Source: a virus (lineage: Duplodnaviria > Caudoviricetes). From it: DNA of 54,428 bases. The translations under genes were made by a program, and so were the position numbers. Each line of letters opens with the position of its first letter. Within the stretch, counting starts at the first letter, position 1. Of this stretch, positions 1 to 54,428 are shown piece after piece. The stretch lies in the IMG/VR virus record IMGVR_UViG_3300021964_000091, positions 1 through 54,428 of that record; one strand, given 5' to 3'. The notes under the pieces were generated by a model, which did not search any database, had not been told where the DNA came from, and saw only the letters and a list, made by a program, of their open reading frames with translations.

Positions 1-362
1 GGAATTGTGTATGGACTGCCGGGGTAAGTACCTAATGGTCGGGTGGTTTCGCCTGTATTGTACCCTGTAGTATTTCTCCGACCTGCGTAAGTAGTGCCAA
101 AGCTAATACTACTGTCGTACCCGTAAGTATCACTGCCACTTGTACCAGCGGTAGCGTACCATTGAGCGTCAGTTATATACACTGTGTTAGAGCCACACGT
201 CATACGAATAACATTACCAGAAGCACTTTCTCCACCTAACGCCCTGACAAAATCAGTGGCTAAACGAGCCATACCACGAGAACCTGCGGTGGTACTTGAG
301 CCTGTATCAGTTAAACCTTGCGTAGGAGAATATAATGTACCTACAGCGGCTTCACCTAAACT
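1..362. repeat. Terminal direct repeat, left copy (circular overlap)
   Basis: Aligns without gaps to 54067-54428 with 12 substitutions (positions 44, 90, 93, 96, 114, 119, 123, 156, 234, 267, 272, 333). Confidence 0.95.
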
Positions 363-1127
363 ATCACCAACAATTTCATAAGTAGAATTGTATGATCCGC
401 CTGTCCCTGCATGTCTATAGAACAGCATATAACCGTCAGCGTCTATATAAACTTGTTGGGCGGTGAATCCAGAAGATGTTTTACCTGTTATCCAGTATCT
501 TCCCGCTGTAAATGATGAGCCTAAAGCATCAATAATATCAGAACCATATTCAGGTGCTAAAGCTGCTGTTGAGCCATCGAGGACAACATTTGACATTTGC
601 TGCCAAGATGTACCATCCCAGTGTTTTATAACGTTATCAGAAGTATTATAGTACATATCTCCTGCATTTGGAGAACTAGGATTAGAAGAAGCATTAGGCA
701 CTCGAATACGACTACTATCAGCTAAAAATGTGCCATCATTTATATTATTTGAATTAAGGTCTAAATTACCGCCTAGCTGAGGAGTTGTGTCACTAACAAC
801 GTCAGTGCTAATATTATCAATCTGAGTTTGATAGTCATCAAACAAAGCTGCTGTTGGACGTAGTTCAAAACGATCACCGATTGCGTAAGCACGAGCCGTA
901 GTATTATCTTGTCCTCGTACTACTGTCATAGAGTCAGAAGAACGAGCAGTAACTTTTACAATTTCAATATTGTTAGATGTATCAACCAGTGTGCCAAAAA
1001 AATAGTCTCCTGCGCCAAGTGTAGGAAATCTAGCACCCTGTCCACTGTCGAGCGTAATCGTAGTATCCGTACTTGTGATACCTGCGGATATTGTTGCGTA
1101 TCCGTTATTAGTTACCTTTACGCCCAT
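1..1127 (-). CDS. Tail fibre / receptor-binding protein 2, 5' part; runs off the window edge and ends at 53985 (about 402 aa on the circle)
   Basis: Absent from the ORF track. ATG at 1127 reads MGVKVTNNGYATISAGITSTDTTITLDSGQGARFPTLGAGDYF..., paralogous to the N-terminus of 1482-2486. Also has TTPQLGGNLDLN and GDMYYNTSDNVIKHWDG fibre-type motifs, and is in frame with the 53985-54401 ORF through the repeat. Confidence 0.85.
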   Translation of the reverse strand, partial: MGVKVTNNGYATISAGITSTDTTITLDSGQGARFPTLGAGDYFFGTLVDTSNNIEIVKVTARSSDSMTVVRGQDNTTARAYAIGDRFELRPTAALFDDYQTQIDNISTDVVSDTTPQLGGNLDLNSNNINDGTFLADSSRIRVPNASSNPSSPNAGDMYYNTSDNVIKHWDGTSWQQMSNVVLDGSTAALAPEYGSDIIDALGSSFTAGRYWITGKTSSGFTAQQVYIDADGYMLFYRHAGTGGSYNSTYEIVGDSLGEAAVGTLYSPTQGLTDTGSSTTAGSRGMARLATDFVRALGGESASGNVIRMTCGSNTVYITDAQWYATAGTSGSDTYGYDSSISFGTTYAGRRNTTGYNTGETTRPLGTYPGSPYTI

Positions 1128-1133
1128 ATCTCT

Positions 1134-1472
1134 TTACTCCGTAGGATTATATCCTGTCATCGCTGTAACCTCATCTTGAGTAAGGCCAAGGTCTAACAGT
1201 TTTTGATTTCCGTTTGCTGCGTCTGTTGTTTTCTTTGTTTCGGCAGCAATTTCATCAGTGTTTACTTCTTCTTGCGCTTGGCTTATCGCTTCCCAAGTAA
1301 CAGCAGCTGGCTTTGCGTCTGTTGACATAATGTTCTCATTGTCTGTGCTTTCTACAAACCATTCAACAGTATCTAAATCAGCAGATGATTGGATAATTGG
1401 TGTGTCTGGATGCGTTCTAAACGCAACATCAACATCTAATTTTGCTAGACATTTTGCTAAATCAATTACCAT
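1134..1472 (-). CDS. Putative tail fibre assembly/chaperone protein
   Basis: GGAGGAG RBS; directly follows tail fibre 1; C-terminal KLLDLGLTQDEVTAM motif typical of small fibre-associated proteins. Confidence 0.6.
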   Translation of the reverse strand: MVIDLAKCLAKLDVDVAFRTHPDTPIIQSSADLDTVEWFVESTDNENIMSTDAKPAAVTWEAISQAQEEVNTDEIAAETKKTTDAANGNQKLLDLGLTQDEVTAMTGYNPTE

Positions 1473-1481
1473 GCTCTCCTC

Positions 1482-2486
1482 CTATACTTCTATTTCCATT
1501 AAAGTAATTATGGTGTGACTGGTGTAATCAGCAAAACTAGTTCCACCGCCAGTCCTATTTATAAAGACAGAGTTTGTACCAGTACTACCACCGTTTAATT
1601 CTCTTACTACAAGCCTATATCTGATTGCCGTTGTGCTGCTGTTGTGGCTATCAATGATGTTTATACCAATGGCCTTTTGCGTGTCGTCTGCGCTCTCACC
1701 AGTGTATGAGTTAATACCCATTCGAGTGGAACCATGAAAAGCAACGCCACCTAAGCTTGATGATGTATTATCGCCATACACATAAACCAATCCTGTGCCA
1801 TCACTATTATCTCTTTGCATCATAAAAGATGGATGAAAGTTAGAGCCACCAGATACTGTAATACCTCCAGTAATTAGTATTTTAGATGTTGTTGATAGTG
1901 GGGTGATTGCCATATATCCACTAGAACCAACAGCTGTATAAGCGGTTACTGAGCTACCCGGTTTACCTATGTTTTGAGAAGTGGCGTGATAATGCACAGC
2001 TTGCAAAAATTTACTGCCAGTACCCCAAGATTCATTTGTGCCGTCAGTAGTTAGAACTTTTCCTGCGTTACCAGTTTGAGATGGCAACGAGTATGGGGTT
2101 ACTGTACCCCACGATGAGTTAGTCCCGTCAGTTGTTAGGTACTTACCACTGTTTGAAGTCTGTGAAGGTAGAGCAGTATCAATGTCAGTAGCATCAGTAA
2201 TACCCTGCGCTGTAACACGAAGTTCAATTCGATCTGCAATCGCATACGCTCTTGCTGTCGTGCTTTCTTGACCACGAGTTACAGTTAATACATCACTAGA
2301 ACGTGCAGTACATTTTACAATCTCAAGGTTGTTGGACGCGTCAATTAACGTTGCGTAGAAATAGTCACCAGCACCGAGAGATGGGAAACGTGCACCATGA
2401 CCACTTGCTACCGTAATACTAGTATCGGAACTTGTGATACTAGCAGCCAGAGTAGAATGGCCGTTATTACTAAATTTGACGCCCAT
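1482..2486 (-). CDS. Tail fibre / receptor-binding protein 1
   Basis: AAGGAG RBS; N-terminal anchor domain shared with 1-1127; two tandem LPSQTxNxGKxLTTDGTNxSWGT repeats; C-terminal ITPLSTTSKILI...ITLMEIEV beta-rich tip. Confidence 0.8.
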   Translation of the reverse strand: MGVKFSNNGHSTLAASITSSDTSITVASGHGARFPSLGAGDYFYATLIDASNNLEIVKCTARSSDVLTVTRGQESTTARAYAIADRIELRVTAQGITDATDIDTALPSQTSNSGKYLTTDGTNSSWGTVTPYSLPSQTGNAGKVLTTDGTNESWGTGSKFLQAVHYHATSQNIGKPGSSVTAYTAVGSSGYMAITPLSTTSKILITGGITVSGGSNFHPSFMMQRDNSDGTGLVYVYGDNTSSSLGGVAFHGSTRMGINSYTGESADDTQKAIGINIIDSHNSSTTAIRYRLVVRELNGGSTGTNSVFINRTGGGTSFADYTSHTIITLMEIEV

Positions 2487-2497
2487 AATTTTACTCC

Positions 2498-2938
2498 TTA
2501 GTTAACAGTAACAGTCCAAGTAATACCTAAAGTATCAGCTGCACCTTTGTTAATTACAGAAAATACAGTTCTACAAAGCATATCACCACTTGAAGAAGCA
2601 TTAAAAATACCTGCTTCAGTGATTGCTCCTGTACCTGTACCTGCACCAAATGTTGCTACATAAGCAACTGCGTTACTAGTTACAGTAGTTGAAGTCAAAG
2701 AAACTCGACCAGCTTCTGTACCAAGTGTTGCGTCACCAGCTGCTGCTGCAGTAGTGCCTGTACCGATTGCCATATGGCTCATAGCGGTAGCAGTTGCATC
2801 TTTCATTCGTGATGCGATATACTCTTTACCGTCAGTAACGACGATGTTAGGAACAGTTATTTCTTTAGTAACGTTCCCTTCTGGATTTGTAACGGTGATC
2901 TTAAGTTCACCTGTTACTTTGATGTTGTCATTAATCAT
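2498..2938 (-). CDS. Virion structural protein (tail-collar-fibre N-terminal-like domain)
   Basis: Start moved to ATG 2938 (AAGGAG 6 nt upstream); HMAIGTGT...ITEAGIFN...TLGITWTVT pattern; Thr/Gly-rich. Confidence 0.65.
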   Translation of the reverse strand: MINDNIKVTGELKITVTNPEGNVTKEITVPNIVVTDGKEYIASRMKDATATAMSHMAIGTGTTAAAAGDATLGTEAGRVSLTSTTVTSNAVAYVATFGAGTGTGAITEAGIFNASSSGDMLCRTVFSVINKGAADTLGITWTVTVN

Positions 2939-2952
2939 ACCCATCTCCTTTG

Positions 2953-4791
2953 TTAAACATAAGCTCCGGCACATAGCGGAGTTTCATTCATATAATGTCC
3001 ACCGCATGTACGATCTTCCGTATCAGTATACATAAAGTTGACAATTAGTCCAGCGTTTGTTAGCTCGCCGTAAGTTATTGTATCAGCATTAATAACTGCG
3101 TTGTTTATTCTTTCTGCAGCCCCTATAACACCCGTATTTGGTAGCTGTTTTATAGTATCTAAAGCACTGGTGTGCATGAACGTATAGTTCATGCTTGTAT
3201 GAAGCCCATTAACCTGTGCTTCGTAATCTACATCACGGAACCTAAAGGCACTTTGTACAAACTCAAGTGCATACCATCTGACTGCATCACCTCCTACACC
3301 ACCTAATAAACCTTCATTAAACATACCAGCGTAGTCTTCATTCATCAGATAACCGGTATCTACTAGTCGTTCTGCGTAATCATCACCTATACCTTTATGG
3401 TAACCACGGAGAGATGGTGACTCATTACCATCGTTCATGTAAGCAAAATCAGGGTATAGATAACTAGATTCACCAAGTATTAGATTTAAGTTAATACTTT
3501 CAGAAGCTGTTGCTGTGTCTGAATAGGCTACAGTTACAGCAAAAGTATTGATAGTTTCTGATGGACTAAACGCATCTGATAGTGGGTGTGTTGGACTAAA
3601 TACAGCAGACTCAGTTACTGAAACTGGATCAGCGTCAGCATCTGCGTCGCTACGATCAAAGTCCACATTCTCTGTAAACGTCTTAACATTAATTTCAGTA
3701 ACAGTTACAGAATCAGATTTAGCTAAGTTTACAGTAAACGCATCGATTGTTTCTGTTGGAGTACTAATAGAATCTGAAAACGCAGGTCTAACATCAAACT
3801 TAGTAATAGATTCACTAGGAGTTACAGTCTCAGTTTTAACAAGACTTGGATTATTTTTAATTCCTTCTACTGCTGTAACCGAATCAGTTTTAGGTATTTC
3901 AGGGTTTAAAGCAGGAGAATCTGAAGCTGTTGCTGTGTCTGCGACATCAGGTCGCGTAAAGTTTTTAGCTGTAGTTTCTGTAATACTTGGTGAATCTGTA
4001 AGTCCTTTAGTAACAGCAAACGTATTAATTTGTTCTGCTATGTTAATTGGATCAGGGTCTACATCATCGTCACTAGGGTCAAAGTCAACAGAAGAATTAA
4101 TAATTTTAATATTATCACCAGACATAGTGACCGAATCAGTTTTACCATCTGGTGTGATGGTCTTAGCCGCAGCTTCCGTGATACTAACAGTATCAGAAAA
4201 TTGAGTAGTAACATCGAACTGGTCTATAGCTTCAGACGCAGTCGCTGTATCTGCGACATTTTTTCCGATATCAAAATCATCAATAGCTTCAGAGGTAGAA
4301 ACAGAAGCTGTAATCCCCGGTTTAGTTGGGTGTTTAGCAGAAGATTCTATTACAGAAGTTTCATCGTTATCAGCTAATTCACCGACTGTAATTTCTTTAG
4401 CATCACTGTCAGACATAGTGACAGGTGTTGGATCAACGTCATCATCCGTTGGATCAAAGTCAATCGGGTTAGTAACAGCTTTAAATATACCTTCGTTGAC
4501 TGTTACCGAATCACTAGGGCTTAAGTTTATGTCTTTTTCTGGATCAGAATCAGACATTGTAATATCTTCATCTGGAAATTTATCAATTCTTAAAGCAGAT
4601 GACTCAGTTATATCTACTGATTGAGCAGGTAACGGACGTGTCTCAATTAGTTCATAAGTATATGAAATAGACGCACCGTCTGTAGAATAAGTTATATCTT
4701 GGTAAGAAGATGAGTAACTATAAGATGCTACACTAACAGTTACTGAGACGATGGCTGATAGTGTAATATTAGATACACTAACGTTAGCCAT
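2953..4791 (-). CDS. Acidic repeat-rich structural fibre protein (612 aa)
   Basis: Roughly 20-aa degenerate D(S/T)xxx(S/T)E repeats plus three (I/V)DFDxxDxDxDxxP(V/I) motifs; lies in the structural operon with a TAATG junction to the upstream gene. Confidence 0.65.
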   Translation of the reverse strand: MANVSVSNITLSAIVSVTVSVASYSYSSSYQDITYSTDGASISYTYELIETRPLPAQSVDITESSALRIDKFPDEDITMSDSDPEKDINLSPSDSVTVNEGIFKAVTNPIDFDPTDDDVDPTPVTMSDSDAKEITVGELADNDETSVIESSAKHPTKPGITASVSTSEAIDDFDIGKNVADTATASEAIDQFDVTTQFSDTVSITEAAAKTITPDGKTDSVTMSGDNIKIINSSVDFDPSDDDVDPDPINIAEQINTFAVTKGLTDSPSITETTAKNFTRPDVADTATASDSPALNPEIPKTDSVTAVEGIKNNPSLVKTETVTPSESITKFDVRPAFSDSISTPTETIDAFTVNLAKSDSVTVTEINVKTFTENVDFDRSDADADADPVSVTESAVFSPTHPLSDAFSPSETINTFAVTVAYSDTATASESINLNLILGESSYLYPDFAYMNDGNESPSLRGYHKGIGDDYAERLVDTGYLMNEDYAGMFNEGLLGGVGGDAVRWYALEFVQSAFRFRDVDYEAQVNGLHTSMNYTFMHTSALDTIKQLPNTGVIGAAERINNAVINADTITYGELTNAGLIVNFMYTDTEDRTCGGHYMNETPLCAGAYV

Positions 4792-5123
4792 TAGAAATTA
4801 TCCCGTACTCTAAAGTTCAACGTATCGTAAACTGTTTGAACACTACCGTTGAAATTAATTATAATTTCACCTTCATATTCACCGGGGTCTACGTCCAGAA
4901 CTCCTCCTGAAAAATCAAAATAAACCTTACCGTCAGAGCCATCAGTAAGTTTAGTTGTAGTAATCGTAGATAGAGTAGTTGTACCGCCTTTAAGTTTAAA
5001 CTTAATAGTAACAGTAGTTGTAGCTGCTGATAAATCTAATGCAGCATTTCCTACATCATCTCTAAGTGTTAGAGTGATTTGAGGTAATTCATCTCCTTGA
5101 ACTAATTTAATTGTATCAGCCAT
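4791..5123 (-). CDS. Virion protein, BppU N-terminal-like domain
   Basis: LVQGD...ITLTL...DL...GKVYF...GEYEGEI pattern; GAGG RBS. Confidence 0.55.
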   Translation of the reverse strand: MADTIKLVQGDELPQITLTLRDDVGNAALDLSAATTTVTIKFKLKGGTTTLSTITTTKLTDGSDGKVYFDFSGGVLDVDPGEYEGEIIINFNGSVQTVYDTLNFRVRDNF

Positions 5124-5131
5124 AATCTACC

Positions 5132-5785
5132 TCACGCAAACCTCTGCATCTGTACACGCATAGATGCTTTAGATGCACCGAGATTAGTTCTTGCTCTACG
5201 CTCTGCAGTCTTCATAACAAACTGCTTAGCATGATATGTAGCTAACTCTCTATCACTCCATGTTCTATCTGGTAATACCAGTAAGTGTTGTAGTGCTCCG
5301 TGCATAATTACATTTTCTAATTCATCAAGAACTGTTTTATCCATCTTAGTAGCAGTTCTCAACGGTTTAAGACACACTATCATTCTAACATCATAAGTTA
5401 CAGAATTATCTGGAACTGGTGCTAAAGAAAAATGATCGGGGTCTAATTGTGTTACATACCTAGGTTCCGCCCTCTCATCGACAGCTTGATTAGGCCATTT
5501 AGGATACATGTCATACATCTGCTCTAGCGTTACCGGATTAAGTTTATTCTCATTCACAGTAGCCGTTAACACAGCATGAACTTCTGCGTCGTTAGGAGTG
5601 TCATACTCATAATCATACGCACCGGGAACTAAACGAATCCTTGGTTGTTCATACCGCCAAGCAAGTGTTTTTTCACACGCTTCTATTGCCGCATCACGAA
5701 CATATTGTTCTACAACTGGTGTAGGACAACCGGGAACGCTAGGCGACAACCTAGTAACAATACTTAAAAAAGTTCTATCAGCCAT
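5132..5785 (-). CDS. Head-tail adaptor / tail tubular-like protein
   Basis: 217 aa after the capsid cluster; PGCP...VRDAAIEACE, LAPVPD and IMHGAL motifs of podovirus adaptors. Confidence 0.65.
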   Translation of the reverse strand: MADRTFLSIVTRLSPSVPGCPTPVVEQYVRDAAIEACEKTLAWRYEQPRIRLVPGAYDYEYDTPNDAEVHAVLTATVNENKLNPVTLEQMYDMYPKWPNQAVDERAEPRYVTQLDPDHFSLAPVPDNSVTYDVRMIVCLKPLRTATKMDKTVLDELENVIMHGALQHLLVLPDRTWSDRELATYHAKQFVMKTAERRARTNLGASKASMRVQMQRFA

Positions 5786-6429
5786 TAGACAACATCCTCC
5801 TCATCTAGCCCTGCTCGCTCAGTATCAGTTACTTCTCTACTTTGCGCAGCTACACCAAGAGACTGTGTAAACGACTGTTGGAATAACTGTGCACGTTTTG
5901 AATTAACGTGTTCGTTGTCAACAGACTCAGCCAAGAAAACCGTAGCATCAATCACAACAGGAAAATAAGCATCTGCTAATAGAGCTACAGTAGTAGTGCC
6001 ATCATAAGTTGGTGGCGTTTGTGCATATTCACCGACTAGCACTTGTCCGCTAGGGGCTTTCGGATAAATAAAAAATTTGTTTGCGTTTCTAACATGACGC
6101 ATATAGTTAACAGCAGCACCTGCAGCATCATTCATCCAAGAAGGGTATGCTTGATCTAGTGCTTCTCTGTTTGTTTCAATAATTCCGTTACCATTTTTAA
6201 CTGAGTAAATATCTATCAATCGAATAGAATCAGAAGGCATAGACTGAATAACAGAATCTGCAGTACAAGTGATGTCACCAATATAAGCAAAAAGATCAGG
6301 ACGCAACACAGCAATACGCTTAAGCGCTTGGTTTGCAAATCCTATCAGTACAGAATCAGAATAACGCTGTGGGCTATTTGTATCCTGTAGGATTCTTCTT
6401 ACCTCTGTAATGACATCATTTAATATCAT
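5785..6429 (-). CDS. Head-tail adaptor (gatekeeper, tail tubular A-like)
   Basis: VRRILQD...RYSD...RPD and FFIYPKAP motifs; coupled to both neighbours. Confidence 0.65.
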   Translation of the reverse strand: MILNDVITEVRRILQDTNSPQRYSDSVLIGFANQALKRIAVLRPDLFAYIGDITCTADSVIQSMPSDSIRLIDIYSVKNGNGIIETNREALDQAYPSWMNDAAGAAVNYMRHVRNANKFFIYPKAPSGQVLVGEYAQTPPTYDGTTTVALLADAYFPVVIDATVFLAESVDNEHVNSKRAQLFQQSFTQSLGVAAQSREVTDTERAGLDEEDVV

Positions 6430-6668
6430 TTAGGCAATCCTTTACTTGCTTCTTCCGCAAGGACTTCAGGTGTAGAGTCTCCATCTTCTGGAATCTCTGT
6501 TTCTAAATTTACTTTAGCCTTACGAGTGCTTTGTTTTTTTGTAATAAACTTTTCTGGGAACGCTTGTTCCTCAGTAATTTCTTCAGTGTTAGGATTCTCA
6601 GCTAGAATTTCATTCCAACCGTAAATCTCACCATCTTTTATATTTCGTAACCATCGGCCTGCCATCAT
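6426..6668 (-). CDS. Hypothetical protein
   Basis: Overlapping start/stop coupling with both neighbours. Confidence 0.65.
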   Translation of the reverse strand: MMAGRWLRNIKDGEIYGWNEILAENPNTEEITEEQAFPEKFITKKQSTRKAKVNLETEIPEDGDSTPEVLAEEASKGLPK

Positions 6669-6937
6669 GATCTCCTTAATGCTTTAACTCTTTTAGCTTC
6701 CCCTGCGGGTTGCCCCAAATTCTTTTTTTGTGCAATGCGACTTTTCTTTTCAGAAGCAGTAAGTTCGCTTGAAGTTTTAGGTGTGTCTTTAGATACTCGT
6801 TTAGATGGTCTACAATAAGGTGTACCTCGTTTTTCACCTTCACTACGACCGCAGGGTTTACCTGTACGAACATCTACCCACTTCTCCTTAAACCAGCGCT
6901 TAAGCTTTGCTCCTTCTTCAGTTTTGCGCACAGCCAT
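6665..6937 (-). CDS. Small basic protein (WFKEKWVDV...CGR...PYCRP family)
   Basis: Strongly Lys/Arg-rich; motif recalled from aquatic virus hypothetical proteins. Confidence 0.75.
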   Translation of the reverse strand: MAVRKTEEGAKLKRWFKEKWVDVRTGKPCGRSEGEKRGTPYCRPSKRVSKDTPKTSSELTASEKKSRIAQKKNLGQPAGEAKRVKALRRS

Positions 6938-6940
6938 ATC

Positions 6941-7108
6941 TTAACCTTTTTTAACACGTTTTGACGTCTTTGTATTCTTATTTTTAGAGTTTCCCCAATT
7001 AGACGCTCCAACTTTTCTACATTTAGCCAACGCACCTGACGCATAAGCAGAAGGCCAAACTTTATATGCTTTCTTTACTTTAAAATAACATGCGTCTTTA
7101 TTAGCCAT
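6941..7108 (-). CDS. Small basic protein, 55 aa (DACY.KVK..Y.VWPSAYASGAL.KCR)
   Basis: Below the track cutoff; translated by hand as MANKDACYFKVKKAYKVWPSAYASGALAKCRKVGASNWGNSKNKNTKTSKRVKKG; fills the gap between neighbours exactly. Confidence 0.8.
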   Translation of the reverse strand: MANKDACYFKVKKAYKVWPSAYASGALAKCRKVGASNWGNSKNKNTKTSKRVKKG

Positions 7109-7112
7109 AATA

Positions 7113-7355
7113 TCACCATTTCTTACACGACCAATATCGTGCTGTCATTTTTGACGGAGGGTTACTATCACAACCGTGTCTTGCTCGAAACGATTTACGA
7201 CGATTAGGCTGGTCTTTCTTAATAGTCATATTGGCATCACCAAACCGGATAATTTTTTCTTTTCCGTTTTGACATGCTTTCACAACAAACTTTTTACCGC
7301 CCTGTACTTGACGCTTTGGCTTATTACAAGCCATCTTTGATTTATCAATAGCCAC
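7113..7355 (-). CDS. Small basic protein (RFGD...RRKSFRARH.C...ARYWSCKKW family)
   Basis: GGAGG RBS; motif recalled from aquatic phage hypothetical proteins. Confidence 0.8.
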   Translation of the reverse strand: MAIDKSKMACNKPKRQVQGGKKFVVKACQNGKEKIIRFGDANMTIKKDQPNRRKSFRARHGCDSNPPSKMTARYWSCKKW

Positions 7356-7369
7356 CAGTCACCTCCTAT

Positions 7370-7393
7370 AAGAGAGGGGGGCCGAAGCCCCCC
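7370..7393 (-). terminator. Intrinsic terminator/attenuator after the capsid genes
   Basis: Minus strand GGGGGGC-TTCG-GCCCCCC (cUUCGg tetraloop) followed by TCTCTT. Confidence 0.7.
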
Positions 7394-7400
7394 AATCTAT

Positions 7401-7865
7401 TTAAGAGCAGTCAACCATTACAACTGTTAGAGACATAACCGCTGCGTCTGCTGCGTTAACAGTAACAACATCGATTGTATCTTCTGCAGTGTAATACTTA
7501 CCATCTGCGTAGCCAGTAGGAGTACCTGCTGACGGAGCAAGAGAATAAGCTGCTGCCGCATTAGCGTTAACACCGTCAAGGTAGCCATCAGGGTCAGTGC
7601 CGTCACCGACATCAACCGTAAGAGTGCCACCTTCTGCAGTAGTAACATTTAGAACTACCGAAGTAACCAGCGTGTTAGCTGGAACTTTGATAACTTCTAG
7701 AACATCACCTGCAGTTAGTGCTGTTAGACCTGCTGCTGAACGTGCAGTAGTAATTGCTGCAAAGTTCAAGTCTACTGTAATTGCGGATACCTTGTTGATA
7801 CCTGCTGCAACGTGAGCTGCACCAGTTCCAAGTTGATAACCTTTTCCATCGTTATATGTAGCCAT
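7401..7865 (-). CDS. Capsid decoration / minor capsid protein
   Basis: Directly after the major capsid gene; AAGGAGG RBS; Ala/Gly/Thr-rich; VGDGTDPDGY motif. Confidence 0.65.
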   Translation of the reverse strand: MATYNDGKGYQLGTGAAHVAAGINKVSAITVDLNFAAITTARSAAGLTALTAGDVLEVIKVPANTLVTSVVLNVTTAEGGTLTVDVGDGTDPDGYLDGVNANAAAAYSLAPSAGTPTGYADGKYYTAEDTIDVVTVNAADAAVMSLTVVMVDCS

Positions 7866-7878
7866 AGTTCAGTCCTCC

Positions 7879-8784
7879 TTATACGCTTACAACCATAGTT
7901 GCTAGAGCTTCTGGCTTAACTACTTTATAGCCATAAACTTGCAAACCACGGATGATGTTACCGAAAGTAGTCTCTGAACGGATAGTCTCCATATTTGTCA
8001 TCTGAGATGCAAAAGTGAAGCCCATCTTATGACCAGCAATACAGCTGAACTCAGAACCATTTTTATAAAGGTTGTGAGATACATAAACTGTGAATCGGTC
8101 AATCATACCAAGTCTACCGTTTCTCAAAGGTGAAGTGCTGTCACCAGTGATAGAAGCATCTTTCAAGTCTGATTGCTTGATAAGACCTGCCATCTTAGCT
8201 GGAATGATAAGGAAACGATCCTGTTCAGGACTATTAGCCTCATCCAACACAGTGCCTGCGTCGACGATAGAATCGATAACATTCGACTTAGTTAGAGACA
8301 ATGGACTACCTGCGACACCTAGGTTTAGGTTGCCAGAGATACGACCAGCTGAAGCACCTTTGTTAGCTGAAGATACATCAGTCAACAGATCAGTTAGAAC
8401 ACGCTGATCGATCTTGATCTTCATACGCTCGGAAGCGTCTTTAGACCACTGATCCATCATTGCGATGTCAGACTGAACTTGGTCAACATCATCTTCAACG
8501 CAAGCAAAGTACTCGCCTTTGTCGATAACAAGTTGAAGTTTCGCTTTGTCAGGGTTTTCAACTGCAAGAGTTTGTCCCTTAACATACGTTTTGATGGTGA
8601 TTTCTGGTGTAGTACGGATATTAACCGTATCTCCCATCTGACGGATTTCACCTTCATAATCCGTGTTCGAGATTGCTGCGAGCACTGTAGCGTCGTAGAA
8701 ATTCTCGATCAGCTTTCCACTCCAGATTTCTGGAATGAAGTTGCCGCTATAATCGGGGCGACCCCCTGATACTGCAAAAGCCAT
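7879..8784 (-). CDS. Major capsid protein
   Basis: FIPEIWS...YEGEI...GDTVNI...YG.KV signature; AAGGAGG RBS; follows the scaffold gene. Confidence 0.9.
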   Translation of the reverse strand: MAFAVSGGRPDYSGNFIPEIWSGKLIENFYDATVLAAISNTDYEGEIRQMGDTVNIRTTPEITIKTYVKGQTLAVENPDKAKLQLVIDKGEYFACVEDDVDQVQSDIAMMDQWSKDASERMKIKIDQRVLTDLLTDVSSANKGASAGRISGNLNLGVAGSPLSLTKSNVIDSIVDAGTVLDEANSPEQDRFLIIPAKMAGLIKQSDLKDASITGDSTSPLRNGRLGMIDRFTVYVSHNLYKNGSEFSCIAGHKMGFTFASQMTNMETIRSETTFGNIIRGLQVYGYKVVKPEALATMVVSV

Positions 8785-8800
8785 AATGACCTCCTTTTAA

Positions 8801-9808
8801 TTAAGCAGTTACGATGCGACCTTCCCGCTGTGCAGCGAAAATGTCACGTTCAATTCGACCCCTTTCATCTTCCCTGCCTTTAAACTTTCCTTTACGAACA
8901 TCTTCGAAAAATTTCGAAATATCCGCTGGGGAGTAGTTCTGACTTGCTTGAGTTGTAGGTTTACCAGAACGTCCACGTCCCGGTGCAACTTGTTTTTCAA
9001 GCTGAGAGTTTGAAGTTGGTCGGTTCTCACGAGCAGTTTCGGGTACTCCAAATTCCTTTTGCCAAGCCGCAAAGAAACTCGCTACACGTTTAACATCTAG
9101 ATTAGATTGTGCATCTTCTAGATACGTTTGACGACTAATACCAGTTAGAGGGTCGACTGCTAACAACCAAGACTGAAAGTCTGCGTTGTTATTAATGTCT
9201 TGCCAATTTGGTACCGCATTGGAAAGTCCAGACCAAAACGCTTGTTCGCTAGATGCTTTTTGCTGTGCTTGTACTTGATGTACTTGAGGCACAACACCTT
9301 GTATCTGCGCGATCATTTTCTCCAACTGTGCAATACGCCCATTTGCTGTATTGACTTCTTCCCTAGCTGCTCGACGCATGACGTCAATCGAATCCCCATA
9401 TTCCTTCATATCAGCATCCGTGATTAACGGATCGTTTGATACTTCAGGCTGAGCAGGAACTTGATTCTGCATAGTGCTAAGTAATTGTTCCAGTTGGGCT
9501 ACTCGGTTTTGCATTTCACGGTTGTTCGCATTTAAACGCGGAACATCTGCGTTATACATACCTTGTAACGTTTTGTACTTTTGTTCCCAAGTTTCTTTTG
9601 GTTTAGTGTCTGATTGATTTTGCTCAGAAACCTCAGACTCAGGTGCCTTTTCATTAACACTGTTGGAAGGCTGTTCTACAGGTTTCTCATCAGGTACTAC
9701 AGTTGCCTCGGCATTTTCTGCCTGTACGTTTTCTGTTTCGCCGTTGAGTTCCTTATACAATGCTTGTACTTCCTCAGACTGTTTTTGAACTTGCTTTGGT
9801 ATTCCCAT
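8801..9808 (-). CDS. Capsid scaffolding protein
   Basis: Acidic coiled coil, WEQKYKTLQG motif, C-terminal AQREGRI; lies between portal and capsid. Confidence 0.75.
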   Translation of the reverse strand: MGIPKQVQKQSEEVQALYKELNGETENVQAENAEATVVPDEKPVEQPSNSVNEKAPESEVSEQNQSDTKPKETWEQKYKTLQGMYNADVPRLNANNREMQNRVAQLEQLLSTMQNQVPAQPEVSNDPLITDADMKEYGDSIDVMRRAAREEVNTANGRIAQLEKMIAQIQGVVPQVHQVQAQQKASSEQAFWSGLSNAVPNWQDINNNADFQSWLLAVDPLTGISRQTYLEDAQSNLDVKRVASFFAAWQKEFGVPETARENRPTSNSQLEKQVAPGRGRSGKPTTQASQNYSPADISKFFEDVRKGKFKGREDERGRIERDIFAAQREGRIVTA

Positions 9809-9846
9809 AATCGCTCCTATCGGTGTGCGTAATTAAAAGCAGGCTG

Positions 9847-10065
9847 TCATTTTGACTTTGCCGCCATTTCAGGGGACTCTACTATGAGCTTAATTAGCTC
9901 TAACAAAACCTGACACCGCCCCTGTGCAAGTGCCACATTCTGTGTAGCGTTTGGTAGCCGCGATAACTCATCTGATCCCCATTCCTGAATAAACTGTGCG
10001 AACTCAGGATATTGGTGAACAATTTGAGCTACTGCTTTGACAACTTCAGGATCAGGTCTTTTCAT
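9847..10065 (-). CDS. Hypothetical head-associated protein
   Basis: ATGA overlap with the portal stop; GGAGG RBS; AQGR motif. Confidence 0.7.
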   Translation of the reverse strand: MKRPDPEVVKAVAQIVHQYPEFAQFIQEWGSDELSRLPNATQNVALAQGRCQVLLELIKLIVESPEMAAKSK

Positions 10066-12095
10066 CTAACCCTCCCTGCGCCACCGTTGCCAACTGTGTT
10101 TGCTTCCATTCCACCCTTGGGAGAACCATCAGGCTGTACAGCTTGAGCTTCTGCCTGCTGTTGAGCAGCCATGATCTCAGCCTTAACTTTATCCTGATAA
10201 CCTTCTCTTTCCCTAGATGGAACAATATCATCCACAGGCATTTGCAACCCTTTGGCAATTTCACGAAGAATCGCGGAACGACCTTTCTTACCAACGATCT
10301 CCATATCGATTTCGTTGGCGGTTGCGTTAAGAAACTCAATTCGACGCATGTTGACAGTTTCCTTGACAGCAAGGTTAACTGCACCTTTCGGCATGATATC
10401 AACATCGCCTTTAATACTTTCGTCTTCATCATATCGCATGTTATACACAAATTGACGGTGAACAATAGGCTTAATAATGTCACTATCGATGTGCATAACT
10501 ACTTGACGTATCCCCTTACCGGCTGACCCCATCAACATAGATAACCCTGATGCAGTACGTCCTGCTCCCTGAACATTCAGGTCACCATAAACATAAGAGG
10601 GAATGCCTGAATGGTCATCAGCCAATTTGCTAAACTTGTCATATACAGCCATTAATGTATTTGCATTATCGTCTGGCTGAGTAAACCGAACTGCAGGAGA
10701 ACTAGAACCAAACGGATCATTAGTTACCTGCCAAATCTTCCAAGGATGTAGCTGAGTAATATCTTCATTAGGCGGGATACGCTCAAGATTAACTTCTACT
10801 TGAGGGCCTGATGAAATACCCATGTTATTAATTAGTGCACGAGCAGATGCGTTACATACGTTTTGCAAGTCTTGAATGATTTCTGGAATACCTTTACCCC
10901 AGAAAGAACCCGGCCCTTTAATGAATGATGTTTTAGCGTAAGGCTTTTCACCTAGCGGATCATAATTAAGTACAGCCTTAATAACGTAGTTACCTACGAT
11001 CCATACGTTAGCATCGTATTCACGAGCTTGGTCTTCAATTTCTTCTTCGTCCATACCCCATTCAACAAGCATCTTACCGCTGACTTTACCCCAGAACTCT
11101 AGAGCGTCATAAATGTCGGTAGGTCTTGACTCAGTATGGAACTTACGTTCTTCTTCATCTTTAAGTAATTCGACATCTTCGTTAACCCAAGATTGTCCAT
11201 TACCAATTTCTAAAACTTTTCGAATAGCATCTTCGTCATATCCGGGTACGCCGATCATATCCGCCAACTCTGAACGAGTTAGTGGATGATGTTCAAATAA
11301 ATAACCGTCCTTGATATTCGTAACACCCGGCTCAGGATAAATCTTAAATGGGTCTACTCGTTCAAACTCAGGTGCAATTACTTCAGTTGCCTCGACAGTA
11401 GTTCTACCATCAGGGTCTTTCGTATAACCTAACTTACGTTGTCTACGAACGACAGGCCCTTTAAGAAAAGCACATGGGTATGTAACTAGATCAGTGATAA
11501 ATTCGTTAAATGAATCTCCCCATCCACCTTGTGCAAACTGGTCAGAGATTTTAACTTTCATTTTTTTCGCACGGTTGTCTGCATCTTGCAGCAACTTAAA
11601 CCTGTAATCTTGCGCGAGCATTTCTTTCATCTCTGCAATATCACTAGGTGTAGGTGCTTGGCCTTTATCCTGTACCATCTTAATAACTTCAGCTGCAAAA
11701 ATATTTTGTAGTTCTGCAGTCTGGTCAGGTGATAAATCAGGAATAGGGGTTGGTTGCAAATCCCAAGGTGGGGTTCCTTGGTCGAGGAGTATATCACGCA
11801 ACCAACTTTCTGCTGCACGACATTTGACTTCTGTTATCATCATATAGATATCAGAGCCACCTTGTTCGTGAATCTGTTTTAATTTGTCTGCTTCGTATTC
11901 ACCATTACGTTGGCGTAATCCCCGAAGCATAATATTTTCGATTGGTTTCTTAGAACGCCTAGCTGCGTCCCAACAAGTTCTAAGGTAACCGGTAATTCCA
12001 AGAACAACACTATCCGCTTGACGCTCAGCGAGCGCCTTATCACGCATTTCTTTTTCGCGTTTCGTTAGGGTAGCGTTATCAATTACCTGTAGCAT
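10062..12095 (-). CDS. Portal protein
   Basis: 677 aa after the terminase; FWGKGIPE...ALINNM and GAGRTASGLSML motifs. Confidence 0.9.
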   Translation of the reverse strand: MLQVIDNATLTKREKEMRDKALAERQADSVVLGITGYLRTCWDAARRSKKPIENIMLRGLRQRNGEYEADKLKQIHEQGGSDIYMMITEVKCRAAESWLRDILLDQGTPPWDLQPTPIPDLSPDQTAELQNIFAAEVIKMVQDKGQAPTPSDIAEMKEMLAQDYRFKLLQDADNRAKKMKVKISDQFAQGGWGDSFNEFITDLVTYPCAFLKGPVVRRQRKLGYTKDPDGRTTVEATEVIAPEFERVDPFKIYPEPGVTNIKDGYLFEHHPLTRSELADMIGVPGYDEDAIRKVLEIGNGQSWVNEDVELLKDEEERKFHTESRPTDIYDALEFWGKVSGKMLVEWGMDEEEIEDQAREYDANVWIVGNYVIKAVLNYDPLGEKPYAKTSFIKGPGSFWGKGIPEIIQDLQNVCNASARALINNMGISSGPQVEVNLERIPPNEDITQLHPWKIWQVTNDPFGSSSPAVRFTQPDDNANTLMAVYDKFSKLADDHSGIPSYVYGDLNVQGAGRTASGLSMLMGSAGKGIRQVVMHIDSDIIKPIVHRQFVYNMRYDEDESIKGDVDIMPKGAVNLAVKETVNMRRIEFLNATANEIDMEIVGKKGRSAILREIAKGLQMPVDDIVPSREREGYQDKVKAEIMAAQQQAEAQAVQPDGSPKGGMEANTVGNGGAGRVR

Positions 12096-12104
12096 TTATA
12101 ACCT

Positions 12105-12260
12105 CTAGTCTTTTTCTTTTTTCTTTTCCAAAATTTCTAAGTCTTTCATCTTGACTACATCTTCGGGATCGTTCTTATCAGTATACACGACTCCTCCGTC
12201 CTTGTAGCTTCGGACTTTGACTTGTATTTGCTTGTAAGGTTTACCTTGTCCGCAATTCAT
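12105..12260 (-). CDS. Small protein, 51 aa, with YKDGGVV motif
   Basis: Translated by hand as MNCGQGKPYKQIQVKVRSYKDGGVVYTDKNDPEDVVKMKDLEILEKKKEKD; GGAGG RBS. Confidence 0.7.
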   Translation of the reverse strand: MNCGQGKPYKQIQVKVRSYKDGGVVYTDKNDPEDVVKMKDLEILEKKKEKD

Positions 12261-12291
12261 AATCAACCTCCAATAAGTATATATAGATCAT

Positions 12292-12319
12292 AGTATACAC
12301 ACAAGTTTGTTTTTGTCTA
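12292..12319 (-). promoter_or_regulatory. Putative sigma70-like promoter for the portal-capsid operon
   Basis: TAGACA-16 bp-TATACT just downstream of the terL terminator. Confidence 0.4.
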
Positions 12320-12323
12320 ACAC

Positions 12324-12362
12324 AAAAATAAACCCTCTACCGGGGCAAATCGATAGAGGGTT
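12324..12362 (-). terminator. Intrinsic terminator after terL
   Basis: AACCCTCTA...TAGAGGGTT stem followed on the minus strand by TATTTTT. Confidence 0.65.
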
Positions 12363-12407
12363 AAAGAAGGTAATGTCAATGAAACGTTGGATGACACGCA
12401 TATAATA

Positions 12408-13787
12408 TCAAGTCCAGCCCGCCGCTGCAACCCTCTTGATTGCTCTTTTTTGATTAGTATACGCTGCATCGCTAGCATGATTGATGTGTAACATGAGATA
12501 TTGTAGCGCTTCTGCAACATGCGAATGCTTGTTCTTTTCGATGTTACCATTCTTGTGATGGAATCTATATCCACCCATCATGGCTGCTTTAAGCTGTGTA
12601 CACTTAGGGTCAAGTAGGAATGCAGCATCGCCGTCGACTTGCCTCATCAGATAGTCATCCACCGCAGACAAACGTGCTGACACGCTGTTTGTCTTAGCTG
12701 GCATAACTCGTAAACCTTCTGCCTTAATTATATCAACTGCACTTCGTTCATCAGTTTGTGCTCGTTGAATACCTGCGGGATCACATATCACTAGGACAGG
12801 TGCCGCTGAGAATCTTTCAAATATCATTGGTTTGAGAATGGTGCGGACGAAACGCTGAATGCCCATATCAAAGGAAACCGCCTCATCAAGTATCAACGTC
12901 CGCCCGCGAGGGTCTTGTTGCCCTATAACAGCTGCCGGTGTCAACCCCAAATCCATACCAATTACAACCGGACGTACTCCGTTTATGATTGGTCGAATAG
13001 GTTCTGACGCAATATGGTAGTCAGGTCTAAAGTATTTATACACAGGTTGTCCCGCAGAACTTAACCCATATTCCCCATCAATATACACACGAATGTATTC
13101 TTCTGAACGACCCTGTGTGTCGTAGTACCCATCGGGGAGATTCTCAACATTCTCTGCAAAGTGACTACGACCTGATGGTTGTTTAAACACATCCCATCCG
13201 TTGTCGTTAGGACTGACTCCATCTTTCGCATCGAGTCCTTCCATTTGATAGTACCACCAAGTGTCCATGGTCGGGGGGTTAGTATCGCCCCACATTCCAT
13301 GCCACGTCGGGCCACCATCTTTAGCCGAAGGGAAACGTCCAATACGTTTAGACATCGCATCAACAATGTCAGGGTGAATATCCCGACACTCGTTAAACCA
13401 TGCGAACGTTAATTCAAGTGAGTTCAAGTTTGCAACATCATCCGCATCGTCTAGCGCACGGAACATGATCTCACATTCTACATCACCCACCTTAAAGAAA
13501 TACGTCTTGGTGGTACGCATAAAGTTACCACATGAGCCGGGCGGAAACCAATCCAAGAATGTTTTGATTGTCGTATCCTGCAACTGACGTGCAGTTTCTC
13601 GGACAATCGCTACTCGTGATTTACGAATACCATTACTGCTTGGATTTTGCATCGACGCCCGACGCACAACTTCAAAACAACTCGCAACTGATTTACCCGA
13701 ACCAACAGGCCCCATAAGGACACGCATCTTCGAATTAGAGTTCATGAACTCTCGACAGGTTTTAGTTGGAGTGTAGTCTATATTCAT
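12408..13787 (-). CDS. terL: Terminase large subunit
   Basis: Walker A GPVGSGKS, AWFNE Walker B-like motif, TNPP coupling motif, GMDLG nuclease motif, C-terminal HVAEALQY. Confidence 0.93.
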   Translation of the reverse strand: MNIDYTPTKTCREFMNSNSKMRVLMGPVGSGKSVASCFEVVRRASMQNPSSNGIRKSRVAIVRETARQLQDTTIKTFLDWFPPGSCGNFMRTTKTYFFKVGDVECEIMFRALDDADDVANLNSLELTFAWFNECRDIHPDIVDAMSKRIGRFPSAKDGGPTWHGMWGDTNPPTMDTWWYYQMEGLDAKDGVSPNDNGWDVFKQPSGRSHFAENVENLPDGYYDTQGRSEEYIRVYIDGEYGLSSAGQPVYKYFRPDYHIASEPIRPIINGVRPVVIGMDLGLTPAAVIGQQDPRGRTLILDEAVSFDMGIQRFVRTILKPMIFERFSAAPVLVICDPAGIQRAQTDERSAVDIIKAEGLRVMPAKTNSVSARLSAVDDYLMRQVDGDAAFLLDPKCTQLKAAMMGGYRFHHKNGNIEKNKHSHVAEALQYLMLHINHASDAAYTNQKRAIKRVAAAGWT

Positions 13788-13897
13788 TAAATAATAATTC
13801 CGCCAAGAATGAACGCAATCACTACTGCAGCAATAACTCCTTTATGAAGCTTCGCTCGCCTTACCCATTCTTGAGGTGTATGACCGAATACAATCAT
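13787..13897 (-). CDS. Small membrane protein, 36 aa
   Basis: MIVFGHTPQEWVRRAKLHKGVIAAVVIAFILGGIII; AAGGAGG RBS; TAATG overlap with terL. Confidence 0.7.
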   Translation of the reverse strand: MIVFGHTPQEWVRRAKLHKGVIAAVVIAFILGGIII

Positions 13898-14088
13898 GTT
13901 GCCTCCTTTTCATTTATTAATAATACAACATACTGAGTCGGCTGGTGCCGTTTCTTCAGTATCTTAGTTCTATATGATATACCTAACTTTAACAACTCGT
14001 AAGTAAAGTTGTCATAGTCAGCTAACTTATTAAACGATTGAGACTTGTGGCCTTCAAAACTTCCGCCGAACTCACTGAGAATCTTCAA
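13894..14088 (-). CDS. Hypothetical protein
   Basis: Open frame filling the gap after terS; start uncertain (TTG 14088 chosen); ATGA overlap with the next gene. Confidence 0.5.
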   Translation of the reverse strand: MKILSEFGGSFEGHKSQSFNKLADYDNFTYELLKLGISYRTKILKKRHQPTQYVVLLINEKEAT

Positions 14089-14551
14089 TCGCTTTTGTTT
14101 CTTCAATTGGCTCTGCGTCAATAACAGTAGCTGCATGTTCTTGTCCGCCGAGGTTGATTGTAATTTTAACTCCACCGCCTGTCCCCTCTGTAGTTACATC
14201 ACCTTTAGGTTCAAGCCCGCCCCATTTGACTGTTGACTTAATTAAGTCTGCCTTCACTGCCGCCGAAGTATCTGGACTATGGATTAAACTCCAAGATGTT
14301 GTAAGTAGTTCTTCCGCCTGAGCACGAGCTTTTAACTTAAAGGTCATGCCTTTATCGCGGATTTCATCCCTATAACTTTCTACCTTCTTGAGAAAGACAG
14401 GGTCTTTATTGAATACAAGTATATCCGACACAGTAACTTTGTGCCGGTCTTTTACTTCATCTAAAGTCTCGCCGCTGCCTTCTAACATTAGTGCTGTATC
14501 AAAAGCTAGACGGTCTGACCACTTCGTGTGTTTTAAGGGCAATGTATCCAT
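14072..14551 (-). CDS. terS: Putative terminase small subunit
   Basis: First gene of the late arm, upstream of terL; helical body with a C-terminal VKITINLG beta strand. Confidence 0.65.
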   Translation of the reverse strand: MDTLPLKHTKWSDRLAFDTALMLEGSGETLDEVKDRHKVTVSDILVFNKDPVFLKKVESYRDEIRDKGMTFKLKARAQAEELLTTSWSLIHSPDTSAAVKADLIKSTVKWGGLEPKGDVTTEGTGGGVKITINLGGQEHAATVIDAEPIEETKAIEDSQ

Positions 14552-14560
14552 ATCTGAAAG

Positions 14561-14588
14561 ATTATGCCCAAAATTACCTAGCTGTCAA
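14561..14588 (-). promoter_or_regulatory. Putative promoter of the late arm
   Basis: cTTGACA-16 bp-CATAAT, ending 9 nt before the terS ATG. Confidence 0.55.
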
Positions 14589-14746
14589 GCGGAAGTGAAA
14601 CTTTACACGTTGATTTTTTGGGTCTTGTTATGTGAGGTTTACTTATATGGGGGGGAGGGGTGCGTCGCGTGTCCATGTGCCCCCCCTGTCAATCAATTTA
14701 ATTTACTCAATAGGCAATAGATAAAACCCTAGTAAATAGGGCATAC

Positions 14747-14775
14747 TTGACAAAACTGTAAATTTAACTCATATT
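14747..14775 (+). promoter_or_regulatory. Early promoter P1
   Basis: cTTGACA-17 bp-CATATT; predicted +1 (about 14782) coincides with the base of a hairpin. Confidence 0.7.
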
Positions 14776-14781
14776 GGAATC

Positions 14782-14826
14782 ATCAACAAAACGTTGATAC
14801 CCGAACAGGTAGCGGGAATACTACCT
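14782..14826 (+). promoter_or_regulatory. Structured 5' leader: hairpin plus candidate H-type pseudoknot
   Basis: ATCAAC/GTTGAT hairpin (14782-14798); CCCG 14800-03 pairs with CGGG 14813-16; AGGTAG 14807-12 pairs with CTACCT 14821-26. Confidence 0.4.
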
Positions 14827-14843
14827 AAATACTGGAGGTCTAC

Positions 14844-15137
14844 ATGAGTAGAATCTTTGAAGGTAATGTTAGCTTAGTCGCTAACACCAAGGGTGAGATT
14901 GCCCTGAAGCGCGACCTAAACGGCGCTTGGAATTCAACTAACGCTAAGGAACTGTATGCCAAGGCTCAGGAACTTAGCAAGGCGAAGAAAATGCCATTAC
15001 ATAAATGGTCTTTCTTCAAGGCTGACGGTGGAACTGATGTTCTACTAATGGCGGACAGATACGGTAATCCTAGGATTACAATCCTACCGCCTAAGGCTGA
15101 GGGTGCTACTAAGTCCAAAGTGACTAAGTTAGCGTAA
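14844..15137 (+). CDS. Early small basic protein A (paralog of 16090-16380)
   Basis: GGAGG RBS, own promoter, about 35% identity to 16090-16380 by manual alignment. Confidence 0.85.
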   Translation: MSRIFEGNVSLVANTKGEIALKRDLNGAWNSTNAKELYAKAQELSKAKKMPLHKWSFFKADGGTDVLLMADRYGNPRITILPPKAEGATKSKVTKLA

Positions 15138-15144
15138 CGCAACA

Positions 15145-15166
15145 GGGGAGGGGTAACTCCCTCCCC
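15145..15166 (+). repeat. GC-rich inverted repeat GGGGAGGG-N6-CCCTCCCC, no U-tract
   Basis: Seen directly; same arms as 30037-30056. Confidence 0.7.
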
Positions 15167-15186
15167 ACCTAACCGGAGACAATGAT

Positions 15187-15384
15187 ATGTCAATGAAGGA
15201 TAGTAAAAGAGAATACCGAGTAGATTGGATTGAATACGGAAACCTTTACTCAAGATGGTATTACAGAGAAGCCGACGCGAAGAATCTAGCATTCCAGCTG
15301 ACGCATGACCCAGAGATCGAAGCAGAAAACATAATGATCTCTCACAATCCAGCAAGGAAGCAACAACTAAGCTGGAACTTCTAA
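15187..15384 (+). CDS. Hypothetical early protein
   Basis: GGAG RBS; followed by a terminator. Confidence 0.7.
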   Translation: MSMKDSKREYRVDWIEYGNLYSRWYYREADAKNLAFQLTHDPEIEAENIMISHNPARKQQLSWNF

Positions 15385-15391
15385 AACAACT

Positions 15392-15423
15392 GAGGGAATC
15401 CGAACAGGGTTCCCTCTTTTTTT
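15392..15423 (+). terminator. Intrinsic terminator
   Basis: GAGGGAATCC-GAACA-GGGTTCCCTC followed by seven T. Confidence 0.85.
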
Positions 15424-15554
15424 GTGCCCAATCCACAGACAAACAACTAGATCGATGTAGGTTTTGGTTCTTATTTATTTTTTAATAATATATATCCCAT
15501 ACGTCGGGGGGTTTTGGCTCGCCATTACCTGAAGTTACAACTGGTATTGGTACT

Positions 15555-15940
15555 AAACTTGACAAGATGATGGTACTTTTGGTGTAAACTTTGGAACTAT
15601 CTAGTATCTAAACGCTAACTTGACACAACTTATAGAGATTTAGATACCAAAAGTTTACATCTTGACACCTGTAAACCCTTAAGAAACCTAGGTTTACACC
15701 ATATGTGCTCAAGAAAACTATCTAAACTATCTAAAATATCTATATAATTTACATACATCATTCACCAAAAGCATTTCTCTTGTGAAATATAGGAATCGCG
15801 GTAGCCAAGGATTACCTAATTTCTTTTAGATATTCTAGATACTTCCTCTCAACACGTTGAGATACAAAGGGAAATGCTATCTGATATCCAATATAAACCA
15901 CAACATACACTCAGATAGTGCCAACACCTAGTAGATAATT
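15555..15940. repeat. Iteron-like repeat region; putative replication origin
   Basis: Nine exact TATCTA/TAGATA hexamers, nested inverted repeats and repeated CTTGACA in the longest non-coding stretch. Confidence 0.55.
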
Positions 15941-15982
15941 ACTTGTTTAAACCTTACGCTTTCTCTGTGTACGGGGCCAAAC

Positions 15983-16011
15983 TTGACAAATCGCCGACGC
16001 TGAGCCAAACT
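15983..16011 (+). promoter_or_regulatory. Early promoter P2
   Basis: cTTGACA-17 bp-CAAACT; predicted +1 (about 16018) coincides with the base of a long hairpin (16018-16054). Confidence 0.55.
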
Positions 16012-16089
16012 GGTCGGGCTTTCGGGGTTCCGAGATTATTCGGGATTCCAAAGCAACTTAACCTATGAACTTTACAAAGGAGGTCTATC

Positions 16090-16380
16090 ATGGCTAAGAT
16101 TTACGAAGGTAATGTATCTATCTTTAAGAACACTAAGGATAAGATCGTTGTTAAGGCTGACCCTAATGGTCAGTTCAATGCTGATTCAGTTGATGCTCTT
16201 GCAAAAACTATGACTGAGATTGGTACTGCTAAGAAGTGCGAGGTAAACTTCTTCATACCTGACACTAATACTAGTGACTTGAAAGCAATGCTTTTAGTCA
16301 ATCGTTGGGGTCAACCGTATGTAGCATTCTTACCTAACGGTACTACTGCAACTAAGAGCAAGATTGAGAAACTTGCTTAA
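16090..16380 (+). CDS. Early small protein B (paralog of 14844-15137)
   Basis: AAGGAGG RBS; shares IxEGNVS..NTK, RxGxP and TKSKxxKLA motifs with protein A. Confidence 0.85.
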   Translation: MAKIYEGNVSIFKNTKDKIVVKADPNGQFNADSVDALAKTMTEIGTAKKCEVNFFIPDTNTSDLKAMLLVNRWGQPYVAFLPNGTTATKSKIEKLA

Positions 16381-16387
16381 GCGATTC

Positions 16388-16419
16388 AGGGAAGGTGGTT
16401 TCATACTGCCTTCCCTTTT
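16388..16419 (+). terminator. Intrinsic terminator, probably leaky
   Basis: AGGGAAGGTGGT-TTCAT-ACTGCCTTCCCT followed by a short T run. Confidence 0.65.
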
Positions 16420-16452
16420 CGTGTTTCTAAATTTAATTCAAGGAGGTATTCA

Positions 16453-16653
16453 ATGACGCATTGTGTCTATTGTTCTACGGAAGTTAATGACAAGCGTGTA
16501 AAGTTAGGATACAATACTTGTATGATTTGTGGAGATAAAGAAGCAAAGTCAAAAGTTTTTACAGTGCTTCCTCTGCATAAATCTAATTACATGCTAGTTA
16601 CCAATCGGGAGGACTTGATTGGTTTCAACACTAAGGGAGGTATAGTCAAATGA
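16453..16653 (+). CDS. C4 zinc-finger protein (TraR/DksA-type finger)
   Basis: CVYC-x16-CMIC with an internal Arg; AGGAGG RBS. Confidence 0.6.
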   Translation: MTHCVYCSTEVNDKRVKLGYNTCMICGDKEAKSKVFTVLPLHKSNYMLVTNREDLIGFNTKGGIVK

Positions 16654-16754
16654 AAGATAGTTTATTTTTCTGGATAGTATTCGGTGCCATGGCATCAGCA
16701 GTGGTAACACTGATTGATATATGGTTCGAGTTAGGATGGTTCTATGTTTACTAA
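16650..16754 (+). CDS. Small membrane protein, 34 aa
   Basis: MKDSLFFWIVFGAMASAVVTLIDIWFELGWFYVY; GGAGG RBS; ATGA coupling. Confidence 0.6.
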   Translation: MKDSLFFWIVFGAMASAVVTLIDIWFELGWFYVY

Positions 16755-16923
16755 GATACTTAGTTTCATAGGGTCATCCCTAGTAGTCGTTGCATTCAGT
16801 CTATTGATGCTGTTCGTATTAATCAACTTCATGTTGGGTTGTGAAAGTTGGGATGAACAGTATTGGACTGCTTACAACAGTTGTATAACCCCAACCCAAT
16901 TTATAGGAGCATTCCTACCATGA
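16744..16923 (+). CDS. Small membrane protein, 59 aa (LGCESWD...YNSC)
   Basis: Translated by hand; N-terminal hydrophobic helix then a Cys pair; ATGA coupling to the next gene. Confidence 0.65.
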   Translation: MFTKILSFIGSSLVVVAFSLLMLFVLINFMLGCESWDEQYWTAYNSCITPTQFIGAFLP

Positions 16924-17099
16924 GTAAGACTGCATTGAAACTTTTCATGCTACGGCATTCGAAAGGTGGAGCGTTAGTGAAAGACAGTGAAGGCAATCCG
17001 CTGTATTTCCACGACAAGATGATTGCCAAAAGAAGCAGGAAGGATAACCAAGTTGTTACCTATGGCCCTGACCATCGTAAGTTTAAAGGAGGTGAATGA
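16920..17099 (+). CDS. Hypothetical protein, 59 aa
   Basis: Start moved to ATG 16920 (AGGAG RBS); ATGA coupling at both ends. Confidence 0.7.
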   Translation: MSKTALKLFMLRHSKGGALVKDSEGNPLYFHDKMIAKRSRKDNQVVTYGPDHRKFKGGE

Positions 17100-18091
17100 T
17101 GCGAGCCACGTTAATGAAACAAACAATTAAATCTTTGTTCCCTACACAAAGAACAATGGCTATCGAAGGTAGCCCCGGTGGTGGTAAGACTACCATCTGT
17201 GAAGAAGTTGCCAAGGAATTGCAGGTAGGTTTCATCGAGAAACATATGCCTACAATGCTAGTGGAGGACTTCGGTATCATGTATCCCAATGGGGATGACA
17301 TGTTACACTACAAACTACCTGACTGGTATCCGTCAGATGACAGAACGGATATACCTGACACAGGTATCTTGTGTTTCGATGATAGAAACCAAGCCAATGC
17401 AGACTTGCAGAAAGTATTGGCTAACATCTGTCAAGCACGAAACCTACACGGTAAACCACTGAAGAAAGGTTGGATGGTTGTCTCGACAGGTAACCGACAG
17501 TCTGACAGGGCAGGTGCTAACCGTGTTCTTTCTCATCTGCGTAACCGTGAGACTGTATATGAACTAGAGACACACCTTGATGACTGGTGTTCTTGGGCTA
17601 TCGACCATGGTGTCAAGCCTGAGGTTATCTCGTTTATTCGTTTCCGTCCTAACCTGTTACATGACTTTGATCCACAGCGTGACCAAAACCCTACACCACG
17701 TTCATGGGTAGAGGGTGTATCCAATGCCATTGGTATTGTGCCTGTTGATGCAGAGTATGAAACATTCAAGGGTGCAGTCGGTGAAGGTGCGGCGGCAGAG
17801 TTCGTTGGATTCGTGAAGATATACCGAAAACTACCGAACCCTGACAACATCATCATGAACCCTACAACATCTGAAGTTCCTGATGACCCTGCTACGTTGT
17901 ATGCACTGTCTGGTGCTATCGCTGAACGTGCAACTGTCAACAACTTTGAGCGTGTTTGTACCTATGCCGAACGTATGCCACCTGAGTTCAGTGTTCTTAG
18001 TGTCTCGTATGCTAGCCGGAAGAACCCTGACTTGGCTACTACCCAAGCGTTTACGAAGTGGGCGGTTAACCATCAAGATGTATTGTTCTAA
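17096..18091 (+). CDS. MoxR/CbbQ-like AAA+ ATPase
   Basis: Walker A GSPGGGKT, Walker B variant ILCFDD, sensor TGN, LRNR Arg finger, TPRSW motif. Confidence 0.85.
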   Translation: MMRATLMKQTIKSLFPTQRTMAIEGSPGGGKTTICEEVAKELQVGFIEKHMPTMLVEDFGIMYPNGDDMLHYKLPDWYPSDDRTDIPDTGILCFDDRNQANADLQKVLANICQARNLHGKPLKKGWMVVSTGNRQSDRAGANRVLSHLRNRETVYELETHLDDWCSWAIDHGVKPEVISFIRFRPNLLHDFDPQRDQNPTPRSWVEGVSNAIGIVPVDAEYETFKGAVGEGAAAEFVGFVKIYRKLPNPDNIIMNPTTSEVPDDPATLYALSGAIAERATVNNFERVCTYAERMPPEFSVLSVSYASRKNPDLATTQAFTKWAVNHQDVLF

Positions 18092-18519
18092 TGGGATACA
18101 GAAGTAACGTCTGTATTGCTATTGCCTTTGACAGTGTTTCCAAGATGCAATCCTTCCTAACGGCTAGGAAGATTAATGGTACTTGGAAGCACTCTGACTA
18201 CGCATCACTTGATGAGTGGACAGTAGGGCATGGTGATAACTTTGGCATTCTTTGTTTCGAAGCAACGGATGTCAAATGGTATGACGATTATGAAGATGTC
18301 AAATGGTTCAAAGGTATCAGGGAAGATGCCGTTGAAAACTTTGCGGCAAATGCAAAAGAACTACGAGTTGGTGAAGATACCAACGATGTAGAGGAGGAAT
18401 GGTATGGCGAAGATGACCGCCTTGCTGATGTCCTCAACGACTATGTCTACATGAATCGATACTATGTGAAAGACATAGAAACTAAACCTATGAAGGAGGT
18501 TTTCAATGAAACTAAGTGA
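18091..18519 (+). CDS. Hypothetical protein (MGYRS.V family)
   Basis: TAATG coupling; acidic 142-aa ORF. Confidence 0.7.
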   Translation: MGYRSNVCIAIAFDSVSKMQSFLTARKINGTWKHSDYASLDEWTVGHGDNFGILCFEATDVKWYDDYEDVKWFKGIREDAVENFAANAKELRVGEDTNDVEEEWYGEDDRLADVLNDYVYMNRYYVKDIETKPMKEVFNETK

Positions 18520-19366
18520 TAAGGCACTGCTAGTGCAACTGAATGTATCACAGTGGACTGCTCGTAAGTATGACAAGAGAGCCACTGAACAGGTTGCACA
18601 ACAAAACAATACTGCCATTGGTGCAGGCAGGTATAACAAATCGCTGTTACCTATGAATGATTATCTCGATAATGTTCATAAGAAAACAACAGCAATCAGA
18701 GCAAAGTATTATGCCAATACCCTACCATGGGGTATCGAAGGCACAATGCTACTACCATCTGCAAACTATCTGAACTTCATGACTGAGTTCAGGAAAGAGA
18801 AAGCAGAATGGCAACAACTTGTGGATACATTTTGGAATGAGTATCCACGATTGAAGCAAGACGCACAACGATACTTGGGTAATCTATACAACGCAAGTGA
18901 CTACCCAATGCTTCACGATATACAGCGTAGATTCAATATGGATTTGGCTGTATTCCCTGTGCCATCTAACGACTTCCGTGTTCAGATATCAGACGATGAG
19001 TTATCTCGTATTCAATCTGATGTTGAAGCACGAGTTCAGGATGCGGCACAACAAGCGATGAAGGAAGCATGGCAAAGGCTGTATGACAAAGTCAAACATA
19101 TGGCTGAGAAACTTGCTGATCCCAAGGCTGTGTTCAGAGATACATTGGTTGAGAATACCAAGGAAGTATGTGCTGTCTTATCAAGACTTAACTTTGCTGA
19201 TGACCCTAACTTGGAAGCCTTACGACAACAAGTTGAGAGTTCATTGGCTAACAACCACCCTGATAGTCTGCGTAATGACCCTGACTTGAGACGTGATAAA
19301 GCGGCTGAAGCCAAGGCAATCATGGACAAGATGGGTGCATTTATGGGAGGTAACAATGGAAGTTGA
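18506..19366 (+). CDS. Helical protein, DUF3150-like
   Basis: All-alpha; SQWTARK...TLPW motifs; position between AAA and vWA genes. Confidence 0.55.
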   Translation: MKLSDKALLVQLNVSQWTARKYDKRATEQVAQQNNTAIGAGRYNKSLLPMNDYLDNVHKKTTAIRAKYYANTLPWGIEGTMLLPSANYLNFMTEFRKEKAEWQQLVDTFWNEYPRLKQDAQRYLGNLYNASDYPMLHDIQRRFNMDLAVFPVPSNDFRVQISDDELSRIQSDVEARVQDAAQQAMKEAWQRLYDKVKHMAEKLADPKAVFRDTLVENTKEVCAVLSRLNFADDPNLEALRQQVESSLANNHPDSLRNDPDLRRDKAAEAKAIMDKMGAFMGGNNGS

Positions 19367-20456
19367 GAAGCGAATCAGTAAAGCAAAGACTGCATTGATT
19401 CTTGAGCATCCGTTCATTGGTAGTGTTGCACTTAACATGCCAATGTCCATTGATAACTCTGTCCCTACTGCGGCTACCAATGGTAAGCGTGTGGTATTCA
19501 ACGAGGATTTCTGCAATGGTTTGAACGATGAGGAACTTAAGTTCCTTGTCGCTCACGAATGTATGCACCCTATGTTGGAACACAATTTCCGTAGAGGTGA
19601 GAGAGACCCACGCAAATGGAATCAAGCGGCTGACTATGTCATCAACAAACTACTGACTGATGAGGGTATCGGTAAGATGCCACCTCAAGGTTTGCTTGAT
19701 GACAACATATACAATGCAGGTAAAGGTACTAGCGATGGTATCTTTAATATCCTACCTGAATCACAGGATGGTGAGAATGATCCACTAGATAACTGTGAAG
19801 ATGGACAGGGTAGTCCTGCTGAACAAGCACAACAACAAGCAGAATGGAAAGTCAAAGTAGCACAAGCGGCACAAGCCGCTAAGATGATGGGCAAACTCAG
19901 TGCTAATCTTGAACGACTAGTCGGTGAGATACTTACACCCAAGGTTGATTGGCGTGATGTCTTACAGAGATTTGTTGTCAAGTGTAGGTCTGACCAACGC
20001 TCATGGGCTAGACCGAATAGACGATTCATATCTCAAGGTTTGTATTTACCTAGTGTATCGGGCGAAACGCTAGGTGAAATTGCTTTTGCTGTCGACTGTT
20101 CAGGCTCTATTGGTCAAGATGAAATCAACCAATATGCCAGTGAGATAGTCACAGTATGGCAAGACCATAGACCGACTAAGGTTCACATCATCTACTTTGA
20201 CAGTGAAGTCTGTCACTATGATGAGTTCGGTCAAGACGATGAACCAATAATCAAACCGCATGGTGGAGGTGGCACTGCGTTCAGTCCTGTATTCAGATAC
20301 ATGGAGGAACACGGTATCAACCCTGTTGCCTGTGTGTTTCTAACTGACCTTTGCTGTAATGACTTCGGTGATGCACCTGACTACCCAGTCCTATGGGTGT
20401 CAACACATTCAGACGAAGCACCATTCGGTGAGGTTGTAATGATGGAAGGTAAATAA
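19356..20456 (+). CDS. DUF2201-like metallopeptidase-vWA protein
   Basis: Start moved to ATG 19356 (GGAGG); TAATNG, HECMH (HExxH), MIDAS DCSGS, GGGT and LTD motifs. Confidence 0.85.
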   Translation: MEVEKRISKAKTALILEHPFIGSVALNMPMSIDNSVPTAATNGKRVVFNEDFCNGLNDEELKFLVAHECMHPMLEHNFRRGERDPRKWNQAADYVINKLLTDEGIGKMPPQGLLDDNIYNAGKGTSDGIFNILPESQDGENDPLDNCEDGQGSPAEQAQQQAEWKVKVAQAAQAAKMMGKLSANLERLVGEILTPKVDWRDVLQRFVVKCRSDQRSWARPNRRFISQGLYLPSVSGETLGEIAFAVDCSGSIGQDEINQYASEIVTVWQDHRPTKVHIIYFDSEVCHYDEFGQDDEPIIKPHGGGGTAFSPVFRYMEEHGINPVACVFLTDLCCNDFGDAPDYPVLWVSTHSDEAPFGEVVMMEGK

Positions 20457-20665
20457 TGGGTAATGTTAAACAACTCTGCATTGAAGCGGAGTCATTGTTG
20501 GTTACATGTCTCGATGAATGGGGCATGACCAACGAACAAGCCTTTGCAAAGATACGCAAAGACTTAGGGGCTATGGCAGAAAGTCATGTCCGTGAACTTG
20601 TAACCAAATGGAACGAAGGAGATAACTATGGCAACAGTACGATTCAGCCAACAACTAAAAGATAA
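20456..20665 (+). CDS. Hypothetical protein
   Basis: TAATG coupling. Confidence 0.65.
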   Translation: MGNVKQLCIEAESLLVTCLDEWGMTNEQAFAKIRKDLGAMAESHVRELVTKWNEGDNYGNSTIQPTTKR

Positions 20666-21302
20666 TATCCGTAGTAATGCTCGGAGATTATATAAACAAA
20701 CAATAGATAATGCTAAGAAAGATGTGCCTACACATTGGGCAGACAAGATATATGAATGTCTTTTTCCTGCTGATGTTATTGCTAAGTTCAATGCACTACC
20801 TGATTACGCATTGAGATCAAACGATAGTATATCGTTTAGTGGTTTTGAACATGCACCTAATGATGTGTATCAAACTGCCGAACATAAGATAGATACATGG
20901 ACTTGTAGTGATGTTACATTAACCTTCAGTAGTCCTCGTAGGTTTCCTCATAACCAACCTAAAGAAGTTATGGGGTTTGAAACAGGATACAGGTCTAAAG
21001 CAGACTTCAATGATACCCGATGGGATTGGTTGAAACCTGAGTTTAAAGAATACACTCGCAAGATATTTGAAGCCGAAGCAAAGGAAGCAAAGTTTCTTGA
21101 TGGTGTAGATAAACTCACACAAACATATACCACATTGGCACCTGCCTTGAAAGCATGGCCTGCACTGTGGGATTTACTAGATGATGATGTCAAAGAACGT
21201 CACAAGAAAGTAGTAGAACGTGGTACTAAAGATGTAGGTGAACTTGATGTTGACCTAAACGATATGACTGCGGCTGTAACTTTCTCAAAACTAACACGCT
21301 AG
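20628..21302 (+). CDS. Hypothetical protein, Nmad5-like
   Basis: AAGGAG RBS; C-terminal TTLAPALKAWP resembles the Nmad5 motif as I recall it. Confidence 0.5.
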   Translation: MATVRFSQQLKDNIRSNARRLYKQTIDNAKKDVPTHWADKIYECLFPADVIAKFNALPDYALRSNDSISFSGFEHAPNDVYQTAEHKIDTWTCSDVTLTFSSPRRFPHNQPKEVMGFETGYRSKADFNDTRWDWLKPEFKEYTRKIFEAEAKEAKFLDGVDKLTQTYTTLAPALKAWPALWDLLDDDVKERHKKVVERGTKDVGELDVDLNDMTAAVTFSKLTR

Positions 21303-21311
21303 GAGGTGTAA

Positions 21312-22223
21312 ATGTATACATGGTGGACGAGTGATAGGTCTCTCAATACCTATGAAGAAATGCTAGCGGCATTTAAAACAGCACGAAACCCTTTAAAAGG
21401 TAAACCAGTTAACCATAACTGGCGACTGTATATGCTAGAAGATAACAAAACAATCAGGATAAATTGTGAAGGCTATGGTAGTGAACCACTAGCCGACGTA
21501 ACACCTGACAATATCATAACCTTTATTGCTAGGGATAATCATATGTATACGATGGCACAGACTTATGTGTCCTCATTTTATAGATGGTTTCCGTTTCTAG
21601 TTCAGCGACATCGTAAAGGTTTATATCGTATTGGTTCATCCAAGAAGATAGATAATGCAATGAGTAATCTCAAAGAAGGTGATAGTCATTACACTCAATT
21701 TAATAAAGTGATGCACGATATGCCTTCATACTTCAAGGGATTGCAGTTCAACTTGTTGACAGGTGATTGTCTTAACCAGAAACCAGATGACAAGTTCATC
21801 GAGCGCCCTGCACAGCGTAAAGAATGGCGTAGACATCTTACCCAATTCAAGAAAGGTTTGAAAGCAAGGGCTAAAGTTCATGCACTTGATGGTATTGCAC
21901 AAGAAGTTCTGAACGAATCACAGGCTCAGAACAGGTGGGATAGGAAGAAACCTGATTGGTCAGCAGATGAATGGCAAGACTTGTTAGAGAATAGTATCCG
22001 TAAGAATGTATTTCCTAGAGAAATACTCAAGGGTTTTATTCAAACAACAATGAGTTCATATAACCCTGCAATACCTAGCCCCAAAGAAATTATGGATACC
22101 GTAGATAAAGTCATGAATGACTTAAGTATCCCAATGCGTAGACGATTCAATGTGTTCGAGCAAGAAGGACACGATGAACAGAAGTATGAGTCTTATGCAG
22201 GCGGTTACAAAGAGGTATCTTAA
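21312..22223 (+). CDS. Hypothetical protein, 303 aa
   Basis: AGGAGGT RBS; long ORF within the operon. Confidence 0.8.
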   Translation: MYTWWTSDRSLNTYEEMLAAFKTARNPLKGKPVNHNWRLYMLEDNKTIRINCEGYGSEPLADVTPDNIITFIARDNHMYTMAQTYVSSFYRWFPFLVQRHRKGLYRIGSSKKIDNAMSNLKEGDSHYTQFNKVMHDMPSYFKGLQFNLLTGDCLNQKPDDKFIERPAQRKEWRRHLTQFKKGLKARAKVHALDGIAQEVLNESQAQNRWDRKKPDWSADEWQDLLENSIRKNVFPREILKGFIQTTMSSYNPAIPSPKEIMDTVDKVMNDLSIPMRRRFNVFEQEGHDEQKYESYAGGYKEVS

Positions 22224-22224
22224 T

Positions 22225-22695
22225 ATGACTGTTCTAGTATGGGATGGTTCTAGTCTTGCAACTGATAGACAAGCCAATGATGGTTCCGCTAAATGGGAAT
22301 CATCAAAGGCATGGTATGTCACCATTGATAATGAAGTCTGTATTGTGTCGGGAGTGGGGCTACTCGATGACATAATAAAGATGCGTGAATGGATCAAACA
22401 AAGTGGCATACCTCAGGAGTTCCCTGCGTTAACAAGTAAGTCAGAACTTATTGTGGTGCGTAGGGACACAGGGCTGTGGTTGTATGAAGGGATACCTTTC
22501 CCTGTACATTGCGGCTTTAACGCTCGTGCCTTTGGTCACGGTAAAGACTTTGCATATGGTGCGGTTGCTATGGGTGCAAATGCACAGCAAGCAGTCGAAG
22601 CATCTAACATGTTTTGTTTACATTGTGGTAAAGGTGTGGAAGTATTTAACTTAAATGGAGAAGGTAATGAAAAAGAAAACAACAAAGAGGGATAA
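22225..22695 (+). CDS. HslV/proteasome-beta-like Ntn hydrolase
   Basis: Start moved to ATG 22225 (GAGGT RBS), giving M-TVLVWDG..LATDRQ with an N-terminal Thr, a downstream Lys and AFGHGKDFAYGA (a GSG..A.G variant). Confidence 0.65.
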   Translation: MTVLVWDGSSLATDRQANDGSAKWESSKAWYVTIDNEVCIVSGVGLLDDIIKMREWIKQSGIPQEFPALTSKSELIVVRRDTGLWLYEGIPFPVHCGFNARAFGHGKDFAYGAVAMGANAQQAVEASNMFCLHCGKGVEVFNLNGEGNEKENNKEG

Positions 22696-23101
22696 GGTTA
22701 ACGCCTATATCTCTAAGCATCCTAATGCTACTGCAACACAAGTAGCAAAGGCAACAGGAGTATCTTATAACTACTGTTGGTCTGTTATGAAAACACCTAA
22801 CAAAGAAGTTAGGAAGGAGGTGGTGTCTAATAAGACGCCTAGGTTTCGTAGCGAAGTCCTCTTTACAGCAGAACAACTCGTCAGCAAAGATAGAGAGAAA
22901 GAACATGGGAATGCCAGTGACAACTGGCAGGCTATTAGTGGCCTTTGGTCTAGTTATCTTGGGTATCATATACCTGTTGAATCAGTTCCTATAATGCTAC
23001 TGCTAATCAAAGTAGCAAGGCTGCGTCAGAACAAGACAAACACAGACAACTATGTTGACATATGTGGATACTCTGCATTGGCGGCTGAACAAGTGAGGTA
23101 A
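22667..23101 (+). CDS. HTH plus DUF6378-like protein
   Basis: N-terminal HTH (ATQVAKATGVSYNY); C-terminal DREKEHG...W..YL...KVAR...DNYVDICGY. Confidence 0.7.
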   Translation: MKKKTTKRDKVNAYISKHPNATATQVAKATGVSYNYCWSVMKTPNKEVRKEVVSNKTPRFRSEVLFTAEQLVSKDREKEHGNASDNWQAISGLWSSYLGYHIPVESVPIMLLLIKVARLRQNKTNTDNYVDICGYSALAAEQVR

Positions 23102-23104
23102 AGG

Positions 23105-24979
23105 ATGGATATCATAACCATAGATTTTGAAACTTATTATGACCGAGAGTTCTCGCTGTCTAAGATGACAACCGAAGCATACATTCGGGATGATAGGTTT
23201 GAAGTCATTGGTGTAGGTATAAAAGTTAATAACCATCCTACCGATTGGTACAGTGGTAATGATGTGGGCAAGTTCCTTAAGTCTCTTGATTATTCAGACA
23301 AGGGGATACTTGCTCACAACTGTGTGTTCGATGGTGCAATACTATCGTGGAAGTATGGTATCAAACCTAAGTTTTGGTTAGATACTTTATCTATGGCTAG
23401 ACCTTTTCACAATGCAACTGTGGGAGGTTCACTCAAAGCCTTAGTAAATCACTATGGTATTGGTAAGAAAGGGGATGAAGTTATCCAAGCCCTAGGTAAA
23501 AGGCGTAAGGATTTCACACCCGAAGAACTAGATAGGTATGCAAGTTATTGTGTCAACGATGTTGACCTTACCTATAAGTTATTCAAGATTCTTGCGAAGA
23601 AGTTTCCACCATCTGAACTCATGGTCATTGACCAAACCATGAGGATGTATACCGAACCAACAGTAGAATTAGATAGTGAGGTGTTATCCTCGCATCTTGA
23701 GCAAGTAAAAGCAAACAAACAGAAACTTATTGCTGACCTGTCGCTCAATGGTTTGAGTCAGGAGAGAGTCAAGAAGGCTCTGATGTCTAACCAAATCTTT
23801 GCGAAGTTACTACAAACAGTAGGAGTAGAACCCCCTACTAAGATAAGTCTACGCACAGGCAAGGAGACCTTTGCGTTTGCTAAAACAGATAAGGAGTTCA
23901 CTGCCTTACTAGAACATCCTGACGTGCGTGTGCAGAATCTCGTGGCGGCGAGGCTCGGCACCAAGTCCACAATAGAGGAGACCCGAACCGAGAACCTTAT
24001 TAAAGTATCGGAGCGAGGTCGCCTACCTATTATGCTTAATTATTATGGGGCACACACAGGTAGGTTTAGTGGTGGTGACAAACTCAACTTGCAGAACCTA
24101 CCCCGTAACGGTGCTATTCGTAAGTCAATCACTGCCCCATTGGGTGAGAGTATGATTGCTTGTGATTCATCACAGATAGAAGCACGAATGGTTGCTTATG
24201 TATCGGGTCAAGAGGATTTACTAGAAGCATTCCGTGAAGGTCGTGATGTGTATAGTGAGTTTGCAAGTGAAGTATATGGCAAGAAAGTGACGAAAGATGA
24301 CAAGGTAGAACGCTTTGTTGGTAAGACCTGCATACTAGGATTAGGTTATGGTATGGGTCACGTTAAGTTTCGTAACACTCTTGCTTTGGGTATGGGTGGT
24401 ATGTCGGTACAGATCGACGAGAACGAAGCACAAAGGATTGTAAACTTATATAGGAATAAGAACCATAAGATTGCTTCCTTTTGGAATAGATGTAACCACT
24501 CATTATCAGAGATTGTAGCAGGCAGAACTGGGCAACTATGTGACATTGTAAGTTATGACGCTGAAGGTATTGTGTTACCTAATGGATTACGACTTACATA
24601 TCCTGCGTTGCGTAGAGGTGATGACGGCTATGAATATATCAATGACGCAAGAACATTCCGTAAGTTAGTACATAAAAGAATTATGACTGGCGAGCAGATT
24701 GATATAGACTGGACAAAAATATACGGTGGTAAAGTAACAGAGAACATTGTTCAGGCACTTGCTCGTATAGTTATTACAGAGCAGATGGCGTCTATTGGTA
24801 GACATTACCACGTTGCGTTTCAGGTTCATGATGAGATTATCATCACGGCCCCGGACGAAAAGCTGACACACGCACAGGAACTTGTTCTCAGAAAGATGTC
24901 GACTGCCCCAACATGGGCACCAACATTACCTGTTGCTTGCGAACTAGGTGTCGGTAAAAATTATGGAGAAGCTAAATGA
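23105..24979 (+). CDS. polA: DNA polymerase, family A (3'-5' exonuclease plus polymerase, Leu762 type)
   Basis: DFET and AHN..FD exonuclease motifs; TGRFS, NLQN, motif A DSSQIEAR, motif B RFVGKTCILGLGYG, motif C VHDE. Confidence 0.95.
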   Translation: MDIITIDFETYYDREFSLSKMTTEAYIRDDRFEVIGVGIKVNNHPTDWYSGNDVGKFLKSLDYSDKGILAHNCVFDGAILSWKYGIKPKFWLDTLSMARPFHNATVGGSLKALVNHYGIGKKGDEVIQALGKRRKDFTPEELDRYASYCVNDVDLTYKLFKILAKKFPPSELMVIDQTMRMYTEPTVELDSEVLSSHLEQVKANKQKLIADLSLNGLSQERVKKALMSNQIFAKLLQTVGVEPPTKISLRTGKETFAFAKTDKEFTALLEHPDVRVQNLVAARLGTKSTIEETRTENLIKVSERGRLPIMLNYYGAHTGRFSGGDKLNLQNLPRNGAIRKSITAPLGESMIACDSSQIEARMVAYVSGQEDLLEAFREGRDVYSEFASEVYGKKVTKDDKVERFVGKTCILGLGYGMGHVKFRNTLALGMGGMSVQIDENEAQRIVNLYRNKNHKIASFWNRCNHSLSEIVAGRTGQLCDIVSYDAEGIVLPNGLRLTYPALRRGDDGYEYINDARTFRKLVHKRIMTGEQIDIDWTKIYGGKVTENIVQALARIVITEQMASIGRHYHVAFQVHDEIIITAPDEKLTHAQELVLRKMSTAPTWAPTLPVACELGVGKNYGEAK

Positions 24980-25185
24980 GTAAGAAAGATAATACATTAA
25001 AGGTTATCAAGGAACTTACCGAGACTGTTTCTTCTACCAATGAAGAAGACTTAGGTGACCTTGTAGTACTTGTAAAAGTTAAGGGTCAGTATGTAAGGTT
25101 TTCTACAAAGATAGATGATACTGTGGGTCTTGTAGGTTTTATTGAAACACTTAAGCACGACGTTCTAAGGAGGGCGGCAGGCTAG
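24976..25185 (+). CDS. Hypothetical protein
   Basis: ATGA coupling with the polymerase; GGAG RBS. Confidence 0.7.
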   Translation: MSKKDNTLKVIKELTETVSSTNEEDLGDLVVLVKVKGQYVRFSTKIDDTVGLVGFIETLKHDVLRRAAG

Positions 25186-25400
25186 TGTTAGATACCTCAA
25201 CGTGTCCATCTTGGGCTGTGTTTGTTGGTGTAAACTTGTTGACAGATAAATTAGTTTACGAGGATGAAGCCAAGGTCATAGCCCATTACTGGATTATTGA
25301 GGGTGAAGATGAAGTATGGTTAATGAATTACCGTACAAACAAGATACATATATTTAACTATCAAGAAGGAGAGTGGGTACCCTATGCAACAAGACATTAA
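25185..25400 (+). CDS. Hypothetical protein
   Basis: Fills the gap; GTG start uncertain. Confidence 0.45.
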   Translation: MLDTSTCPSWAVFVGVNLLTDKLVYEDEAKVIAHYWIIEGEDEVWLMNYRTNKIHIFNYQEGEWVPYATRH

Positions 25401-26055
25401 ATTAGCACACTCTTATTCATCTATTAAGATGTTTGAGAACTGCCCTAAAAGATACTACCATCAGCGAATAACTAAAGAAGTAACTGACACTGGTAGTGAT
25501 GCAACAAGACACGGTGAGCGTATTCACGCAGACCTAGAACACCGTTTAGTAAATCAAAAACCTCTTACATATGACACAGAACAGTACGAAGTATTGTGTC
25601 AAACCATTGAAGTACTTGCTACTGGTGGTGAGTTACATGCAGAACGCCAGCTCTGCTTGAATGAAAACCTTACACCAACATCTTGGTACGCAGGTGACGC
25701 ATGGCTACGATCCATTCTTGACGTTCTGATTCTTAAAGATGATGAAGCAATCGTAATGGATTGGAAGACAGGTAAACGAAGACCTGACTTTACACAGCTA
25801 CAACTATTCGCATTACAAGTATTCAAACATTTCCCTGAGATTAAATCTGTCAAGTCCTCATTCGTATGGTTACGAGATATGGAAATGGATACAGAAGTAT
25901 TCACTGTCGATAAGACTAACCTTATGTGGGCTGATATGCTCTCTCGTATAGAACGAATACAGCAATCACTAGACAATGATAACTGGCCTGCTAAACCTAG
26001 CGGTCTATGTAACTGGTGTCCTGCAAAAAATATTTGTGAATATGCTAAAATATAA
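25384..26055 (+). CDS. PD-(D/E)XK (RecB/Cas4-like) exonuclease
   Basis: SYS...CP, G..IH, D...DWKTGK, QLQLFA and a C-terminal CNWC...C cluster. Confidence 0.85.
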   Translation: MQQDIKLAHSYSSIKMFENCPKRYYHQRITKEVTDTGSDATRHGERIHADLEHRLVNQKPLTYDTEQYEVLCQTIEVLATGGELHAERQLCLNENLTPTSWYAGDAWLRSILDVLILKDDEAIVMDWKTGKRRPDFTQLQLFALQVFKHFPEIKSVKSSFVWLRDMEMDTEVFTVDKTNLMWADMLSRIERIQQSLDNDNWPAKPSGLCNWCPAKNICEYAKI

Positions 26056-26056
26056 G

Positions 26057-26086
26057 TTGACAATACTGTAAAGGTAACTATATAAT
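26057..26086 (+). promoter_or_regulatory. Putative internal promoter/operator
   Basis: TTGACAATACTGTAAAGGTAACTATATAAT, closely similar to promoter P1. Confidence 0.5.
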
Positions 26087-26384
26087 GGCTACTACACCCG
26101 AAGGGAGGATTAAAAACAAACTTGACAAGATGTTAAAGTCTGAGAGAGTATGGTTTTATTCCCCACAGGCAGGGCCTTTTGGTCGTGCAGGTGTTCCCGA
26201 TAGAGTAGCTATCCTAGGTGGTCGCTTTATTGGGATAGAGTGTAAGGCGGACAGGACAAAGAAACCCACCGCCTTACAACTTAAATGTATGAAGGAGATT
26301 GAGATGGCAGGTGGCAAATGTTTCGTGGTCTATGATGATGAGACCATCGATGAAGTAAGAGAGTTTATTAATGCTAGTCGTTGA
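26085..26384 (+). CDS. VRR-NUC domain nuclease
   Basis: E...GVPD...IECK...PTALQ signature. Confidence 0.85.
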   Translation: MATTPEGRIKNKLDKMLKSERVWFYSPQAGPFGRAGVPDRVAILGGRFIGIECKADRTKKPTALQLKCMKEIEMAGGKCFVVYDDETIDEVREFINASR

Positions 26385-27921
26385 ACAAGCACAAGCTTTA
26401 GCACTAAACCTAAAGCATCCTAACAAGGTGTTGGAGTGTATTCCAACGGCCAAGAAGATGTCGTATAACGGAACAGAACTTGTTGTTACACCTCATCGTA
26501 ATGATGAAGTTAAGATACTGCGTAACCTAGGCATCAAAGCACCTGCACCTATACTACATTATTATAAATGGTCGGGTAGGTTTGAACCCTATGACCATCA
26601 AAAGATGACATCTGCTTTTCTGACAATGAATAGGAGAGCGTTGGTACTGAATGAGATCGGTACAGGTAAGACACAGTCTGCACTTTGGGCGGCTGATTAT
26701 CTTATACAAATAGGTGTCGTAAGTAAAGTTTTAATTATATCCCCACTGTCTACCCTTGAACGAGTATGGGGTGACAGTATCTTTATGAACTTCCCACATC
26801 TTAGGTCAGTAACTTTACACGGAACAAGTGAACGTAGAAAGAAACTACTAAAGACTGACTGTCATTTTTACATCATAAACCATGATGGATTCCCTATTAT
26901 ATTAGATGAAGTTAAAGATATGTTTGACCTTATCATCATTGATGAGGCGGCTGTCTATCGCAACCCATCTACTAATCGTTTCAAACTGCTCAGGAAGTTT
27001 ATGGCTCAGCACATCACAACACGTTTGTGGTTGATGACAGGTACACCCACGCCGAATGCACCGACAGACGCATGGGCATTGGCTAAACTTGCAGACAGTC
27101 CGAACTTGACACAAACGTATACAGCGTTTAGAGAAGCTGTTATGATGAAGGTCGGACAATGGAAATGGATACCACGCCCTGAGTCTATCGAGGTTGTAAA
27201 GTATATGTTAACCCCTGCTGTAAGATACACTAGGGATGAATGCTTTGACCTACCTGATACCGTATTCCAAACACGGAAAGTTGAACTTACCAAAGATCAG
27301 AAAGAACACTATCAAAAAATGCTTAAGCACTTCATTACAGAACATACCGCAGGTGAAACTATTACTGCTGTAAACGAGGCTGTAAAGTTGCAGAAGCTAG
27401 TACAGATATCTTGTGGTGTTGTCTATGGTGATGACGGACAACACATTGAGGTTGATTGTAAACCTAGAGTTAACATCGTTAAGGAGGTGATAGATGAAGT
27501 AGGTGGTAAGGTAATAGTTTTTGTACCCTTAACAGGTACATTAAGAATGCTAGAGAGGGAACTCTCTAAGCAATGGAGTGTTAGTGTAGTCAATGGGGAG
27601 GTCTCAGCTACCAAGCGTAATGAGATATTCCATAACTTCCAACACGCAAAAGACCCTCACGTTTTGATTGCTCACCCTGCGACTATGGCTCATGGGCTAA
27701 CCTTGACTGCCGCATCTACGGTGATCTGGTATGGGCCAGTAACAAGCAACGAACAATATGTTCAGGCGAATGGTCGAATCGAGAGGATAGGTAAGAAGCA
27801 TGTCTCTAACATCGTACATATAGAAGCAACAGAACTAGAGTACAGGATGTATGACAGGCTTAAAAATAAACAAAAACTACAGGGTCTGTTGCTTGACCTT
27901 ATAGAAAATGAAACGAGGTAA
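26371..27921 (+). CDS. SNF2-family (SF2) helicase
   Basis: EIGTGKT, IIDE, MTGTP, HGLTL and QANGRIERIG motifs. Confidence 0.9.
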   Translation: MLVVEQAQALALNLKHPNKVLECIPTAKKMSYNGTELVVTPHRNDEVKILRNLGIKAPAPILHYYKWSGRFEPYDHQKMTSAFLTMNRRALVLNEIGTGKTQSALWAADYLIQIGVVSKVLIISPLSTLERVWGDSIFMNFPHLRSVTLHGTSERRKKLLKTDCHFYIINHDGFPIILDEVKDMFDLIIIDEAAVYRNPSTNRFKLLRKFMAQHITTRLWLMTGTPTPNAPTDAWALAKLADSPNLTQTYTAFREAVMMKVGQWKWIPRPESIEVVKYMLTPAVRYTRDECFDLPDTVFQTRKVELTKDQKEHYQKMLKHFITEHTAGETITAVNEAVKLQKLVQISCGVVYGDDGQHIEVDCKPRVNIVKEVIDEVGGKVIVFVPLTGTLRMLERELSKQWSVSVVNGEVSATKRNEIFHNFQHAKDPHVLIAHPATMAHGLTLTAASTVIWYGPVTSNEQYVQANGRIERIGKKHVSNIVHIEATELEYRMYDRLKNKQKLQGLLLDLIENETR

Positions 27922-27925
27922 TGAC

Positions 27926-28339
27926 ATGACTGACTTAGTTTTGACTGTTGATACAGTCATCGATACATACCTTAAGCTACGCAACAAGAAGGAATCCATT
28001 GAGTCTGAGACTAAAGAAAGAGTCAAAGGTATCAAGGAGAATATGGCAAAGCTTGAGGGGTGGATTAAAGAACAAGCAGACAATCAAGGTGTAAAGTCTT
28101 TTAAAACTGACCATGGTACTGCGTTCTTAACCACTACTGATTTCGCACAGGTTGCAGATTGGGATGCAGTGCTGTCCTTTATTAAGGATAACGATGCTTT
28201 CGATATGCTTGAGAAGCGAGTTAGTAAGACTGCTGTACGAGGTTATATCGATAAGAATAAAACCGTACCATCAGGTGTGAACTACGGAACACGCATAGAT
28301 GTAAACGTCCGTAAACCAGTAGCGAAGGCGGATGAGTGA
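27926..28339 (+). CDS. Hypothetical replication-region protein (coiled coil plus V.DW domain)
   Basis: Start moved to ATG 27926 (GAGG RBS). Confidence 0.75.
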   Translation: MTDLVLTVDTVIDTYLKLRNKKESIESETKERVKGIKENMAKLEGWIKEQADNQGVKSFKTDHGTAFLTTTDFAQVADWDAVLSFIKDNDAFDMLEKRVSKTAVRGYIDKNKTVPSGVNYGTRIDVNVRKPVAKADE

Positions 28340-29034
28340 TGATTGGTTCTAAACTATCCATAAAGAACTCACGCTTTCATATCGTGACTGATGCAGGTGA
28401 CGCTCAACTTACCACAACAAATCTGAACGTGGTGATTGTTGGTGCTAACCCGCGTCTGTCTAAAGTATGGTATGCAGGTGATTACACTGTGGATAGGGAA
28501 TCATCTACACCTGACTGCTTCTCTCTTAACGGTGAAACTCCTAGCGATAGGAGTGAGTTAAAACAGAATGACCTATGTGCATCATGTCCACAAAACGCAT
28601 GGGGTTCTAAGATTACGCCTGAAGGACGCAAGGTTAAAGCTTGCGCTGACCAAAAGCGATTAGCTTTGGTAATGGCGGATAAGACAGATGGAGATATCTA
28701 TCTGTTACAAGTCACGCCTTCTTCTCTTGGCAATCTTAATGCTTATCAGAAGACTCTACAAACTAGGGGTATTGCACCTGACATTGCAATCACCACGATA
28801 TCGTTCGATACGAATGTATCTTTCCCTAAGTTGAAGTTCTCCTTTGGAGGTTTCAACACTGAGAAGATGCAACGTAATGTCGATAAGTTGATAGGGACTG
28901 ATAGCGTCAAGGTTATTACAGGAGAAGTTGCTGTCGTGAGTGGGCAAACACCTACCGCTTCTGACTTTGGATTTACAGAAGAAGTAGGTTTCAATCAAAC
29001 TGAACATGAACTAGGAGGTTCAAATGGCAAATAA
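28336..29034 (+). CDS. Cys-motif protein, possibly Zn-binding ssDNA-binding or recombination factor
   Basis: PDCFS...CASCPQNAWGS...KAC pattern. Confidence 0.6.
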   Translation: MMIGSKLSIKNSRFHIVTDAGDAQLTTTNLNVVIVGANPRLSKVWYAGDYTVDRESSTPDCFSLNGETPSDRSELKQNDLCASCPQNAWGSKITPEGRKVKACADQKRLALVMADKTDGDIYLLQVTPSSLGNLNAYQKTLQTRGIAPDIAITTISFDTNVSFPKLKFSFGGFNTEKMQRNVDKLIGTDSVKVITGEVAVVSGQTPTASDFGFTEEVGFNQTEHELGGSNGK

Positions 29035-29749
29035 ATCTTTTACAACCGCAAAGGGTGTGGCTTACTACCCTTATATCTCTGCTCCCGATACGAAGTTCGA
29101 TGAGCAAGGACATTACAAAGTAAACCTGTGTCTTTCAAAAGAAGATGCAAAGCCTGTAACTGATCTCATTCAAGCTGAGATTCTTGCAGGTATTAAATCT
29201 TTGAAAGAAGCGAAGCCTAATAAAGCAATTAAGCAAGCACCACTACCATTTAGTGATGAGTTGGATGAGGAAACTGGTGAACCCACTGGTAATGTAATCA
29301 TCAAGTTCAAATCTAAAGCGGCATATAAACCTGCTGTGTTTGATGCTAAGGGTCAGATGATGCCTAAGCACAACATCTATGGTGGCTCTGTTGTTAAGGT
29401 AAATGGTGGCTGTGCTTTCTACGAATCACCATCTGTTGGTGCAGGTGTAACCCTACGTCTGAGAGCAGTACAGGTGATTGAATATGTAGAAGGCTCAAGC
29501 GGTGCAGGTAAGTTCGGCTTTGGTGAAGAAGTTGGTTTCACTATGGACGAAGAAGTTGAGACAGAAGATACTAACGTGTCTATTGAAGTCAACGAAACAG
29601 TTGCACCTAAAGCACCTGAACCTGTTGTGGCTAAACCTACACCGAAACCTGTAGTCGAAGAACCAAAGCCTGCACCTAAAGCAAGTGCAGAAGCTGATGA
29701 TCTTGCGGCACAGATTGCGGCTCTTGTAGGAGAGCATGCTGATGACTAA
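29024..29749 (+). CDS. Single-stranded DNA-binding protein (T7 gp2.5-like) with Pro/Lys/Glu tail
   Basis: FTT.KG...YP...PD.KF...G.YK, IYGGS.VK and GVTLRLRAVQVIE motifs; acidic C-terminus. Confidence 0.8.
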   Translation: MANKSFTTAKGVAYYPYISAPDTKFDEQGHYKVNLCLSKEDAKPVTDLIQAEILAGIKSLKEAKPNKAIKQAPLPFSDELDEETGEPTGNVIIKFKSKAAYKPAVFDAKGQMMPKHNIYGGSVVKVNGGCAFYESPSVGAGVTLRLRAVQVIEYVEGSSGAGKFGFGEEVGFTMDEEVETEDTNVSIEVNETVAPKAPEPVVAKPTPKPVVEEPKPAPKASAEADDLAAQIAALVGEHADD

Positions 29750-30026
29750 TCCTTCTCCTCTAGACTTCAAAAAAGTTGAAGCTTTGAGGAAGCATATGCT
29801 TCTTACAACCTCCAATATGGCTGAGTTGTTAGAGGTGTCTCGTATGACTTACTACGGATGGGTAAAAGGTAAGCCCATCCGTCAGAAGAATGATGATAAA
29901 GTACGAGAAATCTTAAGGAAAATGCTGTCTATTCTTAATGATGGATGGCCTCAACCTGAGATTATTGCACTGGAACAGAAGGAACGCTTCAAGAGGCTTC
30001 TTGAGATTTTTAAAGAAAACGAGTAA
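29742..30026 (+). CDS. XRE-family HTH transcriptional regulator
   Basis: LRKHMLLTTSNMAELLEVSRMTYYGWVKG HTH; start is 29736 or 29742. Confidence 0.75.
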   Translation: MTNPSPLDFKKVEALRKHMLLTTSNMAELLEVSRMTYYGWVKGKPIRQKNDDKVREILRKMLSILNDGWPQPEIIALEQKERFKRLLEIFKENE

Positions 30027-30036
30027 ACTGACCAAA

Positions 30037-30056
30037 GGGAGGGAATATTCCCTCCC
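30037..30056. repeat. Perfect 20-bp palindrome GGGAGGGAATATTCCCTCCC
   Basis: Intergenic between the HTH and primase genes; no U-tract. Confidence 0.8.
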
Positions 30057-30080
30057 GAAGGTCATGAAGGTAGGGCAAAT

Positions 30081-32936
30081 ATGAACACGTTGGAGTTTCT
30101 TCAGCGAGTCCTGCCGGACGAAGGATACTATGTTACTACTGTCATCAACCCTAATGGGAGACAGCAAGGATTCTTCAACACGGTAGAGGAACTCGCAAAA
30201 ATATGTGAGAGATTAGATAAGACAAATAATAATACTTACTTTGCTATCTCCGCATTTAGAGAAAAGGGTAATAGAAAACAGGATAACGTCAGGGCTACCA
30301 AGGTAGTAGCTATTGATGTTGACTGTGGTGAATCAAAACCATTTCCTTCTTGGAAGGAAGGGCTTGTAGCACTAGGTAAATTTGTAGATGAACTGAGTTT
30401 ACCTAAACCTATGATAATCCATTCGGGTAATGGGCTACATGTATACTGGGTATTAGAAGAAGAACTAGAACCCGAAGAATGGAAACCTCTAGCCGAAGCT
30501 ATGAAGCAGGCGGCTATCTCAAAAAAGTTTGAAATCGATGCAGGACTTACCGCTAATAGTGCGTTGGTCTTACGTCCTGTAGGAACACACAATCCTAAGA
30601 ACGGCAACGAGGTGAAGTTGTTGGTGGATGCTGAGCCTGTCAAAAGTTTGACACTCAAGGATAAGCTATCTTATTACTACAAAGCACCCGCTGCAGCTCA
30701 CGAAGGTCACACTCGTGACAACACATTGTTAGACAACTTAGCAGTTAAGAAAGAGTTTCCTCCTGCTGTTGGGTCTGTTGTTGCTAGTAAGTGTAAACAG
30801 ATTGAATGGGCTGTCGATAACCAAGACAAAGTAGATGAACCATTATGGTATGACTTAATCGGAGTCGCCGCATACTGCGTTGATCCTGAGAACACAGCGT
30901 TAGAATGGAGTAAAGGTCATACTAAATACAGTGAGAAGGATACCATACAGAAACTTACTCACTGGAGAGAGTCCGCTACTGGCCCGGCAACATGTCAGAA
31001 GTTCGAGAATGATAGACCGAATGGATGCCGTGGTTGTAAATACAAAGGCAAGATTGGATCACCTGCTAGATTAGGTGTTCAATATCAAGAAGTAGCTGTA
31101 TCACAGGAAGCACCTGATACAGATGCAAACTCTATCCCAATTCCAAAACCATTCAAACGTACTAGAGATGGTATCAAAGTTACCATTGATGACACTGATA
31201 TAGATGTCTGTAAGTTTGATATATATCCTGTAGCTTATGGTTATGATGAATCATTAGGCTATGAGACTGTTAGATTCCACTGGCATAGAACACACATTGG
31301 ATGGACAGAACTTGTTTTACGACAAGCGTACCTAACAGAAGGCAACCGAGAATTTGCTACAGCAATAGCAGATCAAGGGATAGTGTTATATAACAAAAGA
31401 CAAACGGAGTATTTTCAGCTTATGTTACGATCATATATGGACGAGCTGAGACAAATCCGTAAGATGACTAACCTGTATTCCACTATGGGTTGGAAAGAAA
31501 AGAACACGGCATTTGTCTTAGGCAACACTTTAATAAGACGCGATGCCGATGGCATTGTGAATGAAGAAACAATTAACCTTGCGTCTACAGTTCAAAGACA
31601 AGGCGCAGAGTTATACAATCTCAAGGGTTCATTAGAACAGTGGATTGCACTCACCAGCATACTAGAGAAAGGACATTTGTACACACATATGTTTGCACTA
31701 GGTGTTGGATTCTCTGCACCACTTTATAATTTTACTGGACTCAAAGGTTTGACTGTGTCCCTTTACGGCCCTACCGGAGGTGGTAAAACCCTCGCACAGT
31801 ATTGGGCGCAGTCAATTTATGGTAACCCTGACAAGCTACATTTTGCGGCTAAGTATACGCAGAATAGTTTGTTCACTAGGCTAGGGACTTACGCCAACTT
31901 ACCTCTGACTATCGATGAGGTAACTATGATGAACGATAAGGAAGTCGGTGACTTCTGTTATTGGGTATCACAAGGTAGAGATAAGGCTAGGCTTAACCGT
32001 AATGCAGAGGAACGTGATGCTAAGACATGGGCTACACCTGTTATAGTATCCACCAACAAGTCTCTACAAAGTAAGCTGATTGCTTCTGGTCTGGATACAG
32101 ATGCACAGATGGCTAGATTACTAGAACTTACCATCCCTGCTACACCTATATTCACTAGAGGAACAGATGTTGGTAAAAAAATATACGAGTCTATCCATGC
32201 AAACTACGGTCATGTAGGTAGAATATTTCTAAAGAAGTTAGTAGAGATGGGCGAGGAAGGTATATCCGCCGTTATTGCTGAAGCATCACAGAACTTTAGA
32301 AAGAAATATAAAGCTAACTTCTCAGGTCAAGAACGGTATTGGGAACAAGCAATCATCTTATCAGACTTAGCTATGTCATTAGCTGATGAATGGAATCTAA
32401 TACAGTTTGATTATCACCAGTCGACTGAGTGGGTATTGTCTCAGATTGGCGCTATCCGTAGAACAGTTCAAGAGAATCAGGTTGATGCGTTTGATCTGAT
32501 AGCAGAATACATGGCTGACTCTGCTGATTCACAAGTAACAATCATGCACACATCAGGTCAGAAACCACAGCCTGATTTCAGTCGTATGCCTAGAAACGAT
32601 ATCCGTGTACGTCTTGATGTCTATCGTAAATCAGCGGCAGACCCGTTTGATAAAGGCACGATGATGATAGACCGTACTCATTTCCGTAAGTGGTTATCAG
32701 TACGCGGAGCTGACTACAAGACATTCAAACAGGAACTTACTGAGGAGAATGCAGTTGCTACTCCTAAGTCAGAGAAAGCATCAATGGGTAAAGATACACC
32801 AGTTAAACTAGCACAGACTTATGTGATTGGTTTAAACCTGACTCACCCACGCTTTCAAAACTTATTAGAGAATGCTGATGTAGCGGCTGATGACTTAGCT
32901 TATGGTCAATTACAGGTGGTGAAGAATGATTCTTGA
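30081..32936 (+). CDS. Primase (AEP/RepB-like) fused to DUF927 P-loop helicase
   Basis: AIDVD and HSGNGLHVYW AEP motifs; Cys cluster C...CRGC; Walker A GPTGGGKT; Walker B LTIDE. Confidence 0.88.
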   Translation: MNTLEFLQRVLPDEGYYVTTVINPNGRQQGFFNTVEELAKICERLDKTNNNTYFAISAFREKGNRKQDNVRATKVVAIDVDCGESKPFPSWKEGLVALGKFVDELSLPKPMIIHSGNGLHVYWVLEEELEPEEWKPLAEAMKQAAISKKFEIDAGLTANSALVLRPVGTHNPKNGNEVKLLVDAEPVKSLTLKDKLSYYYKAPAAAHEGHTRDNTLLDNLAVKKEFPPAVGSVVASKCKQIEWAVDNQDKVDEPLWYDLIGVAAYCVDPENTALEWSKGHTKYSEKDTIQKLTHWRESATGPATCQKFENDRPNGCRGCKYKGKIGSPARLGVQYQEVAVSQEAPDTDANSIPIPKPFKRTRDGIKVTIDDTDIDVCKFDIYPVAYGYDESLGYETVRFHWHRTHIGWTELVLRQAYLTEGNREFATAIADQGIVLYNKRQTEYFQLMLRSYMDELRQIRKMTNLYSTMGWKEKNTAFVLGNTLIRRDADGIVNEETINLASTVQRQGAELYNLKGSLEQWIALTSILEKGHLYTHMFALGVGFSAPLYNFTGLKGLTVSLYGPTGGGKTLAQYWAQSIYGNPDKLHFAAKYTQNSLFTRLGTYANLPLTIDEVTMMNDKEVGDFCYWVSQGRDKARLNRNAEERDAKTWATPVIVSTNKSLQSKLIASGLDTDAQMARLLELTIPATPIFTRGTDVGKKIYESIHANYGHVGRIFLKKLVEMGEEGISAVIAEASQNFRKKYKANFSGQERYWEQAIILSDLAMSLADEWNLIQFDYHQSTEWVLSQIGAIRRTVQENQVDAFDLIAEYMADSADSQVTIMHTSGQKPQPDFSRMPRNDIRVRLDVYRKSAADPFDKGTMMIDRTHFRKWLSVRGADYKTFKQELTEENAVATPKSEKASMGKDTPVKLAQTYVIGLNLTHPRFQNLLENADVAADDLAYGQLQVVKNDS

Positions 32937-33372
32937 AGCCGCCACTGCAATGATATGTATGGCTCACGCCATATACTTTGAAGCTAGGTCTGAGTCTACT
33001 GCGGCACAACTTGCTGTGGCACATGTAATCTTTAATAGGGTTGAAGACCCTAGGTTTCCTAACACTGTGTGTGAGGTTGTAACCGAAGGATTACGCCACG
33101 GTTCAGGTGTAATGAAAAGACATAAGTGCCAGTTCAGTTTCTATTGCGACGGAAAACCCGAACAAATTTCCGAACAAATAGCATACAGAAAAGCAGAGTT
33201 AATAGCATACTCAGCCTTAGATACTTACGCACAGTATGATATTACTGATGGAGCCACACATTATCATGCTGATTATGTGGCACCTGCATGGGCTACCGCA
33301 GATAGATTTACTAAGACTACTTGTATAGATAAACATTGTTTCTATAGATTAGAAACTACTGCAAATCGCTAG
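32926..33372 (+). CDS. SleB-like cell wall hydrolase (Hydrolase_2)
   Basis: AIYFEAR, V..VI.NRV...FP.TVC.VV, CQFS, GATHYHA.YV.P.W and H.FY motifs. Confidence 0.9.
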   Translation: MILEAATAMICMAHAIYFEARSESTAAQLAVAHVIFNRVEDPRFPNTVCEVVTEGLRHGSGVMKRHKCQFSFYCDGKPEQISEQIAYRKAELIAYSALDTYAQYDITDGATHYHADYVAPAWATADRFTKTTCIDKHCFYRLETTANR

Positions 33373-36300
33373 GGTCTATACCATATAGTTGCATTAGATC
33401 ATCGATCTCCTGCCTGATATTCTTAGGCGCAAACTTCTTATATCGTAGGATAGTTGGGTTCTTAGCCGCATTGTATGAACGGTTAGCAGACCTAATGAAT
33501 CCTTTGAACTCAAACTCTGTACCTTTATGGTATCGGTTATGCTCGTTCACATCCTGAATAATTCTGTTCATTTCTGCTACATCATTATTTAATTTAGCTT
33601 TTACATATTGCTGAGTGTAAGCCATCTTAAGTGATTTCACATAAGCATCAGTATGTTTTCCTATCCTAACCACATCATTCTGCAGCGTAGCGATTGCAGG
33701 ATAGAAGCCCATCATACGAGCAATAGCAGTCGTTAATGGTACTTCGTTAGAGATTACATTACCTTTGGAATTGGTAATCCTTCCATCGTTTAGATATGTC
33801 CAACCATCAGCCATACCTCGGACTGCTGATACAGGAGAATCACGCAGGATATCTACAAAGTTTGTAGTGTCATCCTTAAGTCCTAATACTTCAGCACCAT
33901 ACTTAGCTAGTTGACCACCTGTAGCAAACATACCTTGGATACCGTTATATACAGGGCCAAGGAAGTTCTCAGCTTCACGCCATGGGTCTGCACCTGCTTT
34001 AAGTGCGCCTGATAGTGGGATCAAATCACCAAAACCTAGTCGAGTAGATATGGTTGCACCAGTGAATCGGTCTATGAAACCACGCATTAATACTTGTGAT
34101 GACCCCGGATACACACTGTCAAAGAACGTGGCAAGTTCTTTCTCTATGCTTGCCATCTTAATACCGAACATCTGAGCAAGAGTATCAACCAAATCCATTA
34201 GGTCATCTGCAAATGGTAGTCCTTTCAATCCTGATGCAAACAGTAGCATACCTAGGAATATTGCACGTTCCTTAGTAGCCATTCCTCTCATCAACTGAAC
34301 GCTGATAATAACGAATTGTTTATACATAAATACATATTGGAGTACGTTACCACGAGCCATCTCTGGTCGGTTATACATAGCGTATTCACCTTGAGATGTG
34401 TTCACAGCTTTACGTCCAAATTCTGACGCACGTTCCTGTGCTTCAGCTTGTGTAGCACCTGCCGCTAGTTGTCTTTCTCTTTCAAGTCTATAAGCCGCCA
34501 TGAATGTAGTTCTACGGTTCATCTGCTCTGTGTAAGAGAACATAGACATCCATGCTTTAATAGCAGATGCAGTCTTATTACTATTCACACCACCCCTAGC
34601 AGTACCTACTAGTGCATTGAATTGTGCCGCTTGTAGTACGCCTTCTGCTGTAGCATCTCGTAAGGCTATGGCTTCGTCTTCTGATAGACCATGTTTCTGC
34701 TGTAGTTCTGTGTTGTTAGCAACCTCATTAACATAACTATAATTAGCAAGATTCTTATTCCACATATTACCTGATGATCTCATCATGGCTGCTGCCGATA
34801 AAGTCATACCAAATCCACCACCATAACCACGTTTAGGGTTATAGGTACTTAGATAAGGGATAGAGTGGGTTACCATTGAGATGGCGTTAATAGCTGCTGT
34901 AGCTACTGATCCACCCAACTGGAATAAGACAGCAAACAATTTGAAACGAGAACCGACTTCACCTGACAACATATCTTCTGTTGACTGATCGATGTTAGCC
35001 GCGTCAGAGTACCAAGCAAGAAGTCGTTTAGCTTCTTCTCTATAGTTTTCACCTCGGCCTTCAGTCTGTGCTTTTTTAGACTGTCTGGTTCCATCACCAT
35101 TTGCTTTACCATATAGATTAACAGTTTTACTTCTACCTACATCAGCACTGTATTGGTACATAGCTGCATAAGCATCGTATTCTTGGCGAGCAATCTTAAT
35201 TCTTTCAGGGTTACCCTGTCTTTCTGCTCTGAGCATAGCATCTTCAAGACGCTTAAGTTTCTCAGGGTTACCTCTCCACATGCTGTTATCAAGCATGATT
35301 CGATTTAGTTTGTGGCGATAAAAAGTCTTACCGGCAATATGACCTTGAGTCTCAAGATGCTCGGATACACTACGAACTACGTCAGTATCCCATCCTGCTA
35401 CGCCTGAACGTTGTAGGCTACGTCTTGCTCGTTCACCCTGTTTAGTCAAGGCAACAACAATACGCTCACGTTCTTGTGGAGTAATATTAACACTCAATCT
35501 CTGCAATACATCTACGAACTCACTTAGGTTTACTGTGTGAGTCATAGGTTGTGACTGTCTAGCTGTACCAAACTCAGCTTCAAATGTTACTTTAACTTCG
35601 TTTCCGTCGTTATCTAGAACAGTAAACTGTTTACCACCGAATGATTCATCTAAAGCACGTTGAATTTCTCTAGCATCTGCACGACTATTTACTTGGTAGT
35701 AAGGCATAGAACTCTTGTATGCCTCGTCCATATTAACTGCTTTGCCATTAGCCATAGCTTTAACCATGACCTGATACTTACCACGTCTAGTGAATGGTAC
35801 ATATGCACCCATGATAGTACGCTTAGCTAGGAACTCAGCATTAGCATTCTTAACATCTAACAGGTAGATATTCTGGATTGCATTAGTAATATTGTAGGCT
35901 TGGTTCTCACTTAATCCCAACGCATTAAGTCTTTCTAGACCATCAATAATATCTTGGAACTCATCACCTTGGAACTGCTCTGTATTATCAGTGCCTGCTT
36001 TCCAGTCATTAAGTTTGTTTTGATTCCACATTGCACGGTTGATAGCCGCAATAAAGGTCTTAGCTTTCTCAATAGATGCTTCTTTATACTTAAGACCTGC
36101 GCCTTCCTGAACCGCACCTTCTTTATAAAGACGTGTGTATTCATCAATAACTCTACGCAGAGTCTGTATTTCTACAGTAGTAGGAGCGTTACCAGCAGAC
36201 CCAACAACATTTTTAAATCCTTCCAGTGCTTCGTTCTTCTGATCTAATGCAGCACCAAGGTTGGCTTCAAGCACATCAAGTGCAGCTTGGTTTACCGCAG

Positions 36301-39300
36301 CCCTTTGTTCTTGGTAGATACGCCACACATTATCAGTAATAGCAAACGCAGGTTTGTAGACAGAAGGTTGTGTGTTCTCTTGTCCTTCAACAATATCTAG
36401 TACTACTTCAATACCGTTAGTAAATTCATCTCTAGTTACTTCTCCTGCCTGCCTGATTCTTTCAAAAGCATTAGGATCAATAACAATATTTCCGTTAGCG
36501 TCAGCTACAGCAAGGTTAGGCATATCACGAATCATTTGTTCCGTGGTTGCTTTACCTTTAAACAATGCTGCATAAGCTAGTAGTTCACCAGCTTGTTGTA
36601 GTTCTTCAGTAGTAGGGCCTCCACCAAATCCAAACCATTCAGGTGTGTGAGAGAAGGCAGTAAGTTTTTCATACTCAGCATGTAGTCGTTTAACCCTAGC
36701 TGACTGTTGTTGGAAAATCTTAAATACTTCTGAAAGACCTTCACTACGCAAAGCCATATTATCTAGAGTCTGTACTTTCTCTAAGGCTTCACCTAACCAG
36801 TTTGCTAGGTCTCTAGTATTAGTTACATCTTTAGCTCGTTTAGCTAGTTCAGATACACCTGTAAAACTACCATACTGACCTGCTTTCTTATTCAAACCAA
36901 ACTGGCTGAACAATGTAGAAGCTAGGTCAGCACGGTCATCTTCAAGGGAGAAGCGTCCATACATGCTGTCCTGTGTTAGTCTTTCTAAGTTTTTACTTAG
37001 CTGTCGACCATTGACAAAGAATCCGCCACCTGAGCGTAAGTTTCTACGAGATTGACTAATCAGGTACCGGGACATGTCATCACCGAACGTAACCCCAAAC
37101 TTGTTGAGGAAGTTCTTAACAGCAGCCCAAAATCTGGCTACGAAATGTACATCCATATAGGCCGCAGCATCAGCCATTGCTTCTTCAATAGCCTCGTGCA
37201 TATCCATACCTGCTTCCATCTTACGATCAGCAACAGCACGGATATGGCCTTCAGTTCTATAAATATCTCTGAGGATAGCATTGAGCCTTCTGTCAGGCAT
37301 GAATGCTCTAAATCCAAAGTGACCTAGTGTTTCGTGGGCTACAACAAACTGAACCTGTTGCTCAGTTTTAGCGTAGTCAGCAAAGATAATAATCTGGTCA
37401 CCAACTGAGAAACCTACAGCCGGTGTAGTTTCAAAGTCAGGTCGGCTACGCATAGCCCTGTTAAATAACTCAGGGTTAGTTTGTCTAAGTTCTGCCACAT
37501 TCTGAACAACAGTGACAGTTGGTTTAATCTTAAGACCTTTAAGAACCTTGTTAACAATTAATTTAATCTTACCTTTAGGCACAGGGTTTTGGATTACAGA
37601 ACCATCTTCTGCTCTGTAGAAGTTACCATCTTCATCATCAAACGCACCAAACATTTCATCGTCACTCTTACTACGAGTATCCAATGTCATTTCTTCGGCT
37701 TGTCTTAATGCTTCTAGTTGTTCTCTTTCACGCTCAGCAGCTTTAAGTCTTGCTGCTTTCATTTGAGCCTGACGTTCTTTCAACTGTTCTTGGGTATATT
37801 CCTTAGTAGTAGGTACAAGCCTACCATCACCTGACCCTACAAGTTTAAGTTCACCGTTCTCATTAAAGTATTCTTTAAGCTTAGGCCCTCTACCCATACG
37901 ATATTCAGGGTCTGCTTTAGCAAACAACTGGTTAAGCCTAATAATTTCTTTAGAATTTCTACGCTTAATTTGGTTAATTGCTTGATCTCTAATCTGTAGA
38001 TCAATCTGTTTCTCAAGCTCTTGACTTGCAGCAAACTGCACCTGCTCTGAAGTTTCCTCAATAACAGCAGGTTCTTGAACTTGTTCTTGTTCTACCTGAG
38101 CGATTGGTTCTGCTACAACCTCTGCTTGTTTAGCTTTATACCACTTAGGCATTGCTCTCATTGGAGCTTTAATAGCATCTAATAGATTACGCTGAGCACC
38201 AAAGGTTACCCATGCTTTATCCTTACCACGATAAGTTCCTGTAAGATTGTCGTTTAGATTCGCGCCAGCAACAAAGGCTTCATCAATAGCTTTCCATTGT
38301 TTCTCACTAAATTGAGTGTTGTTTATATAAGCTAATGCTCTGTCTCTAATACTAAGACCACCACCTGCGGTTTTCTTACCGAGGTTAGAATCAGTATTAA
38401 ACAGTGCATAATCAAGAATAGTTTCAGCTGCGTATGCAAAAGTGGTTGCATCAGTGGCAGTATCAAAAAAGGTTACCGCTTCCTCTAGTTCTTGTAGAGG
38501 AGTTAGTTCCATATCAGCACGAGCTTTGTCATAAATTTCTTTAGTCTGCTCGTAAGTAATAGAACCACTATTTACTAGCTGTTCAAACTCTTGCCTCTGT
38601 GCAGCAGGGATATCATCAAGTGGGATATCTGTAACACCCATGTCTTCCCATGCTTCATACGGAGAATCGTATGCAGTTACACTAGATACGGCGGCTTCTT
38701 CTTTGACAGCGGGTCTGCTATCCTGTTGCCTTTCTTGTTGTGCTTGATCTGTTGGTTGCGGAGTTTGTTCTTGTTTAGCTCTTTGCTCTGCAACTTGTTC
38801 CGTGATCTGTTCTTGGCTAGCAATCTCGCTCGCTTTCGTTTTTCTGAGTCGCTGAGCTTTCCTACCCGTTGTGGTAGTTGTCTGTTCTCCGGTGTCTCTG
38901 ACTCGAATTGGTTCGCCAGCTTGGGGTTGTTCGCGTACATCCACTTCCGCTGGGCTTCGCTCTTGAACGGCATCTTCACCCCTCCTTAATGTTGTAGCCG
39001 CAGGAGCTACAGGAGCTGCAGGCTCGTCAAAAGGTAGTGTCAGTTGACCAGCGGCTTCTAGTTCAGCGGCAGTTGGTTGTTGTGGTTCTGCAGCGACAGG
39101 TTGTGGCTGTCTCTGTAACCTTCTCAATCCGTATGGAACAGCAAACCCCGGCAGACTTGGCTGCACAGGTTCTCTAGCTGCTGATACCATTGGCATCTTA
39201 AGCTGAGCATTTTCCTCAGCTAATCTTTCATTCTCTGCAATAATCTGTTCGATCCTTGCAGTTTCTAATTCTTTAATCTGTTGTTCTTGACGCTGACGTA

Positions 39301-41374
39301 AAGCTTCATCGAACTGACGTTGACGTTCAGCACGAGTTCTTTCAGCTTCTAATTCTTGTTTAACAATTTCAGCTTCCTGTATAGCCTGCTGAGTTTCAAC
39401 CTTCTGTTGTTCTTCACGAGCTAATGCAGCCTGAAGCATCTGCTGACCCATAGCAGTTTGTTGTGTTTCTGGTTGCTGCGCTGCAACCTTCGTAGCTGCA
39501 ATCGTTGGGTCTTCTAATGGTAGCTGTTGCTGACCAGTAACTTGGTCTTCTAATACCTGATTTGACGTAGGTACAGCCTGTCCTGCAGGATCAACTACAA
39601 CTGTTTGGTTATTTAAAGCCTGTTCTATTGTGTTATTTGTGCCACCCTGTTGCTCATTTGCAACAGTAGGTGCCTGTGTTGTGACAGGTTGTTGTGGTGT
39701 AACTGTCGGTGTTGCTGCCGGGGCCTGATTTTGTCCCATTTCTTCAGCAGAAAACAACTCCATTTGAGTTCCACTAGGGGCTGGGAGGGCACCTGCAACA
39801 GAGGGAGGAGCTGGCAATGCGCCTGCAACCGTGCCACCTAGTGGATTCGGATTAGGATTCTCTGGATCAACTGGGGTAGTACTAGAAGATGGTTCAGGAT
39901 TCTGTTCAATCTGTAGTAGATTGGTTGCTTCACCCTTCTTAAGGGTATTAGCTACTGAACCTATTGGGCCACCTACTGCAGCACCTGCCGCAAAAGCATT
40001 AATAAGTCTGTTAATTACTTGTTTATCATTTAAATCAAACTGGTCTGTACCTGCAAGTAAGATAGTTTCTTGAGCAGCTTCTGTTACACCTTCAAGAGTA
40101 GCGCCTACTGCGAAACCTTTACCTGCTCGCTTAGCGATTCCACCCCTAGCCATAGCAGCTGGAGATAGTACAGAATTAGGTACACCAAAGATTTTACCAG
40201 CTAAGAAAAATTCTGATAGAGATTCTAAAGCAGCATATGGAATAGCACCTAATGCGGCTGTATATCGGTCACCTACACCTGTATCTCTTACTTCACCATA
40301 GATATCACCAAGGCCAATACCATAAGAACTAACGCCTGATCCTATTGCTGCACCGCCTACTATAGCTTGGTTTCTACCAACTCTATTAGCTTTTTGTGCA
40401 CCTGCTAGGATTGCGTCATCAATCTGTGATTTGATACCAAAAGTATTTCGTTTAAGTGCTGCTTGTCCTGCAGGGTTGACTACAAAAATCTTAGGATTCT
40501 TAAGCTGTGCTACACCAGTAAGACCTGCAACTTCACGAAGAAGTTTTCTCTCACCATTACTAAGAGCTTCACCTTTCATATACTTTTTAGCAGCTACAAG
40601 AACTGCTCGTTTGAAAGACTCTTTACCCATAGTAGTTAGGATTGCACCACCTACAGCACCGAATGGGGTACCAGTTGTAACAGCACCAACCCCTGCACCT
40701 ACTAGTGCAGATGCAACAGACTCAATAAGCATTGGCCCTTGCTGTGCAAGGTTAGCTACAAACCAATCGAGCGCACCATGAGATTCAGAATCACCAAATT
40801 CTATATTAGTAAATTCACGTTGGAATGGTTGGTTATAGTACAGTTCTTTAACTGCTTCATTAACCCAAGCCTGACCTGTTTCTTCTGCACCAAAAAACTG
40901 AGCAGCTCTACCACCAAGAAGTTTTAGATTACTACCACCAATTTCAAAGTTACGTTTCATCAGCGTACCCCAATCAGGGTTTCTGATTCCGCCTATATAC
41001 TCATCATAAACTTGTGGTTCTACAACCTGCCAGTTATAACCAGCGGGTGCATCGGCTCTTGGCTGTTGGATATAAGGTACTGAATCCATTGCTGACTGTG
41101 CATCATCAGCATCAAACATAGCACCATTCACAAACATCTTGTTAGCATTAGGATCATAAAGAACCTGAGGCCCAGACGTTTTAGGCTTAAGCATCTCAGG
41201 CATTTCAAACTGAGATGATTTAATAATGGCTTCACCTAATGCGGCTGTATCCGCCATAGATGTATTAAGGTTACCTACGCCAATATCTGGTTGGGGATCG
41301 TAAGGATTACCTACTGGATTTATATCCATGGCATTTAGTGGAATGCTGCCGAATGAGAGTCCAGCTTTTGCCAT
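33356..41374 (-). CDS. Giant internal virion / DNA ejection protein (2672 aa)
   Basis: Last gene of the late arm; Gly/Ala-rich hydrophobic N-terminal region, Q/E/P linker, HETLGHFG zincin-like motif, helical C-terminal region. Confidence 0.8.
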   Translation of the reverse strand: MAKAGLSFGSIPLNAMDINPVGNPYDPQPDIGVGNLNTSMADTAALGEAIIKSSQFEMPEMLKPKTSGPQVLYDPNANKMFVNGAMFDADDAQSAMDSVPYIQQPRADAPAGYNWQVVEPQVYDEYIGGIRNPDWGTLMKRNFEIGGSNLKLLGGRAAQFFGAEETGQAWVNEAVKELYYNQPFQREFTNIEFGDSESHGALDWFVANLAQQGPMLIESVASALVGAGVGAVTTGTPFGAVGGAILTTMGKESFKRAVLVAAKKYMKGEALSNGERKLLREVAGLTGVAQLKNPKIFVVNPAGQAALKRNTFGIKSQIDDAILAGAQKANRVGRNQAIVGGAAIGSGVSSYGIGLGDIYGEVRDTGVGDRYTAALGAIPYAALESLSEFFLAGKIFGVPNSVLSPAAMARGGIAKRAGKGFAVGATLEGVTEAAQETILLAGTDQFDLNDKQVINRLINAFAAGAAVGGPIGSVANTLKKGEATNLLQIEQNPEPSSSTTPVDPENPNPNPLGGTVAGALPAPPSVAGALPAPSGTQMELFSAEEMGQNQAPAATPTVTPQQPVTTQAPTVANEQQGGTNNTIEQALNNQTVVVDPAGQAVPTSNQVLEDQVTGQQQLPLEDPTIAATKVAAQQPETQQTAMGQQMLQAALAREEQQKVETQQAIQEAEIVKQELEAERTRAERQRQFDEALRQRQEQQIKELETARIEQIIAENERLAEENAQLKMPMVSAAREPVQPSLPGFAVPYGLRRLQRQPQPVAAEPQQPTAAELEAAGQLTLPFDEPAAPVAPAATTLRRGEDAVQERSPAEVDVREQPQAGEPIRVRDTGEQTTTTTGRKAQRLRKTKASEIASQEQITEQVAEQRAKQEQTPQPTDQAQQERQQDSRPAVKEEAAVSSVTAYDSPYEAWEDMGVTDIPLDDIPAAQRQEFEQLVNSGSITYEQTKEIYDKARADMELTPLQELEEAVTFFDTATDATTFAYAAETILDYALFNTDSNLGKKTAGGGLSIRDRALAYINNTQFSEKQWKAIDEAFVAGANLNDNLTGTYRGKDKAWVTFGAQRNLLDAIKAPMRAMPKWYKAKQAEVVAEPIAQVEQEQVQEPAVIEETSEQVQFAASQELEKQIDLQIRDQAINQIKRRNSKEIIRLNQLFAKADPEYRMGRGPKLKEYFNENGELKLVGSGDGRLVPTTKEYTQEQLKERQAQMKAARLKAAEREREQLEALRQAEEMTLDTRSKSDDEMFGAFDDEDGNFYRAEDGSVIQNPVPKGKIKLIVNKVLKGLKIKPTVTVVQNVAELRQTNPELFNRAMRSRPDFETTPAVGFSVGDQIIIFADYAKTEQQVQFVVAHETLGHFGFRAFMPDRRLNAILRDIYRTEGHIRAVADRKMEAGMDMHEAIEEAMADAAAYMDVHFVARFWAAVKNFLNKFGVTFGDDMSRYLISQSRRNLRSGGGFFVNGRQLSKNLERLTQDSMYGRFSLEDDRADLASTLFSQFGLNKKAGQYGSFTGVSELAKRAKDVTNTRDLANWLGEALEKVQTLDNMALRSEGLSEVFKIFQQQSARVKRLHAEYEKLTAFSHTPEWFGFGGGPTTEELQQAGELLAYAALFKGKATTEQMIRDMPNLAVADANGNIVIDPNAFERIRQAGEVTRDEFTNGIEVVLDIVEGQENTQPSVYKPAFAITDNVWRIYQEQRAAVNQAALDVLEANLGAALDQKNEALEGFKNVVGSAGNAPTTVEIQTLRRVIDEYTRLYKEGAVQEGAGLKYKEASIEKAKTFIAAINRAMWNQNKLNDWKAGTDNTEQFQGDEFQDIIDGLERLNALGLSENQAYNITNAIQNIYLLDVKNANAEFLAKRTIMGAYVPFTRRGKYQVMVKAMANGKAVNMDEAYKSSMPYYQVNSRADAREIQRALDESFGGKQFTVLDNDGNEVKVTFEAEFGTARQSQPMTHTVNLSEFVDVLQRLSVNITPQERERIVVALTKQGERARRSLQRSGVAGWDTDVVRSVSEHLETQGHIAGKTFYRHKLNRIMLDNSMWRGNPEKLKRLEDAMLRAERQGNPERIKIARQEYDAYAAMYQYSADVGRSKTVNLYGKANGDGTRQSKKAQTEGRGENYREEAKRLLAWYSDAANIDQSTEDMLSGEVGSRFKLFAVLFQLGGSVATAAINAISMVTHSIPYLSTYNPKRGYGGGFGMTLSAAAMMRSSGNMWNKNLANYSYVNEVANNTELQQKHGLSEDEAIALRDATAEGVLQAAQFNALVGTARGGVNSNKTASAIKAWMSMFSYTEQMNRRTTFMAAYRLERERQLAAGATQAEAQERASEFGRKAVNTSQGEYAMYNRPEMARGNVLQYVFMYKQFVIISVQLMRGMATKERAIFLGMLLFASGLKGLPFADDLMDLVDTLAQMFGIKMASIEKELATFFDSVYPGSSQVLMRGFIDRFTGATISTRLGFGDLIPLSGALKAGADPWREAENFLGPVYNGIQGMFATGGQLAKYGAEVLGLKDDTTNFVDILRDSPVSAVRGMADGWTYLNDGRITNSKGNVISNEVPLTTAIARMMGFYPAIATLQNDVVRIGKHTDAYVKSLKMAYTQQYVKAKLNNDVAEMNRIIQDVNEHNRYHKGTEFEFKGFIRSANRSYNAAKNPTILRYKKFAPKNIRQEIDDLMQLYGIDPSDLQ
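38677..38973 (-). CDS. Nested out-of-frame small basic protein, 98 aa (MPFKSEAQRKWMYAN...)
   Basis: TAAGGAGG (38981-38988) 7 nt upstream of ATG 38973; N-terminus matches a small phage protein motif I recall; 27 Lys/Arg in 98 aa. Confidence 0.65.
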   Translation of the reverse strand: MPFKSEAQRKWMYANNPKLANQFESETPENRQLPQRVGKLSDSEKRKRARLLAKNRSRNKLQSKELNKNKLRNQQIKHNKKGNRIADPLSKKKPPYLV

Positions 41375-41375
41375 G

Positions 41376-44141
41376 TTATTTTGCTCCGCTATTTATAACA
41401 CTCTGTACATTTGATGTTAAATATGGGTTGCCTGATGAAGCTGACCCAGAGATTAAACTTATTCCATCAGCAAGAGATATTTTCTTAGTTCCCGGTGCAT
41501 AGTACTTATCACCATTAGGTTTAGTATGTTCCATCATTGGGTCAAATAAGTAAACCTCAGAACCTATTTGCACAATACCTTTACCAGAACCATCACCAAT
41601 AGCTTTAAACTCACCTTTCATCATCTTAATCTGCTCTAGTAACGCATTAGCTTTGGATGTTAGTTCTTTATCGACTTTGAGTTTGATAAGGTCTGCATTA
41701 ATTTTTTGTTGTTCTTTCGTCATATCTAGTTGTGCATCAAAAATCTTCATAGATTTCTCAGCAGCAACTTGGTTAATCTGAGTCTTGTATGATGAATCGA
41801 ACTGAAGCTGAGCTAAGTGAGATATCTCTCGCATGCTCATACCTTCTTGTACCACAGTACCATCCATCTGCAGATTAAACTTACCATCAGAACGTGGGAC
41901 AATTCGTACATCCCTGCCTGAATACATAGACCAAACCATAGATAGACGGTTGGTGTTATTACCGTACCTTAAATCATTAAGACCCTGCATACCTTGCAGA
42001 TAAATCATACCCTGATCTATCTTAGTTACAGTATCCCTAGCAGTTACAAGGCTAGTTAGCATACCTTCTGCTGCTTCTTTATACTTAAGGAAGTTATCTA
42101 TATCACCTGAAATTCTGTAGATTTCTGCAATTCGTTTATATTCCTGTGATTTCTTCTGAGCAATTTGAAAAATCTGAACTGCTTCAGTTCTAGTTTTCTT
42201 AGCTTGCTCCATATCATAAGTAACTTTTGATGGATTCTGTATATAAATCGCAGGGGTATCAATACTTTTGTCTTTGGGTGTATCACCAGAACCTAAGTTA
42301 CCGCTGCCTAGATCAACACCAACTTGGTCACCAGTGGTGACTTTAGTATCTTTACCTGAATCAACTGTTTGTAGAGAACTAACATTGTCAGTAGCAACAG
42401 CTGTGTTATTTGCATTATTAGACTTAGCTTCTGTTTCTACTTTAGTTGTAACTTGATCGCCTACACCAGCGCTTAGCTTAACTTTAAGCTGGTTATATTC
42501 TGTAATAAGTTTTGAATTTTCAGCAGCCGAAATATTTGGATCAGCAAGTAACTTACCAATCTCATTCATACGATCCATCGCCGCTTTTCTGTCATCACCT
42601 GTAATAGCAGGTAATTTCAAACCAGCTTGGGCTTCTGTGTCTTTTGTAGTAGAATCAGGAAGAATGGTTACATTCTCTGGTGTATATGTAGAACTGCTAG
42701 CTGTAGCACCAAACGCAGTTGGAAACTGATCCAACATACCGTTGTAGATTCTAATTACTGCAGAGTTATAATCATTATTTGTAAGCGACCCATCATTAGC
42801 TACAGAAGGAGTACCTCGTTGAAGGGTTCCTTCCATACCACCTTGGTAACCTGCAGCAAGCAAGTTCTTAGGTACACCAATATATTCACCATACTTCAGA
42901 TATAAGATACCTGCAGCTATCTGGTGTTGAGGATTAGTTGGGTCTAACGATGCAGCAAGCTGTTGAACCTGCTGTGAAATTCCATATTTTTTAATATTTG
43001 TTGGGTTTGTGTACCAACCTTTCATTTGTTGGAACGTAGAATCAGCGACCTGCATAGGCCCTTGAATGGTAACTTTACTACCATTCTTAAGTTCAAACTC
43101 TTTAGGTGCTGTATCAACCCTACCAAAATCTGATTCAATACCTAGAATTGCTAGAGAAAACGCAGTATCAAAACCAATTATCTTAGAGTAATTTAATACA
43201 TCTGTAGATGATGGTTGACTAAATCCTGTAGTTAAATCTTTAAGCCTAGCTGTAACAATAGTATCTGCTGTCTTAGCTGATTTCTTTGTAACAGCTCTAT
43301 CTTCTCTTAGAGGTGCTTCTTTAACAAAAGTTTTGTGGTAACCAATAGGGTCTAGTGCAGCCCATTGCAGTTGATTAGGGTTTTGTTGAAAATATTTTTT
43401 AGCATCATCAGAATCATACCAGTCAAATGCTTCTTTACTTGCTTTACGCTGTTCTACTTCATCAGGATCATCAAAGAAATAACCATACATACGCCCAGCA
43501 GGAGAAGATGCAAGCATATCTCCATAACCTGTAGCAATACGATCTCTGATTTTCATCATGATGGCATTGAAGTCACTATTAGCAAACATCTTATCAAGAC
43601 TTTGCATAAACTGAGATGACTCAGTATCAACCTGAGTAATATCAGGAGTGCCACTCATACCGACTTTTGACATATCAAAGTCAGCTTCAGGGTTATAATC
43701 AGGGATAGTCAGGTGACTAGGTTGTACGTTAGTCCCTTCTAAATAATTTTCTTTACCTGTTTTAGTTTCAGCACCTTCAATGGTTTTAGTACCATCTTGG
43801 TTCTCAGTAATTTTAGGCCCAACTGCATCAGGTACAACTGGTTTAGTGCCGTCCCCTTCTGTACTAGGTACAACAATTTTCTCTGGCCCTTTAGGTTTTT
43901 CTTCAGGTGGAGGAGGTGGAATATAAAGTTGATCCGAACCAAATCCACTAGAATCTAGATTAGGCTGATTGCGCAAGGCAATATCAGGCAGCTGCACTCC
44001 GGGTGCATAGTCCTGCATATTAATACGGGTTTGGTTTTTACGTTGTAAATCCTGAAGATCACTCTCCAGTCTTGCACCACGATTAAAAGCGTCAGAGTCT
44101 TGACCTAACGCAGTTCCTACAAACCCTCGCAATCCTGCCAT
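41376..44141 (-). CDS. Internal virion protein with lytic transglycosylase (SLT) domain
   Basis: AILGIESDF (catalytic ES), GPMQV, AGILYLK and AAGYQGG motifs. Confidence 0.8.
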   Translation of the reverse strand: MAGLRGFVGTALGQDSDAFNRGARLESDLQDLQRKNQTRINMQDYAPGVQLPDIALRNQPNLDSSGFGSDQLYIPPPPPEEKPKGPEKIVVPSTEGDGTKPVVPDAVGPKITENQDGTKTIEGAETKTGKENYLEGTNVQPSHLTIPDYNPEADFDMSKVGMSGTPDITQVDTESSQFMQSLDKMFANSDFNAIMMKIRDRIATGYGDMLASSPAGRMYGYFFDDPDEVEQRKASKEAFDWYDSDDAKKYFQQNPNQLQWAALDPIGYHKTFVKEAPLREDRAVTKKSAKTADTIVTARLKDLTTGFSQPSSTDVLNYSKIIGFDTAFSLAILGIESDFGRVDTAPKEFELKNGSKVTIQGPMQVADSTFQQMKGWYTNPTNIKKYGISQQVQQLAASLDPTNPQHQIAAGILYLKYGEYIGVPKNLLAAGYQGGMEGTLQRGTPSVANDGSLTNNDYNSAVIRIYNGMLDQFPTAFGATASSSTYTPENVTILPDSTTKDTEAQAGLKLPAITGDDRKAAMDRMNEIGKLLADPNISAAENSKLITEYNQLKVKLSAGVGDQVTTKVETEAKSNNANNTAVATDNVSSLQTVDSGKDTKVTTGDQVGVDLGSGNLGSGDTPKDKSIDTPAIYIQNPSKVTYDMEQAKKTRTEAVQIFQIAQKKSQEYKRIAEIYRISGDIDNFLKYKEAAEGMLTSLVTARDTVTKIDQGMIYLQGMQGLNDLRYGNNTNRLSMVWSMYSGRDVRIVPRSDGKFNLQMDGTVVQEGMSMREISHLAQLQFDSSYKTQINQVAAEKSMKIFDAQLDMTKEQQKINADLIKLKVDKELTSKANALLEQIKMMKGEFKAIGDGSGKGIVQIGSEVYLFDPMMEHTKPNGDKYYAPGTKKISLADGISLISGSASSGNPYLTSNVQSVINSGAK

Positions 44142-44151
44142 CTTTTTCCCC

Positions 44152-45456
44152 CTAAGCGATCGCCTGATAAGATGAAGTATCTAGACCTGTACCCTTGGTG
44201 TTAATTCCTTTTTCATCTTTAGGCACAGTATCTTCTAGTGCTTTTTTATCTTTACTAGAATTACCAGACGTTGTTGCTAACCTTCCAAAGAAGCTAGTAA
44301 TATTTTCTCGCTGCTTATCAGCTTCGCCTCTACGAGCCGAGTACATGTTGCCTAGGTTTGCTAGTGCATTAGCATATGTAGCATCTGCTCCGGGGATCAT
44401 ACCGTAACCAGTTTTCATTGCTGCGTCTTTAGAAGTCATACCTTTTTGGAATCCGGTATCATAAGCAGACTGAACATTTCTTGCAGAATCAAGAGCAAAT
44501 CGTCTTTCTTCTGCTGCATTTCTGCCTGTGCTACGGAAGTCAGTAAGTCCTGCTGTACGTCTGTACTCTCTCATTTTACGCTCAGACTCAACCGCAGCCT
44601 TATTAGCTGCTTGTAGACCGAAGTATTCTGGAGAGAAATAACCAGCTTGTACAAGATATTGTTTAGCTGCGTCCATCTTAGCATTAAACGCTGCTTCGTT
44701 AGTTTCTTTAAGGACAGCAAGTTCTTGCTTGTACTGATCCATAACCTGTTGTTCTTCTGCTGATAGTTCAGGCATTGACCCCGGAGGAATCAAAGCAGTT
44801 GCAAGCAACTGACCACCTGCCATCAATGTCATGTTAGCAAGAGTATCTGGATTAGTAACTTTATCTATGACTGTCGAAGGAACTTCACTAAGTTTTTCTA
44901 AAAATCCTTTCTTAGCTGCATCTGTTTCTACTGTAGTTTTTACAAGTGTACCGTCAGTTTGCGTTCCTCCTGTTTGTACTACTTGTCCGTCTGTTTGAAC
45001 CATAGTACCATCAGCCGCTGGTTGACCACTAAAGTTAGTACCAAGATATCTATCTGCAGTAGCACTGACACCACCTTGCGGTGTACCAAATGTACCTGCT
45101 GATGCTGACCTGTAACCGCCGAAGCCGCCACCAAGGGCACCCATAATAGCTCCAGCTTTAACACTTTGACCTGTAACTTTAGCTGTGACAGCACCTAGGG
45201 CTGCGCCTGTAATTGCTGAACTAATAACTGCGCCTGCAGTCGTAGTCATTGCGGCACCTAATGCGGTACCCGCAAGCATACTAGAAGCAGCAATCGAGCT
45301 AGCAATAGCTGGGGCTGCAACTGGGATAATAATAGCTGCTGCTACTGCAACAACTTTTTTGACACCACCTCCGTGTTCGGTAGGTTGTATCGGATATATA
45401 GGAGTAGTGCCAGCTGTGGGGCCAACTGAAACTACTAATGGGTTTATAGTTTGCAT
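44152..45456 (-). CDS. Internal virion / ejection (pilot) protein
   Basis: Long Ala/Gly hydrophobic N-terminal segments; precedes the other ejection genes. Confidence 0.65.
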   Translation of the reverse strand: MQTINPLVVSVGPTAGTTPIYPIQPTEHGGGVKKVVAVAAAIIIPVAAPAIASSIAASSMLAGTALGAAMTTTAGAVISSAITGAALGAVTAKVTGQSVKAGAIMGALGGGFGGYRSASAGTFGTPQGGVSATADRYLGTNFSGQPAADGTMVQTDGQVVQTGGTQTDGTLVKTTVETDAAKKGFLEKLSEVPSTVIDKVTNPDTLANMTLMAGGQLLATALIPPGSMPELSAEEQQVMDQYKQELAVLKETNEAAFNAKMDAAKQYLVQAGYFSPEYFGLQAANKAAVESERKMREYRRTAGLTDFRSTGRNAAEERRFALDSARNVQSAYDTGFQKGMTSKDAAMKTGYGMIPGADATYANALANLGNMYSARRGEADKQRENITSFFGRLATTSGNSSKDKKALEDTVPKDEKGINTKGTGLDTSSYQAIA

Positions 45457-45459
45457 AGT

Positions 45460-45939
45460 TTAGACCTCCGTTAAATCCTGTCGTAATTGGACATAATGAC
45501 GTTCGAACCCTTGTGATAGTAAAATTCTTTCCATCGCTGGATGTACCGAACATTCAATTTTTCTTACACCACACACTTTCGCCCAACTACAAACATCTTT
45601 CCAATACATTTGTATCAGGTTTTTTAAGTCTTTTCCACCTAAAGCTACAACATTCATAGCTGTAAACCTAGGATAATTTACAAGTTCCAAAACTATTACT
45701 AGTTTAACACTAGGAACTTCAGTCTCATCGTTTTTCGCAACAATGATAAAGACTTCACCTTTCAGTGCTCTGGTATATAAATCTTCCACAAGCATCTCAC
45801 CGTGCATTGCACGTTTGATACATTCATCAATTAGCGGTGCACATTGCCCCCAGTACTTATCAATCAGTTCCTTAGTCGATAACAACTGAGGTTCATATTT
45901 TAGTTCTGGTTCTTCTTTATGCACTACTTGTAAGCTCAT
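45460..45939 (-). CDS. GNAT-fold-like virion assembly protein
   Basis: VALGG...WAKVCG...IE......R.L...GF pattern; position between nozzle and ejection proteins. Confidence 0.5.
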   Translation of the reverse strand: MSLQVVHKEEPELKYEPQLLSTKELIDKYWGQCAPLIDECIKRAMHGEMLVEDLYTRALKGEVFIIVAKNDETEVPSVKLVIVLELVNYPRFTAMNVVALGGKDLKNLIQMYWKDVCSWAKVCGVRKIECSVHPAMERILLSQGFERHYVQLRQDLTEV

Positions 45940-46838
45940 GCTGTGTCTGATCCTTTTTTGTTTTCTTTCTCTGCTAACATCTTATCAAAGAAGTCAGTGC
46001 CTTTACGCTTCACAATATCTTTAGGGATAACGTATTCACCACCTTCTACTTCGATCTCACCGCCGCCTTTCATTTTTACACGCACACCACCTTCATCATG
46101 TGATGGGCCATTGACCATACCGCCGTATTCCATTTCTTGAACTGGAGCTTGGGGTTGTGGCATAGGGGGTTGTTGTGCCTGTCCGTCAAACTGAACATCT
46201 GCTTCCATTGATTTAGCTGCTGCAAGAATTGCAATAATCAAACCTTGGTCATACTCTGCAGGTAGATCAGCGTCAGTTGCGATACCTCTAGCAATAGCCA
46301 TTTGTCTAATCTGCGGATACATCTCAGGATTTTGCATTACAGTTTTTGCTAACTGTATAATGGTGTTAAGTTCGTTAGGGTCTAATTCCCCTGATTGAAT
46401 ACCTGCTTCAATACCTGCTCGTAGTCTAGCTACAATTTCAGGATTCTGCGATAGCATTTCATTAACTTGCATTTCCAACATCTGAGGATTCATCATTGGT
46501 GCGCTTTGTGGCTGCACACCTGCAGGTCTAACAGGCATACCCATTGGGCCTACCATGCCGCCTTCTTCATATGTTGGTTGCATTCTAAAATCTAGTACTG
46601 GATAATTAGGGTCTTGCGCCACAGTACCAGTTTGTATTGGTTGTACAGCCCCTTCAGCAATTCCTGCTGCGGGCATTTCGATTAAACTTTGGATAGACGC
46701 AGGTAAATCCAAAGAAGTCGAAGACGGAACAGCACCCATAGCACCAGCTACACCACCGCCCACTGAACCGGACGGACTAACTGCTGCGTTTGGATCAGTA
46801 GCTATTCCGGGTATTGGTTGGTCAGTATAGTTTGCCAT
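45936..46838 (-). CDS. Virion protein with repeated (Y/M)xxGG motifs
   Basis: YEEGGMV, MEYGGMV and GPSHDEGGV...EVEGGEYVI; AAGGAG RBS. Confidence 0.7.
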   Translation of the reverse strand: MANYTDQPIPGIATDPNAAVSPSGSVGGGVAGAMGAVPSSTSLDLPASIQSLIEMPAAGIAEGAVQPIQTGTVAQDPNYPVLDFRMQPTYEEGGMVGPMGMPVRPAGVQPQSAPMMNPQMLEMQVNEMLSQNPEIVARLRAGIEAGIQSGELDPNELNTIIQLAKTVMQNPEMYPQIRQMAIARGIATDADLPAEYDQGLIIAILAAAKSMEADVQFDGQAQQPPMPQPQAPVQEMEYGGMVNGPSHDEGGVRVKMKGGGEIEVEGGEYVIPKDIVKRKGTDFFDKMLAEKENKKGSDTA

Positions 46839-46842
46839 TAGC

Positions 46843-47193
46843 CTACTCTCCTTTTATTTGTTTAATAAGTGCATTTAACACCGCCCTAGTATACGCTAGG
46901 TCATTTGCTAAAGTTTGCACATCTGTAATAAGTTTACCATAATCTTCAAGACCTGCTACCTCTTGACTACTAATAGTAAACCCAGCGCCTTTTGCACTTA
47001 CTTGTTTCATGTCTTGTTCAGACATTTGCTTAATGGTAACCTGACCTTGAGTAACTGCTTTACTCTGAAGATCAGACTCACCACGAAGTCCTGTTAACAG
47101 CTCCACATTCTCTTTCACAGAGCTAATCAAAATACTTTGCCAGTCAGTTATACCTCCTTGTGGTACTGCTGGTATTGCTGTAAATCTAGCCAT
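46843..47193 (-). CDS. Hypothetical tail-associated protein
   Basis: TAATG coupling with the nozzle gene; C-terminal coiled coil. Confidence 0.7.
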   Translation of the reverse strand: MARFTAIPAVPQGGITDWQSILISSVKENVELLTGLRGESDLQSKAVTQGQVTIKQMSEQDMKQVSAKGAGFTISSQEVAGLEDYGKLITDVQTLANDLAYTRAVLNALIKQIKGE

Positions 47194-49565
47194 TACACCG
47201 CCCTCAATCCATAAGGCGTTTCACCAAAGTGAATAGCTCTAATTCTAGACGAACCAGATACACCTACTTCGAATGTATCCGATCTGTAGCCACTAGGCAA
47301 TCTAAATATATCACTAGAGCTTACAGTTGCTTGAAATACCAAGGTTTTATCTGCCCATAGTTTAAATGTAACAGGTAACACACCTGTCAAGTCTTTTAGA
47401 GTACGAGTCATACCATCCCCGTTTATAGGAAAAGCATTAAGAGTTCCAATATTATTTACAGCTACGCCTGCATCAGTGTAGTCAGTAGGCCCATTGAGTG
47501 GAGCTAATTGGATTGATTTAGCCCATATAGCGTTATTATAAGCAGGGACACTGTTATTATAAGCTTGGATATTTGCAGCTTCAGCGTCAGGAGTTTGGAA
47601 GTCTGCGATAACTCTAGCAGCACCTAAGTTAATATAGTCCTTAGTTACTAGTGTTTTAGATTTCCATTCAAGCGGAGAAAGAACTTGGTTTACATTATCC
47701 CATTCATAGATATCTCCATTACTACCTGCGACATAATACATGATTCCTGTTTCTGTATCGGTATAAGCAGCAGTAAATTGATATTCAATACTTACAAAAA
47801 ACCCACCTACTTTATCATCACGTTCAAAAATAAATGAACTAGAACTATGTGACCCAAAATATTTACCATTATAAAAATGACCTATAAGAGTAGACGGGTC
47901 TAAAGTATCATTCCATGTATCCCAATCGTGGACAAACTTAGTAATAAGGTCAATACCTGTAGATGGTGAGAATACAGCAAGACCACCGTGAGTAGCCCAT
48001 ACAATACCATAACCCATATTAACAACTGATCGTTTAGATAAACATGGATACAGTGTATCAATACGAGATGACACCATAGTTGCTGGGTCGTTACCAGAAA
48101 CTTGGTATGGATAATCTTTTGTTAGAACCGTAACATAACCTGCGTTTGGCTGAATAGCTACAATCTCAGACTCAAACGTCATTCTATATATTTCAGGCCA
48201 AGCATGTGGTTTATCAGGAAATGAAAAACATAACTGGTTACTAGTAAATCCTACAAGAATATTATTATGTGCTGCTTTAAGACCCTGCATATTAGAAGGT
48301 GGTGCATCATAATTTTCTGATGGAACAATCGTTGTTAGACCTGATACAAGAAAGTCATCAGTAAAATTATAACTGCCATCACCCCAGTATCTAGCCGAGC
48401 TGGTAGCAAGTTCAGAAACATCGTGATACATAGTGCCAGAAGTGGCAGCTGTAGTACCTACATCAGTAGCAGTTTGAGCATACTTAATAGTATAGTCGTC
48501 AACTACTTCTGTAACTACGCCGCCTGTAATATCAAAAGAAGAATCTGAACAACCACTTATTTTAAATCGGTCATCTACAATAAAATTATGATGATCATCA
48601 AACTTAACAGTAGACACGTTACTTGTTCTAGAAACTTCAGTTACAGTTCTAGGAAACCATAAAGTTCCTAACAAGAAGTAATCGGTAACAGAAGCTGATA
48701 CAACACTTCGATAAAGTCTAATACCTCTAATAAAATTCTGTCCTGATGGCGGAGCAGTAGGTAAACTACTTACAGTAGAACCTTGTCCTTCTTTAATATA
48801 AGACTCGTTAGAAGGTAAACTTGGTATGGATTCTTCGTTCCATGGTGTTACCCATGTATATATGTAAGTTCTAATTTGTGTATTACCCGCAAGATCAGCT
48901 CGACCTGTAGTGTTTGCAGTTTTAGATACTGCGTCACCGGGGCTAAAGTATTGGAAGTCAGTAGAGTTAATAACTGTAATCTCTACGTTAGTAGCATTAA
49001 AAGACTTAGCTTCATCAGAAGTACCAAAGTCACGAACAGTTACAACGTTACCTGAACGAAGGTTATGTGCAGAACCACCATAAAACGTAGCTGTGTTACC
49101 TGAGTCACGTTCATAATGCGTAGAACTAACCACACTAAAAGATACTGCTGTGTTAACAGGCTCAGTATCAGGTAGTGGTAAACCTAGTTCATAATAACCA
49201 TTAGTAACAGGATAAGGCTCACTACCATCTGTTGCTAACTCATAGTTAGATACTTTAGGTACACCATCGCCTGTATAATAAAACCGTTGCTCATCATCTC
49301 CTGCGTCACTAGCAGTAGCGATGTCGACTTCAGTAAGCCACGATAACCAGACATTAGCATTAGTTGATGGATTTTTAAGCGCATGTAAAGTCTTAATAGT
49401 TCCTGTACGCTCTGTGCTATCAACTATCACAGGTGTACGGTAAGGCAACAGATCACCTGAATACAACTTTACATTAAAAGCTGTTTGTGCTGCGCCATCA
49501 GGTAACAACTCAGAAGAAATCTTCGGAGCTTCACCTAGGAACTTAATTAACTTTACTGATGCCAT
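47193..49565 (-). CDS. Tail nozzle / tail tubular protein B-like
   Basis: 790 aa, beta-rich; LCFS...PHAWP, C.SKRS and WKSK motifs; two inserted HN(L/F)...V beta domains. Confidence 0.75.
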   Translation of the reverse strand: MASVKLIKFLGEAPKISSELLPDGAAQTAFNVKLYSGDLLPYRTPVIVDSTERTGTIKTLHALKNPSTNANVWLSWLTEVDIATASDAGDDEQRFYYTGDGVPKVSNYELATDGSEPYPVTNGYYELGLPLPDTEPVNTAVSFSVVSSTHYERDSGNTATFYGGSAHNLRSGNVVTVRDFGTSDEAKSFNATNVEITVINSTDFQYFSPGDAVSKTANTTGRADLAGNTQIRTYIYTWVTPWNEESIPSLPSNESYIKEGQGSTVSSLPTAPPSGQNFIRGIRLYRSVVSASVTDYFLLGTLWFPRTVTEVSRTSNVSTVKFDDHHNFIVDDRFKISGCSDSSFDITGGVVTEVVDDYTIKYAQTATDVGTTAATSGTMYHDVSELATSSARYWGDGSYNFTDDFLVSGLTTIVPSENYDAPPSNMQGLKAAHNNILVGFTSNQLCFSFPDKPHAWPEIYRMTFESEIVAIQPNAGYVTVLTKDYPYQVSGNDPATMVSSRIDTLYPCLSKRSVVNMGYGIVWATHGGLAVFSPSTGIDLITKFVHDWDTWNDTLDPSTLIGHFYNGKYFGSHSSSSFIFERDDKVGGFFVSIEYQFTAAYTDTETGIMYYVAGSNGDIYEWDNVNQVLSPLEWKSKTLVTKDYINLGAARVIADFQTPDAEAANIQAYNNSVPAYNNAIWAKSIQLAPLNGPTDYTDAGVAVNNIGTLNAFPINGDGMTRTLKDLTGVLPVTFKLWADKTLVFQATVSSSDIFRLPSGYRSDTFEVGVSGSSRIRAIHFGETPYGLRAV

Positions 49566-50075
49566 CTACACCATCTCCAATGCTTGGTCTAGAGTTTCTT
49601 TATTTCTTCTAGTCCAACCTATTCCAAATGTATCAAAAGTTCTAAGATTTTCATAGAACTCTTGTCGTGCCGAGTGCATTTTCTTTATTACATCGTGCAC
49701 ATCAGCTTCGTAAACTTTCTCTAATGTCTTAGGCCCTATAGCTCCATCAGGCGAAGAACCCACAATACGTTGTAGTGCCTTAACCGATCTTCCCGGCCCA
49801 CTGTTTACAGCCCAGTCAAACACAGACCAATCTATACCACTAGGTAATTCATCACCCCATATTCTATCCCAGTATTTATGTTTATAAACAGGAGCTACAT
49901 CTTCAGGAGTAAGGTTTCTCATTTCATCTTCTGTTACATCACGACTCATATACTCCTCATAAGTCGCTAGTGTAACACCTAGATTAGTCATACCACCGGG
50001 ATCACGAGGGTGGTCTACAAAACCACCTTCGTGTCTCAATAACATATCTAAGCAATGACCAAAGTTTTCCTTCAT
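49566..50075 (-). CDS. Endolysin, glycosyl hydrolase family 108
   Basis: HEGGFVDHPRDPGGMTNLGVT, FDWAVNSG, DGAIGPKT and FGIGWTRR motifs. Confidence 0.92.
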   Translation of the reverse strand: MKENFGHCLDMLLRHEGGFVDHPRDPGGMTNLGVTLATYEEYMSRDVTEDEMRNLTPEDVAPVYKHKYWDRIWGDELPSGIDWSVFDWAVNSGPGRSVKALQRIVGSSPDGAIGPKTLEKVYEADVHDVIKKMHSARQEFYENLRTFDTFGIGWTRRNKETLDQALEMV

Positions 50076-50476
50076 TTAGTTAACCCTTTTGATTTTTCAT
50101 AACTTCTAAGGCCACCCAAACCGAGCATACCTAGTAGGACAGTCATCAAGCTGTCCATATCAAATGCGGGTAATTCTGGTATTTCTACCCCAGCCCACCC
50201 AGCACCGAATAAAATGATAGGATTAAGTACAAAATGATACCCAAGTGCAACAGCGCAAATCCAGCCAACAAAAGGCCTCCAGCCCGCCACAAAAAGACTT
50301 CTATGTTGGGCTTCTGCTTTATTAACTTCCACCTGTGCCATAGCTGCTTCATGTGCTTGTTTCTCAGCCATTGTTGCAATCTCATGCGCTAGCCTCGCTT
50401 TCTGGTCTTTATCCTCTATAAATTTATCAAGTAGACCAGTAACTGGCCCAACTAAACTACTTACTAGGCTTAACAT
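50072..50476 (-). CDS. Holin (GTA 3TM holin family)
   Basis: FVAGWRPFVGW and LLGMLGLGGLRSYEK motifs; directly upstream of the endolysin. Confidence 0.85.
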   Translation of the reverse strand: MLSLVSSLVGPVTGLLDKFIEDKDQKARLAHEIATMAEKQAHEAAMAQVEVNKAEAQHRSLFVAGWRPFVGWICAVALGYHFVLNPIILFGAGWAGVEIPELPAFDMDSLMTVLLGMLGLGGLRSYEKSKGLTK

Positions 50477-50789
50477 TGTTTCCTCCTTTTCCTATATTCG
50501 TGAAGCCAAAGTAGGCCCCAACGAGTGCAGCAATGGAAACATAGTAAATGTTAGCCATAGCAGCTAATAAATTAGCAGCAGAATCAAGGCCAATGAGACT
50601 AGATAGAAAAACACCAGAAGGATAAACAAGCATGCCAACAAGAGAAAACCACGCCATTTTGCGTTGACTGTCTCTCTTAGCATCTTCATCTTCAAGTCTT
50701 TTTCTTTCGAACTCGATTTGCATTTTCTGCCATTCTTCTTTGTCAATGACGCCATTCTTGTCCTCATCTATACTATCGAAGTGCGTCAC
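50457..50789 (-). CDS. Two-TM membrane protein with N-terminal EF-hand loop
   Basis: DEDKNGVIDKEE 12-residue loop followed by two hydrophobic helices. Confidence 0.7.
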   Translation of the reverse strand: MTHFDSIDEDKNGVIDKEEWQKMQIEFERKRLEDEDAKRDSQRKMAWFSLVGMLVYPSGVFLSSLIGLDSAANLLAAMANIYYVSIAALVGAYFGFTNIGKGGNNVKPSK

Positions 50790-51244
50790 TTCCCCATCTC
50801 CTTAAGTAATGGGTTTTCCAAAGCACGTTCTAGCTTTTTATTAACCCGTTCTTCCATTGACGTAAGTTTTTCATCTATCGACGAAGTCCTTTCATCAAAC
50901 CATTTTTTAGCTTCCTGAATAGAAATCCTATTCTCGCTTTCCATATCACGAAGTCTGCGCTCCACATCACCGATTGCTTTTTCAACTTGAATAACATCGG
51001 ATCGTAAATCGTCTTTAATATCTTTTGCATAATCTATTGCCTCATCTAGTTTAACCATTGCTGTTTCTATCTTTGTTTCCACAGCTCCTATATCTAGATT
51101 GGCGAGCTTGTCTTTCATATCCGTATAGTCTTTATACACTTCGAACCCGCCGTACAAAGTACCTATCATAGTTCCTAAGGCCATAAGGATAGCTAACCCT
51201 TTCCCGCCTTTTACCTTTACTCCACCTACATCTAGTTCTGCCAT
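50786..51244 (-). CDS. Membrane-anchored coiled-coil protein
   Basis: Start moved to ATG 51244; one TM segment then a long coiled coil ending LENPL. Confidence 0.7.
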   Translation of the reverse strand: MAELDVGGVKVKGGKGLAILMALGTMIGTLYGGFEVYKDYTDMKDKLANLDIGAVETKIETAMVKLDEAIDYAKDIKDDLRSDVIQVEKAIGDVERRLRDMESENRISIQEAKKWFDERTSSIDEKLTSMEERVNKKLERALENPLLKEMGK

Positions 51245-52683
51245 TGCATATCCACCATTTCGTTCCACAAATAATCTGCGGCACCTGTGTAATATTCAGC
51301 ATACGGATTATCGTAAGTTTTACCACCATCTAGTTCGTAAGGTGGGTAAAATTGGTTATCAACTAAAGTTATTTGTTGGTATTCATTAAAGCTTCTAACA
51401 GCATCAGATTGCTGCATGACTGCAATTCTGACTGACTCCATGACCGTGCTGTAGGCGGCAGTTTGACTGTTACTAGATTTACTTCCCCCGTCTCCTTTAG
51501 TTCGTTCTTGTGAAACACTTTTCTGTTCTCCATCTCCTTTTTCGTTAGAGGCACTTTCATTTGGAGCGTTGGTACTTTTAGGTGCTTCTGTTTCTCGAAC
51601 AGCATTCTGTTGTTGACTACTCTCCCCATCGGATTCCCTTTCTTCAATTTGAGCTACTTGTTGTGGTTCTGAATCAAACGACTCAACCTCAGTAATCTTA
51701 ATTTCAAAATCACCTGTAGGAGTATCCATCACTTCTACCTCAAAACTAGCCATACCGCCGTCGAAAGTATCAAGTTCTAATTCAAACGTCATACCTACGT
51801 CAGCTGTATAATCGGTATAATCTACTTCTATAGGTGGAGGTATATATTGTGAGTCGTATTCATACTCTGTAGTTTGTTTAATAGTTATCATCTCAGCTTG
51901 AGTAATAACCTGATTAATAACTTCAGTTATATAATCATACGTTAAATTGAAGAATACGTCTGAAAAACCGGGGCCATAATAATCTTGGTAATATCCTGCA
52001 TCCATCCCATATAGTTCTAACTCAGCACTATTAAATGTAAGTGACCTTACATCTTGAGAGAATGAATAGTTTTGGGAACCTTGCCAGTTAATACTGTTGT
52101 AGTTATGAGTATAAGTATTCTGTAAGACACCATCATCATAGAGTCTTACTGTTATTTTAAATTCATCTTGACAGTCGCCTGTCGTATTAGAGCATGTAGG
52201 TAAAGTAGCATTAGACTGGTGAGAATAAACTGTAGCACCGTAGTCTATTTCTTTTTTGTTATCGTAGTTAGAAACATCAATATCGTAAGTTCTACCACCT
52301 CCGCCTGTTTGCTGGTTTCCTGTACAAACTTCAATGTTAGCGTCGTAACAACTTGTTGACATGTTTGTGTCAGTCACAACACCGGTATTAATAAGTTGAT
52401 TTGTTTTTTCTTCTACAACAGTTACTGTTTCATATGATGTTTGGTTAACAGTTTCTACTATTGTCTCAGTATAAGTATATGTATAAGTCGTTTCTAAAAA
52501 ATCACCCACCATTTCTTCTTGGGTGTTTGTAAGAGCTGGTACAACAGTAACACCAGTGACAGTTCCCCCGTTAGGGCCTGTGCCTCCTACGTTGTACTGT
52601 TGATCGTAAGCACTAGAGGAGGAGCAATAAAGCAGCAATCCCGCCAAAAATGGCAAGACCAGACTTGTCTTTAGACTTGGCAT
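51232..52683 (-). CDS. Exported acidic protein, 483 aa
   Basis: Signal-peptide-like N-terminus; beta-rich domain with Cys pairs; acidic linker. Confidence 0.7.
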   Translation of the reverse strand: MPSLKTSLVLPFLAGLLLYCSSSSAYDQQYNVGGTGPNGGTVTGVTVVPALTNTQEEMVGDFLETTYTYTYTETIVETVNQTSYETVTVVEEKTNQLINTGVVTDTNMSTSCYDANIEVCTGNQQTGGGGRTYDIDVSNYDNKKEIDYGATVYSHQSNATLPTCSNTTGDCQDEFKITVRLYDDGVLQNTYTHNYNSINWQGSQNYSFSQDVRSLTFNSAELELYGMDAGYYQDYYGPGFSDVFFNLTYDYITEVINQVITQAEMITIKQTTEYEYDSQYIPPPIEVDYTDYTADVGMTFELELDTFDGGMASFEVEVMDTPTGDFEIKITEVESFDSEPQQVAQIEERESDGESSQQQNAVRETEAPKSTNAPNESASNEKGDGEQKSVSQERTKGDGGSKSSNSQTAAYSTVMESVRIAVMQQSDAVRSFNEYQQITLVDNQFYPPYELDGGKTYDNPYAEYYTGAADYLWNEMVDMQWQN

Positions 52684-53212
52684 CTATATCCTCCTGTGGT
52701 TCTTCGGGTTTTAAATAATCACTGTTGTTCCTTTGCGTAGTAATAAGAGTCGGGGGTTTATACTCGGAGTCTTCCCAAGCTTCTGTTGCAGCTTTACCTA
52801 TCTTACCTAGATATGGACATGGTGTTCCTGCCATCCACATGCCGTCCCAGACACGTTTATCCTGACAAAGAACAGACACAGCTGCTACTTTCATACCCAT
52901 TCCATATAAAGAACGAGCAAGTTTTAGACGCTCGCAGTTTTCGTCGGTAACAGTTTGACCTGTTGCAAAACCAAGTATCTGTGTTTGTACTGCTACTGAA
53001 GAAGCAGAAGTACATACATCTTGGTTATTAATAACAATAGAAGGAGCTGAAGCTGTAGGTGGAGTTTTATCTACAGTTGTTGTACCAGTAACGGTACTAG
53101 AGATAGTATTAGTTTCTGCCATTGCTGTATTTGTAAGCAATGCCAAAGCGCCTCCCAAGACTATGGAGATGCTTAACAGAAAAAGTTTTGCTCCCCAAGT
53201 CATTCGACGCAT
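52613..53212 (-). CDS. Exported/membrane protein with four Cys
   Basis: Signal peptide (AMA-ET); PPTASAP...DVC...DENCERLKL...LCQD...GTPCP; C-terminal hydrophobic anchor. Confidence 0.75.
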   Translation of the reverse strand: MRRMTWGAKLFLLSISIVLGGALALLTNTAMAETNTISSTVTGTTTVDKTPPTASAPSIVINNQDVCTSASSVAVQTQILGFATGQTVTDENCERLKLARSLYGMGMKVAAVSVLCQDKRVWDGMWMAGTPCPYLGKIGKAATEAWEDSEYKPPTLITTQRNNSDYLKPEEPQEDIDAKSKDKSGLAIFGGIAALLLLL

Positions 53213-53226
53213 TCATTTTCTCCCAG

Positions 53227-53358
53227 TTATTTTTTAAGTTTAAGGCACTTACCAGCTTTTTTACATTTCGCTGGAGCTGGGCAAGTACTGCATGGTTTAA
53301 AGACAACGCCGCCTTTTTTATAAGCCATGCCTTTTGATTTAGTTTTCTTTTTATCCAT
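53227..53358 (-). CDS. Small basic Cys4 protein, 43 aa, with YKKGGVV motif
   Basis: MDKKKTKSKGMAYKKGGVVFKPCSTCPAPAKCKKAGKCLKLKK; GGAG RBS. Confidence 0.7.
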   Translation of the reverse strand: MDKKKTKSKGMAYKKGGVVFKPCSTCPAPAKCKKAGKCLKLKK

Positions 53359-53359
53359 A

Positions 53360-53536
53360 TTACACTCCGATCATAATTGCGGATAAGATTGATGTTAGTC
53401 CTACGATCATTGCACCCGCTGCAATGAGCATAATTTTTTCAAGGCGTTCAATTCGAAACAGAATCATTTCATACCTTTCAGCACAAACTGCTTCGTGTTT
53501 TAATAGTTCTGTTTCTACTTCAGCCACTTTAGTCAT
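53360..53536 (-). CDS. Coiled-coil plus TM protein (HEAVCAERY family), 58 aa
   Basis: MTKVAEVETELLKHEAVCAERYEMILFRIERLEKIMLIAAGAMIVGLTSILSAIMIGV. Confidence 0.75.
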   Translation of the reverse strand: MTKVAEVETELLKHEAVCAERYEMILFRIERLEKIMLIAAGAMIVGLTSILSAIMIGV

Positions 53537-53711
53537 CTTTACCTAATCTCATAGCAGCTAATACGGCTGCTGTTTGATCCTCTACTTTCACTTCCGGTTC
53601 TTCTGGAAGTTCTGGTTCTTCCACCATTACACTACCTTCAGGCACAGGGTCTTCAGTTCTAACAAAAGCCCCGTTAGGTAACATCCATAATGGTGTGCGT
53701 TTTACTGTCAT
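53529..53711 (-). CDS. Hypothetical protein, 60 aa
   Basis: Start moved to ATG 53711 (AAGGA RBS). Confidence 0.6.
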   Translation of the reverse strand: MTVKRTPLWMLPNGAFVRTEDPVPEGSVMVEEPELPEEPEVKVEDQTAAVLAAMRLGKDD

Positions 53712-53712
53712 C

Positions 53713-53985
53713 TTAATCCTTTGGATACTTATCTTTAATTGCTTGAATTTTTGATTCCATATCTGCAGGGAATACACCCGCGTGAAATAACGCATCCAGC
53801 TGATCGCCAATAGGTGGGTATTCAGCTGCTCTGTTTTCTCTAACTTCCTCGTTACGAAAAGCTGTGTTTAATTCTGCATGGTCAGCAACAACAATTTCTG
53901 TTCCATCAGTTAAATATACTTTGTCAGCACTTGCTGTGTTGACATTTTCTAATATGGTTTTAGCGATAGTGTTGTAGTTAACCAT
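53713..53985 (-). CDS. Putative tail fibre assembly protein
   Basis: TAATG coupling with the fibre gene; R..EYPPIGDQLDALFH...IKDKYPK motif. Confidence 0.7.
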   Translation of the reverse strand: MVNYNTIAKTILENVNTASADKVYLTDGTEIVVADHAELNTAFRNEEVRENRAAEYPPIGDQLDALFHAGVFPADMESKIQAIKDKYPKD

Positions 53986-54428
53986 TAGTATTGCCTCACC
54001 CAAATTGTTGTATCTTTGTGCCAAGTCCCATCATAGCCGCCTGAGTAAGTAGTGCCTTGATAATACGGAATTGTGTATGGACTGCCGGGGTAAGTACCTA
54101 ATGGTCGGGCGGTTTCGCCTGTATTGTACCCTGTAGTATTTCTCCGACCTGCGTAGGTGGTTCCAAAGCTAATACTACTATCGTGCCCATAAGTATCACT
54201 GCCACTTGTACCAGCGGTAGCATACCATTGAGCGTCAGTTATATACACTGTGTTAGAGCCACACGTCATACGAATAACATTACCAGAAGCACTTTCTCCG
54301 CCTAACGCCCTGACAAAATCAGTGGCTAAACGGGCCAGACCACGAGAACCTGCGGTGGTACTTGAGCCTGTATCAGTTAAACCTTGCGTAGGAGAATACA
54401 ATGTACCTACAGCGGCTTCACCTAAACT
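53985..54428 (-). CDS. Tail fibre / receptor-binding protein 2, 3' part
   Basis: Continuation of the 1-1127 frame across the circular junction; ends TTIWVRQY. Confidence 0.8.
   Translation of the reverse strand, partial: SLGEAAVGTLYSPTQGLTDTGSSTTAGSRGLARLATDFVRALGGESASGNVIRMTCGSNTVYITDAQWYATAGTSGSDTYGHDSSISFGTTYAGRRNTTGYNTGETARPLGTYPGSPYTIPYYQGTTYSGGYDGTWHKDTTIWVRQY
54067..54428. repeat. Terminal direct repeat, right copy
   Basis: 350 of 362 positions identical to 1-362. Confidence 0.95.

What the first reader, a model, noticed from the sequence alone, without database searches (positions are those of the whole stretch)
38677..38988. Hidden gene inside the giant ejection-protein gene: dual-coded MPFKS protein with a perfect ribosome-binding site
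Seen: in the 2672-aa ORF the codons TTA AGG AGG GGT GAA GAT GCC GTT CAA (LRRGEDAVQ) spell TAAGGAGG-7 nt-ATG in the +1 frame. This opens a 98-aa ORF, MPFKSEAQRKWMYANNPKLANQFESETPENRQLPQRVGKLSDSEKRKRARLLAK... (27 K/R, 8 D/E). The TAA of the SD is an in-frame stop three codons upstream of the ATG, so the ORF would need its own initiation. The host frame here is a low-complexity linker that could tolerate dual coding. Recalled, not searched: MPFKSxxQRxWMYANxPxxAxxFExETP occurs as a stand-alone small phage protein, and its shifted reading (DAVQERSPAEVDVREQPQAGE) resembles motifs in other large virion proteins. Inference: an overprinted gene family hidden in podovirus ejection genes, possibly a basic DNA-binding internal virion protein.
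Basis: partly seen in the sequence, partly recalled or inferred. Interest (0 to 1): 0.85.

Follow-up and report, generated by a model that had tools for sequence, protein, structure and literature searches.

The report
Small gene hidden inside giant gene
A 98-codon gene for a small, strongly basic phage protein is written one base out of step inside a 2672-codon virion-protein gene; relatives keep it intact, and the same small protein occurs as a separate gene in many other phages, so standard annotation is missing a real gene.

Summary
TAAGGAGG (38988-38981) lies 7 nt before an ATG (38973), which opens a 98-aa ORF ending at 38677 in the +1 frame of the 2672-aa gene 33356-41374. ORF length alone is unremarkable. 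The evidence is comparative. Thirteen loci, some near-duplicates, from three giant-gene lineages that barely align to each other keep the start and both frames open. Six distinct relatives of this lineage also keep a Shine-Dalgarno site. Between lineages, conservation in the giant frame begins at the ATG. Wobble variation in the giant frame falls from 0.47-0.50 per codon in the flanks to 0.22 in the overlap, and to 0.10 in the first 37 codons. A crude dN/dS is 0.37-0.53 for the hidden frame and 1.77-0.77 for the giant frame. The first 37 residues (MPFKSEAQRKW...) are an unnamed module. It was found in 2656 protein clusters, nearly always at residue 1, either alone with a basic tail or fused to varied enzymes. 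I read it as a real nested gene, about 0.8, analogous in architecture to lambda Rz1 inside Rz. Its function is only inferred: a virion-associated, nucleic-acid-binding protein. This scan found and followed up the same hidden gene before on other DNA. I found no published description.

The parts
38981..38988 (-). Shine-Dalgarno sequence TAAGGAGG, 7 nt upstream of the ATG. Its TAA is also a stop in the embedded frame.
   Evidence: Read directly. Most genes of this phage have AGGAGG-type sites at this spacing. Relatives keep an SD here within different giant-frame codons: TAAGGAGG in L005, TAAGGAGAGG in L007, GAGGAGG in L008, AGGAGG in L009 and GAAGGAGG in L028.
38971..38973 (-). Start codon ATG of the nested gene. 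It spans giant-frame codons GAT GCC.
   Evidence: Of the 13 embedded loci, 12 have ATG at the position scored. In L050 the ATG lies one codon upstream, giving MAPFKS. Free-standing homologues start at the same residue.
38677..38973 (-). Nested coding sequence: 98 codons plus the stop, in the +1 frame of the giant gene.
   Evidence: The frame is open in all relatives at 81-92 codons. Codon-position pattern and crude dN/dS point to selection on this frame.
38863..38973 (-). Codons 1-37: the conserved N-terminal module MPFKSEAQRKWMYANNPKLANQFESETPENRQLPQRV.
   Evidence: Alignments A1 and A2. A profile search found 2656 clusters at E<=0.001. With the window protein as single query, free-standing members score down to E=5e-10. 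AF2 block pLDDT is 90-97, with helices 6-15 and 17-26.
38680..38862 (-). Codons 38-98: a basic tail, predicted as one long helix (residues 42-82) with a floppy end.
   Evidence: Lineage-specific conservation (SDSEKRR.AR, NQQIKHNK.GNRI) appears. Crude dN/dS for this frame over codons 38-59 is 0.53.
33356..41374 (-). Host gene: a 2672-aa putative internal virion or ejection protein.
   Evidence: Residues 2144-2620 match phrog_11358 at E=4e-42. tblastn hits cover only residues about 2075-2660. They fall on proteins annotated as structural, PLxRFG domain, DarB-like or 'internal virion polymerase' in F116-like and other phages. The gene at 47193-49565 on the same strand matches phrog_511, internal virion protein, at E=4e-108.
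38681..39196 (-). Predicted disordered linker of the giant protein, which contains the whole nested gene.
   Evidence: AF2 on the giant-frame slice window:38375-39274(-) with 7 relatives gave pLDDT below 50 for slice residues 27-69, 73-154 and 170-198. Confidence rises to 81-91 from about residue 200, where the conserved AYDSPYEAWEDM domain starts. Giant-frame crude dN/dS here is 1.77 and 0.77.

Best explanation
This is a genuine protein-coding gene nested in the +1 frame of the giant virion-protein gene. Ribosomes start independently at the internal TAAGGAGG-N7-ATG on the same late mRNA. They make a 98-aa, pI 11 protein, while other ribosomes read straight through in frame 0 to make the giant protein. 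The architecture is that of lambda Rz1 inside Rz. The small protein has two parts. The first is a 37-residue, two-helix N-terminal module that is widespread in uncultured phages. The second is a basic helical tail. The small gene is the older partner. The giant gene's reading of this stretch is a disordered linker whose only visible constraint is to stay free of stops. Those points are shown by the evidence, except the independent start and translation, which are inferred from conserved start signals and frame-specific selection. The rest is inference, at about 0.3-0.35. The module is an anchoring or targeting head that places the protein, or in other phages a fused enzyme, with the phage DNA or capsid interior. 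On that reading the product is a small, abundant, nucleic-acid-binding virion-associated protein made together with the internal proteins.
For: ANATOMY. The SD, spacing, ATG and ORF are as described. AGGAGG-type sites at this spacing precede most genes of the phage. The giant gene's own start has only a weak GGAG.

CONSERVATION OF THE GENE. Thirteen embedded loci were scored (WIN, L005, L007, L008, L009, L028, L032, L034, L046, L050, L051, L054, L055), and some are near-duplicates. In 13 of 13, both frames are open. A start codon is always present: ATG at the scored position in 12, and one codon upstream in L050. The SD is kept in L008, L009 and L028 even though the giant-frame residues upstream are unrelated to the window's. 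A low-GC lineage (loci 35-36% G+C: L046, L051, L054, L055) has no SD. It has instead a leader that is 65% A and 85% A+T over 20 nt, against 38-39% A for the locus.

CONSERVATION ISLAND. In the giant-frame alignment, L008 and L009 share nothing with the window upstream, and similarity starts at (D/N)AVQERS, which is the ATG. Between the window's giant and the L046 giant, BLAST aligns only the 44-aa overlap segment. Contigs of other phages in public metagenomes match only about 38913-38977 and diverge at the ATG.

WHICH FRAME IS SELECTED. Ten pairs of 5 relatives were compared over codons 1-37. Differences by embedded-frame codon position were 90, 38 and 122, and the least variable position is the giant's wobble. 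In WIN, L005 and L007 the giant-frame wobble rate is 0.468 upstream (804 codon pairs) and 0.501 downstream (964). In the overlap it is 0.223 (274 pairs), and 0.099 in the first 37 codons (111 pairs). A crude OLGenie-style count on 7 sequences gives embedded-frame dN/dS of 0.37 (codons 1-37) and 0.53 (38-59). The giant frame gives 1.77 and 0.77.

DUAL-CODING SIGNATURE. The giant-equivalent frame has 0 stops in 38 codons in 13 of 13 embedded copies. It has 1-10 stops in 16 of 17 free or N-terminally fused copies. Residue 3 uses a C-ending codon (TTC or TAC) in 13 of 13 embedded copies and TTT in 14 of 17 free copies, and TTT followed by AAR would give TAA in the giant frame. G+C of the first 111 nt is 0.55, against 0.42 for the genome.

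HOMOLOGY. With the window protein alone as query, free-standing members score E=5e-10 to 8e-5 against 5.8 billion proteins. The 37-residue profile finds 2656 clusters at E<=0.001 and 367 at E<=1e-10. In 126 of the 150 listed, the match starts at residues 1-3.

FOLD. The embedded product gives mean pLDDT 81.9, and 90-97 over residues 1-60. The same DNA read in the giant frame gives pLDDT 35-52. The alignments differ in depth: 63 sequences against 7.

FUNCTIONAL HINTS. The module is fused to a Mu-F head-morphogenesis protein. It is also fused to an ADP-ribosyltransferase, a SAM lyase, a NUDIX domain, a cupin, DnaJ and a ParB-like nuclease. Free copies lie in structural modules: between portal and head protein in 023Pt_psg01, after the capsid gene in S-CBS2, before a head-closure gene in C75C1 and near sheath or fibre genes in L015 and L012. 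One lies directly after a giant-gene homologue in L052.
Against: There is no direct evidence of translation: no Ribo-seq and no peptide data. One 201-nt contig from an RNA library covers 38661-38861 with 2 differences, but DNA carry-over cannot be excluded.

The pairwise counts use related, non-independent sequences, uncorrected distances and no tree. Several loci are near-duplicates (L005/L006/L029-32; L051/54/55; L014-L020).

ORF length by itself is not significant, at 4% in the resampling.

Function rests on association only. There is no Pfam or NCBIfam family, no PDB sequence match and no PDB fold match. PHROGs gives only a weak match to phrog_1375, of unknown function.

The P-RSP2 copy lies about 7 kb into the genome among unnamed small genes, not evidently in a structural module.

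The module is strongly conserved across phages of varied kinds: cyanophages, low-GC marine phages and sheath-bearing phages. That argues against a phage-specific protein partner and leaves the target open.
Confidence: 0.8

Rival explanations
1. A relic or chance ORF. A small gene was swallowed when two large genes fused, or the linker happens to be open in +1, and it is no longer translated. The conservation then reflects only the giant gene.
For: The giant segment's amino-acid composition leaves the +1 frame open in 4% of resamplings, and the gene has other +1 runs of 84, 78 and 77 codons. There are no expression data.
Against: The giant frame is the unconstrained one here. Its crude dN/dS is 1.77 in codons 1-37, and its wobble position is the least variable. 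The start, a start signal suited to the lineage and the open frame persist in lineages whose giants barely align. An untranslated relic would lose them at this divergence, which is 49-72% identity among members of this lineage.
Confidence: 0.06
2. The internal start feeds a fusion product. Ribosomes start at MPFKS and slip -1 back into the giant frame before the stop. That would make a module-plus-1770-aa protein, matching the family's usual layout of module at the N-terminus with cargo behind.
For: In 126 of the 150 listed family members the module sits at the N-terminus of proteins of 45-1178 aa. Examples are the 1152-aa and about 1176-1197-aa proteins of L010 and L023.
Against: No X XXY YYZ heptamer lies in the right frame in 9 of 10 embedded ORFs, and the one found (L034) is not conserved. 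Embedded ORFs end at varied distances, 46-98 codons, and the tails are conserved in the +1 frame to their ends. Free-standing copies of 34-60 aa show that the short form works alone. The large module-bearing proteins are not homologous to the giant. Only canonical heptamers were scanned.
Confidence: 0.05
3. The conserved thing is a nucleic-acid element or a giant-frame peptide motif (DAVQERS...VDVREQ). The MPFKS reading is then incidental.
For: About 40-60 nt at the 5' end is alike at 85% or more between otherwise unlike contigs. The giant-frame motif recurs in three lineages.
Against: Free-standing copies keep the MPFKS protein while the giant-equivalent frame carries 1-10 stops, and their codons differ, for example TTT against TTC. 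Substitutions concentrate at the embedded frame's third positions. The RNA around the start is no more structured than shuffles, z=+0.98. No promoter-like site is present.
Confidence: 0.03
4. An assembly or gene-calling artefact. The giant ORF is really two genes with a small gene between them, joined by sequencing errors.
For: The window is a metagenome-assembled contig. One related contig, L035, does show broken frames: embedded 48 aa and giant frame 283 aa.
Against: The same continuous arrangement appears in contigs from many separate samples and collections. Near-identical contigs from three other DNA runs cover the region. X5 record 22 spans 38564-39011 with 2 differences and no indel. 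Indels among relatives in the overlap are multiples of three.
Confidence: 0.02

Closest known systems
Lambda Rz/Rz1 (and T7 18.5/18.7) two-component spanin genes, embedded architecture
   Same: A small gene lies wholly inside a larger gene on the same strand in the +1 frame. It has its own start, both products are made, and gene callers miss it. That family also occurs in embedded, overlapped and separated layouts (Kongari et al. 2018, PMC6139136; I read passages of the abstract and sections 4, 5, 8, 11 and 15). Here too the small gene is found embedded, free-standing next to a giant-gene homologue (L052) and free elsewhere.
   Different: It is not a spanin. It has no Cys, so no lipobox, and it is highly basic and helical. 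The host gene is a 2672-aa virion protein, not an inner-membrane spanin. The nested gene sits in a disordered linker at about 0.30-0.34 of the host's length. It also occurs fused to the N-terminus of unrelated enzymes.
Overprinted genes of small phages (phiX174 E in D, B in A; MS2 L). Recalled from general knowledge; for the review by Pavesi 2021 (PMC8227390) I saw only the search listing and start of abstract.
   Same: There is out-of-frame dual coding, with one frame strongly constrained and the other relaxed.
   Different: In those cases the nested gene is the young, lineage-restricted one. Here the nested gene belongs to a family of at least 2656 clusters, and the host gene's frame looks like the newcomer. 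The genome is a 54-kb tailed-phage genome, which is not short of coding space.
N-terminal capsid-targeting sequences of packaged and injected phage proteins (T4 IPs and Alt, P1 DarB). Recalled; I saw only search listings for PMC9024508, PMC3012670 and PMC9958956.
   Same: A short N-terminal element is shared by otherwise unrelated cargo proteins. Here the cargo includes an Alt-like ADP-ribosyltransferase (P0123) and a Mu-F head protein (L023). The giant host protein has a C-terminal domain whose homologues are annotated in some phages as DarB-like.
   Different: There is no sequence similarity to any such signal that I could test, and no protease site was identified. The module is 37 residues and is predicted to fold. 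It is far more conserved across unrelated phages than known targeting sequences. Packaging is not shown.
phrog_1375 (PHROGs v4, unknown function)
   Same: This is the only library family that touches the module. It matched 7 of 10 family members at E=5e-5 to 4e-3, over profile positions 17-64 of 70.
   Different: The window's protein itself scores only E=0.46. The family has no function or name, so it adds no mechanism.

Membership tests
Nested (embedded) out-of-frame gene, Rz1-in-Rz type architecture | The small ORF lies entirely within a larger ORF on the same strand in another frame. | tested here: met
   38677-38973(-) lies inside 33356-41374(-), in the +1 frame.
Nested (embedded) out-of-frame gene, Rz1-in-Rz type architecture | It has its own translation start signals, and these are conserved. 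| tested here: met
   TAAGGAGG-N7-ATG is present. An SD or an A-rich leader, plus a start codon, is kept in 13 of 13 embedded loci.
Nested (embedded) out-of-frame gene, Rz1-in-Rz type architecture | There is purifying selection on the nested frame. | tested here: met
   Codon-position counts. Crude dN/dS is 0.37 and 0.53. The method is approximate and uses no tree.
Nested (embedded) out-of-frame gene, Rz1-in-Rz type architecture | Both products are actually made. | not testable with these tools
   Only a 201-nt contig from an RNA library covers part of the ORF. There are no translation data.
o-spanin (Rz1-like) | A lipoprotein signal with a lipobox Cys. | tested here: not met
   The 98-aa product has no Cys. 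It is not a spanin.
MPFKS N-terminal module family (unnamed; my label) | Significant sequence match to free-standing members over residues 1-37. | tested here: met
   With the window protein as single query, P0007 scores E=5e-10, P0154 5e-8 and P0155 7e-8. Invariant residues are P2 S5 E6 A7 Q8 K10 W11 P17 A20 T27 P28 L33 P34 across 11-12 sequences.
MPFKS N-terminal module family (unnamed; my label) | The module sits at the very N-terminus of the product. | tested here: met
   The ORF starts M-P-F-K-S. In 126 of the 150 listed hits the match starts at residues 1-3.
Programmed -1 frameshift fusion | A conserved slippery heptamer in the correct frame. | tested here: not met
   None in 9 of 10 embedded ORFs. 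The one found, in L034, is not conserved. Only the canonical pattern was scanned.
Any curated protein family (Pfam, NCBIfam) or solved structure | A match above threshold. | tested here: not met
   Pfam gave 0 families at E<=10. NCBIfam gave none. A PDB profile search gave a best E of 0.39. Foldseek against PDB gave no match at E<=0.001. BFVD matched only uncharacterised homologues.
Virion internal or ejected protein | Presence in virions and ejection into the host. | not testable with these tools
   There is association only: the host gene, structural-module contexts and the Mu-F fusion.

The most novel reading that the evidence does not exclude
The 37-residue MPFKS head is a general loading or anchoring tag of uncultured tailed phages. 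On this reading, any protein that carries it at its free N-terminus is taken into the capsid with the DNA and delivered into the host. Carriers include an ADP-ribosyltransferase, a SAM lyase, a NUDIX hydrolase, a Mu-F protein, or just a basic tail. The micro-gene has repeatedly been captured inside the disordered linkers of giant ejection-protein genes, so that it is made with them. That would define a new, very widespread cargo-delivery signal. It would also define a class of hidden genes in which the large gene overprinted the small one.
Probability: 0.2. Interest if true: 0.9.

Novelty: new variant of a known kind. Interest (0 to 1): 0.7.

Why it matters
Gene callers forbid long same-strand overlaps, so this gene is missing from the annotation of every giant gene that carries it. 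Even free-standing copies are unannotated in three of the four deposited phage genomes I examined.

The case shows an unusual direction of overprinting. A giant structural gene reads through an older small gene, and selection on synonymous codons keeps the large frame open.

It also brings to light an unnamed, very common N-terminal module, found in 2656 clusters at 50% identity. The module is attached to host-takeover-type enzymes, and its target is unknown. If it proves to be a virion-loading or DNA-anchoring signal, it would be useful both for understanding what phages inject and as a tool.

Tried and rejected
DNA-level search of window 38000-39700 against 50,697 phage records found nothing. 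Cultured relatives of the giant share only its C-terminal 500-600 residues.

Pfam, NCBIfam, a PDB sequence profile, Foldseek against PDB and the ESM Atlas gave no functional lead. Atlas hits were unnamed viral clusters at 0.86, below the level to trust.

I considered a bZIP-like basic region in residues 44-62 from visual resemblance only. Pfam gave no hit and there is no heptad leucine pattern, so I dropped it.

I considered a catalytic role for the N-terminal Pro exposed after Met removal, as in the Fpg/Nei or tautomerase type. This was recall with no test, so it is kept only as an idea.

I tested whether the 1152-aa and 1177-aa module-bearing proteins are homologous to the giant's C-terminal part. 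They are not.

I scanned for -1 slippery sites and found none conserved. I looked for an internal sigma-70 promoter and found none. The RNA around the start is not unusually structured.

A scan of 185,579 prokaryote genomes with one pattern (SEAQ[RK]KWM) gave only 2 loci, both in metagenome-assembled genomes. That single strict pattern cannot show absence from prophages.

Population variants from laid contigs: only the best-supported 40 of 195 differences were listed, so I made no count by codon position. The RNA-library contig does not prove transcription. Parts without RNA cover mean nothing.

I did not run complex prediction, because I claim no specific protein partner.

Literature searches returned no paper describing this family or this nested arrangement. 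These were word searches of an open-access subset. Supplements were closed, so a prior description cannot be excluded.
Full report
WHAT IS THERE. The window is a complete 54,428-bp viral contig (CheckV 100%). It is from an uncultured tailed phage with a DNA polymerase, primase-helicase, portal/adaptor and an internal-virion-protein gene. The feature lies on the minus strand. The 2672-aa ORF 33356..41374(-) contains TTA AGG AGG GGT GAA GAT GCC GTT CAA. In the +1 frame this reads TAAGGAGG (38988-38981), 7 nt, then ATG (38973). The ORF from that ATG has 98 codons and stops at 38679-38677. Its product has 27 K/R, 8 D/E, no Cys and pI 11.0. The in-frame TAA is five codons upstream of the ATG, not three, so a GTG two codons upstream gives the 100-aa ORF that the ORF listing reports. 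Homologues start at MPF.

IS IT MORE THAN CHANCE? Length alone is not. With the giant's amino acids held fixed and codons resampled from the phage's own usage, the +1 frame is open over 98 codons in 793 of 20000 trials. The gene has other +1 runs of 84, 78 and 77 codons. The comparative evidence is what counts.

RELATIVES KEEP THE NESTED GENE. IMG/VR and metagenome scans returned 54 loci, and I examined 51 of them in scripts. In 13 scored loci the small ORF lies inside a long open frame. These are the window, L005, L007, L008, L009, L028, L032, L034, L046, L050, L051, L054 and L055, and some are near-duplicates. The long frame runs 994 to over 2200 codons and is often cut by the locus end. It always has the same frame offset. 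All 13 have a start codon and an open small frame of 46-98 codons.

In the window's lineage a Shine-Dalgarno site is kept even where the giant-frame residues that encode it are unrelated. The window has LRRGED, while L008 has AEEAAN, L009 has AQEEQN, and L028 has yet another sequence. A low-GC lineage (loci 35-36% G+C) has no SD. It has instead a leader that is 65% A and 85% A+T over 20 nt.

The giants of these lineages barely align to each other. BLAST of the window's giant against L046 finds only the 44-residue dual-coded segment. In the giant-frame alignment, L008 and L009 become similar to the window exactly at (D/N)AVQERS, which is the ATG. Laid metagenome contigs show the same thing. Several contigs of other phages match only about 38913-38977 and become unlike at the ATG.

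WHICH FRAME IS UNDER SELECTION? Across ten pairs of five relatives, differences in codons 1-37 fall 90, 38 and 122 on positions 1, 2 and 3 of the small frame. The least variable position is the giant frame's wobble. In the three closest relatives the giant's wobble rate is 0.468 per codon upstream and 0.501 downstream. It is 0.223 in the overlap and 0.099 in its first 37 codons, while positions 1 and 2 do not fall.

A crude OLGenie-style count on seven sequences gives dN/dS of 0.37 (codons 1-37) and 0.53 (38-59) for the small frame. The giant frame gives 1.77 and 0.77. These counts use related sequences, raw distances and no tree, so they indicate direction rather than give estimates.

Yet the giant frame is actively kept open. 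With the small protein held fixed and codons resampled, it is stop-free in 0 of 20000 trials, with a mean of 15.4 stops. The equivalent frame carries 1-10 stops in 16 of 17 free or fused copies and none in 13 of 13 nested copies. Residue 3 uses a C-ending codon in 13 of 13 nested copies and TTT in 14 of 17 free ones, and TTT followed by AAR would create TAA in the giant frame. Local G+C rises to 0.55 against 0.42. Both frames are therefore maintained. The small one is maintained for its sequence, and the large one only for continuity.

WHAT THE TWO READINGS LOOK LIKE. AlphaFold2 with 63 aligned relatives models the small product with mean pLDDT 81.9. Block means over residues 1-60 are 90-97. 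The model has helices at 6-15 and 17-26, an ordered extended stretch, then a long helix at 42-82. The same DNA in the giant frame, within a 300-residue slice and with 7 relatives, has pLDDT 35-52. Confidence returns to 81-91 right after the small gene's stop, where the conserved AYDSPYEAWEDM domain begins. The alignment depths differ, so this contrast is only illustrative. The nested gene occupies a disordered linker and ends at a domain boundary.

THE FAMILY. tblastn found unannotated 34-40-aa ORFs beginning MPF(K/V)S in Phage C75C1, Synechococcus phage S-CBS2 and Prochlorococcus phage P-RSP2. A 39-aa 'hypothetical protein' lies between the portal and head-protein genes of phage 023Pt_psg01.

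With the window protein alone as query against 5.8 billion proteins, free-standing members score E=5e-10 to 8e-5. Four called ORFs of the long nested type score E=1e-30 to 4e-16. A 37-position profile finds 2656 clusters (50% identity) at E<=0.001 and 367 at E<=1e-10. In 126 of the 150 listed, the match starts at residues 1-3 of proteins of 45 to 1178 aa. At least some of the other 24 look like over-extended starts, for example P0001 and P0011.

Short members are the module plus a K/R-rich tail. Of 54 longer members scanned with Pfam, most have no known domain. The rest carry Phage_Mu_F (2), DUF5661 (2), and one each of ADP-ribosyltransferase, cupin, SAM lyase, NUDIX, DnaJ, ParB-like nuclease and peptidase M90, plus two AAA-domain families with one member each. 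The module has no Pfam or NCBIfam model. PHROGs gives only a weak link to phrog_1375, of unknown function. There is no PDB sequence match and no PDB fold match. BFVD matches are uncharacterised homologues. The module is rare in cultured phages, with 3-4 records of 50,697 found by tblastn. One strict pattern found it in 2 of 185,579 prokaryote genomes.

HOW IT MOST LIKELY WORKS. The following is supported by comparative evidence. This is a conserved, selected, separately startable coding frame inside a giant gene, and the giant's own reading of the stretch is a free-evolving linker. The following is inferred. Ribosomes load at the strong internal SD-ATG on the late mRNA. No promoter-like site lies nearby, and the start region is no more structured than shuffles. 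They make the 11-kDa protein independently of read-through in frame 0, as for lambda Rz1 inside Rz (PMC6139136, passages read). The giant's own start has a much weaker SD, so the small protein may be made in excess.

A frameshift fusion back into the giant frame is unlikely. There is no conserved slippery heptamer, ORF ends vary, and short forms exist on their own.

Because the small gene's family is vast and the giant-frame segment is unconstrained, the linker probably arose by a large gene reading through an older small gene. L052 shows a possible precursor state. There the micro-gene sits directly after a 968-aa ORF that is 43% identical, over 827 residues, to the C-terminal part of the L050 giant, which carries the nested copy.

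FUNCTION (inference, about one in three). The protein is basic and helical. Its gene rides in or beside internal-virion-protein genes and in head or tail modules. Its N-terminal module is shared by a Mu-F head protein and by enzymes of the kind some phages inject, such as an Alt-like ADP-ribosyltransferase and a SAM lyase. The most economical reading is a virion-associated, nucleic-acid-binding small protein whose head is an anchoring or targeting element.

The module's strong conservation across very different phages argues for a near-universal target, either DNA/RNA or a conserved host machine, rather than a phage-specific partner. Nothing here tests binding, packaging or ejection.

COMPARISON AND NOVELTY. 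The architecture is of a known kind: embedded +1 genes such as Rz1 in Rz and T7 18.7 in 18.5, and the overprinted genes of phiX174. It differs in four ways. The host is a giant virion gene of a tailed phage. The nested partner is the ancient one. Nesting recurs in at least three giant-gene lineages that barely align to each other. The same module also occurs free and as an N-terminal fusion. It is not a spanin, since it has no Cys.

Six literature searches found no description. These were open-access text only, and supplements were closed.

This scan has met the same hidden gene before on other DNA. First-reader notes exist on at least eight other genomes, and three follow-up reports reached the same reading. 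Those are unchecked AI notes and I do not count them as evidence. One of them led me to the Kongari paper, which I then read.

VERDICT. It is a real nested gene with confidence about 0.8, and its function is open.

Noticed in passing
window 33356-41374(-), giant residues about 1335-1350; also L009: The giant protein carries an HExxH motif (VVAHETLGHFGF), which is conserved as VIAHEAMGHFGFRAF in the L009 relative. It may be a zinc-metallopeptidase-like site in an ejection protein. Pfam gave no hit.
   Followed up: no
window 38591-38989(+): A 132-codon ORF lies antisense to the dual-coded stretch. It is Cys/Phe/Leu-rich and is probably a by-product of the stop-poor composition that two overlapping sense frames impose. 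I did not test its conservation.
   Followed up: no
L052 92-2998 and 3001-3171; L057 1-2913 and 3001-3132: Free MPFKS micro-genes sit at the end of large virion-type genes and are followed by genes on the opposite strand. In L052 the micro-gene directly follows a 968-aa ORF that is homologous to the C-terminal part of the L050 giant, which has the nested copy. In L057 it lies about 90 nt downstream of an ORF of at least 970 aa that matches phrog_32588.
   Followed up: partly
L035 (metagenome contig), match at 3001-3257: A near relative of L005 in which both frames are cut short: the embedded ORF is 48 aa and the giant frame 283 aa. It could be an assembly error or a broken copy.
   Followed up: no
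L023/L024 3938-7528: A protein of about 1176-1197 aa combines the MPFKS-like motif with Peptidase_C39-like, Phage_Mu_F and HNH domains. The motif reads NPFVSEAQRKWMY and is preceded by about 20 residues, so it is not at residue 1. This is an unusual multi-domain head protein.
   Followed up: partly
window 38913-38977 against contigs in runs X2, X3, X5, X20: Estuary, marine and salt-marsh metagenomes hold several other phages whose only similarity to this 2-kb stretch (85% or more) is the first 40-60 nt of the nested gene. One such contig is in a metatranscriptome library and carries its own SD-like AAGGGAGGG before the ATG.
   Followed up: partly
window 41374 region: start of the giant gene, and 41376-44141(-): The giant gene's ATG follows the stop of the upstream 921-aa gene by one base, and it has only a weak GGAG upstream. 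This suggests coupled, low-level translation of the giant, in contrast to the strong internal SD.
   Followed up: no
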